This document shows, piece by piece, positions 1 to 64,000 of a stretch of 64,000 nucleotides of DNA. Position numbers and translations under genes: made by a program. The notes under the pieces were generated by a model. The model was not told where the DNA came from, did not search any database, and saw nothing but the letters and a program-made list of their open reading frames with translations. The number at the start of each line of letters is the position of its first letter. Within the stretch, counting starts at the first letter, position 1. This DNA comes from a virus (lineage: Duplodnaviria; Caudoviricetes). The stretch lies in the IMG/VR virus record IMGVR_UViG_3300021400_000529, positions 64,001 through 128,000 of that record. The stretch is one strand, 5' to 3'.

Positions 1-496
1 TAATCCTCGGTTAATATCTGAAGATGAATTTAAGCGGTTGTGTTATAATTTAAAGGAGTTTGGACTTGTTGATCCGATAATTATTAATCTTAAAAATAAT
101 CGGATTATTGGTGGTCATCAAAGATATTTGGCATTATCTGAATCAATTTCACAGGATATGGATATGAATGTGTTGTGTCTTGGTGATATTGGTTGGGTGT
201 TTGAGGATAAGGATTTGTTGATAAAGGATGAACGGTATGAAAAGTCTTTGAATATTTCTCTTAATCGTTTGTCTGGTGAATGGGATTTGGATAAGTTATC
301 TAAATTGTTGGAGGATATAGTGGATTCTGGTTTGGATAATAGATTGTCTGGGTTTCAGCCCTCTGATTTTGAATTGTATGGTGAACAGGAGGAAATTTCT
401 TTTAATGAGGATTTGTTTGATTTGGATAAGGTGTATGCTCCTCCACATATGACTGTTTGTCCTCATTGTAATCATGAATTTTTTGAGGCTAATTAA
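1..496 (+). CDS. ParB/Srx-like N-terminal domain protein with C-terminal CxxC (5'-truncated by window edge)
   Basis: Frame is open from position 2 (NPRLISEDEFKRL...). ParB-N motifs FGLVDPIIIN, IIGGHQR and LNRLSGEWD; ends CPHCNHEF. Paralogue of 1293..1952. Confidence 0.8.
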   Translation, partial: NPRLISEDEFKRLCYNLKEFGLVDPIIINLKNNRIIGGHQRYLALSESISQDMDMNVLCLGDIGWVFEDKDLLIKDERYEKSLNISLNRLSGEWDLDKLSKLLEDIVDSGLDNRLSGFQPSDFELYGEQEEISFNEDLFDLDKVYAPPHMTVCPHCNHEFFEAN

Positions 497-498
497 AG

Positions 499-1245
499 AT
501 GGATATTTATGCTACAGTTAGGCCAGAAGTGTTGGGTTATCTTAATAAAACTGATTTTTTTAAGGATAAACCTTTGAATTTTCTTTTCAAATTTAATAAT
601 AATTCATATAATTATTTAACGGATTATTCTAATCTTAATATATTGGTGGATAGTGGGGCATATTATTTTAATGCTTATTCTCAGCAAACTGAAGGTGAGG
701 AAACGTTTGAGTTTATTGCGAAGTATATGGATTTTATTCATGATACTTTAGATGATCCTCGGATGAGGGGTTATTTTGACATGGATTTGAGGCATATGGG
801 TTTGCATAGGATAAAGAAGATCCGAAGTAAGTTGTTTAAAATCACTGATAAGATAATTCCGGTGTATCATATTTCTTGGGGTGAACATGAGTTTAAATGG
901 ATGTGTAAGAAATATGATTATATTGGGTTTCCGTGTAGTTCTAATTGTGGTCCGGAGTATTTTATACCTTTTGTTAAGTATGCTCATAAGCATGATTGTA
1001 AAATTCATGGTTTGGGTATGGATAGGGATAAAGTTATGAATCTTGTTCCTTTTGATTCAACAGATAGTGCTTTATGGATAAGACGGTCGATAACTGAGGG
1101 TTATTATTATAATAAGCATATTCCTAAAAATTTGGAGAATAATACTAAGTATAAACAGATTTATGTTCGTAGGGAGATGCAGAATCAGATTGGTCGTCAA
1201 ATTTATTATAAAAAAAGATGGAATCAGTATAATACAGTGATATAG
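499..1245 (+). CDS. Queuine/7-deazaguanine transglycosylase-like (TGT/DpdA-like) protein
   Basis: TGT-barrel motifs LVDSGAY, DMD, IIPVYH, KIHGLG and PFDSTDS; near a QueC gene. Confidence 0.65.
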   Translation: MDIYATVRPEVLGYLNKTDFFKDKPLNFLFKFNNNSYNYLTDYSNLNILVDSGAYYFNAYSQQTEGEETFEFIAKYMDFIHDTLDDPRMRGYFDMDLRHMGLHRIKKIRSKLFKITDKIIPVYHISWGEHEFKWMCKKYDYIGFPCSSNCGPEYFIPFVKYAHKHDCKIHGLGMDRDKVMNLVPFDSTDSALWIRRSITEGYYYNKHIPKNLENNTKYKQIYVRREMQNQIGRQIYYKKRWNQYNTVI

Positions 1246-1292
1246 TTAAACTATAATTTTTTTTTGTGTAAATACTTTTTTTTGGAGAATTT

Positions 1293-1952
1293 ATGATGAA
1301 AGTTGAAAAAATATACTTTTCAGATATACAACCTAGTGATTATAATCCTAGAAAAATAAGTCAAAATGAGATGTCTTCATTGTCACATAATTTAAAGGAG
1401 TTTGGACTTGTTGACCCTATAATAATTAACCTTAAAAACAATCATATTATTGGGGGTCATCAAAGATACAAAGTATTGGCAAGGAAGTATGGAGGAAATG
1501 AAAAATCCCAATTACACCTAATAAAACTAGGTGATATAGGATGGGTGTTTGAAGAAGATAAACTAACAATAAAAGATGAAGAACATGAAAAAGCATTAAA
1601 CCTTGCATTGAATAGGATAAAAGGTGAATGGGATTTTTCAAAATTATCACCAATCCTATATGACCTACGAAACTCGGATTTCAACACAAACTTAACCGGT
1701 TTCTCCACATTCGAAATAGATAAATTCACCATCCCCTCCGATTTAAACTTAGAATTCAATGAAATAGCAGAAATAGAAAAAGGGGAACGAAAACCAGAAA
1801 CAAACAATGATACTCCTGAAGAACAACAAGACACTTCCACAACAAACAATGAAACTGATGATGAACTAGAAAATGATGATGTACTGGTAAGTGCTGAGGA
1901 AATAGAACGATTACATAAACATAAATGTCCTAACTGCGGTTATGAATGGTAA
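1293..1952 (+). CDS. ParB/Srx-like N-terminal domain protein with acidic linker and C-terminal CxxC
   Basis: PSDYNPRKIS, FGLVDPIIIN, IIGGHQR, LNRIKGEWD; ends CPNCGYEW. GGAG upstream. Confidence 0.8.
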   Translation: MMKVEKIYFSDIQPSDYNPRKISQNEMSSLSHNLKEFGLVDPIIINLKNNHIIGGHQRYKVLARKYGGNEKSQLHLIKLGDIGWVFEEDKLTIKDEEHEKALNLALNRIKGEWDFSKLSPILYDLRNSDFNTNLTGFSTFEIDKFTIPSDLNLEFNEIAEIEKGERKPETNNDTPEEQQDTSTTNNETDDELENDDVLVSAEEIERLHKHKCPNCGYEW

Positions 1953-1974
1953 TGTAAGGAGAGATGTGTGTTAT

Positions 1975-2736
1975 ATGGATTATAGTGTAGCTAATCAATA
2001 TGAGAAAGAAATAAAACAAAAACTACAAAACAAACAATCAATGTCAAACCAAGAAATATTAGATGACATAACAAGAATTGACCTGAAACCTTCCCTCCTG
2101 ATTATGAGTGGTGGGTTAGATACTACAACTCTTTTATACTATTTGTGGGAAAAGTTAGTTCCTATTGAAGTGTTGAGTGTGGATTATGGTCAAGAGGGTT
2201 TGAAGGAACTGGATTATGTAAAACGCCATTGTGAAAAGTTGGGTGTGAAATATCATACGGTGAAAATATCTGACTTGGATGTGGCTGGTAACCTTGCAAG
2301 TGGTTGTGATAAAGTTAATGATGGTTCTACTCTTATTCCTAACCGTAATAGTATGTTTTTAAGTATTGGTGTAAGTTATGCTTTGCAGCATGGAATGGAA
2401 CGTGTGTATTATGGTGCGATAGATTGTGATCCGGCTTATTGTGATTGTCAACCTTTGTATGTGCATTATTTTAATATGCTTAATATGGTGTGTGATTTGA
2501 GGGAAGTACAGATTAAAGCACCTTTTATTGATAAGTCTAAAAGGGAAGTTATGGATATTGCTATGGAATTGGGTTTGGATTTGAATGATACTTGGACTTG
2601 TTTATGTGGTGGTGAGAAACAGTGTGGTGTTTGTGAAGCTTGTAGAACAAGGAAAGAAGCAGAACAGGAATATGTGAATTATTTAAATAAAAAGGTACGT
2701 TCTGTTCAAAGTAGTTTAAACAATTATGAAAAATAG
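1975..2736 (+). CDS. queC: QueC-family (7-cyano-7-deazaguanine synthase-like) PP-loop ATPase
   Basis: SGGLDTT PP-loop, DYGQ, PNRNSMFL, DC, TWTC..CGVCEAC zinc site. ATG 1975 chosen because of upstream AAGGAGAG; the ORF track starts at 1942. Confidence 0.85.
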   Translation: MDYSVANQYEKEIKQKLQNKQSMSNQEILDDITRIDLKPSLLIMSGGLDTTTLLYYLWEKLVPIEVLSVDYGQEGLKELDYVKRHCEKLGVKYHTVKISDLDVAGNLASGCDKVNDGSTLIPNRNSMFLSIGVSYALQHGMERVYYGAIDCDPAYCDCQPLYVHYFNMLNMVCDLREVQIKAPFIDKSKREVMDIAMELGLDLNDTWTCLCGGEKQCGVCEACRTRKEAEQEYVNYLNKKVRSVQSSLNNYEK

Positions 2737-2765
2737 TTGCTGATTGGAAATGTGGGGTGTTACTT

Positions 2766-3464
2766 ATGGGAAAGAATAGACATAATATAAACAATCCTTC
2801 AGTGTATGAATTGGAGCAAGGACTGCCGTTTCCTCCAAGTGCACATAGAATAATACCTACTGATGGTCATTCACCAGAATGGATGGATGCTTTTATTCAA
2901 CACATGGCTTTATGGGTAAATTTTGGTGCATTTGACCCAAATAATGGATTTTCTAAAGAAGAAAGGGAGTACATACTCAAAAACATGGAACCTTTGTCAG
3001 AATCATACCGGAAACAAAAGTTACTTTGGGGTGAGACTGATCCTGATATGTTTCGGGCACCGACTGTATTAGTAAGGATTGAAAAACAACATCACTTTAA
3101 TAAACAAAATTTAAAAAAAGGGGATAAATTGTCATCTAATCATGAATTAAGAAGTTTCAGTAGGGATGAAAGATTACCCTCTCACCTTATGGATGAGTAT
3201 ACTGGAAAATATGAGGGTGGTGCTACCATATACATCATAAAGGGAGACACAAAACAATATGATGTAAATTACCTTGAACCATTTCAAGGAGAAAAGGAAT
3301 CTTTTGTTGATTCAAACTCCTTAGTTGTTTCAGATACTAAAAAGTATCGGGGCAGTAATGAAAAAATGGTGGATAGAATATATGATGATTATGGTATTGA
3401 TTTGAGTAGTGCTCGTAACCTTCCTTCAAACATAAGAATAGTGGAGTTAACCCAAGAAAACTGA
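2766..3464 (+). CDS. MGKNR-leader protein 1; putative ADP-ribosyltransferase (R-S-E clade)
   Basis: Begins MGKNR. Motifs VLVR, RSFS and QGEKESFV fit the R / SxS / ExE signature. Confidence 0.6.
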   Translation: MGKNRHNINNPSVYELEQGLPFPPSAHRIIPTDGHSPEWMDAFIQHMALWVNFGAFDPNNGFSKEEREYILKNMEPLSESYRKQKLLWGETDPDMFRAPTVLVRIEKQHHFNKQNLKKGDKLSSNHELRSFSRDERLPSHLMDEYTGKYEGGATIYIIKGDTKQYDVNYLEPFQGEKESFVDSNSLVVSDTKKYRGSNEKMVDRIYDDYGIDLSSARNLPSNIRIVELTQEN

Positions 3465-3527
3465 ACCAATCAAACAATAAAAAAATAATGGGATAATGGA
3501 AAAAAGGGTGTAGATTAGGAGTATATT

Positions 3528-4055
3528 ATGGGTAAAAATAGGAAAAGAAATGGTGGACAAACAAGTCCTGGAGAAAACACAAGACCGTTTGATAATAGAA
3601 CAATAGATGAAATAAATAATGATGCTGTAAACAAAGCACTAGTTGAGGAAAACTTTGAAAACATAGAATTAGAAGCACTAGAATATGAAGCTAACCAAGG
3701 AAACTTCATTATAACGAACATGGATTCCAGTTCAGATGATGAAACTTACAAATTAGTAAATCCACGAAAAGACTATCAACAAGTAACAGTGGATAGGGGA
3801 AGCAACAGAATGTTACTAATGAATCGTGAAAGTGGAGATAGTGGTTTAGGAGATATACTTTCTAAAATAGATGAACATGTGGGTCAAAACACACGAAATA
3901 TAAACGTAGTCTTTGACCCTTACTTAGAACAGAATGGTGAAGGATTCATAATAAGAAATGGACCAGACCTTGTAATAAACAGTGCATACATGGATGGATC
4001 AAGCACATCCGAAATAAATGATTTACTTGATGATTACTTTAACAAGTATGGTTAG
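3528..4055 (+). CDS. MGKNR-leader protein 2; acidic, possibly a degenerate zincin paralogue
   Basis: Begins MGKNRKRNGG; AGGAG RBS. C-terminus resembles the pre-HExxH region of the paralogues but lacks HExxH. Confidence 0.6.
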   Translation: MGKNRKRNGGQTSPGENTRPFDNRTIDEINNDAVNKALVEENFENIELEALEYEANQGNFIITNMDSSSDDETYKLVNPRKDYQQVTVDRGSNRMLLMNRESGDSGLGDILSKIDEHVGQNTRNINVVFDPYLEQNGEGFIIRNGPDLVINSAYMDGSSTSEINDLLDDYFNKYG

Positions 4056-4094
4056 AGGATAATATGAGTAAACTATGAGTGGTGATGGTAATAT

Positions 4095-4988
4095 ATGGGT
4101 AAAAATAGGAAAAGTGGTGGTAGTGGTGGTGGAAACCAGCCTTCTGATGATGAATTAACATGGCAATCCGTAAAAGATGATCCTGAAAAAATTGCGGAGT
4201 TAACTGGTTGGAAATTCACCAAGTATGGTGATGGCAGTTATGATTTTTATGACAAAGAAAATGATTTTCATCTTAAATTAACTGCTCAAACATTAGAAGA
4301 ATTAAAAGATGCACCACTCATGCTTAACAGGATGGTAAAAATAGTTTATAACTTGCCAGATATGAATAAGCAGGTAACACCGAGTATGTATATTATATCT
4401 CCACCACCATATAGGAATGGAGTTTATGGTCAACATATGTCTATCCAGAATAAATATACTAAGGAAGTGCTTGGTCATAGTGTAGCAATTAACTCATCAG
4501 TATTCACAGAAGATGATGATGAAGTTACAAGGATTATGTTACATGAAACTAATCATGCACTTGATTATATTATGGGTGGACTTAAAGACAAAACCAGTAT
4601 TTCCCATTCACGTGAGTTTAAAAATGCTCTTAAATTAGATGGTCCATCCACAGATTATGGTGAATCAACAAAGTATAAAATAAATAAAAATGGTATTATC
4701 ACTGGAGAGTATTCAGAGAGGAGTTTGTATACTAAAGGTTCTAAGTGGTTGACTGAGAATTATGCTGAAGCTGGAAGTATTGTGCAACTTAAAAGATTAG
4801 GGTATGGTTCATCTGAGATTGAATTGCCTGGTGGTAAGTATGTGACGGTTGATGATTGGTGTGAATCTCATAGTCATGTTTATAATGTGGTTAATGATTT
4901 CCTTGATGATTATGATATGAATAATTATGGTAAACCTAATGTTAGTCATGAGATGATTGATAAGCGGTATTCTAATAATATTATTTAG
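4095..4988 (+). CDS. MGKNR-leader protein 3; lethal-factor-like zinc metallopeptidase
   Basis: MGKNRKSGGSGGG; HETNHALDY ... STDYG ... ENYAE. Confidence 0.7.
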   Translation: MGKNRKSGGSGGGNQPSDDELTWQSVKDDPEKIAELTGWKFTKYGDGSYDFYDKENDFHLKLTAQTLEELKDAPLMLNRMVKIVYNLPDMNKQVTPSMYIISPPPYRNGVYGQHMSIQNKYTKEVLGHSVAINSSVFTEDDDEVTRIMLHETNHALDYIMGGLKDKTSISHSREFKNALKLDGPSTDYGESTKYKINKNGIITGEYSERSLYTKGSKWLTENYAEAGSIVQLKRLGYGSSEIELPGGKYVTVDDWCESHSHVYNVVNDFLDDYDMNNYGKPNVSHEMIDKRYSNNII

Positions 4989-5305
4989 TTGTTTGTGGTT
5001 ATTTCATAGTTTTCGTCAAGTATTGTGCTGGTGTATACTGGTGTTTTACTGTCTTCTGTGTGTATGATTTCTGTCCATGATGGTGGTGTGTTTAAGTCGA
5101 GTATGTTTTCGATTTTTACTAGTTTTCCGTCTACTTTGTTTTCTGTGGTGAATACGTGGATTGTTTTTCCTTCTATTGTTTCCTTGTGGTATTCTCCATA
5201 TGTTTTGATGGGTTCTCCTAGTTGGTAATTTAGTACATGTTCTGGAATATCATTTTCTGGTGTTATTTTGTAATGTTTAATTAAATCTTTTATTGTTTTT
5301 ATCAT
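4985..5305 (-). CDS. Small antisense partner of 4095..4988 (putative immunity/inhibitor)
   Basis: Convergent, with a 4-nt 3' overlap. N-terminus MIKTIKDLIKHYKI..IPE shares a pattern with the three other antisense genes. Confidence 0.65.
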   Translation of the reverse strand: MIKTIKDLIKHYKITPENDIPEHVLNYQLGEPIKTYGEYHKETIEGKTIHVFTTENKVDGKLVKIENILDLNTPPSWTEIIHTEDSKTPVYTSTILDENYEITTNN

Positions 5306-5381
5306 TTCTTTCAGCCTCAAATTATTTTATTTTTTTATTTGGTTGGTATGTATGTTGTTTTAATTATTTAATTGTTAAGGA

Positions 5382-5394
5382 TTTTATTATAAAA
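5382..5394. promoter_or_regulatory. Palindrome TTTTATNATAAAA upstream of TerS
   Basis: Exact palindrome, recurring upstream of TerL, the tail completion gene and the endolysin. Confidence 0.45.
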
Positions 5395-5461
5395 TGGTAT
5401 GATGTTAAAGGTTGTGTGTTTTATAAATAGTGATAATGGAAAGTAATGGTGGTTTTTTGTT

Positions 5462-6121
5462 ATGTCAAATGAAGATAATGATGAATATAATTATGATGAA
5501 AGAATTAAGAATGAAACTGTGAAAGCTTTTGCTTATTTTAACACTTACTTGGAGTTAGGACCAAATCGTTCACTGAGTAAAGTACGAGAGAAACATAATA
5601 ATGATATTAGTTTACATCAGTTAAAGAATTATAGTAAAAAATATCATTGGGTTTCCAGAGCAAACAAGAAAGATGAAGATGACTTACAAGTACATAAGGA
5701 AAAGTTACGAGAGGAACAGGAACAGTACTTTGATAAGAGAATGGAACAACTTGACCAGTATCATCAAGCAACAGATGCTGTTCTTGGTCAATTGATGGTT
5801 GACCTCGGACTTATTCCAAATCCAAAAACAAAAGAGTTCGAACCCAATGACCGTGTGAACAGTACTACAGTTGCCAACAGTATTCAAAGTCTTACTAATG
5901 CTAATGCTGTAACTACTAAATTAGCTCTTCGTTTCCTTGGTTTACCAGAGCAAGTTAATGATACACAGGAAGTGGAAGTTAAAGCTGATGTTTCCACAGA
6001 TTATAATGAGGAGTTGAATAAACGGTATGCTGAGTTTAGTGAATCCATCATGGACAAAGCATTCATTAACAAACAGTTAGATTTGATAGATAAAATGATT
6101 GAAAACAAGAATAAGCAATAA
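5462..6121 (+). CDS. terS: Terminase small subunit (putative)
   Basis: N-terminal HTH-like AFAYFNTYLELGPNRSL...WVSRA followed by a helical region; lies upstream of portal and TerL. Confidence 0.65.
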   Translation: MSNEDNDEYNYDERIKNETVKAFAYFNTYLELGPNRSLSKVREKHNNDISLHQLKNYSKKYHWVSRANKKDEDDLQVHKEKLREEQEQYFDKRMEQLDQYHQATDAVLGQLMVDLGLIPNPKTKEFEPNDRVNSTTVANSIQSLTNANAVTTKLALRFLGLPEQVNDTQEVEVKADVSTDYNEELNKRYAEFSESIMDKAFINKQLDLIDKMIENKNKQ

Positions 6122-6136
6122 TTTTTAGGGTAGACA

Positions 6137-7126
6137 ATGGGTAAAAATAGGAAAAGTGCTGGTGGTGGTGCTGGAGAACCAATTCCCACTGAACCAGAAA
6201 TAGATTATTCAGAACAAAACAATGAAGTGTTCCAAGAAATATGTAAAGAAAAGGGTGTTGGACCTAAAGCTAAACAAAAATTAATAGAAATTTTAGAATT
6301 TTGTAATGACAACAACCTAGAATTAACTAAAGGTATAACAATATCATCTCCTAAAAAAGATAATCCTTGGTTTAAGTATGGTGGAACTGCACGGGCAACT
6401 ATTGTTGACAAGGAAACCGGTAAGAAAATCAGTATTTTTGATGACATGCTCAAAGGAAAAAATGCTGATGAATTATCCAAAGAATCATTGGATAACCTGT
6501 TAAAAGGTATACGGTATGAATATGAACATACAAACCCAGAATTCCATAATCTGTATTCTGACATTTTGTTAACAAACCATCGTTTAATACAGGATAGTGG
6601 TAAATGGGTTGCTAGTGGTGGATACGCATTCTTTGACCCGGTAGTACCGAATGCAATTACTATTAGAAGTAGTATGTTGGGTAAACAAGATTTCACTAAA
6701 CTGGGTAAAAATTCATATGGTCATCAATGGAATGAAAACTCTGTTAAAAAGATGGCCGCCACTATTGCTCATGAAAATGGTCATGCTTATGATTATCATG
6801 TGATTGGTAAGGGTACTGGTACTGACCAACCTTCTATTTTCACTGAACATGGACGAAATACTAATACTATTGGTCCATGCTCTTATGCTACAGATGTTCC
6901 TGGTGAAACAATTTCAACAGTCTGTGAGATGGTTATTAATAGAAGAGTTAGAAGTGATGCTAATTTGAGTGATGGCACGAGTATTGATGATGCGTACCAT
7001 GATAAGTATGGTAAATGGCCATCTTCTGTGCCTTCTGCTACGGAGAGTAAGAGAATGTATGAAATATGGTCCAATGATCCACAGTGGGCTCCTTTGATTG
7101 CTGAAGTTGAAGGGTTTATGTTATAA
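6137..7126 (+). CDS. MGKNR-leader protein 4; zinc metallopeptidase
   Basis: MGKNRKSAGGGAG; HENGHAYDY ... CSYA ... GETIS. Confidence 0.65.
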   Translation: MGKNRKSAGGGAGEPIPTEPEIDYSEQNNEVFQEICKEKGVGPKAKQKLIEILEFCNDNNLELTKGITISSPKKDNPWFKYGGTARATIVDKETGKKISIFDDMLKGKNADELSKESLDNLLKGIRYEYEHTNPEFHNLYSDILLTNHRLIQDSGKWVASGGYAFFDPVVPNAITIRSSMLGKQDFTKLGKNSYGHQWNENSVKKMAATIAHENGHAYDYHVIGKGTGTDQPSIFTEHGRNTNTIGPCSYATDVPGETISTVCEMVINRRVRSDANLSDGTSIDDAYHDKYGKWPSSVPSATESKRMYEIWSNDPQWAPLIAEVEGFML

Positions 7127-7205
7127 AAATATAGAAATAGTCCTTTTTTTAGGGAGTGTATAAAGCAGTTTCTAAATTATAGAGTGTGGTGGAGAGTGTT
7201 GTGTT

Positions 7206-7562
7206 TTAATATTTTACTCCCCATTGTTCTCCTTTGTAGTCTAAGTCGTAGGAGATTGGTTCCTCATATTTTTTGTTGGTTGGTTGTTGTGTGATGGTTA
7301 TTGTCATGGAACGGTAGTCTTCTGGTGTGTAATTGATTGTTATTTCATAGTCTTTGAATTTGTATGTGTATGTTTCTGTTTTTTCGTTTGTTGTATGTGT
7401 TGGTTGTGGTATTTGGTTTAGTGTTACTGTTTCCTCTTTGAATAGTGGCTTTGTTTGTGGGTTGTCTGAGAACAGTATTGTTTCTTTGAGTTTTTTGCTC
7501 ATGTTTTCTGTGTTTATGTTGGTTTTGTGTTTTTTTATGATGTTTTCTATGGTTATGTTCAT
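7206..7562 (-). CDS. Small antisense partner of 6137..7126 (putative immunity/inhibitor)
   Basis: Convergent; GAAGGTGA RBS on the minus strand; N-terminus MNITIENIIKKHK. Confidence 0.65.
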   Translation of the reverse strand: MNITIENIIKKHKTNINTENMSKKLKETILFSDNPQTKPLFKEETVTLNQIPQPTHTTNEKTETYTYKFKDYEITINYTPEDYRSMTITITQQPTNKKYEEPISYDLDYKGEQWGVKY

Positions 7563-7884
7563 TTTGGGTTCACCTTCATATTATTTTTTTTTTATTTGGT
7601 ATATTATTGTATTTGTTAACATTTATATTTTACTATTTCATTATAAAACCTTAATACTTTAACTGGTAAAAAAAGAATATCCATTCAAATATAACCAAAT
7701 TAACCAAATTAATAAGTAATTTAATGATAAAACCAACAAATAATCATCATATATTAAATTAAACAATTCAGAATAAGAATTTGTACTATTTAATATTAAT
7801 ATATATATTAATAGAAATAATTAAAAGGAAAAACCAAACCATCATAAAATAAAGAAAAAAAAGGAGTGGAAAACACAATCCAAA

Positions 7885-9504
7885 ATGGCAATACAACAAT
7901 TTATAGTAACAAACCATAACAACGAATGGGAAGTCATAGAAAAAAGCATACTGGACAGGTATGTGATTAAAGAAGATGACCTCAAAGTACAATCCAAATC
8001 AGTACATGACGAATTTGATTACAGTGAATTCAAAAGACCACAATTCAACCTCAAAAAATTATGTGAACTACTAGACAACAACACATACCACAGACGATGT
8101 TGCGAAGTAGTAGCCGAAGATGCAAGTGGATATGGATACAATATAGTTCCACTAAACCAGGTACATGATGATTCTAACGAAAATGAAGATCAAAAAGAAT
8201 TCATAGAAGAATTTCTTAAATCATTATATACTCCCATAAACACAGCACTATACAAATACTGCTATGATAAAAGAGCAGTAGGATGTGGGTGTATGGAAAT
8301 ACTACGTGAAAGTACAAGCAAAAGCAACATAGTAGACCTTAACCCAATACCTATATTCAACATGCTCGTACACAGAGATGGAGTAAGAGTACTTCAAAGA
8401 GTAGGAGCAAAACAACGATGGTTTGTATTATATGGTAAAAATGTAACTCCTGATGGCGTAAAATTTGATGTTCATTGTGATACTGGTAAACAGGTAGAAT
8501 ATGATACACTTGACCCAACAGAAAGAGCTAACGAACTCATATGGGGAGTAAACTATGCACCACATACTCCAACATATGGAAGTGCCAAAATAGTTCCAGC
8601 AATAAGAGCAATATTCGGAGACCTTAGCAGAGCAAGATACAACAATAGTTTCTTCCAAAACTATGGAATGCCATCATACGCAGTAGTGGTTACTGGTGAC
8701 TTTGATACGGGAGCAGACCCAGAGGACCCAGATTATGATGAAACAGAAACCTTGAAATATAAAATCAAGGAGAATATGGAAAATGCTGTAAAAAATCCTC
8801 ACAGTGCATTTGCCATGCTTATTCCTTCCTCAGAAGGTAATGTTCATGTTCAGTTCCACAAATTAAATGCTGGTGGAAGTAATGAGGCAAGTTTCAGATT
8901 ATACCGAGCAGATAACAGGGAAGAAGTAATGAGTGCTCATGGAGTACCACCTTACCGGATAGGACTTGCAATTAATGGAACACTTGGTGGAAGTACAAGT
9001 GTTGAAAGTGGAAACATTTACAACACCAGTATTATTCAACCAATCAAAAAGAAAAACGAGGACATTGTAAATGAAGTGTTGGTTAATGAGTATAATCAGA
9101 GGTTTGGGAAAGAAGAAACACAACTTTCATGGGTATTTAAAATAGAAGAAATAGATAAAAGAGATTACTTCCGTGATTTACAAAGTGCAAATATGTTATT
9201 TAACATGGCTGCCATGACTCCACGTCAAGTTTGTGAAAGTCTTGGAAAACCTATTGGTGCTATAGCAGACCCTGATAATCCATACCTTGATGAATATTTC
9301 ATACATGGAACTCCTTTATCATTAATGTTCAAGAACAATGAGATGGGTGAGTCACATAGTGTTCTTGATAAATTACATATTCAACAGCAAATGTGGATTA
9401 ATGAGTTACAGGCAAGATTGGGTGCTATGCAAATGGGTATTGATGCTGGTATGATTCCAACAAACGCACCGAATCCCACATTTGATGAATTAAACAAGGA
9501 CTAA
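7885..9504 (+). CDS. Portal protein
   Basis: FFQNYGMPSYAVVV and SAHGVPPYRIG...GG portal motifs; 539 aa; AGGAG upstream; position in the head module. Confidence 0.9.
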   Translation: MAIQQFIVTNHNNEWEVIEKSILDRYVIKEDDLKVQSKSVHDEFDYSEFKRPQFNLKKLCELLDNNTYHRRCCEVVAEDASGYGYNIVPLNQVHDDSNENEDQKEFIEEFLKSLYTPINTALYKYCYDKRAVGCGCMEILRESTSKSNIVDLNPIPIFNMLVHRDGVRVLQRVGAKQRWFVLYGKNVTPDGVKFDVHCDTGKQVEYDTLDPTERANELIWGVNYAPHTPTYGSAKIVPAIRAIFGDLSRARYNNSFFQNYGMPSYAVVVTGDFDTGADPEDPDYDETETLKYKIKENMENAVKNPHSAFAMLIPSSEGNVHVQFHKLNAGGSNEASFRLYRADNREEVMSAHGVPPYRIGLAINGTLGGSTSVESGNIYNTSIIQPIKKKNEDIVNEVLVNEYNQRFGKEETQLSWVFKIEEIDKRDYFRDLQSANMLFNMAAMTPRQVCESLGKPIGAIADPDNPYLDEYFIHGTPLSLMFKNNEMGESHSVLDKLHIQQQMWINELQARLGAMQMGIDAGMIPTNAPNPTFDELNKD

Positions 9505-9566
9505 AATTGTAACAAAGTGGTTACTGATTATTATTTTTTTTTAGAATTAAGTGAAAATCTGTTTTT

Positions 9567-10463
9567 ATGGTAAACTCTGATAAAATTTTAAATTATCTTA
9601 TCAAACAACATTATAACTCTTTACAACTCTTAGAGAGTAATTATGATACATCAGTTATAGGATTTCGTTCAGGATTATTTAAATTATTCCAAGATACACA
9701 AAGAGATATAAACAAATACTTTGGGAACAATCCAGTTAAATTAGAATCAGAATCAGATATAATTTCTGTAATTAATGAAATACAACCCATCACTGATTCA
9801 TTTCTTGGAAAGTATGAGAAATTATTGAATAAATGGTTAAACCTCTCAGTAACTGTAGGAAGGAAACATGGCTTAATAATGAACACCCATAACCTGATTG
9901 ATTCCGACATGTATGAAGTAAATATTATGGGAGGTGCTGATAATAAACAGGGTGGGTATGGGAACCTTAACCCTTTTTCTGATGAGGTTTCTTTTCAGAG
10001 ACAGTATCTTGAAAAAAAAATAATAAATAATCTCTCACGAATATTAGAGGAAAATAAACTTTATGAAAGTAATATTTCATCAGATAATCATAGAAAAGTA
10101 GTTATTAACCAACCAGATACCTTGTTTAACCATTTTTTCAACCAATTATCATCTACTTTTAATAATAACGTTTCTTCTTTATTGTTACATCGTTGGATTA
10201 ATTATGGATTATACTCCCAATATGAACAGTATAATGAGTATCACGTATGGTATTCTCGTGAGGATGAGCATGTTCGTCCTTCACACCAGAAGTTGCACGG
10301 GGAGGTAAGGAAAGTGGGAGAACTTTTCTCAAATGGTTGTTTATATCCTGGTGATGAAAATGGAATACCAGAAGAAGTGATGAACTGTCGATGTTACACA
10401 TTACCCTTTAATGTAAATGATTTACCATCAGGTTTAAGGAGTGAAATAAGAAAATATGGGTAA
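9567..10463 (+). CDS. MuF / SPP1 gp7-like minor head protein
   Basis: W...D..VRPSH..LHG...F.NG..YPGD.....EVMNCRC signature; directly after the portal. Confidence 0.85.
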   Translation: MVNSDKILNYLIKQHYNSLQLLESNYDTSVIGFRSGLFKLFQDTQRDINKYFGNNPVKLESESDIISVINEIQPITDSFLGKYEKLLNKWLNLSVTVGRKHGLIMNTHNLIDSDMYEVNIMGGADNKQGGYGNLNPFSDEVSFQRQYLEKKIINNLSRILEENKLYESNISSDNHRKVVINQPDTLFNHFFNQLSSTFNNNVSSLLLHRWINYGLYSQYEQYNEYHVWYSREDEHVRPSHQKLHGEVRKVGELFSNGCLYPGDENGIPEEVMNCRCYTLPFNVNDLPSGLRSEIRKYG

Positions 10464-11271
10464 AAATCGGAAAAGTAGTGATGGTAAAAGTGGAGGAATT
10501 GTTAATCCTAACATAACTGGTGAAGTTCAAAAGGAATTGGATGAACTGGTTAAAGAGGAGGGAATAACATATACAATCACAGAAAATGGTGTGACAGTTG
10601 AACGAAATGGTATTGTCTATGAAGTAGGTAATGTGTTTCTTGAAAATAAAAGATTCAGTATTAATGGAAACACACCAGAAACACTTAAAAAAGTATTCAC
10701 ATATTATGATGAGTTCCCAAAAGAAATTCAAACAGTTAATAAAATTAATTTAATCTCTGACCCTACCAAAAAACCAGAAGTATTCGGATATTATAAACCA
10801 GACAACCCTAATGAAATAACATTATTACCATCAATACTTTCAGATAAGTATTATGCGAGTGATGGGAATTATAACAGTTTCAGGTATGTGATGTATCATG
10901 AGTCTGCACATAGTCTTGATTATTCTATGACCAAGTCTTGGGATCCTTTCACGGAAAGTCGATGGTGGATGATGGCTAATGCTGGGAAAGAAGCAGTATC
11001 TTATTATGGAAAGTATGCTTATATGGTTGGTGGTAATCCTGACCGTGAAAACTTTGCGGAGATGGTTGCTATACAAGCAACATATGAAGTTACTGGTCGG
11101 TGTGATAATATTCAGAAAGCAACGGAGTATTCATCGGATGAGGTTGTTTATAAAACTTACGAGGATTGGCATAAATCTAGTCCTGATTATGGAAAATATG
11201 ATCAATCATATGAATGGGTTGATGAAGTGTACCAGTTGGTAAAAGAGAAATATGAGAAAGGATATTATTAA
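10456..11271 (+). CDS. MGKNR-leader protein 5; lethal-factor-like zinc metallopeptidase
   Basis: MGKNRKSSDG; HESAHSLDY ... VSYYG ... RENFAE. Overlaps the MuF 3' end by 8 nt. Confidence 0.75.
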   Translation: MGKNRKSSDGKSGGIVNPNITGEVQKELDELVKEEGITYTITENGVTVERNGIVYEVGNVFLENKRFSINGNTPETLKKVFTYYDEFPKEIQTVNKINLISDPTKKPEVFGYYKPDNPNEITLLPSILSDKYYASDGNYNSFRYVMYHESAHSLDYSMTKSWDPFTESRWWMMANAGKEAVSYYGKYAYMVGGNPDRENFAEMVAIQATYEVTGRCDNIQKATEYSSDEVVYKTYEDWHKSSPDYGKYDQSYEWVDEVYQLVKEKYEKGYY

Positions 11272-11543
11272 CTCATAATTATGTGTTTACCATTTTTATC
11301 ATATGCATTGTAATGTCGGTCGGATGTTATGGATAATTCTTGTGTGGTTTCATTGTATTCTACTGTTATTTGTAAATCTATGTCTTCGATTTTTCCGGAA
11401 AATGTGTGGATTGTTTGTTTGTTTTCAGTTCTTTTTTCATACTTGCATGTGTGTTCATCAATGTATAGTTCCATTTCACCTAATTTGGGGGGGATGGTAA
11501 TGTTTATGTTTTTGTATTTTAGTAAATTTTTAAGCGTTATCAT
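11268..11543 (-). CDS. Small antisense partner of 10456..11271 (putative immunity/inhibitor)
   Basis: Convergent, 4-nt overlap; MITLKNLLKYKNINITIPPKLGE. Confidence 0.65.
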   Translation of the reverse strand: MITLKNLLKYKNINITIPPKLGEMELYIDEHTCKYEKRTENKQTIHTFSGKIEDIDLQITVEYNETTQELSITSDRHYNAYDKNGKHIIMS

Positions 11544-11682
11544 GGTTTTTGTTTTGTTTTAATTATTATTTATGTTTTATTATTATGCCTTTGTACTGTT
11601 ATGTTCATACTTTAATTTCGTCTTTTGTTACTCATATTGTGCTTGTTGGATTATATTCTTTCTATTTTATATATTTTAACTA

Positions 11683-11695
11683 TTTTATGATAAAA
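11683..11695. promoter_or_regulatory. Palindrome TTTTATGATAAAA downstream of a TATA-like box, upstream of TerL
   Basis: TTTATATA lies about 17 nt upstream. TerL ATG is 8 nt downstream with no SD, suggesting a near-leaderless transcript. Confidence 0.45.
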
Positions 11696-11702
11696 CCAAA
11701 TT

Positions 11703-13211
11703 ATGACTACTGATACTGATATTCCCATTAATTATTATAACCCTGCTTCATTGAATATTGCGATGTGGGGTCAATTAATTACGGAAGGTAAATGGGAGCC
11801 AAGACATTTTGACAAGATAATCATAGAATTCCTTTACTATGCTTTACAGGGTAAGATTTCTAAGATAATGATAAGCGTACCTCCAAGGCATGGAAAAAGT
11901 ACTTTGATAAGTAAAATATTTTGTTCATATTTTCTTGCAAACTTTCCTAATGAACAAGTAATTCTTTCATCATATTCTATGGGTTTGGCAAGTGAATTTG
12001 GTGGTGAAGTAAAAGATATATTAAACTTTTACTCTGATCAAACCTTACTCAAAGCTGGATTATCCTCTGACAGTAAAGCAAAAAACAAGTTCCATATGAG
12101 TCCACCTTTCAAGGGACAAATGTTAAGTGTGGGTGCAGCAGGTTCTATTTTAGGATTTGGTGCTGGATTATTTATCATTGACGACCCTATTAAAAACATT
12201 GCTGAAGCAGAAAGTCCAGTTTTACAAGAGAAACTTAACTCATGGTTTCATACCACAGCAAAAACAAGGCTTCAGAAAAGAAGCAATGGTCTTCCACCAA
12301 TAATGTTAGTTATTGCACAAAGATTACATGTGAATGATTTACAAGGTATTATTAAACGGAATGAACAATGGATACCAGCAAAAGAAGCACTAGAAGCATT
12401 ACGTGAAGGAAAAGGATTTAATGAAAATGTATGGATTGACTTAACACTACCAGCAATATGTGAAAACCCAGAGGAAGACCTTCTTGGAAGAGAAGAAGGA
12501 GAAGTATTATGGCCAGAACAACAAAACTATGAAAACTTAATGGCTGCTCGTAGAAGTATGGGAAGTTACTTGTTTAATGCAGTTTACCAAGGTAATCCTT
12601 CTATAAGACAAGGAAACATATTCAGAAGAGAATGGTTTTATGATGAAGGAGAAGTCACACCTAACTGTATTATTGATAAATCCGAACTTCCTGAAGATTT
12701 ACCAACACAAAGATACTGGGATTTTGCGGCCAACAGTAAAGTCAAAAAAGGAACTCCTCATGGTGACGAAACCAGTGGTGTATTAACAGGTTATGATGGA
12801 ACAACATTATATGTAATAGATTTGGTTAACAACAATTTCACTCCAAAACAAGTAAATGAAACATTCATCAGGACAGCATTGAAAGATGGTAAACAAACAA
12901 AAGTATTTATCGAGGAAGAACCTGGAAGTGGTAGCCGAATTCTTATTAACATGTACAGAAACAATCCAAAACTCAAGGGTTGGAATATAAGACCTGATAA
13001 AGTTAAGGGTCCTAAGAATATTCGAAGTTTTTCACTTGAAAATCTGGCAGAAAGTGGTAATATCAAGTTTGTAAGGAACAAATGGAATAATAAGATGATA
13101 GAACAGTTAATCAGTTTCACTGGTGAGGATGGTGAACGTGATGATATTGTGGACAGTTTAACTGGTAGTGCTCGTATGTGGTTGCATAAGAAAACTAAAA
13201 TAATATTATAA
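11703..13211 (+). CDS. terL: Terminase large subunit
   Basis: Walker A PPRHGKS, Walker B FIIDDP, YQGNP, nuclease YWDFA and RDDIVDS. Confidence 0.95.
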   Translation: MTTDTDIPINYYNPASLNIAMWGQLITEGKWEPRHFDKIIIEFLYYALQGKISKIMISVPPRHGKSTLISKIFCSYFLANFPNEQVILSSYSMGLASEFGGEVKDILNFYSDQTLLKAGLSSDSKAKNKFHMSPPFKGQMLSVGAAGSILGFGAGLFIIDDPIKNIAEAESPVLQEKLNSWFHTTAKTRLQKRSNGLPPIMLVIAQRLHVNDLQGIIKRNEQWIPAKEALEALREGKGFNENVWIDLTLPAICENPEEDLLGREEGEVLWPEQQNYENLMAARRSMGSYLFNAVYQGNPSIRQGNIFRREWFYDEGEVTPNCIIDKSELPEDLPTQRYWDFAANSKVKKGTPHGDETSGVLTGYDGTTLYVIDLVNNNFTPKQVNETFIRTALKDGKQTKVFIEEEPGSGSRILINMYRNNPKLKGWNIRPDKVKGPKNIRSFSLENLAESGNIKFVRNKWNNKMIEQLISFTGEDGERDDIVDSLTGSARMWLHKKTKIIL

Positions 13212-13229
13212 TATAATAAGGAATGAATT

Positions 13230-14141
13230 ATGGGAAAGAATAGAAAAAGTGGTGGTGGTTCTGGTGGTGGTAACAGTGCTCCGAGAGAAACACCAGAACA
13301 GTTCCAGCAGAGAGTTGACTTAGCTGAAAGTCTGATGACTGTTGAAATGCATATGATGGAAAAAGGAGCATTATCCAAGCCACAAATCAAAAGGTTGCTT
13401 AATACAGTAATGGATGAAAATACTGATTATGTTGGTTTGGTTCGGAAGAATGGTGCTTTTTTCCTACGGTTTGAGGAAAAGTTAGTGTCTCCTGATGGTA
13501 CTGAGCATACACATACACTTAACTTCAATACAGCTTCTTATAAGAATATGTATAAGAAGGATGCTATCATATCTATTGAGGAAATGATTTCTGCTTATAG
13601 GGATATTCCTGAGTTTAATAGGAATATGGCTTATAATTATTATTTTGGACAAACTACAGATGGTGATTGCAGTAAGCTTGGAGGATTATTTAAACCATCA
13701 GACAAATCAGTAAATATTGGTGTAGGATGTTTTAGTAACAAGAAAAGAAGTAGTAAAGATTGGATAAGAAATGTTTTAAACCATGAAAATACTCATGCTT
13801 CTGATTATGTAAATGTGGGTGGTTATATGACTCATTTAAGTCGAGATTCACCAGTTTTCAAAAGAATTATGAGTACAAACAAGGCTAGTGCATACAGTGA
13901 AAGTTATGGTGGTTGGAAATATTATTCAGAAAGTATAGCTGAAGCAGTAGCAGTAACAAGGATGTACAGGAAATATGGTAATGATCATGCTTTGATTTGT
14001 GATCCGGAAAAAAGTTATGTTGTAGGTAATGAAATTGATTATAAGACGTGGGCTAAACGGTATCCTGACTTGGCTAAGTTTGCTAACGATTTCATTGATT
14101 GTGATAGTGAATCGAAATTAAGGGGATTGTTTGAAGTTTAA
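13230..14141 (+). CDS. MGKNR-leader protein 6; lethal-factor-like zinc metallopeptidase
   Basis: MGKNRKSGGGSGGG; HENTHASDY ... ASAYS ... SESIAE. Confidence 0.7.
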   Translation: MGKNRKSGGGSGGGNSAPRETPEQFQQRVDLAESLMTVEMHMMEKGALSKPQIKRLLNTVMDENTDYVGLVRKNGAFFLRFEEKLVSPDGTEHTHTLNFNTASYKNMYKKDAIISIEEMISAYRDIPEFNRNMAYNYYFGQTTDGDCSKLGGLFKPSDKSVNIGVGCFSNKKRSSKDWIRNVLNHENTHASDYVNVGGYMTHLSRDSPVFKRIMSTNKASAYSESYGGWKYYSESIAEAVAVTRMYRKYGNDHALICDPEKSYVVGNEIDYKTWAKRYPDLAKFANDFIDCDSESKLRGLFEV

Positions 14142-14160
14142 TTTAAGAATGTTATTGGTT

Positions 14161-14436
14161 TTACATTAAATCTTCAGTGCCATCTTCATGTACAACATAT
14201 CCGGCGGTTGGTAATCCTTCAGATTCTTTTTCAAATGTGATTGTTTTTTTATTTTCATTGATTGTGATTGTGTCTGTGATTGGTCCTGTTGTTTTTGTGA
14301 AGATGTGTTGGTTACCTTCTTGTTTGTATGTGTACTGGTCTGCTGGTGGCATTATTAATCCTATTGTATGCTCTCTGAGTGTTTCTGGTATGTTCGTTTG
14401 AATATTATATTCTTTTATTAAATCATTAACTTTCAT
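14161..14436 (-). CDS. Small antisense partner of 13230..14141 (putative immunity/inhibitor)
   Basis: Convergent; AGGTGA RBS 5 nt before ATG 14436; MKVNDLIKEYNIQTNIPETLRE. Confidence 0.65.
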   Translation of the reverse strand: MKVNDLIKEYNIQTNIPETLREHTIGLIMPPADQYTYKQEGNQHIFTKTTGPITDTITINENKKTITFEKESEGLPTAGYVVHEDGTEDLM

Positions 14437-14552
14437 TTTAATCACCTGTTGTATTATGTATGTAATTGTATTTTAAGTAATATTTATATTTTATCATAAC
14501 CTCTAATAAGGAGTATACTGAGTATTTAGGAAGGAGTGAGAAATAATTTTTT

Positions 14553-15053
14553 ATGGGAAAAAATAGAAGTAATGGTCTTGGTGGAGGAAATGCTGGTAAT
14601 CCAGATGATTCTCTTCCAGATTATCGTTGGATAGATGATATTGGAGAAAATGGTGGTTACATTTCCAGACCAAAATGGGATGATGTTATGGTTGATGATG
14701 AACCATACGTTAGAGGTATTGTGGGTGTTTTATCCGATAATCCTGTTGGAATGTCTGTTGATGATATAATTGAATATTATGATGGTGGTCATGGTATTGT
14801 AGAAATTGGTTTTGATTCTGGAACAAATTATTCCTTTGAAGAACGTGGTTACATTAATGAAAGAGATTGGGATAATTTGAAAGCAGATTTACCAACTTAT
14901 CTCGATAACTTGGAAAGTGATGATGCAATTTATGTAAACAGGGATGGAAACTATGTTCTTAATCCTTACATTCAAGGATTACCTTCCAGTGAACAGTTAA
15001 TGGATGATGCAATGGATTATTATTCGGATTATGAAACATATATGGGATTATAA
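14553..15053 (+). CDS. MGKNR-leader protein 7; very acidic, possible winged-helix
   Basis: MGKNRSNGLGGG; D/E-rich; helix-helix-wing pattern (LSDNPVGMSVDDII ... IYVNRDGNYVL). Confidence 0.6.
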   Translation: MGKNRSNGLGGGNAGNPDDSLPDYRWIDDIGENGGYISRPKWDDVMVDDEPYVRGIVGVLSDNPVGMSVDDIIEYYDGGHGIVEIGFDSGTNYSFEERGYINERDWDNLKADLPTYLDNLESDDAIYVNRDGNYVLNPYIQGLPSSEQLMDDAMDYYSDYETYMGL

Positions 15054-15059
15054 TAAGTT

Positions 15060-15479
15060 ATGGGAAAAAACAGAAGTAGTCAAAACAAACAAGGTACAGT
15101 TCCATCCTCTTTAAATTCTGGGATGATAACGGAGGAATTTTCCAGATTATCCGATGTTCAAGAAGAATATAGTTTTATAGAGGGACAATTGGAAGGAGAA
15201 CCTGATGATTTTTATGAAACAAGATATTCATTATCTCAATCAATCATTGCATCAATTAATGAAGTTAAACGAACGATGTTAAAGTTAAGGGAGAATCCAT
15301 CTGACCAAGGATTGTATGATGAGTATAAGGAAAGGGAAAAGATAACTTTAGACTTTATTAATGCTTATTTTAGTTTTTTAAGGAGTTCACCATATTATGG
15401 TAATGCTGTGGATTGGTCCGAGCCTTATACTTCAATAGCATTTTCACCAGAAGTAGGGCATGGTGAACCTGTAATATAA
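15060..15479 (+). CDS. MGKNR-leader protein 8; acidic helical protein
   Basis: MGKNRSSQNKQG; tightly packed in the array. Confidence 0.65.
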   Translation: MGKNRSSQNKQGTVPSSLNSGMITEEFSRLSDVQEEYSFIEGQLEGEPDDFYETRYSLSQSIIASINEVKRTMLKLRENPSDQGLYDEYKEREKITLDFINAYFSFLRSSPYYGNAVDWSEPYTSIAFSPEVGHGEPVI

Positions 15480-15494
15480 TAATGGAGTAGTATA

Positions 15495-16007
15495 ATGGGG
15501 AAGAATAGGAGTCGTAATAGGCAACCTTCTGGTAGTAATGGTGAATCACCAACAATTGGTGATATGGAAATACCTAATGGTGTTGACACGATAACTGTGC
15601 AACCAGAGGAAAATCCTGGAACAAGAACAACACTTGAAAGAAATGAAGAAAAAATAAGGAAGGAACTAAACCAGTTATATAGTGATGTTTATGATGCTGA
15701 AGAAGAAAGAAGTTTCTTACATAGGGATATGTTAGACCGTCAACGAGAAGTTCAAAACATACAAGATAAGTTAGATGCTGTGAAAGCAAGTCCTAACGCA
15801 ACGGAGATAAGGATTACTGACCTTCAAAGACAATTAGATAAAGCTAATCGTGAATATGGTCAAGCTACGACTTTGTATGAGAAACAGAGAGATAAAGTTC
15901 AGGAGATGAATAATCGTATTTTCGAGTTAGAAACGGGTTTTAGTGGTACCGCTCCTTATGTTAATTGGGCAAAAGGAGAAATTGGAAATGATGATGATGG
16001 ATTATAA
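15495..16007 (+). CDS. MGKNR-leader protein 9; coiled-coil
   Basis: MGKNRSRNRQPSG; long heptad region; GGAG RBS. Confidence 0.65.
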   Translation: MGKNRSRNRQPSGSNGESPTIGDMEIPNGVDTITVQPEENPGTRTTLERNEEKIRKELNQLYSDVYDAEEERSFLHRDMLDRQREVQNIQDKLDAVKASPNATEIRITDLQRQLDKANREYGQATTLYEKQRDKVQEMNNRIFELETGFSGTAPYVNWAKGEIGNDDDGL

Positions 16008-16022
16008 AAATGGTAAATAATT

Positions 16023-16469
16023 ATGGGTAAAAATAGAGCAAGTACTTTACCAACTATGAGTGAAGATACTGCTGGAACAATATTTAATAAGGAAATAAGT
16101 AATCCTAATCCCGAAACAACTATAAAAATTGGGGAAAGAACTGTGGAATTACCTCGTGGTTATACAAAAGAAATGTTGGATAATAATTTAATGCGAACTA
16201 TGTTAAAGGATGTTCAACGGAACAGAATTACTGGTGAAGTAGGTTACTTATCTGGAAATCCTAAAGCAGATTTATATGAACTGTATGAATCTCCATATTA
16301 TCCATGGTCTGAAACATTTCCTAATTATGGTGATTTTGAAAGATATTATGAACAAAATGTTGAACCAAAAATGTTGGAACAAAGACAAGCTATGATGGAT
16401 TATCTTAAAGAACATGATGATAGGGTTATGGTTACAGCATATGGTTGGTTGAATGGTGATTATGAATAA
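16023..16469 (+). CDS. MGKNR-leader protein 10; unknown function
   Basis: MGKNRASTLP; last member before the prohead protease. Confidence 0.65.
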   Translation: MGKNRASTLPTMSEDTAGTIFNKEISNPNPETTIKIGERTVELPRGYTKEMLDNNLMRTMLKDVQRNRITGEVGYLSGNPKADLYELYESPYYPWSETFPNYGDFERYYEQNVEPKMLEQRQAMMDYLKEHDDRVMVTAYGWLNGDYE

Positions 16470-16530
16470 GATCTAATAATTTGAAATTGGGATTTATATT
16501 CACAGCTCAACGTGGAGATAACTAATTTTT

Positions 16531-18198
16531 ATGGATAAAATTATAATTACATGTCCTGTTTTAATTCCATTTACTCCTGATTGTGAATATTCGTATGGTG
16601 AGGAAGTTCTACCTCCTGAAAAAATTGAACAATTGGCAAATTCATTTAATGATTATAAGATTATTGATTTGCAACATGAGTTTACGAAACGGTTAATTAA
16701 TAAGTTAAATCCTATTCCTAGAGGTAAGCTTCTTAAAAGTTACATTGTACAAGACACTTTGCACCTCAAGGGTTTAGATGGTTTAATAAGAGAATATCCG
16801 AAGGGTACATGGATTATTTCAGTGGAAATAACTGATCCGGAAGCAAAACAATTATACAAAGATGGTGTACTAACAGGGTTAAGTGTAACTGTTAAAGAAC
16901 GTGAGCATGCTGATGCGATTATAGACTTTTTAGAGAATAACAGTGTTCCTTATCTGCCTGAACAAGTGGTGGAAGCTGAGAAAGCATTTTCAAAGGTTCC
17001 GAAGAGAATACTTATGAAAGATGTGGTGAACCCAGTTGCATTCACAGTTTCACTTGTAAGAGCACCTTGTGTGTATGATGCTAAGTTTTGTAAGAATTCT
17101 TGTTTGATAGTAAATAAGAATAAATTAAGGGAGAAGAAAATTTTGAATCTCAAAGAAAAAATTAAAAAAGAACTCAATAGTTTCATTGATGGTTTGGATG
17201 TTGAGGATGAAAGTGTTAAAGAGGACATTGAATCATCTGAACCTGTTGAAGTGTTAAAAGAAGATGTGGAAGATGCCTCAGAGGCTGTTAAAACGGAAGA
17301 AAATAGTAATGTAAGCGAACAATCCGAATCCATTAAAGAAGATGGTGATGGTGATGGTGACGGTAAGGGTGACGGCGATGGTAACGGAGGAACAAGTACT
17401 CCCGCAACACCATCCGGTGACGGTAATGGTAATGGAGGAACTACCCCTACCTCAACTGATAGTAATGGTGGGTCAACACCTACTTCAACTGGTGGAGATG
17501 GTGATAAAACATCTGACACAGATTCCACAACATCAACATCAACTGATGGTGGTGAATCAGATGATGATTCTGATGAAGATAACAGTACATCTAAAGGTAA
17601 AGTTAAGGAAGCTAAAAAAGAAGACCTTGAAACTGAATCTGAAAAATCAGAATCCAAAAAATGTGGTGGTACAAAAACCATTTATGGACGTAAAGTAAAA
17701 GTTTCTGAAGCCAAAAAAGAAACAGAAGAAGATGCTGTGGCAACAGAATCGGATAAGGTATTGTATCTTGCACAGGAAGATGTGGAAAGTTTAATCAGCA
17801 CCACACTAAGAAGATATGCTGATGAAGTTGAAAAAATGGTTTTTGATGGTATTCAAGAAGCATTAGATGATTACCTGTTTGCTAATGATACTTCTTATAA
17901 GGAAGATTTAAAATCAGAACCGGAAGAAGAGGAACCAGAAGAACCTGAAGAAGAGGAATCTCAAAAAGAATATGCAACAGCTGAAATGGTTCAGTCAATG
18001 TTCGATGAACAATTCTCATCATTCAAATCATCATTAATGGATAATATTAAACAGGCTCAAAAAGAATCAATAAAATCATACAGCAAAGCCATTACTCCAA
18101 GTGATGATGGATTATCTGATGAATCCGCAAAGGAATCATTTACTCCTCGTGTTCAAAGAGATTTTAATGGTTGTAGAATTAGAAGAGGAAGAAACTAA
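16531..18198 (+). CDS. Prohead protease (XkdF-like) fused to acidic scaffolding region
   Basis: IDLQH, PKGTW, GVLTGLSV and VSLVRAP motifs; long acidic/low-complexity C-terminus; directly before the capsid gene. Confidence 0.75.
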   Translation: MDKIIITCPVLIPFTPDCEYSYGEEVLPPEKIEQLANSFNDYKIIDLQHEFTKRLINKLNPIPRGKLLKSYIVQDTLHLKGLDGLIREYPKGTWIISVEITDPEAKQLYKDGVLTGLSVTVKEREHADAIIDFLENNSVPYLPEQVVEAEKAFSKVPKRILMKDVVNPVAFTVSLVRAPCVYDAKFCKNSCLIVNKNKLREKKILNLKEKIKKELNSFIDGLDVEDESVKEDIESSEPVEVLKEDVEDASEAVKTEENSNVSEQSESIKEDGDGDGDGKGDGDGNGGTSTPATPSGDGNGNGGTTPTSTDSNGGSTPTSTGGDGDKTSDTDSTTSTSTDGGESDDDSDEDNSTSKGKVKEAKKEDLETESEKSESKKCGGTKTIYGRKVKVSEAKKETEEDAVATESDKVLYLAQEDVESLISTTLRRYADEVEKMVFDGIQEALDDYLFANDTSYKEDLKSEPEEEEPEEPEEEESQKEYATAEMVQSMFDEQFSSFKSSLMDNIKQAQKESIKSYSKAITPSDDGLSDESAKESFTPRVQRDFNGCRIRRGRN

Positions 18199-18477
18199 GT
18201 TTATATTAAAGTAGAACAGGTTGCTTCATTTTTTTATTTAACTTGTTAATAACCACTAATGTGGATGATGACACATCAAAAAATTTATCTCTTTCATGAA
18301 AAATATGGAATAATTTAGTTAAAAAAAAAGGATATGGTTGAAATAAGAATATTAAGCGACTAAATTAATTTTTTTCAGATTAAGAGTAAACTATTGTTGT
18401 TTTTTTTTGTATTAATAAAATTTAAAAAAAGTGCATTATTTAACCAAAAAAATTATATATGGAGAAAATTTTTTATT

Positions 18478-19665
18478 ATGAGTGAATTACAATCAATAAT
18501 GGATAAAGTAGAAGAATCATACAAGTCAATGGTAATCGATAACTTTGGAGCTTCAGTACTTCAACCAGGTTACTTTGATAAATATGTTGAATATGCTACA
18601 AGAGATACATCAATTCTCGTTGATGCTAGACAAATTATCATGGATCAACAAGTAGTGAACATTGACAGAACAGGTTTCACTGGCCGTATCCTTGAACCTG
18701 GTAGAGAAACAAGAGTACCAAAAAGAGCAAAACCAGAAGTAAGACAGGAAAGATTAATTGCTAATGAACTTGTTGCTGATGTTGCTATTACTGACCAAGC
18801 TCTTCGTAGAAACATTGAAAGAGGTGGATATGAAGATACACTTATTAACATGATGGCTGCTCAAGCTGGTGCTGACTGGGAATCATACGCTGTGCTTGGT
18901 AACAGAGGATTAGCAGAAGAAAATCCCGAAATTGACCCATTATTAACAGAACAAAACGGTTGGATTGCTAAATGTAGAAACCACATTTACAGTGATGATA
19001 CTGAAATTGCTGGTGCAAAACAAGGTAAAGAAGTACAGACTATGCTTCGTTCCATGTTAAAACATTACCCACAGGAATACAGGGGAGACAGAAGAAGTCT
19101 TGTATACTACCTTGATTCTGATACATTTGATGATTATGTAGAAGAAGTTGGAGAAAGACCAACAATTGCTGGGGACGATGCTATAAGTAATTACATTGCA
19201 AGACCATATAAAGGTATTGAAATCAGAGAAGCTCCAGTATTAAACGAAGCTAGAGATATTGAAGGAGTTGGAACTACCGCAATGCTTGTAAACCCAGACA
19301 ACCTTGTATATGGTATCTTTGAAAATGTAACTATTGAAAGAGATAGAAATGTAAGAAGAAGATTAACTGACTTTGTATTAACAATGGAAGTTGACCAAGC
19401 ATTTGAAAACCCATTCCTTTGTGTATGTGCTCACCCTGATGTTGCTGAAGAAGACAGTGTTGCTGAAGCTGAATCTGATTACAGTAACTTCCATCATAAT
19501 GGTAAGGGTACTTATGAATACATCAACAAAAAAGGTTACTTACCAGATACTGGAAATGGACCTCACAACACAAGATATGATGCAACACATGATATTGACC
19601 CAAGTTCATACACTACAAGTGGTACCGTAACTCCGGGCAATGGTAATGGTCAAGACGGAGGATAA
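18478..19665 (+). CDS. Major capsid protein (HK97 fold)
   Basis: Start MSELQ after GGAGA. VLQPGYF, ALRRNIE, YKGIEI..AP and NPDNLVYG fit an HK97-type capsid; position after the protease. Confidence 0.85.
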   Translation: MSELQSIMDKVEESYKSMVIDNFGASVLQPGYFDKYVEYATRDTSILVDARQIIMDQQVVNIDRTGFTGRILEPGRETRVPKRAKPEVRQERLIANELVADVAITDQALRRNIERGGYEDTLINMMAAQAGADWESYAVLGNRGLAEENPEIDPLLTEQNGWIAKCRNHIYSDDTEIAGAKQGKEVQTMLRSMLKHYPQEYRGDRRSLVYYLDSDTFDDYVEEVGERPTIAGDDAISNYIARPYKGIEIREAPVLNEARDIEGVGTTAMLVNPDNLVYGIFENVTIERDRNVRRRLTDFVLTMEVDQAFENPFLCVCAHPDVAEEDSVAEAESDYSNFHHNGKGTYEYINKKGYLPDTGNGPHNTRYDATHDIDPSSYTTSGTVTPGNGNGQDGG

Positions 19666-19682
19666 AATAGTAACATTTCTTT

Positions 19683-19732
19683 TTTTTTAGGAAGTAATAT
19701 GTGTATATAATCACTTATTTTTTCCTAAAAAA
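19683..19732 (+). terminator. Stem-loop after the capsid gene
   Basis: TTTTTTAGGAA / TTCCTAAAAAA inverted repeat next to a T-tract. Confidence 0.5.
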
Positions 19733-19805
19733 TACTCTTCCCTTTGAATTATTAAATGTAAGTATGAACATTTATTGTAAATAATACTAAATTGGTGATT
19801 TGATT

Positions 19806-20201
19806 ATGTCTGAACATTATTTAAAAGGAGCCACATGGGTTCTTCAAAATGAAAATTTTAAGTATGAAGGAGTACTTGATGAGAATGGAAAAACTGATTT
19901 AAGAAACATTGCATTAGGTGAGTATGAGTTCACATTATCCAAAAAAGGATATGAAACAAAAACAATTGAAGTAATTGTTTCACCAGAACCAATCAATATA
20001 GAAGTAGACTTAGAACCTTTACCTAAACCGGAATTGGTGGAAGAAAAACCTAAACCCAAAAAGACCTCAAAAAAGAAAACAACCAAAAAAACTGAAAAAA
20101 AGGTTGAAGAAGAAGTAGTAGTAGAAAAACCTAAAAAAACTACTCGTAAAAAAACCTCAAAAAAGAAAACTACTAAAAAAGCTGAAGAAAAAAAAGAATG
20201 A
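19806..20201 (+). CDS. PEGA/prealbumin-like domain protein with Lys-rich tail
   Basis: LDENG....LGEYEFTLSKKGYE motif; KKTSKKKTTKK occurs twice. Confidence 0.6.
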   Translation: MSEHYLKGATWVLQNENFKYEGVLDENGKTDLRNIALGEYEFTLSKKGYETKTIEVIVSPEPINIEVDLEPLPKPELVEEKPKPKKTSKKKTTKKTEKKVEEEVVVEKPKKTTRKKTSKKKTTKKAEEKKE

Positions 20202-20268
20202 AAAGGGGTTAATACAGATAACTCCAAAAGCAGACAAACAATTTTTTTATTTGGAGTGAATTGTAAAA

Positions 20269-21057
20269 TTGCCTGAATTAACAACACAAGAAAATAAAAT
20301 AATTAAAGATATTTTATTTCATTTAGATGGATGGAGAGTAAATGACCATCCTAAAGAAACACGGAAAATAGAATCGTTCCTTGACCCAGATGAAGTTGGT
20401 TTTGATAATGAGGTACGGAAGGAAGTAAGTAGTAAGGAAGTATTGCATGTTTATGATATGGCTAAAATTCATGCCTTGAATTATATTAGACGAAAAGAAT
20501 TTCCAAATAATCCGGCTGTTTATCAAGCCATTTGTTACTGGGCTGCTGGATTACTATCAGAGAAAGCTAGTTTTCGTGATGATCACATTAAAAATGATTA
20601 TAATTTAATTGAAGAAGCAAGGAAACTACTTAGTCCTTATGTTAAAAGGAATGATGAGTTTTTCCTTGTTCGTGGTGATGATTTTTTCTGGGAAGAATAT
20701 ATGCAATCTGAAAGACATCCTCATCCAAGAAGGGATAGAATTCCATGGGAACCTGATGAGGATGGTGATGAGGAAAAGGAGCGATTAATTCATGGACATT
20801 TCCATGAACACCATAAAGAACATTTCCATCACAAACCACATCGTAAACCTAAACATCATTGTCCAAGAAGAAAAGATCCTTTTGTTGAAAATGCAAAGAA
20901 TTGGATAAACAATATTAAAACCAACAAGTTTGACATTGATGTACGCATGGATGTTGATGAAGAGTTTGGTTCGGTTAAGTTTAACATTTATTTGAAGCGA
21001 TTTGGTAAACCTTGTGATAGGGGTAAGGTAATGTTATATGTGTATGAAGATGAATAA
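20269..21057 (+). CDS. Head-tail adaptor-like protein with His-rich insert and C-terminal half Ig domain
   Basis: Helical gp6/gp15-like N-terminus (A..YI......AVYQAICYWAA...A.KLLSPYV); TTG start after GGAG. Confidence 0.55.
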   Translation: MPELTTQENKIIKDILFHLDGWRVNDHPKETRKIESFLDPDEVGFDNEVRKEVSSKEVLHVYDMAKIHALNYIRRKEFPNNPAVYQAICYWAAGLLSEKASFRDDHIKNDYNLIEEARKLLSPYVKRNDEFFLVRGDDFFWEEYMQSERHPHPRRDRIPWEPDEDGDEEKERLIHGHFHEHHKEHFHHKPHRKPKHHCPRRKDPFVENAKNWINNIKTNKFDIDVRMDVDEEFGSVKFNIYLKRFGKPCDRGKVMLYVYEDE

Positions 21058-21075
21058 AATGATGGAGAAAATGCA

Positions 21076-22326
21076 ATGAGAAAAGAGTTAATAGGAACAG
21101 CTGAAGTACATGATGGAAGAGCTGAATATATATGGAACATTGATGAAAACATTTCTCCAGGAAATAAGAAAATATATATAGCATACCTTGGCGAAGATGA
21201 ATACATGGTTTCTGAATCATGGGAAAACATCACAATCAAAATTCCTACAAGCACTGTGTTGGAACAGGAAGAAATTACTACAAATCCTACTGTGAATAAT
21301 GATCATCCAGTTATCGTTACTTTGAATGCCATAGTCAATAACAGTAAATTGTTGGAACCGGTCCCTAATGGGAAGGTTCAGTTTCAGATTAAAACAGAGT
21401 TAGATGATATTTATGTTAATGTGGGTAATCCTGTTGATGTTGTGAATGGTGTTGCAAGTTATAATTATACTGTTCCAAGGACACCTCAGACCACTATTTT
21501 AATCCGAGCTATTTATCTAGGAACTTCTTTGTATAGTGGTAGTGAATGTTTAACTCCAACCACAATGACTATCAGAGGAACTGTGGATTTAAGTATTAAA
21601 TCGTTAAGAACTAATCAAGGTAATACTGAGACCATATCTGCAACCGTTAAAACATTTGATGGTGAAACTGTTGAAAGTGGTAGTTTAAACTTTTATTTGG
21701 ATAATCAGAAAATTAAAACCATTTCTGCCATAACTTCACAGAAAGTTGAGTTTGAGTATGTATTCCCTCAAAACATTAACAGTGGTGAACACCAGTTGAA
21801 AGTGGAATATATGGGTAGTGATGATTATAGTGGTGGTTACGCTACCAATATTGTTTATATTCGTTCAAGAACATTCATAGATGACAGTATTGTTTATGCT
21901 CATCCAACGGTTGTGGAGAATAATGAAGTTGTGCAAGGTATTGCTACGATTCCTATAAGAGTGTTGGATGATGATGGTAACATTGTTCCTGAGGGTACTG
22001 TGGAATTTACCTGTAACGGTACCACTGAAACTGTGAATTTTGGTGTTAATACGAGTAGGGAAATTAGTTATAATATTCCTTTGGGTATGCAGGGTGGTGA
22101 TGAAATTCCGTTTACTCTTTCATACCAAGAGAACTTCAATTATCAGTCATGTACAATACAATCCAGTATTGTTATAAAATTTCGAACAACAGTAGAACTC
22201 GATGACTTTGAAGGTAATCAAGGTGATACTGTAACTTTAAGAGCTTTTGTGACTGATGAACGGGGTGATGATGTGGATGAAGGAGAAGTGGAATTTGGAA
22301 TGGAAACCAACTCTGATGATGTATAA
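21076..22326 (+). CDS. Ig-like repeat virion protein (half + 3 + half domains)
   Basis: Big_3-like repeats with G.V.F, NG.A and Y.G...Y motifs. Confidence 0.75.
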   Translation: MRKELIGTAEVHDGRAEYIWNIDENISPGNKKIYIAYLGEDEYMVSESWENITIKIPTSTVLEQEEITTNPTVNNDHPVIVTLNAIVNNSKLLEPVPNGKVQFQIKTELDDIYVNVGNPVDVVNGVASYNYTVPRTPQTTILIRAIYLGTSLYSGSECLTPTTMTIRGTVDLSIKSLRTNQGNTETISATVKTFDGETVESGSLNFYLDNQKIKTISAITSQKVEFEYVFPQNINSGEHQLKVEYMGSDDYSGGYATNIVYIRSRTFIDDSIVYAHPTVVENNEVVQGIATIPIRVLDDDGNIVPEGTVEFTCNGTTETVNFGVNTSREISYNIPLGMQGGDEIPFTLSYQENFNYQSCTIQSSIVIKFRTTVELDDFEGNQGDTVTLRAFVTDERGDDVDEGEVEFGMETNSDDV

Positions 22327-24509
22327 TGACAGTACAAGTAAGTAATATTGATGAATATATTTCCTATTTAACAGATTCGTTGGTTGTTCCTGAAAGTGTT
22401 GTTGTTGGTGAATCTTGTATATGTTATTTTTATAATACTGAGGGTGTAGAATGGATTGGGTCTGGCACAAGACCTATTATCTATTTGAGTTGTTCTTTCA
22501 CAGAAGTCACAGATACTTCTGCTTATGCCATTTCCCAGAATGGTGATGTTGCAATTGCCAACACCACCTCTGTTCCTAATGGAGTTATTGGTCAATGGGA
22601 TGACCTTGTTAAAAGTACTAATCATACAAAACCCAATTGTGTTATGTGGGAATCCACTTATTCTCAAACTGGTACATACAATGTAACAGTTACTTTCAGA
22701 AGAGGTGGTACAAATTATGATGTTACTCGAAGTGTTGAAGTTACTAATGATATAATTGCAACTGCCACTACTACTGTTAAAAACGGGATAAGTACCACAG
22801 GATATGATGTTTTAAAGCCATATTCTGTATATACTGCTTTTTATTCTAATGGTTTGGTGGAATGTTGGGCTTTTGATTTATCATTCACTATTGAAGATAT
22901 TGATGTTGAAGGAGATTGGGGTTGGAGTGATGGTGATGACCTTTTACTTTATGTATATCCAACAAACAATATTCAGACATTATTTGATGATATAACACAT
23001 GAAGGGTATACGATTGACCCGGAGAATGGGATTAGTTATGTTCCACATGATGATTTGGAATTTGTTAGTGGTACAAATACTGTTCTTGTTACTTATGTAG
23101 CTGGTATGGAGTATCCCGATTATTCCTATCCTTATGTTACTTTGAATGACCATGAGTATGAGTGGAATTATTCTGAGGAAACTATTACTCAATCAACCCT
23201 TATTTTTAGGAATGGTCATTCAAGTAATGATTTTGTTGCTGGTCAGACTTATCAGATTACTGCAAGGTATTTGGAGAATGATGGTTATGAGGGTTCAGTG
23301 GATATTGGTGAATTGGAAATACTCAAGTATCCAACCACTACAACAATAAGTGGTAGTTCAAGTGTTACAATAGGAGAAAACTTGACTTTATCAATAGTTG
23401 TAAAAGAAAACAACAACAACACAACCTTAACCAATGGATACATAACAGTATACGATGGAACAGACATTGTACAACAAAACTATGCAATCACAGGTAATAG
23501 TACACAAATAACATTCACACCATCAACCACAGGAACACACAACATATACGCCATATTCACAGACAGTGGAACAACATACAACACAAGCCGAAGCAACACA
23601 TTAACAGTTACTGTGAACAAAAAACCATCAACAATTACCACCAATGTAAACTCCATAGAAACCATCTCCGGAGAACAGAAAACAATCAATGGAACATTAA
23701 CAACAAATGGAACAGGTATTTCTGGAGCAAACATCACAGTAAGTGATTCAAACAACAATGTTTTAATGACGGTTACAACAGATTCCAATGGTGCTTTCAC
23801 ATTCAACTACACACTTGAAAATCTCAATGATTACAACAATAATTTGAGTGTGGAATATGGTGGAACAAACATAATTTCGGCATCATCCAAGAGTATTCAG
23901 GTACTGCCGTATCAGGGAATGATTTATGATTTATGTAATTCTTTAAGTAATTGGAATGTTACTGATTCTGGTAATTCTGCAACATTGGCTACTGTTGGTG
24001 GTTCAACTGCTGTAAAATCACCCTCCACAGATTATCAGAGAGTTTATTGGAAATATCCATTGGTAATTGGAAGTGAAGGTTTGTTCAAATTTAAGATTTA
24101 CAGTAATGCTTCCAACAATGCAATCATACTGGGTACTATGAAAAAATACAACAATGACCATATGACAAATGTAAAAAGTTGGTGGTATGGTCTTGGAAGT
24201 AGTAGAAACTGGACTAATGGACCAAAAAACAGTCAGAACCGACATGGTGGAACAAGAATGAGTAATAATACATGGCACATCATTGAGTTCAGATTAAATG
24301 ACCATCTGTTGGATACTTTACAGGATGGAACAAGTATTGGAACATATACCATTCCTACATTGGATGAGAATAACACTTATTTTAATGATTATTTGTTTTT
24401 GGCTATTACTGGTGTTATTCATATTAAGGATATTGAGTATATGTGTGATGTGTCAGTTTCTGATGGAACATTGCAGAGTATAAGGAATGCTCACTTATCA
24501 CAATTTTAG
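22326..24509 (+). CDS. Ig-repeat adhesin with C-terminal ConA/LamG-like domain
   Basis: Ig repeats (GTHNIYAIF, TTDSNG); C-terminal NNTWHIIEF..DGT..G beta-sandwich motif. Confidence 0.6.
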   Translation: MTVQVSNIDEYISYLTDSLVVPESVVVGESCICYFYNTEGVEWIGSGTRPIIYLSCSFTEVTDTSAYAISQNGDVAIANTTSVPNGVIGQWDDLVKSTNHTKPNCVMWESTYSQTGTYNVTVTFRRGGTNYDVTRSVEVTNDIIATATTTVKNGISTTGYDVLKPYSVYTAFYSNGLVECWAFDLSFTIEDIDVEGDWGWSDGDDLLLYVYPTNNIQTLFDDITHEGYTIDPENGISYVPHDDLEFVSGTNTVLVTYVAGMEYPDYSYPYVTLNDHEYEWNYSEETITQSTLIFRNGHSSNDFVAGQTYQITARYLENDGYEGSVDIGELEILKYPTTTTISGSSSVTIGENLTLSIVVKENNNNTTLTNGYITVYDGTDIVQQNYAITGNSTQITFTPSTTGTHNIYAIFTDSGTTYNTSRSNTLTVTVNKKPSTITTNVNSIETISGEQKTINGTLTTNGTGISGANITVSDSNNNVLMTVTTDSNGAFTFNYTLENLNDYNNNLSVEYGGTNIISASSKSIQVLPYQGMIYDLCNSLSNWNVTDSGNSATLATVGGSTAVKSPSTDYQRVYWKYPLVIGSEGLFKFKIYSNASNNAIILGTMKKYNNDHMTNVKSWWYGLGSSRNWTNGPKNSQNRHGGTRMSNNTWHIIEFRLNDHLLDTLQDGTSIGTYTIPTLDENNTYFNDYLFLAITGVIHIKDIEYMCDVSVSDGTLQSIRNAHLSQF

Positions 24510-24525
24510 TTAAGGATGAGGATTT

Positions 24526-24738
24526 ATGTTTGAAGAATATATATTAGGATTGGGATTTATTGGTTTGTTCATACTGGTATTGATTATTTTACTTATTCCT
24601 TTGATTATTACAGTGGTTGTTGGAGTAACCTTGGCTAATTATTTAGGATTAACTGGATTTGTATGGTGGTGTTTTGTTATACTGTTTTATCTTGTGATTT
24701 CCACTATACTAAGTGTGAGAACCAACAGTAAACTATAA
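24526..24738 (+). CDS. Small membrane protein
   Basis: 70 aa, almost entirely hydrophobic; GAGG RBS. Confidence 0.6.
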   Translation: MFEEYILGLGFIGLFILVLIILLIPLIITVVVGVTLANYLGLTGFVWWCFVILFYLVISTILSVRTNSKL

Positions 24739-24791
24739 AAAAAAGAAACATTTTAGTAAATGTAATAAATTTAATAAAATAAGAACTAACG

Positions 24792-25007
24792 ATGAAAAAA
24801 CAACAGAGAGATAATGTATTAAATATTACCTATGGATTTGTGGCTATCACCATACTTGCCATACTGATGATTGTGTTTTTGGTCAGACACATTTTATCTG
24901 ATGATTATGGGCTGCTTATGGTGGCGGATATAATCATTTTAATATTGGATGTTTTCTTGATTTATAGAACACACAAACAGTTGAAGGAGTATTTAGGAAG
25001 AATATAA
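24792..25007 (+). CDS. Small two-TM membrane protein (holin-like?)
   Basis: Two hydrophobic helices with basic termini. Confidence 0.55.
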   Translation: MKKQQRDNVLNITYGFVAITILAILMIVFLVRHILSDDYGLLMVADIIILILDVFLIYRTHKQLKEYLGRI

Positions 25008-25024
25008 TAAGTAAAGGTGTATTT

Positions 25025-25498
25025 ATGTCTGGTTGGTATGGACATACTATAACAGTAAATATTGATGAATCTTTTAAATTCCCAAAGATCGGAGGAAAAC
25101 TTGCATTCCTGAATCCCTACGTCAATGAGGAAGTGGATAGATTAAATAGGAAACTGAAATTTGCTGGTTCAAGAATTTCCTATGACATTGCCTTGATGAG
25201 TCAAACATATCAAAGAAGAGCAATAACAGATTTGGATGCTGTAGATACGGGAAGATTAAGGGATAGTGTCCGTATTACTGGTAATGGTTTAACAAGTCAT
25301 ATCGGAACCGATTTATTTTATGCTGAAACTGTGCATGATATAGGATATAAGAACCAAACAATTTTCAATATTAATGGGATAACAATTAGAGGACATAGTG
25401 ATATTGGTCCAAGACCGTGGACAGAAGTTTCGGCGGGTATGGTTTTGGAAAAGATTGATGGGATAGTGGATGGTCATCTGAATAAGATATTTGATTGA
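25025..25498 (+). CDS. HK97 gp10-like neck/tail completion protein
   Basis: AVDTGRLRDS, YAETVH.G and PRPW motifs. Confidence 0.8.
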   Translation: MSGWYGHTITVNIDESFKFPKIGGKLAFLNPYVNEEVDRLNRKLKFAGSRISYDIALMSQTYQRRAITDLDAVDTGRLRDSVRITGNGLTSHIGTDLFYAETVHDIGYKNQTIFNINGITIRGHSDIGPRPWTEVSAGMVLEKIDGIVDGHLNKIFD

Positions 25499-25524
25499 AA
25501 ACATATTCACCCCTTTTTTTTATA

Positions 25525-25537
25525 TTTTATAATAAAA
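25525..25537. promoter_or_regulatory. Palindrome TTTTATAATAAAA upstream of the tail genes
   Basis: Exact match to the recurrent palindrome; extends to 17 bp (25523-25539). Confidence 0.4.
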
Positions 25538-25553
25538 TACACTTGAAATATAT

Positions 25554-26240
25554 GTGTCCAAAATAATCTCAAAAGAAAATGGAAAAGGTAATGCAAAGAT
25601 AATCATGGAAGAAAAAAAGAAAGGATATGAATGGCTTGAAAGTGATGTTCAAATAATGAACCTTTTACTTGAAAAACAAGCACAGGGTGATGAAATCCTA
25701 AATCTTTTCAACATTCAATTCATGGATGATTCATACTTAAATGAGGACATGGAAGAAATGAACCGTATCTATGTTGTTCGAGACAGAACTGTTAATGATG
25801 GAAAACCCACTACATTCGAGGGAGATGGTTATCACTGTTTTGTGGAAATAATCATCAGAACAAGCAACCACAACTATATTCAGGCACAACAATTACTTAA
25901 AACTGCTGTAGTATGTATTGACCAACATATTGAAATGGACAACCTAAGCAAATGGACAGAAATAAGAGAGATTGTACCAAAATATGAGAAACCAGGCAAA
26001 CTACGGGAGTACCGTTTAGAATTGTTATGTTATGAAATCAAGGAAAAGGTTGCTTATCCTCAACTGTGTAGTGAAGATTTAAGGGTGGATTTATGTGTTC
26101 AAATTGGTATAGAAAATACTGATAAAGAATGGCATAAAATATATCCACATATTAATAGAAGAAATGACATGATACAACTTCATTCAAGGGAAGAGTTAGA
26201 AGAAGAGCAGATAGACGAAAGAAAATTTGTGAGAGGTTGA
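25554..26240 (+). CDS. Putative tail terminator/completion protein
   Basis: Position between the gp10-like gene and the sheath; size fits. Start codon uncertain. Confidence 0.45.
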   Translation: MSKIISKENGKGNAKIIMEEKKKGYEWLESDVQIMNLLLEKQAQGDEILNLFNIQFMDDSYLNEDMEEMNRIYVVRDRTVNDGKPTTFEGDGYHCFVEIIIRTSNHNYIQAQQLLKTAVVCIDQHIEMDNLSKWTEIREIVPKYEKPGKLREYRLELLCYEIKEKVAYPQLCSEDLRVDLCVQIGIENTDKEWHKIYPHINRRNDMIQLHSREELEEEQIDERKFVRG

Positions 26241-26252
26241 ATAAGATAAAAA

Positions 26253-28871
26253 ATGGTAAATGTAGATATTAGAACACGAGTAGAACTCAAAAACGAAACC
26301 ATCCATAACAATGGAACAATTGGTTCAGCTGGTCGTGTAGCTCTTATCGGTGCATTCCCGAGTGGGAAACAAAGAACATTTGCTGCCGAAAGTTTTGCCA
26401 AACTATGTAACCATTATGGAGTAAAACTTAACAGTACTGCTGTTAACTGGTACTCTGGTGTACGTGCAGCTAGACGTATATTTATGGAAGGTATCAACGG
26501 TTATAGAGGAGCTAGTTCAGTAACTTGTGTTAACATTTGTAAACTGAAACCAAACTATTTTGAAGATGTTTCACCATTATACAAAGATACATATGATGAA
26601 ATTGAACAAGGTTATGATACTGAAAAGAAAACATTAACTGGTTCACTTGGAATAAATACCCAAACCAACAAATATATTCCGGATGGTGATGCTTTAAAAC
26701 AAGATGTGAGTTTATCATTCGAAAAACTCAAAAAAGCATTATTCAGTATTGCCGACGAAGATATGGATTTGTTATTCATAGCCAATGATTTGTGGGAAAT
26801 TTTTGATAATCCGTTAAAAGAAAGAATTGAATATCCTGCATTATATTATGGGAAATTAGATGCTAAAGAAGCCGATGCTTTGAATTATGAACAGCATTAT
26901 GTTGTTGTAAACGAATATGGAGTTCCTGTAACAGTTAAAGAACCAGTAGTGGATGCAAATGGAAATCAAGTAACAGATGAAAATGGAAATCTTCAATATA
27001 CCGAACATCTCAAATGCCCATTTCTTACAAGGTTTAGGGAAGATGGTGTTGAAGAATTAGCATGGACTCCTGCGACTGAAGTAGTCGATGAAAATGACAA
27101 ATATGCCAACACAAGCACCCCTAGAAAATCCCAAATAATTGATGAAAATGAAAAATTTGTATGGGCTGATGATGGTCATGGTTCTAAAAAATGGCAATTC
27201 ATCACAGAAGAAACAAAAACATCACCTTTTACCGGATTAATGCCTGGTGAAAAAGTACAAAGAGTGTATTTTGATAGGGATGGTTTAAACTGGCAAGTAT
27301 CACCTGCTTTCTACAAAAGACAAGATATATTGGACAACGTAGTAAGAGACAAAACACAGGAAAAACAACCAGCTACTTCATACATAGTTCCAACCAAAAA
27401 TAAAACACCTGTTCTCCTTAACACAGATATGGCTCAATGGTATATTGACACTTTATTCGGGTCTTCTATGCAAACCGTAACGGTCAAAGACCCAGTTACG
27501 AACGAAAACGTATCTAAAAAGGTTGCTAAACAATATATTAAACCGTTTAGAATTGTTGTTAAGATAAAAGACAACACTCCTGTATTCGTAGATGGTGCAT
27601 TAAAATGTCCTTATAAAACAAAAGAAGAGAATGGTAACATAGTTTATGATAAGGTTGATGGAAAATTACAGGAACTTGGAGAATATGGTAGTACTGGTGA
27701 TCAGAACCTTGCGTATGGTGAAAAATTAGCTTATGGGTATTTCTTCAATGATGGTTCCTCAAATGCCTCTTCACCACAATGGTATACAACTCATGCTGAT
27801 AAGTTGTATTATAATAATTTCTATGGTACTTTAAAAGAATATGGTGAGTTGAAAGACAGTAATGGTGTCACTGTTTATGGTATAACTGACAAAGGCAAAT
27901 ATATCAGAAATATTGGTGATGTATATGATTATATTATCGACTTTGTTGACAATGAATTCACCAACCATCGTCCAGTGAATTATGTTGGTGCTGTTAAAAC
28001 AAGAGGAAAACCTGAAGGTAGTGAAAATAATTATACACTGCAAGGGATTGGTAGTGAAATCATCAGAGTAAACAGTGAACGATACAACTATGAAGATGAA
28101 ACCAACGCTACTAAAAAAGCAAGATACACACCTACGGAATCCAATCCTTATGCTGATATTACAACATGGGGTGCTGTTGACATAGCTAACTTGTTTAAAC
28201 GCAAATCCAATGAATTAACCACTTGTGGATTATTCTATCAAGGGGGTATTATTGGTAATGGTTCAAGTGATGGTGAAGAAGTTGATGCTATGGAACTTGC
28301 AGCTCATATAACGGGTTGGATTTGTAGTATTCCATTGGAACAGGATTTAACTTATCAGACTATTCCTGGTTTACTTGCTGTGGATGAAGAACCATTCCTT
28401 GGTGAGTATGATGCTGGTAATATGTTGAACTTGGCCGGTATTCAAGTTATAAGACCTAAGAGTCGGTTGGATAAGACATTCTATGTGAATAATAGTATTA
28501 TGCCTAGTGGTTGGCATACTAATCATGTTCGTAGTGTTACTTATCTTCTTAAACGTTTACAGTTTGAGTCTGGTCTTGGTATAAATAATTATGTTTCTAA
28601 TACTGAGGCTTATCGTGCAATGCTTGATTCTGTAGCTAAGGAAGTTATGAGTGAATGTGATATTATCCGTGGTGTGACTGTGGGTGATGTTGAAATCATT
28701 AATCATTATCATATTTACATACCTATCTCTATCATGTTGAGTGGTGTTGTAACACTGATTAATATTGGTGTGGGTATGACTCTTGATGAAACTGGTGCTT
28801 GGGGTAGTTATATAAGAACTAATTCTGGTGCTTATGTGAAATCAAGTAATGGATATACATATAGTATTTAA
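26253..28871 (+). CDS. Tail sheath protein with large insertion
   Basis: N-terminal VALIGAF...SFAKL...YG; C-terminal sheath-like region (LAAHITG..LTYQ..LNLAGIQVI..NHVRSV); precedes the tube. Confidence 0.75.
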   Translation: MVNVDIRTRVELKNETIHNNGTIGSAGRVALIGAFPSGKQRTFAAESFAKLCNHYGVKLNSTAVNWYSGVRAARRIFMEGINGYRGASSVTCVNICKLKPNYFEDVSPLYKDTYDEIEQGYDTEKKTLTGSLGINTQTNKYIPDGDALKQDVSLSFEKLKKALFSIADEDMDLLFIANDLWEIFDNPLKERIEYPALYYGKLDAKEADALNYEQHYVVVNEYGVPVTVKEPVVDANGNQVTDENGNLQYTEHLKCPFLTRFREDGVEELAWTPATEVVDENDKYANTSTPRKSQIIDENEKFVWADDGHGSKKWQFITEETKTSPFTGLMPGEKVQRVYFDRDGLNWQVSPAFYKRQDILDNVVRDKTQEKQPATSYIVPTKNKTPVLLNTDMAQWYIDTLFGSSMQTVTVKDPVTNENVSKKVAKQYIKPFRIVVKIKDNTPVFVDGALKCPYKTKEENGNIVYDKVDGKLQELGEYGSTGDQNLAYGEKLAYGYFFNDGSSNASSPQWYTTHADKLYYNNFYGTLKEYGELKDSNGVTVYGITDKGKYIRNIGDVYDYIIDFVDNEFTNHRPVNYVGAVKTRGKPEGSENNYTLQGIGSEIIRVNSERYNYEDETNATKKARYTPTESNPYADITTWGAVDIANLFKRKSNELTTCGLFYQGGIIGNGSSDGEEVDAMELAAHITGWICSIPLEQDLTYQTIPGLLAVDEEPFLGEYDAGNMLNLAGIQVIRPKSRLDKTFYVNNSIMPSGWHTNHVRSVTYLLKRLQFESGLGINNYVSNTEAYRAMLDSVAKEVMSECDIIRGVTVGDVEIINHYHIYIPISIMLSGVVTLINIGVGMTLDETGAWGSYIRTNSGAYVKSSNGYTYSI

Positions 28872-28962
28872 TTATTTATGATTTGTTATGATGGTGGCAT
28901 AATTAATTATATTTCACCTTATAATTATGTCCCTCTTCATAACTTTTACCATAAATAATTAA
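28868..28962 (+). other. Long imperfect stem-loop after the sheath gene
   Basis: TTAATTATTTATG/CATAAATAATTAA, GTTATGA/TCATAAC and GCATAATTA/TAATTATGT nested arms. Confidence 0.55.
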
Positions 28963-28986
28963 TTGATTAACATATATTTTTTAGTT

Positions 28987-30147
28987 ATGACAAGAACAAC
29001 GATTGGAAATTCAACAGTATCTGAAGGTCAAGCGGAAACCACATATGTAATTCCTGGAGATACAAGTCCCGGTGTTCATACTATTTATGCAAATTATCTT
29101 GAAAACGATAATTACATGAGTAGTAGTGGATACAATACAGCTGAAATAAGGATACCAACAGTAACTACTATTTCTGATGTTCTGGCCAGTATTGGTGAAA
29201 CTGCTACTTTCACTGCTAATGTGAAATATAATACTACTCAGAATGTGAATGAGGGTACAGTGCAATTTCAGATGGGTGGTGTAAACATTGGAACTCCCGT
29301 GAATGTTAGTAATGGTGTTGCCACACTTCAATATGAAATTCCATCTAATGCTACTGATGGAACTGCCATAAAGGCTATTTTCATTGAAACAAACATTTAT
29401 GGTGCTTCCCAATCAGCAAATGGTACTTTGAATATCCGTGAGGGTACGAATGTAAGTATTCAAAGTATTTCTGCTAATCGTGGTAGTCAAGCAACTATTA
29501 CTGCGGAAATCACTGATAGTGGTGGTGATCCTGTGATTTCTGGTCAAGCTCAGTTGTATATTGATAATACTGCAAGTGGTTCTCCTGTAAATGTTAGTAA
29601 TGGTAGTGTGTCTTTCACTTATACCGTTGCTAATAATGCTGTGTTGGGTGGTCATACTATCAAGGTTTCATATCTTCAGAATAGTACATATGATCCAGCT
29701 GATGGAACTGCCACATTAACAATTAGAACACCAACTTCAATAACTCCAGTAAACATTTCTGCTAACAAGGGTGCAACGGTAACACTTACTGTACGGATTA
29801 CTGATATTAATTCAACATCTGTACCTGAAGGAACTGTTAGTATAATTGTAGGAGAGGGTGAAGGAGTTAGTGCTAATGTTGGATTGAATGGTGAAGCAAG
29901 TATTAGTTATAACGTTCCTTCAAATGCTAGTGGTACTATTAATTTCAATGCTGTTTATATTGAAAACAATAATTATGAATCCAGTAGTACTGTTACGGCT
30001 GGTGTGCTTACAATACGAAAAGGTACTGTTGTAATTGTAGATAGTATTAAAGCAGAACTTGGAGATACAATCACATTATCTTCAACAGTTACTGATGAGG
30101 ATAGTGAACTTGTAGATACTGGAACTGTTACTTATGAAATAGAATAG
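28987..30147 (+). CDS. Circularly permuted Ig-repeat protein (half + 3 + half domains)
   Basis: Three complete Big_3-like repeats flanked by complementary half-domains; ATG at 28987. Confidence 0.8.
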   Translation: MTRTTIGNSTVSEGQAETTYVIPGDTSPGVHTIYANYLENDNYMSSSGYNTAEIRIPTVTTISDVLASIGETATFTANVKYNTTQNVNEGTVQFQMGGVNIGTPVNVSNGVATLQYEIPSNATDGTAIKAIFIETNIYGASQSANGTLNIREGTNVSIQSISANRGSQATITAEITDSGGDPVISGQAQLYIDNTASGSPVNVSNGSVSFTYTVANNAVLGGHTIKVSYLQNSTYDPADGTATLTIRTPTSITPVNISANKGATVTLTVRITDINSTSVPEGTVSIIVGEGEGVSANVGLNGEASISYNVPSNASGTINFNAVYIENNNYESSSTVTAGVLTIRKGTVVIVDSIKAELGDTITLSSTVTDEDSELVDTGTVTYEIE

Positions 30148-30186
30148 AGGATGAAAAAATAACAATATAATAAAATTGAGGTAATA

Positions 30187-30600
30187 ATGGCAGAAACAAC
30201 AAAAACATTATACCAAACAGACATTTTTATTAATAAACAACCGGTAGGATGGGCTAAGGAAATTAGTTTTGACATAGATTATGGGAATGAACAAGAACCT
30301 ACACATAGTGGTAGAATGACTCATAACAGTAAATATCCTGGTTGTGAAATTAGTATTACAAAACTTACTAAGTTTGAATCTGTTAAGGAAAATCAGTTTA
30401 TTGATGCTATTGACACTCTTGCTGAACAGGGTGGTACTGTGACCATGATTACTAAAGAACCTGGGGGTACTTTGGTAATAAATGCTTATGATTGTCGTCC
30501 TGATAGTGAACAATGGAGTAATAATGCTGATGAGTTCCTTGAAATTGAATTAACTCTGCAAGGTGAAAGCTTTGACAGAGAATTCAGAGCTTCAACATAG
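30187..30600 (+). CDS. Tail tube protein
   Basis: 137 aa, beta-rich; sits after the sheath and before the chaperone; GAGG RBS. Confidence 0.7.
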   Translation: MAETTKTLYQTDIFINKQPVGWAKEISFDIDYGNEQEPTHSGRMTHNSKYPGCEISITKLTKFESVKENQFIDAIDTLAEQGGTVTMITKEPGGTLVINAYDCRPDSEQWSNNADEFLEIELTLQGESFDREFRAST

Positions 30601-30695
30601 AATGATAAATAATATGATATAGTTAATGGTTAGACTATAATAAAAAAAGGATAATTAAAACATGATGGACATCTTTCTCTCTTTTTATATTACAT

Positions 30696-30801
30696 AAAGG
30701 GAATATGTGGGGTGATGGTTGGATGAAAAATTCATTACATAATGTTTTACTATTCCAACCATTTTTTTTATGATTACCACCTAATGTTTCCCTTTTTTTT
30801 T
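30696..30801 (+). terminator. Long imperfect stem-loop plus T-tract after the tube gene
   Basis: AAAGGGAA/TTCCCTTT, GTGG/CCAC and ATGGTTGGA/TCCAACCAT arms. Confidence 0.55.
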
Positions 30802-30912
30802 GATAAAATAATAAAAAAAAATTATAATTTTGTACATTTATTTTTAAAGATCATAGTTTTACTTGAGTTGCAAAAAAAATGATAATACATTAAGATGGTG
30901 TGGTGACATACA

Positions 30913-31545
30913 ATGAATGAAGTAGAATATGCTAAGAAAATGGCAGAAATAGAAGAACACGAAAATAAAAACAAACCAAAAGAAGATGCTCAGAAACCAT
31001 TTCCAAATGGAATAGATGATAGAAAAGTAACATCCGAGGATGTGGATGAACTTATCAAAAAAGCTGAAGAAATAAAACAACCTCATGAAATAGAAAAAGC
31101 AGAAGAGAAAGAAAAAGAGGAAGAGGAAGAGGTACAAGATGAGAATGCTCGTTTAAAGAAAATGATAGGATTACGAGAATTCATGAAAACCGAAGAATTC
31201 CTAAGACTTGGAACTAAAGCAAGAATTCCAGTACCATTAGACATAAATGGTTATGAAGTCAAAGTGTTTGTCCGTGCTTTAAGCCGTAATGAAATTCAAG
31301 CCTGTAGAATACAAGCACAGAACACCGATGATGACATGGATTTCCTCGCAGTATTGAAAGCATGTACTGATGAGAATGGTGTTCCATTTGAAAGGGAAGT
31401 GTTGGATCAACTGGGTTATGCTCGTATAAGAGATATTAGTGAGGCAATAGGTATTGCGAGTGGTGAAAACCCATCCAACCTCGAGTCCAACATCCGTAAA
31501 AAAGTTATAGATAACTTTCTACAAAAAATTGAGGATGAAACCTAA
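30913..31545 (+). CDS. Tail assembly chaperone
   Basis: Between tube and tape measure; VFVRALS..E ... I.EAIG.ASG pattern typical of myoviral chaperones. Confidence 0.65.
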   Translation: MNEVEYAKKMAEIEEHENKNKPKEDAQKPFPNGIDDRKVTSEDVDELIKKAEEIKQPHEIEKAEEKEKEEEEEVQDENARLKKMIGLREFMKTEEFLRLGTKARIPVPLDINGYEVKVFVRALSRNEIQACRIQAQNTDDDMDFLAVLKACTDENGVPFEREVLDQLGYARIRDISEAIGIASGENPSNLESNIRKKVIDNFLQKIEDET

Positions 31546-31726
31546 TGGTGACTTAAGTCACATCACATGGGTTTACTGGTCCAGTGGATATGACCCCCAA
31601 GCCGTGTTTTATAATTATCCTGAATTAACTATGATACAGGAATTGTGTCTGATATATATTTTTAACCATATTATATCATATAAAAGTAAAATGAGTAAGG
31701 GCAATGTTTTCCCAATAGTACCATAA
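31535..31726 (+). CDS. Tail chaperone downstream ORF (G-T-like extension)
   Basis: Overlaps the chaperone 3' end in the +1 frame; short; YPELT..Q pattern. Confidence 0.5.
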   Translation: MKPNGDLSHITWVYWSSGYDPQAVFYNYPELTMIQELCLIYIFNHIISYKSKMSKGNVFPIVP

Positions 31727-31850
31727 AAAAAAATGATATACTTCTTTTTTGTGGTTAAAATTAATCTATGCGAGCGGAACATTGCCCTTCTATTTTTTTT
31801 ATATAACTTTTTATTACATAAAATCTGGTGAGGTGTGTTAGAGTATATAT

Positions 31851-32720
31851 ATGTCTGATGAATTTGAAGCATTTAAACGCAATATAAAAGCCATAACATC
31901 TTCCGAACTAAATAGTACCCATAGTCTCATAGGAACAATAGTGGATTATACTGATGACATGAAATATTGTGATGTTAAAGTTAGAATGAAGGGTGGTGTT
32001 CATACTTTTGGCAATGTGCCAGCTCATGGCTTTCCAGTAGTTGGTAGTAGTGGTGTTATTCATTTTCATGATGGAAATATTGAACAACCTTTTTGTGATT
32101 GTGAGTATAGGTTGAATCCTCCTGATGAGTATGTTGTTAAAGACATTACTAAGCATTGTTATAACTGGTTAGATAATGGAGATTTTCGATTTGGTGGTGA
32201 AGGATATACTTCAGAAAATGGGAAAGGAAACATACAATTATATGATGAAGGATATACGTCACAGGGAAAAGGATGTATTCTTAATGAGATTGGTTCATAT
32301 ATTGAGTTTCATGTTGATTTGAGTGAATGCAAAACAAAGTATTTTAAATTCCAATGTTTCTACAGAGGATTAGATTATCTGAGAGTGGAATGTTATAATG
32401 AGGACACTGGGGTTGTAATACAAAACTTACCTACAACCCTTGCACATGATTATAAGATATGGACTTCATCACTTGGCAGATTCAAATGGGCATACAATAA
32501 AGAAGTTTACCCATTTGTAAATCAAGATGAAATGACACTTAATGAACATGTGGTTATACGATTGAGCTGTGTTGAAGGTCAATCAAATAATTTGATTGCT
32601 GAAAGACGATACCAAGGAGTTGAAGTGGATGGATTACTTGTTTACAGTGAAAATGGAGATAACAAGTATTACCCATCAAGAAATGATATGTTAAAACAAT
32701 ATAATTTAAACACAAACTAG
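31851..32720 (+). CDS. Baseplate spike-like protein (OB-fold) with C-terminal carbohydrate-binding-like domain
   Basis: IGTIVDY...CDVK...NVP...PVVG..GVIHF.DG...P gpV-like OB pattern; NWLDNGDF starts a CBM-like domain. Confidence 0.5.
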   Translation: MSDEFEAFKRNIKAITSSELNSTHSLIGTIVDYTDDMKYCDVKVRMKGGVHTFGNVPAHGFPVVGSSGVIHFHDGNIEQPFCDCEYRLNPPDEYVVKDITKHCYNWLDNGDFRFGGEGYTSENGKGNIQLYDEGYTSQGKGCILNEIGSYIEFHVDLSECKTKYFKFQCFYRGLDYLRVECYNEDTGVVIQNLPTTLAHDYKIWTSSLGRFKWAYNKEVYPFVNQDEMTLNEHVVIRLSCVEGQSNNLIAERRYQGVEVDGLLVYSENGDNKYYPSRNDMLKQYNLNTN

Positions 32721-32816
32721 AAGAAAACAAGGAAAAAACATAAACTCTGAAGTAGAATATGGGAAAAAACTGAAAAACAGAATAAAAAAGTTAAAAGTGT
32801 GGAGAATTAAACCAAA

Positions 32817-35800
32817 ATGGGTGCAAGAAAGGATTATGTAATAAATGTTTCACTAGATGGAGATGCTAGTGGACTTAAACCATTACAAGATAGCCTAAAA
32901 CAAATAGAAGACAAGGCAGAAAGCATCAACACACTGGATATAGGAGTTGGTGTCCATGTAGATGGTAACTTTGAAAAAGTACTCAACAACATAGAAGGAC
33001 ACTTAAGTAGCATCTCCAAAACAGTTGAAGCAAGAGTAAATGTTGGCGGAAACTGGGACCGAGAACTGAAAAACATAAGAACACTCAGTGAAGGTATAAT
33101 ACAAGAACAAGACCTTAAAATCCAAGTAGACACACATAATGCTGAACGAGGATTCAAAGAAATTCGTGAAGCTGTAGGATCAACCATCCGAGAAATAGGA
33201 ACACTCAACACTATGAATACCATAGATATGAGTTCTGGAATAGTCAGAGGATTTCAAAGTGTTAACAATGAAATTAGCAAAACAAGGGATGCCTTATCAA
33301 CACTTGGAAGTAGTGGTGGAAGTGATGTAGGAAGAAAAATTGCTAATGACTTTAATGATGCAGCTAACCAAGTAGGGAACATACAGAAAAACCTTAACAA
33401 TCTAAAAGCACCACAAATTGATATGGGAGCATACTATGGAAGTTATGATCAATTGGGTCATTTGAATATGGGTGCTGTTGGTGGTAGTCGTATACTTTCC
33501 ATGCTTGGATTGAATGGATTTAGAAGTCTTACGTGGGGTAATGCTTCCACAGAACAAACCAACATGATTCTCTCCAAAAAAATGGATAGGGACGACATAG
33601 CAAAGGGAACTGGATATTATCTTGCTGGTAAATCCTATGAAGGTGGAACGGATACTATTACCCACGCTGTTGCTCAAAGAAGAACTGTCAGGAACCCTGA
33701 CCTTATTGCTCAATTGTATGCGTTTAAACAAGCTACTGGTGCTACTAATGAACAGTTAATGACCAACGTGTTTGGTAATGAGGAAGACCTCGAATATGGT
33801 AGTGGCAGTGGTGTAGACATTATCGCAGCATTTGGAGAAAACGTGGCTTTGCAGACAGGTAGTGAACAACTTGGTACAAGTGCAATGTTCGACCTTGCTA
33901 AAGCATTTGGTGGTCAATATGCTGCTGTAGATCAATATGGTATCAGTGAGGAATCACTTAAAAGAGCGGGGTATGACCCTAAGAAAGACAAAGATCATAA
34001 AGATGTTGAAGGATACTTGGCAGCTGTTGGTAAAATTATTGGTGCTGATGCTCCGAATGAGTTGATGGATACTACTGAGGGTGGTTTAACTCAGGTTAGG
34101 AAGAGATTCCACCGTGCTGGTAGGGAAATCGGTCAACTTATGATGGGACCAGTTGATTTCTTATCCAACCTTTTCCTACGATTTGACACTAAAGATTTAA
34201 ACTTATTCGGTTTCAACATTCCTAAAGGTACATTCACAAAGGCATTAATTGGTATTACTGGACTTGTATCGGCTATTGGTCCATTTCAGGAAACATTGAA
34301 TGCTGTTCATCAAACCTTTGACAAAGTAACGGGTGCCATGAAAACAGCTGTTACTGGTGTGGGAAACCTTACTGAACGAATAGTGGCATTAGGTAATGCA
34401 AGTAAAGCTTCTGAATTCAGAGAACTTGGTGCTAAAGGAATACTTGCTCGTGAGGAATATGAAAGATTACATCCAACAGAAGTAATGGATGCTCGATTAT
34501 CACAGATTCAAAGTAAACGTGGTGTTCATGACTACAATGATTTTGACATAGACCGTAGTGATATGACTTGGAGTCAGAAACGAAGAACTAAAGCTGGACG
34601 AAACCTTGACTCATTAATCTATGACCTTGAGGGTGGTATGGATGAGAAAACACGCCACGAAATAATAATGCAAGCCCAACGCCAATCTGCTGATGAAAAA
34701 ACAGTTAACGAATGGAAGAAAAGAGCCAAAGAAAGAGGTGAACACTTCAAGATGGACCGGATGGGTGCCGGTCAATACATTGAAGCGGAACTATTAAAAG
34801 ATTGGGAACATGGTAAAAAGAATGAAATAAGTGAACTTTCCAGTTGGCAGAAACTCAAAAGGGGTGCTAAAGGTAGTTTCAAACCACAGACAACTGCTTT
34901 CTCTAAAGCAATGAAAACTGAGATGGACAAATACTCTGAGGATTCACGATGGAATGTTATAAAGAAAAATACTGTTGGAAGATTTAAGGGAGCAAAATCT
35001 GGTTTGAAATCCATGACTGGTAAGGGTGGTTTCATCAATTCTTTCAAAAGTTTGGGCAGTGTTCTTGGTGGTGTTGTAAGTGCCCTTAACCCTGTCACCA
35101 TAGCCTTTTATGCATTGATGGGTGTTCTCGGAATAATTGGTGGAACATTAATGTATGCTTATGCTAACTTTGAATCAGTCCGTGAAAAGATTGGATTGTT
35201 ACAAGAGAAATTTGGTAAATTAATGGATTCCATATTCTATCTTGTAGGAGATATTCTCGGATTTATCAGTGGTTCTGGTGAAGGAGGTAAGTCTGGCCTT
35301 GAAACTGGTGTTGGCCGTGCTATAAATGTGGTTAATGATTTAATTGATGTGCTCTATGATGTTATACAAGCCATTACTGGCCGTGATGTTGAAAGAGAAA
35401 AGAAAGCTGAACCATTAAGAAAACAATTTGATGATACATGGAAAAGTATCAAAGAAGAGGAAGAAAAGAATGGTGGTCCTCACACGGCAAGTCGTGATAA
35501 GTATCAGAAACTTGTTAACACATCAGACCAACTAAGAATGTATGACCCATCTTATGTTAATGAAGAAAAATTAAAAGAGATGGGATTATATGGCGAAGGG
35601 TACACTGATTCTAAAGGTACTACTTTGGCTGAACGTTTACTTACTCCTGCTGCGGATAGGAATCCTAATGATGATATAACTGAACAGTATAGTTATCTTG
35701 AGAAAGTTTTACCAGAACTTAAAGAGGAAGGAGTTACTTTTACTGAAGATGATAAGAAGAAAATAGCGGAATCGCTTAAGGATCCGGAAAATCTTCGTAA

Positions 35801-37544
35801 ATTTGACAGTGCCGTTGGAGATATAAAAGCACATAATAAAGTAGCACATGCTGGTAAAGATTGGGATGATACTGAATATGCTAAGTCTAATAGTGTATTT
35901 GATTCAGATAATACAGATGACAGAAAACCTGGAGATAGTGCATTAGGTAGGATTGTTGATCCTATACTGACAGTATTAGACGCAATTAAATGGATAACTA
36001 TGGCTATTCTTGCGGCAATAGCTGTTGATAAAGCTTTAAATATTTTGAACAGTATTGCTCGTAATGGTGGTGTTCGTGGTGCCATTGATGAGTACTTAGA
36101 GAAAGAGTTACCTGACTTATATCCTGAAGCAAAGGATAGATGGGAGAAACATAGAAACCATGGTGGCTCAGATGACATTCCTTCCGGCAAGAAAAAACCA
36201 GGAACTAAAACTAAAAATAAACATCCTGGTGGTGTTGACCCTGATAAAAAAACAAAGATTGACCCTAATAAGTCGATGGATGATGTTGCTGATGAGCTTC
36301 ATGATTTAGCAGAAGAAACCAAGAAAAACACTAAAAAACATGGTAAAAGTCGTGCTAACAGATTTTTAGATAGTGGTATTGGTAAACGATTATTCCCTGA
36401 GGGCAGTAGAAGGAAAGGGGTGTTTAACAGAATACGTGGAATTAATTCTGAAAGTATTGGTACTGGACTGGTAAGTCTTGGAAGAGATATTGAAGCCAAG
36501 GGTGGTTTAACCAATTATGTTAAAGATTTGGAAAAAGTTAAATCACTTACTGGTTGGATTGAAAAGAAATTACCTCATCTTACTAATTTCTTTAAAGGTG
36601 AAGGGTTTAAGAATTTTGTTTCAAGCATTAAAAATGGATTATCATCTATTGGAAAACATCTTCATCTTACTGGTGAGGGTGGATTATTTGGAAAAATCCT
36701 TGCTAAATTTGGTTTAGATAAGGGTGGTGGAAGTGTTATTTCCAAGATACTATCTAAGATTGGTGGTAAAATCTTTTCAAGAGGACTTGTTGGAGCAATT
36801 CCTATTATTGGTCAGATTATAGATGCATTGTGGTTGGCTTGGGATTTAACCTCAATGATTGGTGATTTCTTACATTCTATGGGTGTTCCTGAATGGATTA
36901 TTGAGATGATTATGCCTTTAAGAATTATTCAGAATCATTGGAATGATATTATTAATGCTGCCACAGGTTTTGGTCAATGGCTTACTAATGGTCTTAGAAG
37001 TATAGGATTGGATGCTCTTGCTGACGGTCTGGAATGGTTATGGCAGAAGATTGTTGAAATATATAATGGTATTCAAAATATTCCTGTTATTGGTTGGCTT
37101 ATTCCGGGTGACCCTATTGAAACTGACGGTGGTGCTAATGAAACTGGAAGTGTTGCTAAGGAAACTAGTGAAAACACTACGGCTACAACGGAAAGTATAA
37201 ATTCAACAAATGCATTGAATGATACACTTAATTCATCAACTTCACCTTCATTCAGTGGAACAAATACCACTAATGCTTTAGACCCTAATTATGGTGCCAA
37301 TACTCAAGTGGGTTATTCTTTGAATAATGTCAATACCAGTATGCAAGGTAATTTACAGAATCCTAATACAGTAAATAACACCAACAATACAAGTCCAATG
37401 GTGATAAACAATAACATGGATATTAGTGGAGTTACTGATGAGGAAGATCTTGGTAGGATGATTATGAATTATATTAATCAACATTTATTCTGGGATGCTC
37501 AAAGGGCTGGTAGGACAGTTGATAATAATCAGGGAGGATTCTGA
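32817..37544 (+). CDS. Tape measure protein
   Basis: 1575 aa, helical with hydrophobic stretches; follows the chaperone. Confidence 0.85.
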   Translation: MGARKDYVINVSLDGDASGLKPLQDSLKQIEDKAESINTLDIGVGVHVDGNFEKVLNNIEGHLSSISKTVEARVNVGGNWDRELKNIRTLSEGIIQEQDLKIQVDTHNAERGFKEIREAVGSTIREIGTLNTMNTIDMSSGIVRGFQSVNNEISKTRDALSTLGSSGGSDVGRKIANDFNDAANQVGNIQKNLNNLKAPQIDMGAYYGSYDQLGHLNMGAVGGSRILSMLGLNGFRSLTWGNASTEQTNMILSKKMDRDDIAKGTGYYLAGKSYEGGTDTITHAVAQRRTVRNPDLIAQLYAFKQATGATNEQLMTNVFGNEEDLEYGSGSGVDIIAAFGENVALQTGSEQLGTSAMFDLAKAFGGQYAAVDQYGISEESLKRAGYDPKKDKDHKDVEGYLAAVGKIIGADAPNELMDTTEGGLTQVRKRFHRAGREIGQLMMGPVDFLSNLFLRFDTKDLNLFGFNIPKGTFTKALIGITGLVSAIGPFQETLNAVHQTFDKVTGAMKTAVTGVGNLTERIVALGNASKASEFRELGAKGILAREEYERLHPTEVMDARLSQIQSKRGVHDYNDFDIDRSDMTWSQKRRTKAGRNLDSLIYDLEGGMDEKTRHEIIMQAQRQSADEKTVNEWKKRAKERGEHFKMDRMGAGQYIEAELLKDWEHGKKNEISELSSWQKLKRGAKGSFKPQTTAFSKAMKTEMDKYSEDSRWNVIKKNTVGRFKGAKSGLKSMTGKGGFINSFKSLGSVLGGVVSALNPVTIAFYALMGVLGIIGGTLMYAYANFESVREKIGLLQEKFGKLMDSIFYLVGDILGFISGSGEGGKSGLETGVGRAINVVNDLIDVLYDVIQAITGRDVEREKKAEPLRKQFDDTWKSIKEEEEKNGGPHTASRDKYQKLVNTSDQLRMYDPSYVNEEKLKEMGLYGEGYTDSKGTTLAERLLTPAADRNPNDDITEQYSYLEKVLPELKEEGVTFTEDDKKKIAESLKDPENLRKFDSAVGDIKAHNKVAHAGKDWDDTEYAKSNSVFDSDNTDDRKPGDSALGRIVDPILTVLDAIKWITMAILAAIAVDKALNILNSIARNGGVRGAIDEYLEKELPDLYPEAKDRWEKHRNHGGSDDIPSGKKKPGTKTKNKHPGGVDPDKKTKIDPNKSMDDVADELHDLAEETKKNTKKHGKSRANRFLDSGIGKRLFPEGSRRKGVFNRIRGINSESIGTGLVSLGRDIEAKGGLTNYVKDLEKVKSLTGWIEKKLPHLTNFFKGEGFKNFVSSIKNGLSSIGKHLHLTGEGGLFGKILAKFGLDKGGGSVISKILSKIGGKIFSRGLVGAIPIIGQIIDALWLAWDLTSMIGDFLHSMGVPEWIIEMIMPLRIIQNHWNDIINAATGFGQWLTNGLRSIGLDALADGLEWLWQKIVEIYNGIQNIPVIGWLIPGDPIETDGGANETGSVAKETSENTTATTESINSTNALNDTLNSSTSPSFSGTNTTNALDPNYGANTQVGYSLNNVNTSMQGNLQNPNTVNNTNNTSPMVINNNMDISGVTDEEDLGRMIMNYINQHLFWDAQRAGRTVDNNQGGF

Positions 37545-37609
37545 TGATTTGTAAATTGAATCCTCTCTTTTTTCAAATATTTCTTTTTTATAGAGGCTGG
37601 TGATAACTG

Positions 37610-38485
37610 ATGGCAATATATGGACCAGACTATAATAAATATGCTCTTGATAATACTTCTTATCAAAGTTATGCTATTGATGAGCATAAACCGTGCTTTT
37701 ATATTAATGGACATAATTTTCAGATAGGAACTAATGCGGAGAGTAAACCTGAGATAAATCTTGTTGAGAATAAGATGTTTGTTGCAGGTAAGAGTTGGGG
37801 TTACACGGATATTCAATGGACTAACTTTAGTGGAACAACCTTGGATATTGAAGTTTATTCAAGAACTTATGAACTGTATCGTGGTGATCCGGTTCAACCG
37901 GCTAATGGTGGTATATCTGATTTTTATAGTGTGGGTAAAACACCTCATGCTGTGTTGAAGTATTGGGCTGAAACTTTCACGGTTTGTCATATTGAAACAA
38001 ATCTTCATGCTTTTGAACCTGGAGATTATGTGATTAAGGATATTAGTCAGAGAAATCCTGATGCTGATTTTGTTGTTACAAAGTTAACACTTATTCAGTA
38101 TGAACGCCCTGGTGAAATTGAACAGACTTATCATACTAACTTAACTATTACTCCTAAGAGTACTGCTTATCTTACTGCTCAAGTCAGTGAAGTTGAAAAG
38201 TTGGATAAGCATGCTCAATCTTGTAATTGTGATTCTGATACTCCGAGTGAGGAGTGTAATGCTACAAGTAATGATGAAGTTGCTATTGTTCAAAGATATT
38301 TGCAACAGTGGGGTTATTTTCCTAGTTATGTCCGGGGTGTTGGTAGAATACAGATTAATGGAAAATTTTGTTATCATACAACTCAAGCATTGAAAAATTT
38401 TCAGAAAAGTAGAGGTATTGAGATTACTGGAGCATTTGATGAAACAACAAAGAAAGAATTTGTAAAGAAATTACAGGGAATATAA
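37610..38485 (+). CDS. Tail-tube initiator-like protein with C-terminal PG_binding_1-like domain
   Basis: Follows the tape measure; C-terminus VAIVQRYL..WGY...NGKF...T.QALKNFQ...GI.ITG.FD..T. Confidence 0.6.
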   Translation: MAIYGPDYNKYALDNTSYQSYAIDEHKPCFYINGHNFQIGTNAESKPEINLVENKMFVAGKSWGYTDIQWTNFSGTTLDIEVYSRTYELYRGDPVQPANGGISDFYSVGKTPHAVLKYWAETFTVCHIETNLHAFEPGDYVIKDISQRNPDADFVVTKLTLIQYERPGEIEQTYHTNLTITPKSTAYLTAQVSEVEKLDKHAQSCNCDSDTPSEECNATSNDEVAIVQRYLQQWGYFPSYVRGVGRIQINGKFCYHTTQALKNFQKSRGIEITGAFDETTKKEFVKKLQGI

Positions 38486-38540
38486 GTACTTGTTTTATCT
38501 TTTTTTTTGATGTTATTATTTATTTTGAAGGTGATATGGG

Positions 38541-38987
38541 ATGGCAGAAAATAATACAGCTGATAGAAATGAAGATTGGTCAATTACTCTAAATGAAAAC
38601 CCAACAAATGATACTGGAAATGGTGGAGTAACAACCGAGGAAACCGAGGATGGACCAGTTGAAAATAAATATAATGATATGGACCCTTACTGGACTCCAA
38701 AGGAACAGGAAAGGGAATTTTCATCAGACACACCTGATGTTCGTATTTATATTAGTAGAGAAATTGTTCCAGAATCAACAGAAGAAGGAGAAGAAGGAAC
38801 TGGGGGTGAAGAAGGAAAAGTCACAACTCTTGAAGAAGCAATTGAAATTAATAGGAATTTGGCTGAAATATATTCCAAAGACCCTGATATAAACAATAAT
38901 AATACTTCTGTTGTTAAATTAAAAGGTGAGCAAATACTTGCTATGAATGCTATTGATAAACTGGATTTGAAGAATGCACCTAAATAA
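38541..38987 (+). CDS. Acidic protein with MxENN...W..TL leader
   Basis: N-terminus MAENNTADRNEDWSITL matches the three downstream paralogues; AAGGTGA RBS. Confidence 0.6.
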   Translation: MAENNTADRNEDWSITLNENPTNDTGNGGVTTEETEDGPVENKYNDMDPYWTPKEQEREFSSDTPDVRIYISREIVPESTEEGEEGTGGEEGKVTTLEEAIEINRNLAEIYSKDPDINNNNTSVVKLKGEQILAMNAIDKLDLKNAPK

Positions 38988-39010
38988 TGGGAATGTGTTG
39001 GTGGTAATGG

Positions 39011-41314
39011 ATGAGTGAAGGAGATGGAAGTAGTGGAACATGGGGAAGTTGGGAAGTAAAACATAAAGTATTTGTTTCTGCCGACCGAACTGGTGGTGCT
39101 GATTCACTTAAAAATGAAATTGCAAGTATTATCCAACAAGCGGGTCATGAAGTTATTAATGGTGAAGTTTCACCAGATGGAGAGAACCATGGGATTAATG
39201 GTGCTTCAGATACTACCTTCTTTTATGTGGCTAACGGTATTGACCCTGATACTATTGCTGAATATCATATGGAAAGTGATTCGACAGGGTGGAGAGGACC
39301 AAACAAGAATGCTACCAATTGTAATATAGTTGTGGGTTGGTGGACTAGTGGTGGCGGTGCTTGTACAATGGCTAACATTAACAAAACACCCATTTTTCAT
39401 GCTTGGGATACTTATTGGAGTAATAATACTCTAAGAGCGTATACTGAGAAATTTAAGAATGCTGCTGATATAGTTTCACAGTTACCTAATGGTGGTGCTG
39501 TTGCTGGTCCTGATGCTCAAAGTCTTGCTAATGGTTTTCTTAGTGGTCATGGTAGTGGTGGTGCGGCAACTGGTGTTAATGTTGTTGAAGGACATATTTT
39601 CAGTCATGAAGGTGAAACACCACAATTCTGGAATAGTGAAACATACACACCATATTATCAGATTGACTTCATAAATTTCACTATGGAAGATGAATATCCA
39701 CGTGTTAGAACAGCAACCTTTGAAACAACGGAAAATATTGACCTTACTCAAGGTAGGGTTGCTGTTCTCATTGCTGGTGATTGTAATGATTTTGGTGGAA
39801 TAATCATTAAAAAGGATTATGATTCCAAAAAGAAAATTTATAAGTACCAGTGTCAGGGTTTTATGGAGAGAATTATGGCTTCTCCAGTTTATGTTGTGGC
39901 TAATGGTGGTCATACAGCACATCATCTTATAAGTGAGTATCTGGCCAGTGTAGGATTACCTTCAGTTAATTTACTTGAACCGGATGAGTATGATGTGTTT
40001 ATTGATGAGTTTACACAGGAAATGTTGAAAGCTGAAGCGGACATGGAAGATTCTGTGGAAAACTTCAATGCACGTAATGACACCAAAATAGATACAGACA
40101 AAGTCACTGGTTACTACGGTCAGAAAAAAGAAGGTGAAGAGGAATCAGAGGAAAGTTCTGAAAGCAGTGATGAAAATTCAGACAACAAAGTTCAACAACA
40201 AGAAACGGCCGGATTGATAATGACTGAAACGGAAAGTCATGATGATGACTATGAAGTAATAAACACATTTAAAGCCAAACCTGTAGGGATATATGATAAA
40301 ACAACTGGTGCAGATTTCATAAGAACACTCATCTTCGATTATGGAATTAATGTTGATTTCTATGGTGATATCAATGGAATTCCTCATTTTGATGTAATGG
40401 ACATGGAACAATGGAAAAACACAGGGTGGGTTATATCACCTGAGATGGGTTATTCCTCTGATTATGAAAGAACATTTGACATTACAGATGTTGTAACACA
40501 AGTTGGTGTTAAAAATATCCAAGCAATTAATGGTAATGGTGAATTATACACAAGTAAGGAATTGTTGGGTGTTGATCTTGAAAGATTCGTTGGTCGTATG
40601 GGAACAATCGTAGATAACCCTAATGAGAAACAAGGTGGTGCTGCACAGACTGACCAGATACAGTCAATGTATCAAGATGCTGAGGGTAACCAATATAATG
40701 AATCACAAGTAATCTCTACTAATGGTGAACCGAGTTGTAGTCATTGTAAGGAAGCTAATGGTGGAACACAACCTGAGATGAAAAAGTATCAGAAATATTG
40801 GGTGAACAAGTGTCCTGGTTGTGGTAAGGGTGTTGGTAGTGAATCATCTGATTCTAGTTCATCGTCAAGTAGTAGTGATAGTAGTGGTAGTTCGGCATCT
40901 TCTAGTTCATCAAGTAGTAGTTCGACAACATCAACTGGTCCATTGGAAAGTAAATCAGAAGGGCATGGTAAAACAGTTTGTAAGGAATGTAAATTGGAAT
41001 ACTGTCAATTCTGTGGACATTGTTTAAGTGGAAATTCGTATCAGTTAACTGAAGTTACTAAAATTACGGCAGTCAGTGGTACAACAAGTGCTGGAACTTC
41101 AACGGGTGTTACTGCTGGTTCTACATCAGGAAGTAGTGGAAGCAGTAGTGGAAGTAGTAGTAGAAGAAGTAGTGGTGGAAGTTCAAGTTCGGCTAAAGCA
41201 CCATCTGTTACTCCTGGTAAAAGTGCTAAAAGAAGAGCTTCAGAATATAATGAGGCTAAAAAAGCAGAATATGATAGAATGTACAGAAAAACAAAAAGTA
41301 TCATGGGACATTAA
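39011..41314 (+). CDS. Baseplate hub-like protein with Cys-rich zinc-binding C-terminus
   Basis: Hub-like FGGII....Y.....YKYQC.G and FDITDVVTQV segments; several CxxC pairs; Ser-rich linkers. Confidence 0.55.
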   Translation: MSEGDGSSGTWGSWEVKHKVFVSADRTGGADSLKNEIASIIQQAGHEVINGEVSPDGENHGINGASDTTFFYVANGIDPDTIAEYHMESDSTGWRGPNKNATNCNIVVGWWTSGGGACTMANINKTPIFHAWDTYWSNNTLRAYTEKFKNAADIVSQLPNGGAVAGPDAQSLANGFLSGHGSGGAATGVNVVEGHIFSHEGETPQFWNSETYTPYYQIDFINFTMEDEYPRVRTATFETTENIDLTQGRVAVLIAGDCNDFGGIIIKKDYDSKKKIYKYQCQGFMERIMASPVYVVANGGHTAHHLISEYLASVGLPSVNLLEPDEYDVFIDEFTQEMLKAEADMEDSVENFNARNDTKIDTDKVTGYYGQKKEGEEESEESSESSDENSDNKVQQQETAGLIMTETESHDDDYEVINTFKAKPVGIYDKTTGADFIRTLIFDYGINVDFYGDINGIPHFDVMDMEQWKNTGWVISPEMGYSSDYERTFDITDVVTQVGVKNIQAINGNGELYTSKELLGVDLERFVGRMGTIVDNPNEKQGGAAQTDQIQSMYQDAEGNQYNESQVISTNGEPSCSHCKEANGGTQPEMKKYQKYWVNKCPGCGKGVGSESSDSSSSSSSSDSSGSSASSSSSSSSSTTSTGPLESKSEGHGKTVCKECKLEYCQFCGHCLSGNSYQLTEVTKITAVSGTTSAGTSTGVTAGSTSGSSGSSSGSSSRRSSGGSSSSAKAPSVTPGKSAKRRASEYNEAKKAEYDRMYRKTKSIMGH

Positions 41315-41354
41315 TTTAATAGGTTTAATAAGATAATGGAGTGTGGTTAATCAA

Positions 41355-42434
41355 ATGCCCGAAAACAATGCAGCAAATCCTGATGAAGAATGGGACACTA
41401 CATTGAGTGCTGGTGAGGAAGCTTCTGGTGAAGGAGAAACAGAAGAAGAAGAAAACACGGCAGAAGATGTTGCTCAAAACAATCCTGAAGATAATAAGAA
41501 GTTGTCCGAAATTGTTATGTCGGAACAACTTAGAAAGACTTTTGAGTTGAAACTTACTATTCCTCGCATTCTTAAGAAATTACATACTAATCAATTCTTT
41601 TTCATAGAAGTTAGTGATGAGTTCTATGAAACCAATTATCCATCAATAATTAAAGCTATTGCTAATAAGAAATTTGCAAGGTTCGCTGGTTTTGAAAAAG
41701 GGAGATTCTTTGTTGAGAAAGTAGAGGAAAAAGGGGGAATGGATGGATGGTCAACCACCATTACCTTAAATCCTATTCCACCGAGTCTTGCTATTTACAG
41801 TAAGATGCAAAAAGATGCTCAGAAGGCTTTGGTTCATGCCATCAACATGGAATTAAGATTGCTTGGCGGTGGTGGAACTGGTGGTAGTCCTGTTAATGCT
41901 TCTGGTCAAGATTGTAATCCTAGTGATGGTCATGAAACACATCATTGGGGTGGAAAACATAGACAATATCCTCCAGTTTGTACACCTGAAAGTAAGGTAA
42001 TTAGAGGAAATAGTAATAGACAATATGCTAAAGATACTGCTCAATATGCTGGTAGTAGTAAACAGTTGGTGGAATATGTTGCGAGTCAGTGTAGTTATGT
42101 GCGGTATCCTGATAATCCTCGTGGTGAAGAGTGTTGTCCTGAAAAGTTATGGACTGGTAGTAGACCTATTGGAATTAATTGTGCGGATAGTGCAAGGTTG
42201 TTGAAGTGTATACTTGATGTGAATGGTTATCAAAGTATTACTTGTCATATTCCTGGCCATTTTTTTAATGCTATTTGGGAGAATGGTGGTTGGACTATTT
42301 GTGATATTTGTCAAACAACTTGTTATGGTAAATCTGCTTATGGTCATGCTAATCATGAGGATGAGGGTGATTGTCATCCTATTGGTACTTGGGACAATCC
42401 TTTGACTGAAGGATTTATTACTGGTGATTGGTAA
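41355..42434 (+). CDS. Tail cassette A: constant N-terminus plus transglutaminase-like (PeiW-type) cysteine peptidase
   Basis: GINCADSARL, PGHFF and WTICD give a C-H-D triad; about 175 N-terminal aa shared with cassettes B and C. Confidence 0.7.
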   Translation: MPENNAANPDEEWDTTLSAGEEASGEGETEEEENTAEDVAQNNPEDNKKLSEIVMSEQLRKTFELKLTIPRILKKLHTNQFFFIEVSDEFYETNYPSIIKAIANKKFARFAGFEKGRFFVEKVEEKGGMDGWSTTITLNPIPPSLAIYSKMQKDAQKALVHAINMELRLLGGGGTGGSPVNASGQDCNPSDGHETHHWGGKHRQYPPVCTPESKVIRGNSNRQYAKDTAQYAGSSKQLVEYVASQCSYVRYPDNPRGEECCPEKLWTGSRPIGINCADSARLLKCILDVNGYQSITCHIPGHFFNAIWENGGWTICDICQTTCYGKSAYGHANHEDEGDCHPIGTWDNPLTEGFITGDW

Positions 42435-42487
42435 AATCTATGATTAAATATTTTATCTTTTTTTTGTGATGTGAAGAGTTGTTGGTT

Positions 42488-42739
42488 ATGGATAAAAAGT
42501 TAAGAGATGCTTTGGTAACAAACATAAAGTTACATTTACTTAAACAGGATTGGAAGTATATTGATTATATGTTGGAAGAGGTATACTTGTATAATCGTAA
42601 GGGTACTAAAATGATTGTTATTAAACCGTTACCTGATGCTGTTGCCACTATGCAATTTTATGCTATTAATGGTGCTTTTGCTGGTGATGTGATTGATTGG
42701 GAAAATGTTCAAAGTAATGGGGAATTAATAGATGCCTGA
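42488..42739 (+). CDS. Small partner protein A
   Basis: Homologous to partners B and C (IKLHL...ID.ML.E.Y ... MQF..NG.F....WE.V...G). Confidence 0.7.
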   Translation: MDKKLRDALVTNIKLHLLKQDWKYIDYMLEEVYLYNRKGTKMIVIKPLPDAVATMQFYAINGAFAGDVIDWENVQSNGELIDA

Positions 42740-43718
42740 GAATAATACTGCTACTTCTGATGAAAATTGGGATACCACTCTTAGTGAGGGAGCAGAAGCT
42801 TCTGGTGAAGGAGATGGAGAAGAAACTGATGAAACCAACACGGCAGAAGATGTAGCACAGAATAATCCGGAGGATAATAAGAAGTTATCTGAATTGGTTA
42901 TGTCGGAACAGTTAAGGAAAACATATAACCTTAAATTAATGATTCCACGTATATTGAAAGGTTTAAATACTAATCAATTCTTTTTTATTGAAGTTGCTGA
43001 TGAGTTCTATGAAACTAACTATCCCGAAATAATTAAGGCTATTGCTAATAAGAAATTTGCCCGTTTTGCCGGATTTGAAAAAGGAAGATTCTTTGTGGAA
43101 AAAGTTGAGGAAAAGGGTGGTATGGATGGTTGGAGTACCACCATAACACTTAATCCAATACCACCATCATTAGCTATCTACAGTAAGATGAAGAAGGATG
43201 CTCAGAAAGCCCTTGTACAAGCAATTAACTGGGAACTTTCACTTGCTGGTGGTGGTGGAACAGGAAATGTAAATGCTACTGGTGATGATTGTACGGAAAC
43301 CTTAGAAATTTCAACAACTACCTTTGGAGATGAATCATTTGAAAAATGTGCTCAAACAGTAATTGGGAATAGTAGTGCTAATTATGCTCAAGCAGTGTCT
43401 AGTCTTAGTTGTGAGGATGCGATAAAAAGTATTGAATACAGTTATCATGATCATATGAACAATCTTGTTTGTCCTCAGAAACTGGCTGAAAGTTGGCCGA
43501 AAATTTATGCTAATTGTGCTGATCATTCAAGGTTGGTTAAGTGTATATGTGATGTTAAGGGTGTTCCTTGTGCTATTTTTCATGGAAGTAGTCACTATTG
43601 GAATTATGTTAAGATTAATGGTAAATGGGAGAGTGTTGATTTATGCACTCCTAATAATAATACATGGGATGGTCATCTGAGAAATACTGCTGGTTGGAAT
43701 GCTCGTGGAAAGAAATAA
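42732..43718 (+). CDS. Tail cassette B: constant N-terminus plus transglutaminase-like peptidase
   Basis: ANCADHSRL, SHYW and WESVD triad. Confidence 0.7.
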   Translation: MPENNTATSDENWDTTLSEGAEASGEGDGEETDETNTAEDVAQNNPEDNKKLSELVMSEQLRKTYNLKLMIPRILKGLNTNQFFFIEVADEFYETNYPEIIKAIANKKFARFAGFEKGRFFVEKVEEKGGMDGWSTTITLNPIPPSLAIYSKMKKDAQKALVQAINWELSLAGGGGTGNVNATGDDCTETLEISTTTFGDESFEKCAQTVIGNSSANYAQAVSSLSCEDAIKSIEYSYHDHMNNLVCPQKLAESWPKIYANCADHSRLVKCICDVKGVPCAIFHGSSHYWNYVKINGKWESVDLCTPNNNTWDGHLRNTAGWNARGKK

Positions 43719-43751
43719 TGGATAAATAATTTAATTTATGGTGTGATTGTT

Positions 43752-44018
43752 ATGAAAGTAAAACCTTCAACTATTGAAATATTAAAAACACAAATAAAAC
43801 TACATATATCTTCTGAATATTATGATAAATTAGATTCTATGTTAAAAGAGGCTTATATTTTAAATGAAGGAAATGAGAATTTGATTTGTCTACGTTCTTT
43901 TGGTGGTGATGGGACTGGCAACATGTGTATGATGTTTTCAACAGTAAATGGTTCATTCTATGATACATGTCCATGGGAATATGTTAAACAAAAAGGAGAA
44001 CAAATAACTATAATCTAA
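43752..44018 (+). CDS. Small partner protein B
   Basis: IKLHI...LDSMLKEAY...MMFSTVNGSFY...WEYVKQKG. Confidence 0.7.
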   Translation: MKVKPSTIEILKTQIKLHISSEYYDKLDSMLKEAYILNEGNENLICLRSFGGDGTGNMCMMFSTVNGSFYDTCPWEYVKQKGEQITII

Positions 44019-44029
44019 TGGAGAAATAG

Positions 44030-44959
44030 ATGCCTGAAAATAATACTGCTACTTCTGATGAAAATTGGGACACTACATTGAGTGAAGGGGCAGAAGCTTC
44101 TGGTGAGGGTGAAGAAGGAGAAGAAACTGAAGAAAATACTGCTGAGGACGTTGCACAGAATAATCCCGAAGATAACAAGAAATTATCAGAGATTGTTATG
44201 TCTGAACAACTTCGGAAAACATTTCAACTGAAATTGACAATTCCTCGTATTTTGGAAGAGTTGCATACCAATCAGTTTTTCTTTATTGAAGTTGCTGATG
44301 AGTTCTATGAAACGAACTATCCTGAAATAATTAAAGCAATAGCTTATACCAAGTTTGCCCGTTTCGCTGGATTTGAAAAAGGGAGATTCTTTGTTGAGAA
44401 AGTAGAGGAAAAAGGAGGAATGGATGGTTGGAGTACTACTATTACTTTAAATCCTATTCCACCCAGTTTGGCTATTTATTCGAAGATGCAGAAGGATGCT
44501 CAGAAGGCACTTGTACAAGCGATTAATGATGAGATTGCTTTGAGTGGTGGTGGTGGAACAGTTTCAAGTGGTAGTGTCAATATGCAAACACTTGATGAGA
44601 TATATTCTATTGCGGCTACTTTCACTTATGGTGGTGCTGGTACTGGGTTGAGTCCTGAAAAGGCTTGGGAGTATTATCAGGGTGGTGGAAGAGTTTTTGA
44701 TTGTTATGATTGTAGTAATTGGTTGTTTTATTGTTTGAGGGAAAAGGGTATTCCTTGTAGGATTGTACAAGGAGGTAGTCCTTCCAGTTTGAGTGGTACT
44801 CACAGGGTTGTTCAGATTAATGAAGGGGGTAGTTGGCATTGTCCTCAACAGGCTTGGAGTTTAACAACGAATTTGAAACCTTTTACTCCTGAGGATAAGT
44901 ATGGTCTTACTCCTTTGTTAACATTTGATGGTACTAATACGATTGAGGGTGGTAGTTAG
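44030..44959 (+). CDS. Tail cassette C: constant N-terminus plus transglutaminase-like peptidase
   Basis: FDCYDCSNWL, GIPCRIV and THRVVQ motifs. Confidence 0.7.
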   Translation: MPENNTATSDENWDTTLSEGAEASGEGEEGEETEENTAEDVAQNNPEDNKKLSEIVMSEQLRKTFQLKLTIPRILEELHTNQFFFIEVADEFYETNYPEIIKAIAYTKFARFAGFEKGRFFVEKVEEKGGMDGWSTTITLNPIPPSLAIYSKMQKDAQKALVQAINDEIALSGGGGTVSSGSVNMQTLDEIYSIAATFTYGGAGTGLSPEKAWEYYQGGGRVFDCYDCSNWLFYCLREKGIPCRIVQGGSPSSLSGTHRVVQINEGGSWHCPQQAWSLTTNLKPFTPEDKYGLTPLLTFDGTNTIEGGS

Positions 44960-44961
44960 AT

Positions 44962-45228
44962 TTGATAAGTGAAGATTTGATAGAATGGATAACACCTAAT
45001 CTAAAAATGAATTTAGAGGAAAAAGATTGGGTTTATATTGATGATATGTTCAGTGAATGTTATGAAACTGTAGAGAATGGTGAAAAGGTTGTTTCTTTGA
45101 AACCACCGGCTTCCTATAATCCACCGGAGGGTCAGATGAAATTGACGATGCAGTTTTCCATGTTGAATGGTTCATTTTATGGTGTGGATGATTGGGAATA
45201 CATAAAACATGTGGGTAAATTGTTATGA
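44962..45228 (+). CDS. Small partner protein C
   Basis: LKMNL...IDDMFSECY...MQFSMLNGSFY...WEYIKHVG. Confidence 0.7.
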   Translation: MISEDLIEWITPNLKMNLEEKDWVYIDDMFSECYETVENGEKVVSLKPPASYNPPEGQMKLTMQFSMLNGSFYGVDDWEYIKHVGKLL

Positions 45229-48200
45229 GTAAGATTGTTCCGAAAATAAATGTTAATGTTCCCGGAGAATATGGTTCTGGTATGAAATATCCTGAACCTA
45301 TTGAAATTTTTTGTTCATTGAGGTATGTTGAAGATTTTGACAATTGTTATCTTTCATTGTATGAGGGTGATAATTTAATTCAAAGAATACATTACAATGG
45401 CAGTACTTCTGTTTATATTTCAAATCAAAAACCTTCGGATGAGGAAATTGAATATACTTTTGTTTATGATGGAAATAAAGATTATGAACCGGCTTCCAAG
45501 ACAGTATCATTTCATTATTATAAATCATCATATTCTCTTTCAAAAATTGATGAGGGTGATAATGTTTCATCATCTTTTATTATGGAGAATTGTAAAATAA
45601 ACCTGCAACTATTGGAAGGAGACAAAGTTTCACAAAAAGATATACATTACCATACTGATTATTATAATTTTTCAGGTATGTTGGTTAGAACAGAAACTGG
45701 AACATTAACTCCAAACAGTTATGGTAGAGTGGAGTATGAATTAACATCCGACATATTATCAACAGCACAAACCACATTCACTGTAGAAGGAGATGATTAT
45801 TATGAGGAATGTTCCTACACTACCAATTTTGAATGGGTTGCCAAACATACAGCTGAAACGATTCTTACTTTGAATGCTGAAAATATAAGGTACAGGAATG
45901 GGTACAGACCAATTCATATGACTGCTAAAGCAGAAAACATTGATGGACAAGCAATTGATGGAACAATGTCATTTTACGTTGATAATGTTCTTGTTTCAGA
46001 AGATTCTACCAAAAATGGTGTGGCTTATGCTATAAATCCTAACAATCCACGGGAAACTCCATTTAATTACCGTGTTGAGTTCAGTGGGAACAACACATAT
46101 GCACCAATGAGTGTGAGTAAAGATGTTTACTATAACAGACAAATACCATTACTAGTCGAGGTAAGAAATAGTTCTGTTAATCATGTAACTGAAGATAATG
46201 AAATCAAATTTTTCTTTTGTCGAACAGATGAAACGGCATTAACTAATTCTGCTCTCAGACATAGTATAACATATTATGATAATGATGGAAATGTTATAAA
46301 CACTGTCACTGGTTTTGGTAGGACTGATAATGAAGGGATTTATACGGTTGTAGCATCGTTGAATGTGGAAGGATCTGCTGAAGTCACAGTTTCATTTACT
46401 GCTGGTAGTGGAACTTATGAACCTGTATCCCGAACAGTAACTTGTTCATGGGTTGAAATGGAGGGTGTACATACTCATGGGTGGGTTGAAAGTAGTGGTG
46501 CATTATATCCTAATCCGTTGGTAATTGAAGGTGTTATTGAGGATACTAACAATCCTGATCTTGAAAACAGAGAAATAAAATTATACCGTAATGAAACACT
46601 TGTAAGTACAACTTTAACTAATATTGATGGAGAATTTGCTTTTGAGGACACACCGGTTCCTAATCGTTTAAGTGATGATAATGATTTTTACACATATTAC
46701 TTTGAATATGATGATTATGGGACGTCCAAAAGACAAATAGTTAATAAGGTACAATATCTTAACAAATCCACATTCACACAGTTAAATGGTTCATCCACTG
46801 TACCAATTGGAAGTGAAGGAACAGTAATATTGAAATTGTCCGATTATGCTGAGAATCTGGTGGATGCCAGTGTAAAAGTGGATATAACTGGATTGGATGA
46901 GGGAAAAACAATAACAATACCTTCTGAAATTAAAGAACAAACACTTACTACGGACAGTAGTGGTGAAATTTTATTCACGTTCACACCACAGGAAGTGGGG
47001 ACATATGAAATAATATTCACCTATGAGGGAAATGAATATTCACCGCCAACAAAGTTTTACAAAATAATCACATATAACAGGATACCAACAACATTAACAT
47101 TACTTGATAAATCAGAGAACTTAGAAGTAACTGATACTGGAATAATACAAATCAAATTAACAGACACCAATAGTAATATCCTAACCAACAAGAGAGTGCA
47201 ATGTGACCTTAAACTATTAACTGAAAATGATGAAGAAATAAGAGTACATGATTCCTGTTTTGATAAATTAGTACTGTTTACAGATAGTAATGGTATAATT
47301 ACTCTTGATTATAATCCAAGCACAGTTGGAGGGGTCACTGGTATTTTTACATTCACATGTTTGGAAGATGAAATCTATTCTTCATCAACATTAACAGAAA
47401 CTCTTTTTTGGGATTATATGGAAACTTCAATTGTTTTACTCGACAGAACCGAATGGACGGAGGCAACGTTGATGGGAGAAGTTCTGGTGAAATTGAAACG
47501 AAATAAAACCAATGAATATATTCCATATCAATTGTTGTCCTCAGAAATATCTTTTGAAGATAATGATACTGAGGGTAATCCAATTCCTATTGAAAGTGTG
47601 GAAGGTATTGATTTGGGTCAAGACAGACTGACAAACAGTAATGGAGAAACCAAATTTGGATATATTCCTTATAAAGGATTGTTGTTGGGTTATTATACAA
47701 TTTCATTTGCTGGAAATAACATATATGCATCTTCTACATTTTTTGATGACTATGGTATTGAGTGGGATAAGATTGAAACAACCATTTCAGCTAATAATGT
47801 CACAGCATATGAGGGGAGATATACTGATTATAGTACTGATATGACTAATTCTTATACTGAATTGTCAAATCCTTCACGGATTGGTTTGGATTGGGAAATA
47901 TTGGAACTTGCTGGAGCAAATGATGTTCCCGAGAATGTGGATACTGATGGTGTGAATGTTGTTTTAGGAAGGTATGAGAGGAATGTGTTTAAAATTCCTT
48001 TCCTACGGAATGGGAAATATAAAATAACATTCATGGGTGGTTATGGTGCTTATGTTGGATTATGTAATAGTTATTCCAATTTAGCCAAATGGGAAACAAT
48101 TTATCTTATACCAACAAATGGGTATATTCGAAATGCTGCAAATGTTCTCGAATTTACCATCGATAATGAAGATATAACAATAACAGTCAATGAAAATACT

Positions 48201-48935
48201 ACAATCAACAAAAGCATTGCCTTAACTTATGGAGAACATCTATATTTCTATTCACATCAAAACAATACAAACGACCCATTAACATTACAAAGCATAACAG
48301 AAATTACTCAAGTTCCATTGAATGAACAGAGTATCGGAACAGACCCTGATTACACAAATTTCCATGCAAAAGTGGAAACTGTGAACACACAAACAGAACA
48401 CACTTCAGTGAAAGGAAATAATGTTTACTGGAGAATAAACTATGATTCATCAAGAGTCAGACCAGTTTATGAAGGTGATTTGCCGGATTACTATTTCTAT
48501 GGAACTTTAGATGAAAACATGGAAGCAAACGTAAGATGGACTGACACAAATGGAAACCTGATGAATAATGGTGAAAACATTATTAGGGTTGATTTCTTAG
48601 GAAATGACATATTTTATCCATGTTTTACAAGAATAACATATACAGAATTAAGAAGAATACAACCTCACTTGGAAGTGGAAGTGCAACCATTGGAAGAATA
48701 TAATTATGAAATGCTGAATGGAGTTCCACTTGGACTTGAAGCCACCCTCACAGGAGAAAATAATGAACCATTAATAAACATTCCTTTAACAGTGACATTG
48801 GATGAAGAAGTGATTGGAGTTTACAACACTGATAATAATGGTCATGTTTCAACACAAATCATACCTCACAAAACAGGTTATATGCCATTGAGAGTTTACT
48901 ATAATTATGGTGATAACATTGACAGATGGATATAA
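45225..48935 (+). CDS. Large Ig-repeat tail fibre/adhesin
   Basis: Many TDxxG and F.GN..Y Big-like repeats; acidic. Confidence 0.7.
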   Translation: MSKIVPKINVNVPGEYGSGMKYPEPIEIFCSLRYVEDFDNCYLSLYEGDNLIQRIHYNGSTSVYISNQKPSDEEIEYTFVYDGNKDYEPASKTVSFHYYKSSYSLSKIDEGDNVSSSFIMENCKINLQLLEGDKVSQKDIHYHTDYYNFSGMLVRTETGTLTPNSYGRVEYELTSDILSTAQTTFTVEGDDYYEECSYTTNFEWVAKHTAETILTLNAENIRYRNGYRPIHMTAKAENIDGQAIDGTMSFYVDNVLVSEDSTKNGVAYAINPNNPRETPFNYRVEFSGNNTYAPMSVSKDVYYNRQIPLLVEVRNSSVNHVTEDNEIKFFFCRTDETALTNSALRHSITYYDNDGNVINTVTGFGRTDNEGIYTVVASLNVEGSAEVTVSFTAGSGTYEPVSRTVTCSWVEMEGVHTHGWVESSGALYPNPLVIEGVIEDTNNPDLENREIKLYRNETLVSTTLTNIDGEFAFEDTPVPNRLSDDNDFYTYYFEYDDYGTSKRQIVNKVQYLNKSTFTQLNGSSTVPIGSEGTVILKLSDYAENLVDASVKVDITGLDEGKTITIPSEIKEQTLTTDSSGEILFTFTPQEVGTYEIIFTYEGNEYSPPTKFYKIITYNRIPTTLTLLDKSENLEVTDTGIIQIKLTDTNSNILTNKRVQCDLKLLTENDEEIRVHDSCFDKLVLFTDSNGIITLDYNPSTVGGVTGIFTFTCLEDEIYSSSTLTETLFWDYMETSIVLLDRTEWTEATLMGEVLVKLKRNKTNEYIPYQLLSSEISFEDNDTEGNPIPIESVEGIDLGQDRLTNSNGETKFGYIPYKGLLLGYYTISFAGNNIYASSTFFDDYGIEWDKIETTISANNVTAYEGRYTDYSTDMTNSYTELSNPSRIGLDWEILELAGANDVPENVDTDGVNVVLGRYERNVFKIPFLRNGKYKITFMGGYGAYVGLCNSYSNLAKWETIYLIPTNGYIRNAANVLEFTIDNEDITITVNENTTINKSIALTYGEHLYFYSHQNNTNDPLTLQSITEITQVPLNEQSIGTDPDYTNFHAKVETVNTQTEHTSVKGNNVYWRINYDSSRVRPVYEGDLPDYYFYGTLDENMEANVRWTDTNGNLMNNGENIIRVDFLGNDIFYPCFTRITYTELRRIQPHLEVEVQPLEEYNYEMLNGVPLGLEATLTGENNEPLINIPLTVTLDEEVIGVYNTDNNGHVSTQIIPHKTGYMPLRVYYNYGDNIDRWI

Positions 48936-50787
48936 TGCAAATTATTATGAAGAATATCTATATATTGACCCGGATGACACCTCATTTCAATTTGTGAATT
49001 TACCTACAACATTAACTAATGCGTATGATAATCGTTATTTTGAAGTGAAGGTTGTCTTGAAAAATAGTTTTGGTGAAGGAAATAGTGGTCAAACAATTTA
49101 TTGGTACCAGAATTATGGAGACAGACTTACAAGTAATGAGTGGGATGAAGCAGAACTTGGATTAACTTCAGTAACAGATGCGAATGGTGTGGCTAAGAAA
49201 ATGTTCCCAGCCCGTGCTGGTGTAAAATTAATCAAAGCAACCACCCGTGAGGACAGTGGAGATAATGAGTATTTGGAGATAACTTCTTATATTGATTATG
49301 ATATTCGTAATGTGTATGAGGGTGGTCATAATGATGCAGAAGTGTATTATGATAATGAAAATGATGTTCGGATGATTACTTCAACTTTTCCTGTGGTTGA
49401 TGGCAAAGTTATTATTCCTTTGAATGATTATACACCACCCGGATTGTATGATGTTAAAGTAGAATATATAAACAATGCACAATCTCCATGTAAAACATAT
49501 TCAAATTCACAGTTAACTGAGAGAATTGTGAGGAAAAAGGAAGGAAACTGGGAATTAAATACTAATTCAGAGTTGTGGAATGATGAAAAGGGAAGGTTTG
49601 AGGAAGAAGTTACACGCCAACTAGAAATAGAAGCCACATTAACAGATGAATATAATAAACCTATGACAGACGTGGGTATTGTTATTGAAGATGGAGTTAA
49701 ACCTAGGAATAGAAGAACCAATGATGAAGGAATTTTAACTTTTCATTATATTGGCAGATCACCTCTTGTTGCTACATCTCATACATTTTCTTATCCACAG
49801 AACAGGGAATATGCAACCACGTCTACTATAGTTTATTCATATACTAAAGCATTGAAACCATTTTTTTCTATTAAAAAAGGTGTGGAGGAGTATTTCTATG
49901 AACCTGGAACAAGCACACCTTACTTGATGACCACACAGACAAAGGACTTATTAAAGGATATTGATTGGATTAATACAAAAATTCTTTCTAAGGAACAGTT
50001 TGAAGATAACATGAACCTCATTACTTATGCTGGAAATGATGTTGATTTAAATGTAAGATCATATTATTATAATAAGAAATATTATTCCAATGATGAGGAA
50101 ATTAAAAGAAATAGTGATGGTGCTGGAATATACTGTGACTTTGATGATGAAGGTCATGATTTTTATTACATAAAATACTCAAATGGTAACACTACTGTTG
50201 AAAAGAGTGTGTGGGAGAATGCTCCGAGTTATAAGGATTTTGTTGTTTGTTCTGAAACTCCAATGTTATTTAGTGATGAAGACACTGCTACGCTTTATCC
50301 TAATTACTTCAAAGTTAATGATAAATCCTTATGGTTGATTGACAGAAAATCAGCAACTGATGAAGGATACACAGGGTATCCCAATTCCGAACCAAAAGTT
50401 ACAGATGGTGGATTAAATCTTGGACAAAGATATGATTGTATTTTTAACAAAGCCTTGGATATGAGTGGAACAAAAGAGTATCTGGTTACTTTGAGGTTGG
50501 TTAATAAGTATACAAGGATAGGATTAAGAAGAACATATAATGGCAATGTACTGCAAACTTATTTTGACCTTAACAAGCAATGGTATAATACTCATCTTCC
50601 AAAAAGAACAACCGTGACTTTCCGAATATATTATGACAGAAAATTAAATCAAATTAGAGTGTCTCATGATAATAAAAGTTATAAATTAATCAGTGGACAT
50701 GGTGAAACGGATTATAAAATATATCTTTACAGTATAAGCAATGAACTTGACAGTGAAGTAGTTTCTATAGAGGAAAGATTATTATGA
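48907..50787 (+). CDS. Ig-repeat tail fibre/adhesin (possible frameshifted continuation of 45225)
   Basis: TDANG and TNDEG repeats; 29-nt overlap with the preceding gene. Confidence 0.6.
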   Translation: MVITLTDGYNANYYEEYLYIDPDDTSFQFVNLPTTLTNAYDNRYFEVKVVLKNSFGEGNSGQTIYWYQNYGDRLTSNEWDEAELGLTSVTDANGVAKKMFPARAGVKLIKATTREDSGDNEYLEITSYIDYDIRNVYEGGHNDAEVYYDNENDVRMITSTFPVVDGKVIIPLNDYTPPGLYDVKVEYINNAQSPCKTYSNSQLTERIVRKKEGNWELNTNSELWNDEKGRFEEEVTRQLEIEATLTDEYNKPMTDVGIVIEDGVKPRNRRTNDEGILTFHYIGRSPLVATSHTFSYPQNREYATTSTIVYSYTKALKPFFSIKKGVEEYFYEPGTSTPYLMTTQTKDLLKDIDWINTKILSKEQFEDNMNLITYAGNDVDLNVRSYYYNKKYYSNDEEIKRNSDGAGIYCDFDDEGHDFYYIKYSNGNTTVEKSVWENAPSYKDFVVCSETPMLFSDEDTATLYPNYFKVNDKSLWLIDRKSATDEGYTGYPNSEPKVTDGGLNLGQRYDCIFNKALDMSGTKEYLVTLRLVNKYTRIGLRRTYNGNVLQTYFDLNKQWYNTHLPKRTTVTFRIYYDRKLNQIRVSHDNKSYKLISGHGETDYKIYLYSISNELDSEVVSIEERLL

Positions 50788-52886
50788 AGAATAAGGTGAC
50801 AACAGATTCCAATGGATTTGGAAATACTAAATATCAAAAAGCATTAACAGTACGAACACCAGTAACTGCTTCATTAGTGGATAATGATTTTTATGACCCT
50901 TCAGTTCATCTTAGACTAAATGTAGATTCATATCCAAGAATCAAAACCATTATCCAGAATGATGCTTCCAAAATAGGAACAACACATTATAATGAAAAAT
51001 GCAAATTAAACTGTGTGTTAAGTGATGAGAATGGTGATGAGGTAGGGAATGTAAAAGTCAAATTCAAAACAAAAGAAGCCGACATTAAAACACCAACAGT
51101 TGATGACCATGGTTACGGTGAAGTAGAATATGTTCCAACAACTGGAAAAGACTTCAAATACACATGTGAAGTTAGTAACAATGGAATTCACGGAAGTGCT
51201 GAGGAAACATTTACCGTAACCAATGACAAACAAACACCACTAGTAACCATCAAAAAAAGCACAGACACTATTGAGTATGGTGATAATCTAAGAATTTCTA
51301 CTGGTTTAACTGAAAGTGCGAAATCAGTTAAACCTAACAATCCATTATCAGGGTATACTCTGGGATTGTATACTCTTCCTTCCTCAAACAATGGAAACAT
51401 AACATTTGCAGAAACTGATGAAACCAAACTTGCTAATGTTGTTACTGGAAAGGAAGGTATTGTTATTAAATCTTTCAATAAGATTCCTGTAGGAAGTTAT
51501 AAGATTTACTCAGTATTCTGGGGTGATAAGAGAGATACTAAAGACCAAAATACCATAATAAGTCGTAATCCATTGTTCCACTGGGCATGGAATTACTGTC
51601 TTGTAGATGTTGTTCCAAGAACTGTTGGTTTTGAAGGAAATACTAAAGTAGAGATTGACGGGGGCAAGTTTGACAAATACATAGTTACTCTTGTTGATAA
51701 GAATGGAGACCCCATGGCCGGAGTAAATGTAGTTATTAAAGTAACCAATCTTAGTAATGATAAAACTTTAACAAGTTCAAGAACATCACCTTTGAAAACT
51801 AATCCTGAGGGTAAATGTGGTGTTGATTTTGTGGATATTGCTCCGAGTTCACCATTGCCTCATTTGTTACCTTGTGTTATTAAGGGATGGAATGTTGGTG
51901 CTAAGTATAAAGTTGAGTTTATGTTTAATCGTAATGATTATGAAATTCTTCACTATCCTAATTATAAGATTACTTCTTTTACTGGAACAGTGGTGTTTAC
52001 TAAAGCTGATACTTCAATGATTTATGTTATTAATGAAGAAGAGGGTTTGAAAGTAACTCTTTCCAGAACTGCTGGTGGAATCGCATTGGCGGGTAAGAAA
52101 ATAACATTCAAAGAGGGGAAAGTATCTGTTACAAAAACTACGAACAGCAATGGAATTGCTATATTAACTTCTGATGATTTGGAGGGTGGTGAACATACTT
52201 TAGATATTAGTTTTGGTGGTGATGATTTATATAATCCATGTTCCATAACAGCTAAATGGACTAATGTGATTATTGATGATTGTACTACACTCGCAACATT
52301 TACTACAATGAATGAAAGATGGTATGGTTCTTATGAAAATTATGCATGGTATAATCCTCGTAAATATTATTCAGATAGGTTAAGATATTATTGTAATGAA
52401 TATGGTAAAGGAAAAGTAGAAGAAGATGACGGAGTAACTGCTGAAACTGGAGTTATCATGAAATGTAATAATATTACATGTAATGGTAATTGTGATATTA
52501 CTTTCAAGTTAAAGTTCAAAACTGGCCGGAAAGATCATGGTTTTGGTGCTCATTTTGGTTTGGTACAACCGAATTATGTTACTGCCGAATTTGCTCCAGC
52601 AAGGTTTGAGTTGTTTAACAATCCTGGTGGAACATTCAATAAGTATTTTATTCATGATACTAATCGACGTCATGTTAAAAGTTTTAAAATGAGTTTTGAG
52701 TTTGATAAATGGTACCGCATGGTTTTCCAAGTTCGTGGCCGGAAAGTTACTTGTAAGAATTTGGATACTAATGAACAGTATACTGGAACTACTGATGTTA
52801 ATACTGAGGGTTTGCAACCGTACATTATGACATTTTTGAATTATTGTGAAACGAGTATACGTGAGCTGAAAATGGAATTAAAATAA
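50784..52886 (+). CDS. Ig-repeat fibre with C-terminal lectin-like domain
   Basis: TTDSNG and TTNSNG...FGGDDLY repeats; C-terminal DKWYRMVFQV beta-sandwich. Confidence 0.65.
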   Translation: MKNKVTTDSNGFGNTKYQKALTVRTPVTASLVDNDFYDPSVHLRLNVDSYPRIKTIIQNDASKIGTTHYNEKCKLNCVLSDENGDEVGNVKVKFKTKEADIKTPTVDDHGYGEVEYVPTTGKDFKYTCEVSNNGIHGSAEETFTVTNDKQTPLVTIKKSTDTIEYGDNLRISTGLTESAKSVKPNNPLSGYTLGLYTLPSSNNGNITFAETDETKLANVVTGKEGIVIKSFNKIPVGSYKIYSVFWGDKRDTKDQNTIISRNPLFHWAWNYCLVDVVPRTVGFEGNTKVEIDGGKFDKYIVTLVDKNGDPMAGVNVVIKVTNLSNDKTLTSSRTSPLKTNPEGKCGVDFVDIAPSSPLPHLLPCVIKGWNVGAKYKVEFMFNRNDYEILHYPNYKITSFTGTVVFTKADTSMIYVINEEEGLKVTLSRTAGGIALAGKKITFKEGKVSVTKTTNSNGIAILTSDDLEGGEHTLDISFGGDDLYNPCSITAKWTNVIIDDCTTLATFTTMNERWYGSYENYAWYNPRKYYSDRLRYYCNEYGKGKVEEDDGVTAETGVIMKCNNITCNGNCDITFKLKFKTGRKDHGFGAHFGLVQPNYVTAEFAPARFELFNNPGGTFNKYFIHDTNRRHVKSFKMSFEFDKWYRMVFQVRGRKVTCKNLDTNEQYTGTTDVNTEGLQPYIMTFLNYCETSIRELKMELK

Positions 52887-53454
52887 GTGAGTATGAAATG
52901 TTGTGTAAAAGGAAATTTTATAGTAATATAACATATGAATAATAATTGTTTATTAAAAAAAATATTATGTGACAATAATAAAGTTTCTTTTTTTTAGTTT
53001 TTTTTCCCTTTTTTTTACACAACTCAGATTAAAATTATTATCATCTTAACAATAGGAATTTTTCCATAAGAAGTGTGGATTGTATGTCTTTTTTGGGCAT
53101 AATAAATTATCATTACCAGATTTTGTTGTTAAATAATATTTATTTTATTGAGTTAACATTAAATTTTTTTCTTTAAAGAATTTTTGTTGTTTTTTGTACC
53201 ATATATCCGTTTCCAACTGATAAAATTGTTGTTTAGAAATAGGATTATGTTTTGTGGGTACAATTATTCACAATTATTGATAATTTTAATAACAATTATA
53301 ATTTATTAATTAAAGTTTTTTTTCAATAATGAAAAAATAATAAATATTATTTACATTTATCCAATATGTTTTATACTTTCCATACTTCTTATGGGTATGG
53401 ATTCTTATTGTTATGATTTTTAGTTTTATTTTTTTAAATATTTAAATTTTATTA

Positions 53455-53467
53455 TTTTATTATAAAA
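53455..53467. promoter_or_regulatory. Palindrome TTTTATTATAAAA downstream of TTTAAA, upstream of the endolysin
   Basis: Exact match, followed by CC as in the copies at 7636 and 11683. Confidence 0.45.
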
Positions 53468-53495
53468 CCTATAGGTATATAAATTTTTTAGAGTC

Positions 53496-54542
53496 ATGAC
53501 AATAAATTGCAATACAATAAATATAAAGAAAGGAAGTAATGGAGATACTGTAAAGGAACTTCAAAAATATTTAAAATACTACAAATATTATGATAGCAAC
53601 ATCGACGGATCATGTGGTGACTACACAGTTTCTGCCATAAAACAATTTCAGAAAAGACATAACTTAATAGTGGATGGAGTATTCGGAAAACTTTCATGCC
53701 AAGCCAGTTACATCAACGGACACGATATAAGTGCATCCAATGAGGTAATACCAATAAACAACTGGAAGGACATTCAGAAAAGATACACTGAATATGTTAA
53801 AACCAATGGAAAAGAACCAAACATAATGTATATCGACAAGGAATATCCTTACGAACACATTACATTAGCAAAGTATAAGGAAATCAGTGGAAGGTATGAC
53901 AAATGGGTTAAAGAACATGGAAGCGACCCAACATACATGAACATAAACAAAACTACAACCACAAATACAACCAATACGACAACCAATTCCAACCAAACAA
54001 CATTTACCATCAATTACCTCTGTGAAAAGAGTGGAGGGAACTGTTTAGGACAGATAACGGGTTATCATTGTGGTCCTCACAGTATAAAACAATGTCTTAG
54101 GAAATTTGGAATAACGGGTTATTCTGAATCAACCATTGGTGGTTACGCTGGAACAACAAAAGCTGGTACAGGTCATGCAGGACTTGAAACAGCCATAGCC
54201 AAAATAGCCAGACTTGAGGGAATAACACTGAAAGTAGAATGGAAAAACTTCAGTGACCTCGGAAATACTGTGGCTGAAAGATTTAAAAAATATGGTGAAA
54301 TAATAACTTCTTCAAATAAGGCTTGTTTCTGGCATGAAATGTACAGAAATCAATATGGACACTATTCTCTTCCTAAAACCGTCAATACAAAAAGTGGAAA
54401 TTTGGTTATTGCCAACAGTTTAGGTAGTAAATGTTCTGCTCCAGCTTATTGTGGTTATATGGAAAATAGAAGCTTCAACACACAAAGGAGTTATCTTGCG
54501 GGAATCAGTCAGAAAAGTATTTGTATCATAACAAAAGTATAA
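53496..54542 (+). CDS. Endolysin: PG_binding_1-like domain, two pseudomurein-binding-like repeats and a C39-like (PeiR-type) peptidase
   Basis: KKGSNGDTVKELQ...DG.FG; repeats ..RY..YVK.NG.EP...YI; GQITGYHCGP, GHY and IANSLG. Confidence 0.8.
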   Translation: MTINCNTINIKKGSNGDTVKELQKYLKYYKYYDSNIDGSCGDYTVSAIKQFQKRHNLIVDGVFGKLSCQASYINGHDISASNEVIPINNWKDIQKRYTEYVKTNGKEPNIMYIDKEYPYEHITLAKYKEISGRYDKWVKEHGSDPTYMNINKTTTTNTTNTTTNSNQTTFTINYLCEKSGGNCLGQITGYHCGPHSIKQCLRKFGITGYSESTIGGYAGTTKAGTGHAGLETAIAKIARLEGITLKVEWKNFSDLGNTVAERFKKYGEIITSSNKACFWHEMYRNQYGHYSLPKTVNTKSGNLVIANSLGSKCSAPAYCGYMENRSFNTQRSYLAGISQKSICIITKV

Positions 54543-54548
54543 TTGATT

Positions 54549-54929
54549 ATGAGTAAAAAGGGTTCTCTTGAAGAAAGATATTTGGTTAACTTTTTAGAAG
54601 ATAATGGTTATGCTGCCACAAGGATTCCAGCAAGTGGTGGTGCTACAAAAAGTGACCGTCCAGATGTATTGGCTGGTAACGGTAAAAACTGTTATGCTTT
54701 TGAAGTGAAATCAAGTAAAAAAGACATAATATATATTCGAAAAGAACAGATTGATGAACTGTTACGGTTTAGTTTTAAATTTGGGGCGAAACCCTTTGTG
54801 TGTGTAAAATTTACAAGAAAACCATATACAATTATTAATGTCAATTCATTGGAAAGAACACCTAAAGGAAATTATAAAGTTAAACGTGAAAACATAATCC
54901 AAGGTATACTATTGGAAAACATAAAATAA
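54549..54929 (+). CDS. hjc: Archaeal Holliday junction resolvase
   Basis: KGSLEER, RIPASG, PDVLAG and FEVKS motifs. Confidence 0.9.
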   Translation: MSKKGSLEERYLVNFLEDNGYAATRIPASGGATKSDRPDVLAGNGKNCYAFEVKSSKKDIIYIRKEQIDELLRFSFKFGAKPFVCVKFTRKPYTIINVNSLERTPKGNYKVKRENIIQGILLENIK

Positions 54930-54932
54930 TAT

Positions 54933-55235
54933 ATGATAATGGAATTTAAGAAAATGAATATTGATTCACTGGTAATAAAATTAGCGGAAGAATATCCGAC
55001 GGAAACTGAAAAAGTTAGGGAGATAAAACTTTTAATCAAAGAAATTGAAGAAGAAAAAGATGTTACAAACAATATTGAAGCACTTCAACAGATATGTAAT
55101 GATTTGTATAACATTTCTTCTTCAGAGAATTTAATAGAATTACAAGTTATAATAAATGAATACAGGAACAAGTATGATGTGACGGATCCTCGTGAAATTA
55201 TTAATTGGGATAATGGTAGAGGATTTGTGCAATAA
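54933..55235 (+). CDS. Hypothetical helical protein
   Basis: Contiguous with hjc; 100 aa. Confidence 0.55.
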   Translation: MIMEFKKMNIDSLVIKLAEEYPTETEKVREIKLLIKEIEEEKDVTNNIEALQQICNDLYNISSSENLIELQVIINEYRNKYDVTDPREIINWDNGRGFVQ

Positions 55236-55341
55236 AACTGAATGTTCATAATGAATGTTTTAGGGAATATAAAAAAAAATAATAATATTTTCCCCTTTTT
55301 TTTATTATTTTTTTCTTCCTTTTTTTTAATTTTTAGTAACA

Positions 55342-56661
55342 ATGTTTAATGAAGAAATAGTTGGAAATGATATTGATTACAATTGGGTGTTAGATAGTGA
55401 GGGTGACCTTCAATTGGTTCGTGGTAGTGAAAATCTTGGACAAGCTATTTTCTTAAGGTTATCTGCGTTTATTGGAAGTTTAGACTGGTGCTACAATAAT
55501 TATGGTAGTGAAGTAAAAGAATGGCTTGGAAAAAATCAGAATGTTTACACTCGAAACACACTTGTAGCAGAAATAACAAGAAGAGTTACCCTTGACCCAA
55601 GAATTGATGAAACAAATGTGGAAATAGTAGACTGGACTAATACTAGTATTGGAATTAAAATCATAGCTAATGTGAAAGATGGAACAACATTTCAGGAATT
55701 TTTCATATTCAGTGATCTTCCTCGTAGAGATGATAATGTAAATTCACCTCAATGGCACAATACATGGATTGATACTCGTGAAGATGGTTATTATGCAAAA
55801 CCTGGTGAACTTGTTACTGTCACATGTAAAGTCAGATACACAGATAATACGGTTAAGGACAATTCTGTAGATAAGATTGTTCCGATTGGTGAAGTTTCAT
55901 TGTATATTGGTGGTTATCATGTTGATATTGAACAGAATCCTCAAGAAATAGGACAAAGTTATGCTAAAGACCCTGGAACTTGCATATTTACTTTCAGAGT
56001 TCCACCTTTTATTAAGAAGGGTGTTCATGACCTTGTTTTTAAGTATAAAGGTATTCGTGGTTATAACAGTTGTGTTGGCAGTACTCAGATTCATGTTGTG
56101 GAACGTATTCCTACTGTTATGGAATTCCAGTATCCTCTTAAGCATGTACCATGGTATTATGCTAACCCAGTAGATACGTTTACAGAGCCTAAAGTTCATA
56201 TAATTGATGCTAATGATTATGATGTAGAACATGGTGAAGTAAGATATTATCTTAGTGACCATTATGATGAAGATACTCTTATTTTCATTGAGTTTCCTAT
56301 TATTTTTCATAATAGTGTGATGATTCCGAATAGGGTGCGAATGTATTGTAATGCAAGGGTATTGGATTATACTGAGAAATATGTGTTCAGAGTAAATTAT
56401 ATGTTCCGGCCTCATGATATTTTTGAATTGGTTGGAGCAAATGGGGAACATATTGATTACTTGGAATGTCTTTATGAAAATGCTAAAAAAACAGGTAATG
56501 GTAAAAGTGATGACATAATCTTTTATCTGGTTTCTACTAAGCATACAAAGCCTTATGAATTTGTTGATGAAGAAAATGTCAGAGTTGATGATGACAGAAA
56601 TGATGATATTGATGTTCAACGATATGACAATTCCAATATAACTATGAGGGTGGTTGAATGA
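55342..56661 (+). CDS. gp25/GpW-like baseplate wedge protein with Ig-like extension
   Basis: GDLQLV.G.ENL.QAI..RL....G....YGS ... DPRI motif. Confidence 0.75.
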   Translation: MFNEEIVGNDIDYNWVLDSEGDLQLVRGSENLGQAIFLRLSAFIGSLDWCYNNYGSEVKEWLGKNQNVYTRNTLVAEITRRVTLDPRIDETNVEIVDWTNTSIGIKIIANVKDGTTFQEFFIFSDLPRRDDNVNSPQWHNTWIDTREDGYYAKPGELVTVTCKVRYTDNTVKDNSVDKIVPIGEVSLYIGGYHVDIEQNPQEIGQSYAKDPGTCIFTFRVPPFIKKGVHDLVFKYKGIRGYNSCVGSTQIHVVERIPTVMEFQYPLKHVPWYYANPVDTFTEPKVHIIDANDYDVEHGEVRYYLSDHYDEDTLIFIEFPIIFHNSVMIPNRVRMYCNARVLDYTEKYVFRVNYMFRPHDIFELVGANGEHIDYLECLYENAKKTGNGKSDDIIFYLVSTKHTKPYEFVDEENVRVDDDRNDDIDVQRYDNSNITMRVVE

Positions 56662-58208
56662 AGAGAGTTTGGACAGTATATGGTCTTGTACAGATTAACA
56701 CTGAATACCAGAAATGGATTGTGCTTGATGAAGATGGAAAGGAAGTACAGAAAGAGGGTTATTTTACCATTGTTGATTATGATGGAATGGCACGACCTGT
56801 ACTGAAAGCTCCACTGGATATGAGTTATGGTTGGAAGAATCTTACTGCTATTTATGATGATGAGATTAAACAGAAGTATCAGAGTGTTCTTAAACGTACT
56901 CTTCTTTATTTGGGTGCTAAGGTTTATTTGAATTGTCCATGCATCTTCTTTGATGAGAATGATAAAACTATTACATTACGTGCTGATCTTTTTTATCATA
57001 ATAGGAGAGTTCCGGGTGGTGTTGGTAGTTTTTATCATAATAATAATATTTTGGATTCTTCTTATGTTTATGTGAAGGATGGTGTGGCATGTGAAGTTTT
57101 TGATGTGCCTGATGAGTTGGGTGTGTCTAATAATGATTCTTTCATGTTTGATTTTTATGCTAATACTGATTTTCAGTTAGCTCCCGCCTTTGATAATGGT
57201 GTTATTTATGTTAATCAAGTTCCACGGGATAAAGTTCCTTTAAGGGTTGATGTGGAAACTGTTATTGTGAATGAGGCTGAAGATGCTAAGTTGGTTGCAA
57301 GGGTGTATCATAAGAATTATGTTGATTATGTGAAGTATCCTGATAATTTGCTTCATACTTCTGAGGGTTATGTTGAGTTTTATATTGATGGTAAAAGGGT
57401 GGAAACTGGTAATGGTAAGTTTAAGTTTGATTTGAATTCTGCTGGTTTTGCTACTGCTCCTTTTAGTGCTACGATGGGTAAGGGTGTTCATAAGGTATTG
57501 GCGAATTTTTATCCGGACACTCCTGATTCCAATGCAAGATATGTGAAAACTGGTGGATGTGGTACTCTTTATATAGGAGATGACCCTGACAAACCACAGA
57601 TTTCAACATCAACTCCTTTATGTACATTTATTGGTAATGAAAATAAGACAATTACATTTAACAGTAATGAATTCTTAAAGGGTAATTTAAGATTATATAT
57701 TGATATGAAACCTGTGGCACTGCTTAATTCCAATACTGATGATGGTAGCTTTGACGTGAATGGTGTGAAAACAGTTGATTTATCATTTGACAGCTTAGAA
57801 GATACTGATAATGAAAATTATCGGTGGAATTTCACGGGACACCACAATCTTGCATTGAAGTATACAATAGATGATGGTGATTATTATCCATTAGAGTTCT
57901 GGTATTATCTTAATGATTTGTACATTCAAAGACAAACATTAGTCAAGGTAGATTGTGAATTGGATAATAACACTATTGAAGATAATGATGAAAATGTGTA
58001 TGTTGGAAACAATTCATTTTACATTAATGGAACAAACCCTGTTTGGTATTCACCACACACCACAGATAAAAGCAAAACAATTGGAAACAAACTAATTATT
58101 AATGTTGAAGATTTAGAAAATCCAAAATACACAGTTAATGAAGGACATGTAAGAGTAACCTTCATAACTCGTTATAACAAATCTTTGGAGGAAAATTTAG
58201 ATGACTAA
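56658..58208 (+). CDS. Ig-repeat baseplate-associated protein
   Basis: G.V.FYIDG and G.H...A.F repeats; begins and ends with half Ig domains. Confidence 0.6.
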   Translation: MKRVWTVYGLVQINTEYQKWIVLDEDGKEVQKEGYFTIVDYDGMARPVLKAPLDMSYGWKNLTAIYDDEIKQKYQSVLKRTLLYLGAKVYLNCPCIFFDENDKTITLRADLFYHNRRVPGGVGSFYHNNNILDSSYVYVKDGVACEVFDVPDELGVSNNDSFMFDFYANTDFQLAPAFDNGVIYVNQVPRDKVPLRVDVETVIVNEAEDAKLVARVYHKNYVDYVKYPDNLLHTSEGYVEFYIDGKRVETGNGKFKFDLNSAGFATAPFSATMGKGVHKVLANFYPDTPDSNARYVKTGGCGTLYIGDDPDKPQISTSTPLCTFIGNENKTITFNSNEFLKGNLRLYIDMKPVALLNSNTDDGSFDVNGVKTVDLSFDSLEDTDNENYRWNFTGHHNLALKYTIDDGDYYPLEFWYYLNDLYIQRQTLVKVDCELDNNTIEDNDENVYVGNNSFYINGTNPVWYSPHTTDKSKTIGNKLIINVEDLENPKYTVNEGHVRVTFITRYNKSLEENLDD

Positions 58209-59718
58209 TAATTTCTCAAAAGGAGATATTATACTAAAACCGGATGGTAACAGAATAACAAGACAATCATTGCTTGCTGATGCCATATCATATTATCAGG
58301 AAAAGTACCAACAAAACTTGACAGATGTATGTGATTTCAGTGAAGGTAGTGAGATTAGAACATTGCATGAAAGTTTCTTGGTGGAACTATTCAGTTTGTA
58401 CCGGGAAATGTTCAGAACAGCAAAAATGAAATTTGTTCTGGATAGTGAGGGAGAATACTTGGATAGATTGGGATGTGAATATCATCTTAGACGTCAAACT
58501 GGTAAACAAGCAATGGGTAGTGTAACATTCAGTGCTAAAGATTTAAGAAGTGGTAACATCACAATACCTCAAGGAACAATAATTTTAAACAGAAAAACTG
58601 GTTATGAATACCGATTAGACCATAATGTTACCATTACTGGAACATCTACTCCGACAAATGGTACTGTTCATAGTGTTTATGAAGGTTCTCAATATAATGC
58701 AAAGGCCAATGAATTAACAGCTTTTGAGGATGTTTCCACATTTAACAGGACAGTTAATGTTACGAATAATGGTCCTATTACTGGTGGTTTGGATAAGGAG
58801 AATGATGCTGATTTTCGTACACGAATTTTAAATGCTAAACGTGAGAAAAGTTGGGGGACAGTTCCGGTGTATAGTAATCTGATAAGGAATGCTATAAATT
58901 CATATAATATTAATAATGAAGATCTTTCTAATATGGGACTTGTTTATGGTACTTTCCAGTATGGTGTTCATGATGTGCAGTTTATTGATCCGAAGTTTTT
59001 GATGGAAGATGAGAAACGTCCTCCTCATTACAAGGATGGTACTAAGTGGGAAGATCTTGTTAATGCTAGTTTTGATGATAGGAAAAAGCATTATTGTACT
59101 GATTGTTCAAGGGTTTTGTTTGTGAATGGTAATATGAAGCCTTGTAGTGATGAGTTGTTGAAGAATGTGGAGTATGTGATTAGTCAACAGAATAATCTTG
59201 TTATTGGTCATAATTTTCATGTGCAAGCTGCTGAGATTATTCCCGTGTATTTGAGTATTGAAATGTTTTGTAGTGTTCATGTTACTGAGGATACTGTTTA
59301 TCGTCATTTGGCTTGTTTTTTTAATGGTGGTACTGTTGAGGGTAAGAGTGGTTCTGTGAATTATGGTGGTGTGAATATTGGTGAAACTATTCCTAAGAGT
59401 TATTTGTTAGATGTTTTGGAGAATATTCCTGGTGTTGAGCAAGTGGGTAGTATTCATCGGTTGAAGTATGATAATACTCTTGATCAGTATAATAATTGGA
59501 TTGATAATGTTGATAATACTTATACTTATACTGATGATGAGGGTTATAATTTCACTAGAGGTACTAAAGCGGAGGATACTATTAATTTTTGGGGTTGGAC
59601 TAATTTTAGTAATTTAACTTGTGAATGCGGGCAAGTATTTACGGTTGGAAGTAAAAAGGAAGCAGATAAACATTCTGAAAACATGTTTGATTTGGATATA
59701 CATATATTGAAAGGGTAA
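58201..59718 (+). CDS. Baseplate J-like wedge protein
   Basis: GEYLDRLG...R....A.G.V.F, IPQGT and ITGGLDKENDADFRTRI motifs. Confidence 0.85.
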   Translation: MTNNFSKGDIILKPDGNRITRQSLLADAISYYQEKYQQNLTDVCDFSEGSEIRTLHESFLVELFSLYREMFRTAKMKFVLDSEGEYLDRLGCEYHLRRQTGKQAMGSVTFSAKDLRSGNITIPQGTIILNRKTGYEYRLDHNVTITGTSTPTNGTVHSVYEGSQYNAKANELTAFEDVSTFNRTVNVTNNGPITGGLDKENDADFRTRILNAKREKSWGTVPVYSNLIRNAINSYNINNEDLSNMGLVYGTFQYGVHDVQFIDPKFLMEDEKRPPHYKDGTKWEDLVNASFDDRKKHYCTDCSRVLFVNGNMKPCSDELLKNVEYVISQQNNLVIGHNFHVQAAEIIPVYLSIEMFCSVHVTEDTVYRHLACFFNGGTVEGKSGSVNYGGVNIGETIPKSYLLDVLENIPGVEQVGSIHRLKYDNTLDQYNNWIDNVDNTYTYTDDEGYNFTRGTKAEDTINFWGWTNFSNLTCECGQVFTVGSKKEADKHSENMFDLDIHILKG

Positions 59719-60167
59719 TAAAAAAAAAAGAGTGAATTCCTTTTCTTGTTTTATATTTTATTGTAAAGTAAAAAGGTTTATATATGATTTAGAGTATATA
59801 ATAGAACATAAAGAGAGAACTGGTGTTAAAAAATATATACATGGATATTTACTCCTAAAAAAGTTTGATTAAAAAAAAAACGGTTGTAAATATATTATAC
59901 CGCAATATTGTTTCATTATTTCAATATTTGTTAAATTTTATTGATTTAGATTGACTCACATCTAAAATAATGTAAATTGTTTAAGTCATTGAATTTAAAA
60001 ACATAATTCCTTTCTCAAAGCGTTTAAAAAGTTTCTGTAAAATACTTCTTTGCTAAGATTACTAAACATATATATACTCTAAAAAGTAGGATGTAAATAT
60101 TCCATGACCCCTTTTTTATCACTTGCTCTTTATATTATAATAAATATTTTTTGGAGACTATTATTTT

Positions 60168-60377
60168 ATGACAGAATTACCAAAAGCACCAATTACTAGA
60201 ATTTGTAAAAATTGTGGTGCTGAAAGAATAAGTAAAGATGCTGAAGCACTTTTAACTAAAGCAGTAGAAGATTACACTAAAAAATTAAGTGAAGCTATCA
60301 TTGATGTTAGTAAACATGCTGGTAGAAAAACTATTCAACCTGATGATATTGAAATAGTTTTAAAACATTTCAATTAG
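60168..60377 (+). CDS. Archaeal histone (HMfA/HMfB type)
   Basis: ELPKAPITRI...GAERIS.DA ... HAGRKTI..DDIE; 69 aa; GGAGA RBS; isolated by non-coding flanks. Confidence 0.92.
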   Translation: MTELPKAPITRICKNCGAERISKDAEALLTKAVEDYTKKLSEAIIDVSKHAGRKTIQPDDIEIVLKHFN

Positions 60378-60648
60378 GAAACAAGTTCTACTAAGAGAAC
60401 ATTTTATATTTAACTATAATTAACTAACAACCCTTCACCACCCTCTTGAATTAAAAAAAAGTGGAATTTTCTATTCCCATACTATTTTACTCGTTTTAAT
60501 ATTTTTGTATGATATTTATTATTTCTTTTTAGGAACATAAAATTATAACAATTACACTTACCATCATATGGAATAAAAAAAAAGAAGATTTTTAACCACA
60601 AAAAATGGGGACAATACAAACATTTTTTTTTGAGGAACAATAAGAATA

Positions 60649-61602
60649 ATGCCTGATGAAAATAAATTAAATATAGAAACTGATTACTGGGAAGCAATTA
60701 AGAATAGGTTACATGAAGAAAGTGCACTTCAACATCCAGACAATGGTGTAGCACCAATTCTTAAACTAATAATTAATTACACATTGAATAAATTCAGTGA
60801 AGATAATATACTATTTCTTGATCAAGGATTTATACTTACAGCAAGTGGATTGTACCTTGACATTTATGGTCATGAATTAGGATTACCACGAAAAGAAGGA
60901 GAATATGCAACAGGTATTGTGGAATTTTCATTAAACAGAGAAATTCCAAAAACACAGGAACCTGTTAAATTAGAAAACGAAGTAGAAAATGGTATTGTTT
61001 ATGATTACCGTCCTGAAGAATTTCAAACACTACTTGACAGAATTAATGCTGAAAGAATAGAGGATGATTCTGTTGAAACTATTTTTGAAGTTCGACCAGC
61101 AACCAACACATTCACTATTCCGGAAGGAACATCTATCTTTTCAGAAACTGGATTTGAATACCTTTTACTTGATGATGTGACATTCAATAAGGGAGATACT
61201 ATTCGTGAAGGAAGAGTGAAAGCATTAGAAAGTGGACAACGATACAATGTTGGAGTCAATGAATTAATATTATTTAATGCCGATTCAGTTGATAAAGATT
61301 TAGCAGTGACCAATCCAAAAAGTATTACTGGTGGAAAGGATGGAGAATCAGATACTGAATATGGTCAAAGATTACTTAATAATAATAGTGTTAACATAAG
61401 TGTCAACTACCTAAAACGACAGGGTATTGTTATTTATACGAAGGGTGAAAGGGATGAAGATATTCGTACCAAGATGACTAGCTTCAATCCATACTTATTC
61501 AATGAATATGCTTTAATTCCTCCAAACAATGAAGTTGCTGATTATACACTTCATGAGTTAATTGTAAATGATTGGACAATGGTTTATATAAAAGGGTGGT
61601 GA
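60649..61602 (+). CDS. Second, shorter baseplate J-like protein
   Basis: TASGLYLD.YG...R..G..A.G, IPEGT and ITGGKDGESDTEYGQRL motifs. Confidence 0.75.
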   Translation: MPDENKLNIETDYWEAIKNRLHEESALQHPDNGVAPILKLIINYTLNKFSEDNILFLDQGFILTASGLYLDIYGHELGLPRKEGEYATGIVEFSLNREIPKTQEPVKLENEVENGIVYDYRPEEFQTLLDRINAERIEDDSVETIFEVRPATNTFTIPEGTSIFSETGFEYLLLDDVTFNKGDTIREGRVKALESGQRYNVGVNELILFNADSVDKDLAVTNPKSITGGKDGESDTEYGQRLLNNNSVNISVNYLKRQGIVIYTKGERDEDIRTKMTSFNPYLFNEYALIPPNNEVADYTLHELIVNDWTMVYIKGW

Positions 61603-61608
61603 TGTTTT

Positions 61609-63978
61609 TTGGAATATTTGGAAAATGATTTTGCACAGATTGAACATATTAATCAAGTAATTGCTAATAATTTGGATCATGAAAGTTGGGATTGTTTTGA
61701 TACTTATGAATTGTTAAGACAGTTTCCACATCTTGGCACGTTTCAAGAGGGTAAGCCTGAACAAAGTTTTCTGGTAATCCCTGATAATGTAAAGAATATT
61801 TATGATGAACCTGTGAATGGGTTTAGTTTCATAAGGTATAATTCTTTTATTATTTCCATTAAAAAGGGTACTGTTAAGGAAAATGGGAAGAATGTTGAGT
61901 ATTATGAGTATACTTTTGAAGTAAGAAATACTTTATGGGATGGTACTTATAAGATTTCCAAGACTTTTAAGGATAAAAATGGAGAATATGTTAAGTTTGC
62001 AGAGGAAGAGTTTACTGTAACTCAGAGTGATGATGAACTTGACAAATCAGCAGAAAACCTTAATACAATTGTTGTAACTGTTTTTGGTAATGATAAAAAT
62101 AAGTTACGTGTTTGTTTCCATATGAATATGGCTGGTAGTGGAAGAATCATTGATTTCACTTCACTTCCGCTTGTTTTGGATAGTAAAACAGATTTTGTTC
62201 ATCAGTATGATACAGTTAATTATGAAAAAGCTACCGTGTCCTTGAGTAATGGTAGGGAAGGTAAGAATATTAATGTGGAATTAGTTCCATGTGATGAAGC
62301 TGGACGAAAAATTACCTATGATGCTACAAAAGTTGGACCATATTTACCACCACAAACATTTAAGGGTGTTAAAAAGGAATTCAATGTTACCTATGGTGAA
62401 ACAAGTGTTCCTGGTGATTATTATTGTAAATTATCGGCTTCTTCAACTGAAAAAACTATTAAACCAGCTGCTGATAAAATAATTCATGTTAAGAAAGTGC
62501 AGAATGAGAAAGCTGTACTGGATTGGGGTGATGACAGTCTTTATAAGAACATTTACAAAGGTTGTAGACATAAATACAGATTAAAATTCAATCTTCAAAA
62601 CGAGATGGGTGGTCAAGGAAAAGCAGAAAAACTGTTAGATATTCCAGTAACTGTTACATTCGTTCAAGCCAGTGGTAAAAAAACTGTTTATGATTCAGCA
62701 ATTAAGAAAGATGAATCCAATAATGAATATTACATTGAAGTAACAGTTTCTTATAGGAATTATTATGAAGACCATAGTCGGTTAAGTGTTGAACTTAGTT
62801 CTGATTATGGTTTTGGAAGGATACAAACAGAAAAACTAATTAAACATCCATGGTTTATTGCAGATACTTATGATGACATTGTTTCCCAGTTATACTTAAC
62901 CAATAATGAGGGAAAGTATGTGAATGAAAAAGGTGTTGTTGTAACAGATCCTGTGGAAAATTATTATGGAACAGATTTTGTATTTGTTAAAAACAAAACA
63001 TATAATGTTAATAAATCCTTATTAATTAATCGTGATTTCACACTTGCTTCTGTTATTGGAAAGGAAAACAATTATGCTACATTTGAAGGCAATTATTATA
63101 CAATTATCAAAACTGTTAATCCATCTCCTTCAAGTTCTAATTTGACAAAGGTTAATCTTGTTGGTTTAAGATTTATGCATGGTGGTTGTGCTATTCATTC
63201 AAGTGCTGGAACAAGATTACTTATAGACCGTTGTATATTCACACAGAATCAGCATGAAGATAAACATCATAAAGGATGTAGTGTTTACATACCTGAAACT
63301 GATTACAGTGTTAAACATCCTGAATTATGGAAAACAGAAATACGGAACAGTCACTTTGAAAACAACAGAGGAAATGAAATACAGAGCATTGGTACAACAA
63401 GAATTATTTATAATAAATTTGTTACAACGGCTTCTAAGTGGTTACAACAACCTGAAGTTAAAGTTGTTAGTGTAAAAGGAGGTAGTACCTATTATGCTAA
63501 TAATATTTCATACATTAACACTGGTAAAAAACCAATGGTATCTAACCACAGTTATGCTAAAGCATTAGCTTATGTGGCTTGGGGTGCTACATTTAATGGT
63601 GCTGGTCCAAGATCATTACAGGGTTATAATGCCTTACCATTATATAAAAATTATAATAACCAAGCATACACTTACAGTATTTATTATTATCCTTACGGAA
63701 ATGTTCGTACAAATATTGTATGTAGCCCAGAATGGGGTAAGGAAAGAAAAGCTACTGGTCACAGCAGTGCTATAGAGAATTGGGTTTATTATGATGGTTA
63801 TTACTTCCTTCGTTGGGAGGGTGGTAGAAATACTGGTAACACTCGTGACCCTTGGACTAAGGAAGAACTTGCACCACCTAAAATTCCTGGAATATACAGT
63901 ATTAATGGTGAGAAGTTTGTTGAGGATTATGACCCACGGATTGCTAAAGCAAAATGTTTAACAAGTTACTTTGATTAG
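61609..63978 (+). CDS. Tail fibre/adhesin with C-terminal right-handed beta-helix
   Basis: IDRCIFTQN and IRNSHFENN pectin-lyase-like repeats; GGTGGTGA RBS. Confidence 0.6.
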   Translation: MEYLENDFAQIEHINQVIANNLDHESWDCFDTYELLRQFPHLGTFQEGKPEQSFLVIPDNVKNIYDEPVNGFSFIRYNSFIISIKKGTVKENGKNVEYYEYTFEVRNTLWDGTYKISKTFKDKNGEYVKFAEEEFTVTQSDDELDKSAENLNTIVVTVFGNDKNKLRVCFHMNMAGSGRIIDFTSLPLVLDSKTDFVHQYDTVNYEKATVSLSNGREGKNINVELVPCDEAGRKITYDATKVGPYLPPQTFKGVKKEFNVTYGETSVPGDYYCKLSASSTEKTIKPAADKIIHVKKVQNEKAVLDWGDDSLYKNIYKGCRHKYRLKFNLQNEMGGQGKAEKLLDIPVTVTFVQASGKKTVYDSAIKKDESNNEYYIEVTVSYRNYYEDHSRLSVELSSDYGFGRIQTEKLIKHPWFIADTYDDIVSQLYLTNNEGKYVNEKGVVVTDPVENYYGTDFVFVKNKTYNVNKSLLINRDFTLASVIGKENNYATFEGNYYTIIKTVNPSPSSSNLTKVNLVGLRFMHGGCAIHSSAGTRLLIDRCIFTQNQHEDKHHKGCSVYIPETDYSVKHPELWKTEIRNSHFENNRGNEIQSIGTTRIIYNKFVTTASKWLQQPEVKVVSVKGGSTYYANNISYINTGKKPMVSNHSYAKALAYVAWGATFNGAGPRSLQGYNALPLYKNYNNQAYTYSIYYYPYGNVRTNIVCSPEWGKERKATGHSSAIENWVYYDGYYFLRWEGGRNTGNTRDPWTKEELAPPKIPGIYSINGEKFVEDYDPRIAKAKCLTSYFD

Positions 63979-64000
63979 GGGGAGTTGTGATTTGAAATTG

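Follow-up and report, generated by a model that had tools for sequence, protein, structure and literature searches.

The 64,000-nucleotide stretch that we analysed (the window, whose positions are used below) belongs to the 137,316-bp genome of a virus of methane-producing archaea, in which 23 mostly unrelated, fast-evolving proteins begin with a common N-terminal pentapeptide, usually MGKNR. The part of the window that carries ten of them contains the following features (G001 and the L-numbered sequences are relatives of this virus):

2766..3464, + strand: MGKNR-tagged, predicted R-S-E ADP-ribosyltransferase-like protein, 232 aa (alignment A3, AF2, Foldseek)
3528..4055, + strand: MGKNR-tagged protein, 175 aa, no known family (L018 orthologue starts MGKSR)
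4095..4988, + strand: MGKNR-tagged predicted zincin (HExxHxxD...E), 297 aa (alignment A1, M13 profile, AF2, fold matches)
4985..5320, - strand: untagged convergent partner of the 4095 zincin, 111 aa (partner-family HMM, E=3e-31)
5462..6121, + strand: putative small terminase, untagged (without Pfam match; 72% identical in G001)
6137..7126, + strand: MGKNR-tagged predicted zincin, 329 aa (alignment A1)
7206..7562, - strand: untagged convergent partner ORF, 118 aa (partner HMM, E=2e-22)
7885..9504, + strand: portal protein, untagged (PF04860, E=2.5e-14)
9567..10463, + strand: short stand-alone MuF, untagged, 298 aa (PF04233); its 3' end shares 8 nt with the tagged gene that follows
10456..11271, + strand: MGKNR-tagged predicted zincin directly after MuF, 271 aa (alignment A1)
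11268..11543, - strand: untagged convergent partner ORF, 91 aa (partner HMM, E=2.5e-25)
11703..13211, + strand: large terminase, untagged (Terminase_6N/6C; 58% identical to Methanobacterium virus Drs3 TerL)
13230..14141, + strand: MGKNR-tagged predicted zincin, 303 aa (alignment A1)
14161..14445, - strand: untagged convergent partner ORF, 94 aa (partner HMM, E=4e-27)
14553..15053, + strand: MGKNR-tagged acidic protein, 166 aa, no known family (body net charge -25)
15060..15479, + strand: MGKNR-tagged protein, 139 aa, no known family
15495..16007, + strand: MGKNR-tagged coiled-coil protein, 170 aa (each of the four tag lineages has an orthologue, alignment A11)
16023..16469, + strand: MGKNR-tagged protein, 148 aa, the last tagged one before the protease (40% identical to a MASKG-tagged G001 protein; MGNNT-tagged relatives in L019)
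16531..18198, + strand: XkdF-type prohead protease with an acidic scaffold-like region, untagged, candidate reader of the tag (PF14550, E=1.6e-14); protease domain and C-terminal helix conserved, middle hypervariable
18475..19665, + strand: major capsid protein, untagged, candidate reader (77% identical in G001; without Pfam match; position corresponds to the XkdG-type capsid gene of Drs3)

The ten ORFs named in the original prediction (2766, 3528, 4095, 6137, 10456, 13230, 14553, 15060, 15495 and 16023, all on the + strand) do begin MGKNR. Upstream of the window, at 48.3-63.4 kb of the genome, lie eleven more MGKNR starts (one of them a 27-aa stub), one MGKSR and one MGKNW, which brings the genome-wide count to 21 + 1 + 1 = 23, about 11% of ORFs. 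All 23 occupy one strand of a 32-kb block (genome 48.3-80.5 kb) ending at the prohead protease. The motif is confined to this region: in a six-frame translation, neither the window nor the complete 137,316-bp genome has GKNR anywhere else, so that the virus's remaining genes lack it, as do likely host genomes. A degenerate DNA pattern for the tag gives 21 forward and 0 reverse matches in the virus and 2 matches in two Methanobrevibacter MAGs (5.8 Mb). The synonymous codon variants listed in the prediction are present in the tags, whose codons match genome-wide synonymous frequencies, with Arg encoded by both AGR and CGN; conservation is at the level of the peptide. The expected G/S/N/P-type linker was also recovered: it is flexible, rich in Gly/Ser/Asn/Pro and 10-25 residues long, and G/S/N/P/T/Q make up 66% of residues 6-20, whereas untagged proteins have 30% (p=4e-12). 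Tag and linker are disordered in the AF2 models of both folded families, ART-like and zincin. SD-like motifs lie 5' of 18/22 tagged genes. The presence of MGKNR on unrelated bodies, together with its peptide-level conservation, supports the proposal that it is a portable N-terminal module on interchangeable bodies.

Each body type reported at the outset (ART-like, zincin, acidic, coiled-coil) was verified for tagged proteins, none of which has more than one recognisable domain. Alignment A3 (ten ART-like sequences) has the motifs R, [S/A]FS and [E/Q]xE, with R, FS and E invariant. The AF2 model of the 2766 protein (pTM 0.76, residues 1-27 disordered) finds as its best Foldseek matches ART toxins throughout, namely VahC, SpvB, C2-I, CDTa and C3 (probability ~1.0, TM ~0.4), and searches of Pfam and PDB gave no sequence match for the ART-like proteins. 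On the basis of the Arg, the Ser motif, [Q/E]xE and the modelled ART fold, six tagged paralogues are predicted to be R-S-E ADP-ribosyltransferase-like. Seven further tagged proteins are predicted zincin peptidases. H150, E151, H154 and E221 are invariant in alignment A1 and D157 is nearly so, the profile matches the M13 catalytic core at E ~1e-5, and the AF2 model of the 4095 protein (pTM 0.78) is disordered over residues 1-17; its fold matches are weak (E of at least 2e-3), yet all are zinc peptidases, including lethal factor and PPEP. The HExxH motif, a downstream Glu as probable third zinc ligand and Asp at +3 point to gluzincins of the phage-type MPTase kind, which bears the signature HExxHxxD (PMC5512222). 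Bodies within the zincin family are only 16-38% identical, with the five tag residues invariant. Beside every zincin lies a gene from a single small-protein family, which has 8 members in this genome and is never tagged, and the existence of these cognate partner genes suggests that zincin activity is presumably under control.

The claim that all tagged genes lie among head genes holds for the downstream 10/23; the upstream 13/23 lie elsewhere, interleaved with six DNA methyltransferase genes, ParB-like genes and QueC. The associated head-gene calls stand by Pfam match for portal, MuF, TerL and the XkdF-type protease, and terS, without such a match, is called by position and conservation. Its homologues in L018, L029 and L031 have tagged genes on their flanks.

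In relatives, homologous families bear other tags, MGNN(T/P/S), MASK(G/Y) or LSLIS(R/K)G. The MGNN(T/P/S) tags accompany a portal 88% identical to that of the studied virus, and L019 is of the MGNN type; the 142-kb genome G001 has 0 MGKNR and 24 MASK-type starts; L029 and L031 have LSLIS-type tags, with differing codons at almost every position. The LSLIS motif sometimes lies 7-8 residues from the protein start, which means that the signal does not in every case include a free N-terminus. Alignment A11 shows MGKNR, MGNNS, MASKG and MSLISK on a single orthologue set of the coiled-coil protein. A tree of zincin bodies requires at least 21 switches of tag class (minimum possible 3, shuffled mean 28) and has many well-supported sister pairs of mixed class. 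Tag identity is therefore a property of the genome rather than of the gene, as is also implied by its replacement as a whole set among related viruses. The bodies vary as had been predicted, with head genes conserved: in two complete relatives, head proteins are 70-77% identical and tagged proteins 24-40% or undetectable. Only 4/22 tagged proteins have reciprocal best matches, at 32-40% identity; untagged proteins have a median of 57%, and head genes reach 70-77%. Close relatives also differ in the order and content of their genes.

Phage_Mu_F lies N-terminal to the zincin in 29/40 long zincin homologues, an arrangement known from head-associated phage toxins. The zincin module begins at the same motif in MuF fusions and tagged forms, and the tag and linker occupy the exact position of MuF and its linker; no MuF domain was found in the tagged proteins themselves. 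In SPP1, MuF is bound to the portal within the capsid, and metallopeptidase or ART domains are frequent in MuF toxins (PMC5576092). Because the zincin homologues are fused to a head protein whose place the tag takes, capsid loading is the best reading: an address peptide read by a virus-encoded component would load accessory proteins into the procapsid for injection, a proposal to which we give about an even chance. Several points count against it. The 13/23 tagged genes upstream are among DNA methyltransferase, ParB and QueC genes and not among head genes, and the tagged bodies are net acidic, whereas T4 internal proteins are basic. No common cleavage motif was found after the tag or linker among the tagged proteins, the LSLIS motif can be set back from the protein start, and neither MuF nor the portal tail fits as the general reader.

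An address tag could also lead elsewhere, to the tail or baseplate, a replication or assembly compartment, the cell envelope, or a hub such as the coiled-coil protein. Genome-specific tag switching indicates a virus-encoded reader and leaves its location undefined, and half of the tagged genes adjoin DNA-modification genes. We nevertheless consider such a destination unlikely: the bodies are the kinds of enzyme that are fused to MuF, not adhesins; the tail module, in the window after 16.5 kb, has no tagged genes; the tagged block stops exactly at the prohead protease, beside the capsid gene, in the studied virus, G001 and L031; and no hydrophobic or known archaeal export signal was found in the tagged proteins. 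Somewhat less likely again is a processing or stability signal with no role in packaging, through which a viral protease (XkdF or the zincins) or a host protease would activate, time or destroy harmful enzymes. The zincins of polyvalent proteins have been proposed as processing enzymes (PMC5512222), the partner genes suggest a need for control, and most tag variants have a basic residue and then small ones. However, the MGNN class frequently has no basic residue nearby, a host-read degron should stay constant between sister viruses, and the equivalence with the MuF position is left unexplained. T4 has cleavage and targeting together, and this explanation overlaps with capsid loading rather than excluding it.

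A role of the conserved start in the mRNA, as an initiation optimum or as a binding site through which a viral regulator co-ordinates the gene set, seems very improbable. A-rich codons 2-4 favour translation initiation in bacteria, 11/15 tag nucleotides are fixed, and the tagged genes are all co-oriented in one block; yet Arg is written with both codon families, wobble bases are at neutral usage, the LSLIS peptide is kept despite codons that differ almost throughout, terS, portal, terL and the methylase genes in the same operon-like runs are untagged, and four unrelated peptides in sister lineages suit a protein reader better than an RNA reader. Most improbable of all is a functionless tag, left by common descent or by recombination swapping bodies behind a fixed 5' joint, which would fit the many tagged proteins in two paralogous families and the frequent rearrangement evident among close relatives but not the invariance of five residues in front of such diverged same-family bodies, their presence on unrelated bodies, the shortness of 15 nt with variable wobble for homologous recombination, or the fact that each lineage has exchanged the tag in all its families in parallel, which needs selection.

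A model of capsid loading can be drawn as follows. MGKNR and its linker would be a short address peptide marking a large, quickly changing accessory set of zincin peptidases, ART-like enzymes, a conserved coiled-coil protein and several orphans. It would substitute for the ~260-residue MuF domain to which this zincin module is joined in other viruses. Its reader, probably virus-encoded and belonging to the machinery that assembles the head (scaffold-protease, capsid shell or portal), would bring the tagged proteins into the procapsid; the cargo would exit along with the DNA when the next cell is infected and act on host targets. The untagged partners would remain behind in the cell that makes the virus and keep the zincins in check. 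More tentatively, and at somewhat less than an even chance, a clade of large Methanobacteriales viruses may use 4-6-residue genome-specific N-terminal tags and a co-evolving head reader to package two dozen interchangeable effectors for injection, the tag alleles matching cargo to the virus's own capsid.

Our analysis recalls several known systems. In T4, a short N-terminal signal is found on diverse anti-defence cargo (PMC3012670), and the capsid-targeting sequence (CTS) is carried by IPI-III and Alt (PMC3012670; Mullaney and Black, 1996, as cited in PMC9024508). As with the CTS, a short N-terminal peptide on unrelated proteins of one virus, here 23, is the sole conserved feature of a diverse, fast-evolving accessory or anti-defence set; an ADP-ribosyltransferase is predicted in the set, as T4 packages one, and the virus has a prohead protease. 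Unlike the CTS, the 23 leaders that we inspected have no sequence similarity to it and no gp21-type L/I-x-E cleavage site, the protease is XkdF-type and not gp21-type, the tag has five residues and differs wholesale between close relatives, and the virus is an archaeal one. For P1 DarB, an N-terminal signal suffices for head entry and the cargo protects incoming DNA (PMC9024508). The present tag resembles this anti-restriction system in its proposed role in head entry, although the P1 signal has ~30 residues, serves one protein and needs other Dar proteins, in contrast to five residues on 23 proteins here. The MuF polymorphic toxins of temperate phages (Jamet et al. 2017, PMC5576092) share with the tagged set the metallopeptidase and ART classes and the portal/terminase module. 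The small partner genes beside the zincins are candidates for immunity genes such as those toxins have, and the tagged zincin and ART-like proteins have C-terminal domains of polymorphic-toxin class; here the proteins stand alone without fused MuF, with many effectors per genome versus one. Polyvalent proteins, which phages and conjugative elements encode and which have been suggested to work as invasion begins, combine zincin MPTase HExxHxxD, ART, DNA methylase and ParB-like domains (Iyer et al. 2017, PMC5512222). All of these occur here in one genomic block, but as a separate gene per enzyme and not as 2-15 effector domains per polypeptide, and only zincins, ARTs and orphans are tagged, the methylases and ParB being untagged.

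To our knowledge, host takeover and particle contents are almost undescribed for archaeal tailed viruses. A literature search found no such tag described for an archaeal virus, in agreement with the novelty first claimed, the general idea being known from T4 and P1. If the clade-wide tag code proposed above is real, archaeal viruses would gain their first described cargo-loading system, in which a pentapeptide has naturally taken the place of a MuF carrier domain. Should the tag serve for loading, it picks out about two dozen candidate injected effectors against gut- or rumen-type methanogens, including peptidases and ADP-ribosyltransferases with candidate inhibitors, and offers a five-residue handle for placing foreign proteins in such capsids.

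Whole-set tag replacement between sister viruses would be a rare natural case in which an address code and the component that reads it change together, and the four tag alleles would allow the reader to be sought by covariation and swaps. In a search by way of the portal, differences in the portal tail tracked phylogeny and not tag class. MuF as a general reader is ruled out by its absence from G001, with its 24 tagged genes. Among the tags themselves, the basic residue and the small residues after it are seen as KNR-K, ASK-G and SR-G.

All ten ORFs that the original prediction listed as starting with MGKNR are present, and all lie on the + strand. The window covers bases 64,001–128,000 of the source genome (G000), a single contig of 137,316 bp with overlapping ends. 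Across all of G000, MGKNR starts number 21 (20 in ORFs of 40 aa or more, plus a 27-aa stub), accompanied by one MGKSR and one MGKNW near-variant; every tagged start is on the + strand between genome positions 48,350 and 80,469, and GKNR was found nowhere else in the six frames of G000. The degenerate DNA pattern of the tag has only 2 matches in two Methanobrevibacter MAGs, 5.8 Mb together. Tag codons follow synonymous usage in G000 (AAA, 80% vs 71%; AAT, 80% vs 71%; Arg as AGA, AGG, CGT and CGG, matching the genome), and no conserved DNA was detected upstream of the tagged starts beyond SD-like motifs, so selection acts on the peptide. Explanation by a DNA repeat is ruled out by these unconserved upstream regions and by codon variation in both the MGKNR class and the LSLIS class of relatives, and an N-myristoylation-type signal is ruled out by the Lys after Gly and the archaeal host. 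Residues 6–20 of tagged proteins are rich in G/S/N/P/T/Q (66% vs 30% in untagged proteins, p=4e-12), and disorder is predicted over the first 17–27 residues in the two cargo families modelled. Two short ORFs in L001, the locus upstream of the window (16166-16249, 27 aa, MGKNR; 14923-15084, 53 aa, MGKNW), resemble decayed or truncated cargo cassettes and are consistent with rapid cargo turnover. An ORF at 261-530 of the related contig L018 reads ...DIRGKSRTSNGSNN, with Arg in place of the tag Met and a GTG start upstream; it is possibly a tagged gene with a mutated ATG.

The proposal that tagged genes sit among head genes stands for 10 of 23; the other 13 lie upstream, interspersed with DNA-modification genes. 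Pfam domains in G000 identify portal, MuF and TerL, as well as an XkdF-type prohead protease that shares its chain with an acidic, scaffold-like region. The downstream half of the tagged block is interspersed with terS, portal, MuF and terL, the protease gene forming its downstream boundary, and the upstream half, outside the window, with five N6/N4 DNA methylases, one C5 DNA methylase, a Dam-like gene, ParB-like genes and QueC; none of these upstream neighbours is tagged.

In relatives, the same position is occupied by other peptides. The second complete genome available, G001 (141,779 bp, IMG/VR; portal 76% identical), has no MGKNR at any site; 24 of its ORFs begin with MASK(G/Y/N/D/Q), MTSKG or MSSKG, and they form a single block with the protease once more at its end. 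The other close relatives are contigs of 3–10 kb. L019 (9.9 kb, portal 88% identical) carries MGNN(T/P/S) tags with the variants MGHNS and MGTRS, and L018 (6 kb, close to G000) mixes MGKNR and MGKSR. In L029 and L031, (Mxxxx[N/F]Y)LSLIS[R/K]G or MSLISK stands on all seven cargo genes from portal to protease, its codons differing at nearly every position. Orthologues of the coiled-coil protein encoded upstream of the protease begin with MGKNR, MGNNS, MASKG or MSLISK according to lineage, and those of the last tagged G000 protein with MGKNR, MGNNT or MASKG.

The original prediction had also proposed to test whether cargo bodies vary while head genes stay conserved, and the two complete genomes show this pattern: between G000 and G001, reciprocal best hits exist for only 4 of 22 tagged proteins, at 32–40% identity, against 70–77% for head genes and a median of 57% for untagged reciprocal best hits. 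An exhaustive profile search returned 222 homologues of the tagged zincins (a word-indexed search gave 2); the best 150 of these 222 include 110 stand-alone proteins, about 52 of which start with one of these four tag types. A maximum-likelihood tree was built from 59 tagged zincin bodies after trimming the tag plus 15 linker residues; on it, tag class must change at least 21 times (minimum possible 3, shuffled mean 28), and many strongly supported sister pairs bear unlike tags. Each genome examined uses one tag common to all its zincin subfamilies. Either the tag is replaced in parallel in every paralogue, or bodies cross lineages and adopt the local tag. Under both routes the tag goes with the genome and not with the gene, which argues that a genome-encoded factor reads it, and we consider it very probable that the tag is a peptide address with a virus-encoded reading partner.

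Longer leaders also occur. Eight MASK-tagged G001 proteins (L003:709-1729, 12722-13207 and upstream loci) have a common leader, MASKG-(G)n-ASYxDTGIDDYPTYLN[S/T]E, followed by unrelated bodies; it may be a second signal layer, or a cleavage site that ends in Glu. In a more distant 53-kb virus (L033:10001-20475), at least nine neighbouring genes, among them one for a zincin homologue, encode a leader of 20–30 residues ending in KC, of the form MVKYxxILxxIxxYxEKC or MDYPVFSIKEIAEVK...KC, which is present on many metagenomic zincin homologues too.

Two enzyme-like families make up much of the cargo. The zincin family has seven tagged proteins, four of them inside the window, in which HExxH is invariant, a Glu follows downstream and an Asp stands three residues past the motif; HExxHxxD is the signature of phage-type MPTases in polyvalent proteins (PMC5512222). 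Its profile matches the M13 peptidase catalytic core (E about 1e-5), and the weak fold matches of its AF2 model (pTM 0.78) are all zinc peptidases, including lethal factor and Pro-Pro endopeptidase. Six tagged proteins belong to the ART-like family, whose invariant elements are R, [S/A]FS and [E/Q]xE; its one member inside the window starts at 2766. The highest Foldseek matches of its model (pTM 0.76) are all R-S-E ADP-ribosyltransferase toxins, and a PDB sequence search with its profile gave no match. The remaining tagged proteins are one coiled-coil protein, one acidic protein and orphans. Neither Pfam nor PHROG gave a match above threshold for the tagged proteins.

A homology bridge connects the zincin cargo to head-associated MuF fusions. 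All 40 zincin homologues longer than 400 aa are without a short tag, and in 29 of the 40 a Phage_Mu_F domain lies N-terminal to the zincin. In the MuF fusions the zincin module starts at TPE(D/K)IAEYFG, past a linker of 30–90 residues, and the body of the G000 tagged zincins starts at the same motif (DDPEKIAELTGW) past tag and linker; the pentapeptide thus occupies the position of a known head-associated carrier domain. MuF proteins are head components located at the portal; MuF toxins frequently carry a C-terminal metallopeptidase or ART and are followed by immunity genes (PMC5576092). Untagged distant relatives have a single giant MuF fusion instead. Neither cargo-family profile significantly matched the 1,141-aa MuF fusion of one of these, L004, whose C-terminal stretch is ART-like by eye. 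At window 10456-10463, 8 nt are shared by the end of MuF, stop codon included, and the ATG GGT AAA start of the following tagged zincin, the zincin frame being one base ahead; this looks like a site of MuF-zincin fission, or alternatively could be where a frameshift makes a fusion.

The identity of the reader was sought among head proteins. MuF is ruled out as a universal reader: G001 lacks it (E<=1), as do L019 and L031 between portal and protease. The portal C-terminal tail was discarded as evidence, since its two forms sort by phylogeny instead of by tag class. Within the head machinery, strong divergence is confined to the middle of the protease-scaffold protein; this candidate region is a lead, not a result. 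A co-fold of protease-scaffold and capsid protein with a tagged N-terminus of 30 residues, run without controls, scored 0.00 and counts neither for nor against them as readers. No shared cleavage motif was found after the tag. We put the possibility that the tag would load cargo into the capsid at about an even chance.

The principle of N-terminal capsid-targeting signals is already known: T4 and P1 provide experimental precedent for short signals on diverse anti-defence cargo (PMC3012670, PMC9024508). Consistent with the original prediction, no literature combining archaeal viruses with capsid targeting was found, and our literature search found no mention of MGKNR as such a motif. The new elements are an archaeal virus as the carrier, a very short tag, the share of genes tagged (about 11%), four documented tag alleles replaced in parallel and the homology bridge to MuF fusions.

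Beside every tagged zincin lies a member of one novel family of small proteins (91–133 aa), mostly in convergent orientation; G000 encodes eight members, none tagged. Most are on the - strand, G000 being otherwise about 90% + strand, and further members occur in G001, L018, L019 and L031. By analogy, the arrangement resembles toxin-immunity pairs.

Zincin-partner pairs in G000 (zincin on the + strand)
Window 4095-5320, tagged zincin and partner
Window 6137-7562, tagged zincin and partner
Window 10456-11543, tagged zincin and partner
Window 13230-14445, tagged zincin and partner
L001 6950-8127, tagged zincin and partner
L001 13042-14187, tagged zincin and partner
L001 16320-17976, tagged zincin and partner

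In G000, TerL has 58% identity to its counterpart in Methanobacterium virus Drs3, and the more remote relatives are proviruses found within Methanobrevibacter MAGs; an archaeal host among the Methanobacteriales is therefore probable and well supported. Window 1-2736 and L001:3535-12989 form a dense DNA-modification block with QueC (E=7e-42), two ParB-N proteins, an unassigned 248-aa protein lying between these two, and the N6/N4, C5 and Dam-like genes listed above; the gene content of the block suggests 7-deazaguanine and several methyl marks on viral DNA. The two ends of the G000 contig, outside the window, share a ATAATAAT... run plus about 70 further matching bases. A circular or terminally redundant genome would give such ends; the IMG/VR record says linear. 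Three paralogous tail-region genes lie at window 41343-44959, one with a weak transglutaminase-core match (E=0.004); they could encode enzymes that cleave pseudomurein, as would suit a host in the Methanobacteriales.

Follow-up and report, generated by a model that had tools for sequence, protein, structure and literature searches.

Subunits of chaperone-usher pili have incomplete Ig folds that the following subunit fills in; the resulting head-to-tail chain has an adhesin at one extremity and, at the opposite one, a terminator or anchor. Donor-strand complementation is also used by archaeal filaments, the cannulae (PMC12518558). In these systems one strand is donated, and most of them need a chaperone and an usher. 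In the Lactococcus phage Tuc2009, the crystal structure of BppU-BppA shows a terminal beta element that completes the incomplete beta-sandwich of the partner protein; a titin Ig domain can be superimposed on the composite domain, and the joint fixes an accessory carbohydrate-binding protein to the virion (PMC4742702). Gene fission within a fold is further illustrated by the split nozzle of the Pseudomonas podophage A1002, where gp39 fills the strand-lacking beta-propeller blades of gp42 (PMC13730344) and the two products rebuild one canonical tail protein. RTX adhesins contain 'split' Ig-like domains of another kind, in which an inserted ligand-binding domain is reported to interrupt the Ig in cis (PMC10865825, PMC12077191). 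Finally, viruses of gut methanogens are enriched in Ig-like domains, for which glycan or mucus binding has been proposed; in MSTV1, the capsid protein acquires its Ig through a -1 frameshift or a fusion, and no split domains are described (PMC11375127).

We analyzed a stretch of 64,000 nucleotides (the window) from the 137-kb genome of a tailed virus of the gut methanogen Methanosphaera. Four of its genes are likely to encode a modular neck fibre with three split-Ig junctions, at which we infer binding in trans from the sequences of the proteins and of their relatives:

20269..21057, plus strand: g20269, anchor (AlphaFold2, structure search, orthologues)
21076..22326, plus strand: g21076, proximal linker (HMM, Pfam, junction DNA)
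22326..24509, plus strand: g22326, tip or terminator (HMM matches, conservation in P0080, tips of L008, L009 and L020)
28987..30147, plus strand: g28987, second (distal) linker (HMM, Pfam, AlphaFold2, homologues)

We infer the following chain order, copy number and function for this fibre. Subunits would be joined non-covalently, through a seven-stranded Big_3_5 Ig-like domain rebuilt from two polypeptides: the C-terminus of one protein would provide strands A, B and C (the plug), and the next protein strands C', E, F and G (the socket). The g20269 protein would be an adaptor under the portal, expected in 12 copies, whose long disordered tether ends in a plug. Both g21076 and g28987 would act as bifunctional linkers, with an N-terminal socket, three whole Ig beads and a C-terminal plug. 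The g22326 protein would offer a socket only, so that the chain would end there and display variable distal domains, which probably bind host or gut glycans. Of the possible arrangements, adaptor, g21076, g28987, g22326 is the most likely, and the virion could carry up to twelve flexible strings, each of about 12 Ig-size beads.

The architecture of the two linkers was established with a repeat HMM of 95 positions, built from seven full repeats. The g28987 protein consists of a second half (residues 1-56), three full Big_3_5 repeats (57-345) and a first half (346-386) that ends with GTVTYEIE, matching HMM positions 47-94, 1-95, 1-95, 1-95 and 1-38, respectively. When translated from the preceding stop codon its N-terminal half aligns from HMM position 39, so that the two ends complement each other without overlapping and leave almost no gap. 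The whole protein matches Big_3_5 (PF16640) with 103 bits (E 1.4e-29), above the cut-off of 35.5 bits, and its N-terminal half corresponds to positions 31-80 of the 88 in the Pfam model. Homologues use the start that corresponds to the ATG at 28987, which is preceded by an AT-rich spacer of 115 nt without a Shine-Dalgarno motif. The g21076 protein has the same layout: a second half at residues 1-56 (HMM 48-94; Pfam 38-86 of 88), three full Big_3_5 repeats at 57-369 and a first half at 370-412 (HMM 2-42), followed by TNSDDV. It scores 75.6 bits against Big_3_5 (E 4.5e-21; cut-off 35.5 bits). HMM and Pfam thus agree with the original prediction, which had read both proteins as a second half, three repeats and a first half, and the motifs lie where it had placed them.

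An AlphaFold2 model of g28987 (pLDDT 80.5, pTM 0.37) shows seven strands per repeat and locates the cut at the C-C' turn, with A, B and C in the first half and C', E, F and G in the second. The layout of half, three repeats and half, together with its break points, is kept in 63/63 full-length g28987 homologues (37-87% identity), and the split pattern is therefore not due to chance. Unequal recombination often adds or removes units in repeat proteins, and the halves might be disordered leftovers of such shuffling, devoid of any role in pairing. The invariant break points make this extremely improbable, as do the conservation of the halves, which equals that of the internal repeats, and the recurrence of the identical cut on unrelated anchor and tip proteins. 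No invariant Lys/Asn/Asp set indicative of an isopeptide bond was found in the Ig halves in the homologue alignment. Two apparent variants with only two internal repeats were discarded, also as arguments against a linker closing into a ring: P0051 is a gene call that begins at an internal Met of a 385-aa open frame broken by an NN gap, and P0052, with a similar start, is probably the same artefact. A search for related loci with the window protein alone gave no match in IMG/VR.

The anchor comprises an adaptor domain (residues 1-124), a disordered His/Pro-rich tether (125-203), a helix (204-217) and an orphan first half (about 218-258) that ends with GKVMLYVYEDE. In the AlphaFold2 model, obtained from an alignment of 23 sequences, residues 1-124 are helical with pLDDT 85-97, the tether has a pLDDT of about 50, and a hairpin at 221-244 reaches 87. 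With VIA-align, about 40 of the top 45 matches of this model were phage adaptor or neck proteins, all of the adaptor matches falling on residues 5-135: GP4 8jov_2 (Z 9.3, rmsd 2.9, 93 aligned), P74-26 9oab_Ea (Z 9.3), HK97 gp6 3jvo (Z 8.4) and SU10 7z47_A (Z 8.3). Foldseek alone gave a weak match (P74-26 neck, E 0.33), and the language-model Atlas gave SU10_adaptor as a lead at 0.90 only. No match to PF05135 (Phage_connect_1) was detected at E <= 10 in the genome; PF24175 (SU10_adaptor) had none at the same threshold either, a result that is uninformative since control genomes were also silent. The 23 homologues of g20269 had no Pfam or PHROG match, and the adaptor alignment had none when searched against genome contigs. 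Multi-stretch matches of residues 7-48 to long bacterial proteins were rejected as spurious, as these share FG-GAP-like repeats with the motif GGWRV.NHP.

The gene of the anchor lies between capsid genes and neck/tail genes, directly downstream of the following pair:

18394-19665, plus strand: capsid-type protein (phrog_1623 virion structural protein, E 2.4e-52)
19800-20201, plus strand: small beta-sandwich protein (CarboxypepD_reg E 1.2e-4, under the Pfam cut-off)

The order protease, capsid protein, small beta-sandwich protein and g20269 is shared by L007, L008 and L009. The adaptor fold (Z 8-9.3) and this gene position, the only two sources for the identity of the protein, support its assignment as a head-to-tail adaptor, as had been anticipated by its designation as a neck anchor. 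The lone first half at its C-terminus, also foreseen, is too diverged in the window for the repeat HMM but is clear in orthologues (i-E 6e-6 in L003, 2.8e-9 in P0085 and 1.1e-9 in L009), with which it aligns column by column.

The putative tip starts with a beta domain (residues 1-139). Its orphan second half is split between residues 140-162 and 304-335 by an insert of about 140 residues, and is followed by a full Ig (338-432), an Ig-like domain (435-523) and a C-terminal domain of about 200 residues. The protein scores 40.7 bits against Big_3_5 (cut-off 35.5). The second half appears as two collinear HMM pieces, residues 142-162 (HMM 4-22) and 308-332 (HMM 30-54), whose matches are weak (i-E 0.007 and 2e-4, against four sequences). 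The interruption is kept in P0080, a homologue with 28% identity, and the second half is contiguous, free of such an insert, in the tip proteins of L008, L009 and L020; the lone, interrupted second half initially proposed for g22326 is borne out by these data. A second half suspected by eye at the N-terminus gave -3 bits with the HMM and was dismissed. The insert recalls the RTX adhesins, except that both parts of the RTX domain are reported to be on one chain and the domain to be complete. The N-terminal domain, the insert and the C-terminal domain of g22326 have no Pfam match, and for the last of these the Atlas gives a weak lead (DUF6645 / Sialidase-like_CBM at 0.93-0.94); the earlier qualification of the C-terminal domain as lectin-like therefore found little backing.

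In a six-frame scan, the only orphan halves of the 137-kb genome were three first and three second ones. A protein with just a first half (the anchor) and another with just a second half (the tip) occur once each in every locus examined. The adaptor and the linker form one frame in P0082 (51% identical to g20269), in P0084 and in a 691-aa ORF of L008. These fused forms carry a complete Ig (HMM positions 5-94) exactly where the window has a stop codon, a ribosome-binding site and a start codon. Split and fused forms coexist among close relatives, the adaptor and the linker being separate in P0085 and L009, which are close to P0084. In P0046, an adaptor-type helix and a first half are fused to a g28987-type protein. 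As natural fusions carry a complete Ig at this very point, it is strongly supported that halves borne by separate polypeptides rebuild one Ig at the g20269-g21076 junction. Half-domain complementation of this kind was the central idea of the original prediction. The comparison of fused and split homologues speaks indirectly for a composite Ig made of two virion polypeptides, which would resemble that of Tuc2009.

The junction DNA bears on the idea that stop read-through or frameshifting fuses neighbouring products, so that the halves would never be on separate chains. The g20269 and g21076 genes do share a frame, and the gap between them is a TAA followed by six sense codons. However, g21076 has its own GGAG ribosome-binding site and ATG, the corresponding gene pair of L003 is 80 nt apart in different frames, and several stops intervene in L009. 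In addition, g21076 and g22326 are in different frames, the TAA of the former overlapping the ATG of the latter, and g28987 is 6.6 kb distant. We thus consider recoding highly unlikely.

The fusions also bear on the possibility that the two halves of a linker pair with each other, as in beta-propeller closure, into a four-domain ring, with the adaptor plug binding the tip socket directly. Within one chain the ends complement each other exactly, both halves are predicted as ordered strands (pLDDT 68-85 in the single-chain model), and the whole model best matches curved arrays of MG domains, those of C3, C5 and A2M. However, the N-terminal half is completed in cis in P0082, P0084, L008 and P0046, which nevertheless retain the C-terminal first half. 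The linkers between repeats are just 2-4 residues long, and a self-closed linker would be without attachment to the virion. A pTM of 0.37 and an rmsd of about 15 Å to the MG arrays mean that no defined ring is predicted; the fold searches that found these MG/Ig-like beads cover residues 57-344 only. The single-chain model is uninformative on whether the ends pair, and a high pLDDT does not discriminate either, as the orphan hairpin of g20269 scores equally well. Overall, ring closure appears quite improbable, and we favour the open chain of plugs and sockets.

Gene order often tracks the proposed order of this chain. The gene of the g28987-type protein belongs to the fibre cluster in L009, L011 and L020, where it neighbours those of the anchor and the tip, and in L009 and L020 it immediately follows that of the anchor. 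The order in L009 is adaptor (plug), g28987-type linker (P0017, the orthologue of g28987) and tip (socket); in L020 it is protein X (plug), g28987-type linker and a tip with the socket at its start, with an NN gap where X and the linker adjoin. The tip sockets of the window, L007, L009 and L020 share 47-54% identity with one another, and they are always accompanied by g28987-type plugs that are 63-73% identical. As the g28987-type linker is, moreover, the only partner available to the tip in L009 and L020, g28987 would be placed beside the tip. The order 20269, 21076, 28987 and 22326 suggested at the outset fits these comparative data. It may not be unique, since the tip of L008 appears to be joined directly by a g21076-type plug, and the gene that begins 6 nt after the adaptor plug in L011 encodes a tip-like protein with a socket at its start (Pfam Big_3_5 39-86, E 3.6e-4). 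Mixed or repeated linkers are also conceivable, since plugs and sockets resemble one another.

Repeated linkers were a central element of the original prediction, in which g28987 was a self-polymerising shaft: many copies would be assembled head to tail, started by adaptor-g21076 and capped by g22326. The N-terminal half of g28987 is indeed 45-49% identical to the tip socket that would bind its plug. Across viruses, g28987-type sockets take very different plugs (the L009 adaptor, L020 protein X, the P0046 extension), which suggests a low specificity. In the window, g28987 has also been relocated, behind its own spacer, between two candidate high-copy tail genes:

26253-28871, plus strand: 872-aa 'sheath' candidate (tblastn maps)
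30187-30600, plus strand: 137-aa 'tube' candidate (tblastn maps)

These two genes adjoin, without an intervening Ig gene, in L009, L011 and L020 (tblastn). Neither protein had a match in family searches, which leaves the sheath and tube labels unsupported. Against a homopolymer, the sole linker of L009, L011 and L020 lies beside the anchor and tip genes, in no position that would imply a special copy number. No gene for length control or a chaperone was recognised, and bifunctional subunits, if free, would also form rings or polymers away from the virion. A single copy of g28987 per fibre is at least as likely, and the homopolymer shaft seems unlikely to us. A broader reading, which we put forward tentatively and hold to be somewhat doubtful, is that split Ig domains are a general, chaperone-free plug-and-socket connector of low specificity. 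Neck fibres of variable length could then consist of an initiator (the adaptor or L020 protein X), any number of bifunctional extenders, of the g21076 and g28987 types, and a terminator (the tip). Should it be correct, pilus-like polymerisation would occur on an archaeal virus particle, and evolution would freely rewire the modules by fusion, fission, duplication and relocation.

The term pilus-like holds by analogy only, as three or four strands would be exchanged instead of one. Whereas pilins lack only the seventh strand, the cut here falls between C and C' and leaves three and four strands. No PapD-like chaperone (PF00345) was matched in the 137-kb genome, in a search to which the controls respond. 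Assembly would be expected in the cytoplasm, unlike that of pili, and the chain would probably be short and heteromeric. Compared by architecture with the Tuc2009 joint, where a hairpin of 25 residues (two strands) is given once in the baseplate of a bacterial siphophage, three of the seven strands would be donated here, and serially, through bifunctional linkers. The anchoring point would be the head-to-tail adaptor of an archaeal virus, and the proteins exist in both fused and split forms. The A1002 nozzle differs by its beta-propeller fold and is a single fixed heteromer with no chain-forming or extension module. Both solved structures, BppU-BppA and the split nozzle, are thus partial precedents for the split-Ig joint.

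If the halves do snap together, whole virion proteins would be naturally joined by Ig protein-fragment complementation, in a system with linkers that extend the assembly and an anchor carried by the head-to-tail adaptor. Assembly by strand complementation would then extend beyond pili and one lactococcal baseplate joint to the appendages of archaeal viruses. The many natural fused and split variants are ready-made experimental controls, and a self-assembling 3+4 split Ig pair could serve protein engineering as a connector free of protein ligation. Such a system would also explain how adhesin-like modules are mounted and exchanged by gut methanogen viruses: two viruses share 94% identity in the tip but only 38.5% in the proximal linker.

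The virus record that contains the window is 137,316 bp long (IMG/VR), and its closest protein relatives are found in Methanosphaera MAGs and gut metagenomes; Ig domains are abundant in gut Methanobacteriales viruses (PMC11375127). Four putative fibre genes are located on the + strand, downstream of a capsid-type gene (phrog_1623 match), with g28987 lying about 6.6 kb downstream of the other three:

start 20269, + strand, g20269, anchor, 262 aa
start 21076, + strand, g21076, proximal linker, 416 aa
22326-24509, + strand, g22326, tip, 727 aa
start 28987, + strand, g28987, distal linker, 386 aa, counted from the ATG used by homologues

A repeat HMM built from seven full repeats resolved g28987 into positions 47-94, three full units and positions 1-38, and g21076 into 48-94, three full units and 2-42. 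The Pfam Big_3_5 model gave the same picture, in agreement with the original prediction that both proteins consist of the second half of an Ig repeat, three full repeats and a first half. If g28987 is translated from the stop codon before it, its N-terminal half matches the HMM from position 39 onwards, so that the chain begins where its own C-terminus leaves off. The AlphaFold2 secondary structure has seven strands per repeat, and the cut falls between strands three and four, in a tight turn; strands A-B-C make up the C-terminal piece (the plug) and C'-E-F-G the N-terminal piece (the socket). This pattern is not due to chance, since all 63 full-length g28987 homologues (63/63; 37-87% identity, mostly 384-406 aa) keep the architecture and the break points. 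Apparent two-repeat variants were rejected as gene-call artefacts. The genome contains three orphan first halves, at the C-termini of g20269, g21076 and g28987, and three orphan second halves, at the N-termini of g21076 and g28987 and inside g22326; scanning all 137,316 bp in six frames with the HMM revealed no additional orphan half. In AlphaFold2 single-chain models, orphan halves receive high pLDDT even unpaired; the g28987 model has a pTM of 0.37, and its fold-search matches are confined to residues 57-344. Complete Big_3_5-like domains also occur inside larger tail-region proteins (window 46869-47045, 50757-52883 and 55330-56658), none of which starts or ends with a half-domain.

The anchor g20269 has no sequence match in Pfam, PHROG, NCBIfam or PDB, and no sequence model placed it in an adaptor family. 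In its AlphaFold2 model, residues 1-124 form a helical N-domain predicted with confidence; about 75 disordered residues rich in His and Pro come next, then a helix and a β-hairpin. VIA-align comparison of this model with 48,161 PDB representatives retrieved hardly anything but head-to-tail adaptor and neck proteins of phages, aligned over residues 5-135 (among them GP4, P74-26, HK97 gp6, SU10, YqbG, T4 gp13, Mu and HFTV1; Z 6-9.3). The predicted fold and the gene position after the capsid genes make g20269 a putative head-to-tail adaptor, as had been proposed from its sequence. The tether between adaptor domain and plug (window 20641-20877, residues 125-203) is His/Pro-rich (HGHFHEHHKEHFHHKPHRKPKHH), and runs of 6-9 histidines are present in the tethers of the homologue P0085 and of the adaptor of the related locus L009; the tether could possibly be metal-binding or pH-sensitive.

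A full HMMER search with g20269 against 1.84 billion representatives gave 27 matches, six of which, long FG-GAP-like repeat proteins, were spurious. About half of the others are plain adaptors of 110-190 aa, and P0081, P0083, P0085 and P0086 end in a first half like g20269. In P0082 (51% identical to g20269) and P0084, the same frame runs on into g21076-like repeats, with a complete Ig domain (HMM 5-93 and 5-94) exactly where the window has a TAA, a GGAG site and an ATG. After this junction domain, P0084 has two more full repeats and a C-terminal first half; its close relative P0085 is a split form. Locus L008 shows a fusion at the DNA level: a 691-aa adaptor-linker protein ends in a first half, and the next gene, for a tip, has an orphan second half in one piece. 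P0046, a g28987-type protein, carries an in-frame N-terminal helix and first half resembling the adaptor C-terminus. Recoding that would join adaptor and linker during translation is not the explanation, because in loci L003 and L009 stops intervene between the two genes, which are also in different frames. The fused and split relatives are classical fusion/fission evidence that the adaptor and linker halves make one domain.

Pili and archaeal filaments rely on donation of a single strand, in contrast to the 3+4 Ig split described here. In phage Tuc2009, a 25-residue hairpin from BppU completes the BppA β-sandwich to give a titin-like Ig domain (PMC4742702), again unlike a 3+4 split, and in phage A1002 the nozzle is split, one protein filling propeller strands lacking in the other (PMC13730344). 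No account of a 3+4 split Ig joint turned up in the literature searched, nor any of bifunctional linkers or of a plug carried by an adaptor.

Each locus examined encodes one plug-only and one socket-only protein, and each linker combines a plug with a socket. The fused relatives fix the junction between adaptor and g21076. Tip sockets of the window, L007, L009 and L020 (47-54% mutual identity) always co-occur with g28987-type plugs, themselves 63-73% identical, and in L009 and L020 the g28987-type linker is the only possible partner of the tip. By elimination, the chain in the window would run adaptor, g21076, g28987, g22326. This order is a best estimate, because in L008 a g21076-type plug seemingly meets the tip directly and the g28987 socket is 45-49% identical to the tip socket; this latter resemblance would make mixed chains or repeated g28987 units possible.

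The lone, interrupted second half noticed earlier in g22326 was recovered by the HMM as two pieces (residues 142-162 and 308-332) around an insert of about 140 residues. This element is also present in a 28%-identical homologue, and in the tip proteins of three related viruses it runs on without a break. The distal domains received no family assignment, the sole lead being a sialidase-like carbohydrate-binding module that Atlas matched weakly. The tip is 94% identical between the window (22326-24509) and L007 (12150-14330 of a 141.8-kb relative), whereas the flanking linker is 38.5% and the adaptor 49% identical, which suggests either that the tip module was exchanged recently or that selection constrains these proteins very differently.

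Along L009 (36.5 kb), the genes for protease, capsid and small sandwich protein are followed by the adaptor with its plug, then by P0017, a g28987-type linker (69% identical), the tip, the neck genes, and adjacent sheath and tube candidates with no gene between them. A g28987-type gene also lies beside anchor and tip genes in L011 and L020. The window and L003/L007 viruses have two linker paralogues each: one, of the g21076 type, follows the adaptor and evolves fast (38.5% identity between the two viruses); the other, of the g28987 type, is conserved (73%) and has been relocated to a place between tail genes. In L020 the adaptor has only 165 aa and no plug, which is borne instead by an unrelated 327-aa protein X; the connector is therefore portable. 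This locus (2288-6275; MAG Methanosphaera sp. rholeuAM74, contig C108) belongs to a different virus, in which the fibre genes precede the capsid genes. An NN gap falls exactly at the X/linker junction, where a fusion is possible, and a 232-aa protein likewise begins with a second half. In L011 (4234-5640, P0099 type), the adaptor has a complete Ig domain, about 170 residues of unfamiliar fold and a C-terminal first half; a gene starting with a second half follows after only 6 nt.

Upstream of g28987 lies a 115-nt AT-rich spacer (window 28872-28986) that lacks a Shine-Dalgarno motif; the L009 and L011 linker genes have AGGA/GGAGG sites. Transcription of g28987 from its own promoter as a leaderless transcript is possible. 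In the 872-aa sheath candidate (window 26253-28871), roughly residues 190-550 in the middle of the protein have no counterpart in L007, L009, L011 and L020, whose corresponding proteins are about 370-770 aa long; this stretch resembles a variable inserted domain. Two small genes between the tip and the neck/tail genes (window 24526-25007; 70 and 71 aa) give only weak, sub-threshold matches to membrane-protein families; both are kept in L007 and one in L009. Between the capsid and adaptor genes, window 19800-20201 encodes a 133-aa protein with a sub-threshold match to a CarboxypepD_reg-like β-sandwich (E 1.2e-4), a candidate capsid decoration protein.

Follow-up and report, generated by a model that had tools for sequence, protein, structure and literature searches.

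Tal proteins of the Gram-positive phages TP901-1 and Tuc2009 are hub-borne lysins, and structures are available for the Tal of NF5 (9m7n) and for the 80alpha baseplate (6v8i). In Tal, a cell-wall hydrolase is attached to the C-terminus of a gp27-type hub through a Gly-rich linker, the gene is found just after those of the tape measure and distal tail proteins, and three enzyme copies are present per trimeric hub. The locus described here resembles Tal in that the fused relatives P0109 and P0111 are built in exactly this way, that its genes occupy the same position, and that three enzyme copies per hub would also be expected in this virus. Unlike Tal, the enzyme arm forms a polypeptide by itself, equipped with a docking domain and an acidic leader, three paralogues (A, B and C) with different enzyme heads are present, each with a small partner gene, and the enzyme is a pseudomurein-type cysteine peptidase of an archaeal virus.

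PeiW and PeiP (MEROPS/Pfam Peptidase_C71; 8jx4 and 8z4f) have as their hallmark the cleavage of the epsilon-Ala-Lys isopeptide bond of pseudomurein. They share with the heads of this locus a transglutaminase-like fold, aligned Cys (NC[AT]D) and His residues, an Asp as third residue (in head types A, B and E) and an origin in viruses of Methanobacteriales. In contrast to PeiW and PeiP, the sequence similarity of the heads to these enzymes is marginal (E 4e-4 to 9e-4 against the PDB, with Pfam scores below cut-off), a hub module takes the place of the N-terminal pseudomurein-binding repeats (PMBR), and at least five diverged head types exist. T4 gp27-gp5 also offers a parallel, as a hub trimer with three wall-degrading domains held by a docking domain and serving entry, a role that would be the same here. 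Unlike the proteins of this locus, T4 gp5 docks through an OB-fold followed by a beta-helical needle, and it is a single gene carrying a lysozyme, with neither a paralogue set nor a partner. Our preferred reading, with a probability of about 0.65, is that the hub's enzyme-bearing arm has been detached and is present here in three copies, A, B and C, which would make the locus a tail-associated lysin of an archaeal myovirus in split and triplicated form.

Locus layout and the baseplate hub

The window, meaning the whole stretch of 64,000 nucleotides analyzed (positions 64,001 to 128,000 of IMG/VR record IMGVR_UViG_3300021400_000529), comes from a 137 kb contractile-tailed virus infecting gut methanogens (Methanosphaera), the host being based on the MAG names, Methanosphaera and Methanobrevibacter, attached to its relatives. 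The enzyme genes are arranged in tandem (A, 41355-42434; B, 42732-43718; C, 44030-44959), each followed by a partner gene (a', 42479-42739, about 83-86 aa; b', 43743-44018, 91 aa with a GTG start; c', 44962-45228, 88 aa with a TTG start), and all six ORFs are on the + strand where the original prediction had placed them. Gene A starts at ATG 41355, with its ORF already open from GTG 41343. The stop codon of a' overlaps the start of B and that of c' overlaps the start of the next gene, which encodes a 1236-aa Ig-rich fiber protein.

The predicted sharing of an N-terminal part by the three enzymes was confirmed, with ~177 aa showing 87-91% identity up to a Gly linker (gene B against C, 91%, E 1e-102; against A, 87%, E 3e-98), while downstream of the GGGG(T) linker A, B and C shared only 29-36% identity. 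The small proteins after the enzyme genes, expected to be members of one family of ~85 aa, indeed belong to a single family of 80-95 aa. The whole genome contains exactly three modules and three partners, and a search for further head copies elsewhere in it found none.

The gene order of the tail tip (tape measure, PG_binding_1 protein, small protein, hub, cassettes, Ig fibers, Sheath_initiator and Baseplate_J) is kept in relatives. The cassette count in relatives, suggested as a check in the original prediction, showed that relatives from other samples have this layout too, some with three cassettes and others with a single one, and the locus is therefore not an assembly artefact. No match was obtained by tblastn against 50,697 phage records using B or the 872-aa neighbor, nor in an IMG/VR scan with a single module sequence; with the alignment as query, IMG/VR gave one relative.

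On the basis of its predicted structure, the 767-aa protein encoded directly upstream of the cassettes (39011..41314, + strand; hereafter 39011) is the baseplate hub. It comprises a flavodoxin/CheY-like domain (about residues 17-183) and a gp27/gp44-type hub core (about 212-546), followed by two zinc-ribbon-like CxxC clusters, a Ser-rich linker and a basic C-terminal helix, with the last 40 aa having a net charge of +7. In VIA-align the model matched the phiCD508 hub 9g8s_q (Z 9.3), the diffocin hub (Z 8.5) and Mu gp44 (Z 7.7), and Foldseek returned hubs at probability 0.99-1.00, the alignment of the core with known hubs extending to their C-terminal region. Nothing in the whole genome matched the hub families PF24032, PF21929 and PF05954, even at E values up to 10.

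Peptidase heads and the question of entry or egress

The heads of A (41889..42434, + strand), B (43266..43718, +) and C (44573..44959, +) had been proposed to be transglutaminase-like Cys-His domains, and the present analysis places them as transglutaminase-fold, Pei-like cysteine peptidases. In a PDB-wide profile search PeiP (E 4e-4) and PeiW (E 9e-4) were the only significant matches. The nucleophile Cys and the His of the heads fell in register with the NCTD and GHY motifs of the Pei enzymes. The type-B head, modeled with a pLDDT above 90 and having C262, H288 and D303 as its predicted catalytic residues, aligned in VIA-align with PeiW 8jx4 (Z 7.4) and PeiP 8z4f (Z 7.2), the range extending to Z 7.5. 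Both the Cys and the His are conserved without exception across 58 sequences. At least five head types were distinguished, C and D being much shorter; types A, B and E display NCAD...H[FY]...D with the Asp as third residue (NCAD...GHF...CD in the head of gene A, which has 12 Cys), and type C contains the Cys and His only (DCYDCS...THR; Transglut_core E 0.004), without an evident third catalytic residue. Pfam matches of the A, B and C heads were all under the curated cut-offs (13.8 bits for A against the PF12386 gathering threshold of 22), with Peptidase_C71 matched by 3/58 family members (best E 4e-4) and Transglut_core by 12/58, below or near cut-off.

PeiW and PeiP, the nearest characterized relatives of the heads, are known as lysis enzymes (PMC4592898), and A, B and C could thus be soluble egress lysins rather than virion parts, with the common N-terminus serving regulation or export. 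This is highly improbable given that the genes are inside the tail-tip block and that the enzymes are hub-fused in relatives. Pfam profiles detected no PMBR in A, B or C, where the hub module is found at the N-terminus instead, and the genome already encodes a separate candidate egress lysin (53496..54542, + strand) that combines PG_binding_1, a PMBR-like stretch (PeiP repeats, E 1.5e-10) and a distinct catalytic domain (PDB 22oc_A, E 5.6e-31), without any of the five enzyme-head domain types. The lack of wall-binding repeats in the heads and the presence of this lysin argue for entry rather than egress.

The constant docking module and its probable origin in the hub

The constant part of each enzyme consists of a leader and a module ending at the Gly linker, the modules spanning 41466..41888 in A, 42849..43265 in B and 44147..44572 in C (all + strand). 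The proposal that the constant part is hub-like was supported by modeling, the predicted fold being that of the C-terminal domain of gp27/gp44/gpD hubs. The RFFVEK...TLNP stretch on which the resemblance was first noted is present, although it does not end the constant part, since a long helix comes before the linker. The module of B is predicted to adopt a helix-strand-strand-helix-helix-hairpin-helix arrangement, and residues of about 40-150 of the model matched thirteen hub or tail-tip chains in VIA-align at Z 3.7-4.4, including residues 217-325 of the pyocin R2 hub (Z 4.2) and residues 256-345 of MuSo2 gp44-like (Z 4.0, rmsd 2.5 A); with Z about 4 and a module pLDDT of 60-80, this fold match is modest. 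Foldseek against BFVD gave GPD, gp27 and 43-kDa tail proteins at probability 0.97-1.00, and an ESM Atlas search was consistent with a hub-type fold. The module profile showed no sequence similarity to the 39011 family and no match to PDB sequences.

Relatives of the module comprised 72 clusters, i.e. P0008 and 71 more, distant clusters. In about 27/71 of these distant clusters the hub core and the module are in one chain, most with a peptidase, and such fused relatives contain everything in 39011 plus the module, as in P0111, which matched the hub family at probability 100 and E 3e-143. The small relatives also fit a hub origin of the module, the gene for module plus peptidase lying immediately between those of the hub and the sheath initiator. 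The idea of a split hub thus receives direct support, in that the module is covalently part of a 39011-homologous hub in many relatives while hub and lytic domain are separate genes in the window. The presence of hub core, module and usually peptidase in one polypeptide in relatives is what leads us to read the window virus as having a split, triplicated tail-associated lysin.

Phylogenetic comparison revealed that modules cluster by genome and heads by type, at least five head types having been shuffled among viruses, a pattern that was not part of the original prediction. The module tree followed genomes with 9 changes (minimum 8; shuffled mean 17.2), the head tree followed head type, and in orthologous pairs the heads were closer to each other than their modules. 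At the protein level paralogous modules share 87-98% identity, but at synonymous sites they are fully randomized. Their identical-codon fractions are 0.35-0.55, where codon usage predicts 0.48-0.50 and the value between genomes is 0.45, and switches between the Ser codon families TCN and AGY occur among modules. The identical-codon fractions and the Ser switches rule out recent duplication or ongoing gene conversion behind the module identity. The idea that DNA recombines at a conserved site in the Gly linker was also considered and rejected, the 12-mer there being common to B and C only and not kept across genomes.

The module tree showed no paralogue-specific signature in the docking module that would ensure a trimer made of one copy each of A, B and C. 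This agrees with another arrangement, in which module and peptidase form homotrimers that make up the central tip complex, like T4 gp5 under gp27, so that each particle has one enzyme type and the population is mixed; the modules have no such signature that would order a heterotrimer. In small relatives, a single module and peptidase gene is located directly between the hub and the sheath initiator, with no other tip candidate seen, and in PBSX-type phages the slot between these two genes encodes XkdR. Against this arrangement, which we regard as unlikely, the module has a hub-domain fold and not the OB-fold plus beta-helix of known spikes, in the fused relatives (P0111) a long flexible linker ties the module to every hub subunit, and a conserved 100-aa protein encoded directly before the sheath initiator in the window could be the tip.

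Leaders, small partners and a model of the tail tip

The leaders of A (41355..41465), B (42732..42848) and C (44030..44146; all + strand) are acidic, that of A being disordered with a net charge of about -16. A genome-specific N-terminal motif is common to these leaders and to a 148-aa protein encoded upstream of the hub (38541..38987, + strand), between the wall-binding tail protein and 39011, where it occupies the N-terminal ~20 aa. The motif of the leaders co-varies with that of the 148-aa protein in five genomes (the window, L004, L006, L007 and L013), and the two encode it with different codons.

The three partners of the window share 30-38% pairwise identity and 14 invariant columns, six of which (K, E, Y, G, W and G) are invariant across 13 members of the family. 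Searches of the partner family against Pfam, PHROGs, ESM Atlas and PDB profiles gave nothing usable, and no more than 25 close members, none of them named, came out of a word-based search. The small ORFs that follow fused hubs could not be established as partner homologues (hhalign probability 31% for L008 and 0.1% for L010).

The cassettes resemble polymorphic toxin/immunity and tail-fiber/chaperone cassettes in having a constant N-terminus, a swappable head and a small downstream gene, duplicated together. In line with a toxin/immunity logic, each partner might be a cognate inhibitor masking the active site of its own peptidase until deployment, and the strict 1:1 gene pairing, in which stop and start codons overlap or abut, the duplication of the partner with the enzyme in every cassette, a GDG-containing insertion common to the partners of type-B heads in three genomes and the 59% identity of W_a and L004_p2, both beside type A, speak for this. 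However, partner and head distances were weakly correlated over 13 pairs (Spearman 0.21, Mantel p about 0.09), and the head of gene C in the window (W_C) was 84-90% identical to those of L006_2 and L004_1, beside partners of only 35-38% identity. Moreover, relatives with the same head types, whether hub-fused or leaderless split, lack the partner gene. Unlike the small gene of toxin/immunity and tail-fiber cassettes, the window-type partner co-varies only loosely with the head, and it is dispensable in those relatives. The substrate is also outside the membrane, leaving no obvious need for a cytoplasmic inhibitor. The cognate preference originally predicted is therefore not supported, and inhibitor pairs appear rather improbable. 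Most likely, the partner serves the assembly or loading of the detached arm as a clade-specific factor and is not an inhibitor tied to one head; this role is suggested by its distribution, which is confounded by phylogeny, and by the weak co-variation.

In the split-lysin reading, each protein consists of an acidic disordered leader with the motif, a hub-type docking domain, a glycine linker and a Pei-like cysteine peptidase. The modules would bind to the trimeric hub without a covalent link, each hub subunit receiving one module as it does in the fused forms, and the acidic leader may assist through contacts with the basic hub tail. During infection the peptidases would cut pseudomurein peptide cross-links locally, allowing the tube to pass. 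Since the docking modules are near-identical within a genome and the heads are swapped between viruses, one particle can probably carry a mix of up to three enzyme specificities, which would widen the coverage of bonds or wall chemotypes.

A more tentative elaboration, possible though not one we favor, is a plug-and-socket tail tip, in which three hub sockets would accept a genome-specific plug (leader motif and module) bearing any of at least five heads, loading would be aided by the partner and the 148-aa protein, plug and socket would co-evolve, and the three heads would match the threefold hub. Selection would then keep paralogous plugs identical in protein while their DNA stays dissimilar, and plug-socket co-evolution would prevent mis-assembly with co-infecting relatives.

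To our knowledge, the passage of pseudomurein by tailed archaeal viruses is essentially unstudied, as the known Pei enzymes have been treated as egress lysins, and the present locus is a concrete, testable candidate entry apparatus for this wall. A search of the literature other than the methanogen-virus compendium of Medvedeva et al. found no description of hub-borne Pei-like enzymes. Between them, the viruses of gut and rumen methanogens encode at least five diverged peptidase heads of the pseudomurein type, a library of practical interest for methanogen-specific lytic agents (compare PeiR; PMC6189367). The pattern of module, head and partner is a clean case of repeated docking domains that are protein-identical yet DNA-dissimilar, and the occurrence of the same hub arm in fused, split and triplicated forms constitutes a natural experiment.

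Tail-tip gene order and the three cassettes

The source IMG/VR record of 137,316 bp was judged 95% complete, and all genes of the window (bases 64001–128000) lie on the + strand. The cassettes lie among the tail-tip genes of a contractile-tailed virus, a block that opens with a 1575-aa tape measure protein (32817–37544) that is directly followed, in the XkdP/gpX position, by a 291-aa protein ending in PG_binding_1 (37610–38485), then by a 148-aa protein (38541–38987) and the 767-aa hub protein 39011 (39011–41314), upstream of the three cassettes. Past the cassettes lie three Ig-rich proteins, a PG_binding_1 lysin-like protein, an Hjc Holliday-junction resolvase inside the baseplate block (54543–54929), a conserved 100-aa protein (54933–55235) that may be a tip or needle protein, and, directly after it, Sheath_initiator and Baseplate_J. 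In public MAGs, proteins related to those of the cassettes and the hub bear the names Methanosphaera sp. and Methanobrevibacter sp., so that the host is taken to have a pseudomurein wall, and the constant module of the cassettes is present in two GTDB Methanosphaera genomes. Walls of Methanobacteriales are made of pseudomurein. The PG_binding_1 domain of the 291-aa protein is of the bacterial type, although the host wall is pseudomurein, and is kept in all relatives seen.

As originally predicted, the three enzyme genes A (41355–42434, ATG at 41355), B (42732–43718) and C (44030–44959) share a 177-aa N-terminal part with 87–91% aa identity, which falls to 29–36% after the GGGG linker, and the small genes directly downstream, a' (42479–42739), b' (43743–44018) and c' (44962–45228), encode partners that form one family (30–38% pairwise aa identity). 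The whole genome contains exactly three modules and three partners. Stop and start codons overlap or lie next to each other: a' ends within the region where B starts, and the stop of c' overlaps the start of the gene after it. Complete loci with three cassettes were found in the window, L004, L006, L007 and contigs of 135,674 and 4,910 bp, and complete loci with one cassette in L005, L012 and L013.

The constant module and the baseplate hub

In an AlphaFold model of B built from a 58-sequence alignment, a disordered 45-residue acidic leader precedes the module (residues 46–171, pLDDT 60–80), whose elements run from a helix through two short strands, a pair of helices and a long hairpin to a long final helix. 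An exhaustive search of structures with this model matched the module only to baseplate hub or tail-tip proteins, each time on their C-terminal hub domain, including the pyocin R2 hub (217–325, Z 4.2), a MuSo2 gp44-like protein (256–345, Z 4.0, rmsd 2.5, 83 aligned), the AFP, Algoriphagus and diffocin hubs, lambda J, and proteins of T1, Chi, JBD30, R4C, Pam3 and A-1(L). A Foldseek search of predicted viral structures returned small late control gene D, gp27 hub subunit and 43-kDa tail proteins (probability 0.97–1.00), and the ESM Atlas gave clusters annotated YqbQ/XkdQ, GPD and VgrG, along with short proteins pairing a module-like domain with LysM, CW_7 or a transglutaminase core. A sequence-level search of the module against those hub families gave no signal.

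The model of 39011 matched hubs of phiCD508 (9g8s_q, Z 9.3), diffocin (Z 8.5) and Mu (gp44, Z 7.7) with Foldseek probabilities of 0.99–1.00, its core aligning with known hubs as far as their C-terminal part. The protein also has an N-terminal flavodoxin/CheY-like domain (17–183; Z ~8 to cobalamin-binding and receiver domains), which in relatives has a permuted position after the hub core. It further contains a pair of zinc-ribbon-like CxxC clusters and a long tract rich in Ser, and its C-terminal helix is basic.

When 1.84 billion representatives were searched with a module profile, 72 relatives emerged, P0008 and 71 new ones. The original prediction of a split hub was independently supported by fusions, since in ~27 of these 71 the module is covalently joined to a hub core in one long chain, usually with a peptidase head. 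For example, the relative P0111 (799 aa) matches the 39011 family from hub core through the zinc-ribbon region (probability 100, E 3e-143) and continues with a Thr/Ser-rich linker, the module and a Pei-like head. Domain orders among relatives were core-zinc ribbon-module-head, core-flavodoxin-like-module-head and core-module-zinc ribbon, the fused chains holding the module on top of everything present in 39011. In fused and small split relatives alike, gene order is canonical: the tape measure is followed by the PG_binding_1 protein, then by the hub, which may or may not carry module and head, and then by Sheath_initiator and Baseplate_J. These fusions and gene contexts support reading A, B and C as the detached enzyme arm of a tail-associated lysin, separate from the hub and with a predicted place in the virion.

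Enzyme heads and their exchange between viruses

The C-terminal domain of B (pLDDT >90) had transglutaminase-fold cysteine peptidases as its best neighbors among solved structures, including the PeiW catalytic domain (8jx4; Z 7.4, rmsd 3.2, 112 aligned), PeiP (8z4f; Z 7.2) and BDI_1141 (Z 7.5). The head-family profile matched only PeiP (E 4.1e-4) and PeiW (E 9.3e-4) among all PDB sequences, with the NCAD and HY of the family falling on the NCTD nucleophile motif and the GHY motif of the Pei enzymes, respectively; all 58 sequences keep Cys262 and His288 (B numbering). The proposed transglutaminase-like Cys-His character of the heads is supported in both fold and catalytic residues. Because Pfam scores of the heads were all under the curated cut-offs, they are classed as Pei-like proteins within the transglutaminase-fold peptidase superfamily rather than as Peptidase_C71 members. 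At least five head types occur across relatives: A, B and E with Cys-His-Asp and an extra N-terminal subdomain, a short type D with Cys-His-Asp, and a short type C with Cys-His in which a third residue is not evident. In the metagenomic proteins P0055–P0057 (440–550 aa), a type-E head is joined to PG_binding_1/2/3 with no hub module, so that the same enzyme head serves elsewhere in a wall-binding, lysin-like format.

The A/B/C heads contain no wall-binding repeats, and the five head domain types were not found elsewhere in the genome. The protein at 53496–54542 combines PG_binding_1, a stretch similar to the PeiP pseudomurein-binding repeats (E 1.5e-10) and a catalytic domain different from the heads (PDB 22oc_A, "P210", E 5.6e-31), and is a likely egress lysin. 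The heads are read as entry rather than egress enzymes, a predicted function.

Both the set of heads and their order vary by genome (A-B-C, C-A-D, A-C-B, and E with A and C). In the module tree, paralogues fall together by genome (9 label changes vs. a minimum of 8 and a shuffle mean of 17.2), whereas the head tree is arranged by type, and paralogues from one genome never cluster. Within orthologous pairs, heads are often more alike than the modules attached to them, as for L006_3 and L007_2 (heads 89%, modules 65% identical), and synonymous difference was lower in heads than in their own modules in eight of nine pairs (0.50–0.69 vs. 0.64–0.90 overall), indicating that heads moved between viruses after module divergence. 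Within genomes (window, L004, L006, L007), modules share 87–98% aa identity; those of the window lie at 41466–41888 (A), 42849–43265 (B) and 44147–44572 (C). Recent duplication or ongoing gene conversion behind this identity was excluded because synonymous sites are random, with an identical-codon fraction of 0.35–0.55 (codon usage predicts 0.48–0.50, and modules of different genomes compare at 0.45), and serines in paralogous modules change codon family. On these codon patterns, module identity is maintained in the protein rather than in the DNA, as would be expected if the paralogues must all fit one genome-specific socket. In L007 the fraction lies below random (0.35–0.38 vs. ~0.45–0.49), which in this small sample hints at selection against recombinogenic DNA repeats.

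Leader motif and partner proteins

In five genomes (window, L004, L006, L007 and L013), the N-terminal 15–25 residues of the leader repeat a motif of ~20 aa that is likewise N-terminal in the ~150-aa protein encoded just ahead of the hub (in the window, the 38541–38987 protein and the N-termini at 41355, 42732 and 44030). The motif co-varies genome by genome around a common core (hydrophobic, T or I, L, N or S, Q or E, G); its copies in the ~150-aa protein and the leaders use different codons, so conservation is at the protein level. It is missing in the sub-clade with 78–88-aa versions of the upstream protein (L005, L011, L012). Over their 45 residues the leaders carry a strongly acidic net charge (−12 to −18), and in the same genomes the final 40 residues of the hub are basic (+5 to +10). 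We infer that the leader is a docking or loading peptide.

The mostly acidic partners form an orphan family of 25 close relatives, none named, with no signal in Pfam, PHROG, PDB or ESM Atlas. The suggestion that each partner is cognate to its enzyme was weakened: partner subtypes follow head types in some cases, but overall correlation was weak (Spearman 0.21, Mantel p ~0.09) and heads 84–90% identical adjoin partners only 35–38% identical. The partner was absent from fused L009 and L008 and leaderless split L014 and L015, save a doubtful 95-aa ORF in L008, and the ~150-aa protein was likewise absent from all four; partner, leader and ~150-aa protein therefore co-occur in one clade. On this distribution, which is confounded by phylogeny, a part in loading or assembling the detached arm would fit the partner better than head-specific inhibition.

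A hub-borne lysin for wall penetration is of an already known kind. What is new is an archaeal pseudomurein-type version with the lysin arm split from the hub, its triplication with shuffled heads on a docking module homogenised at the protein level, the co-varying leader motif and the orphan partner.
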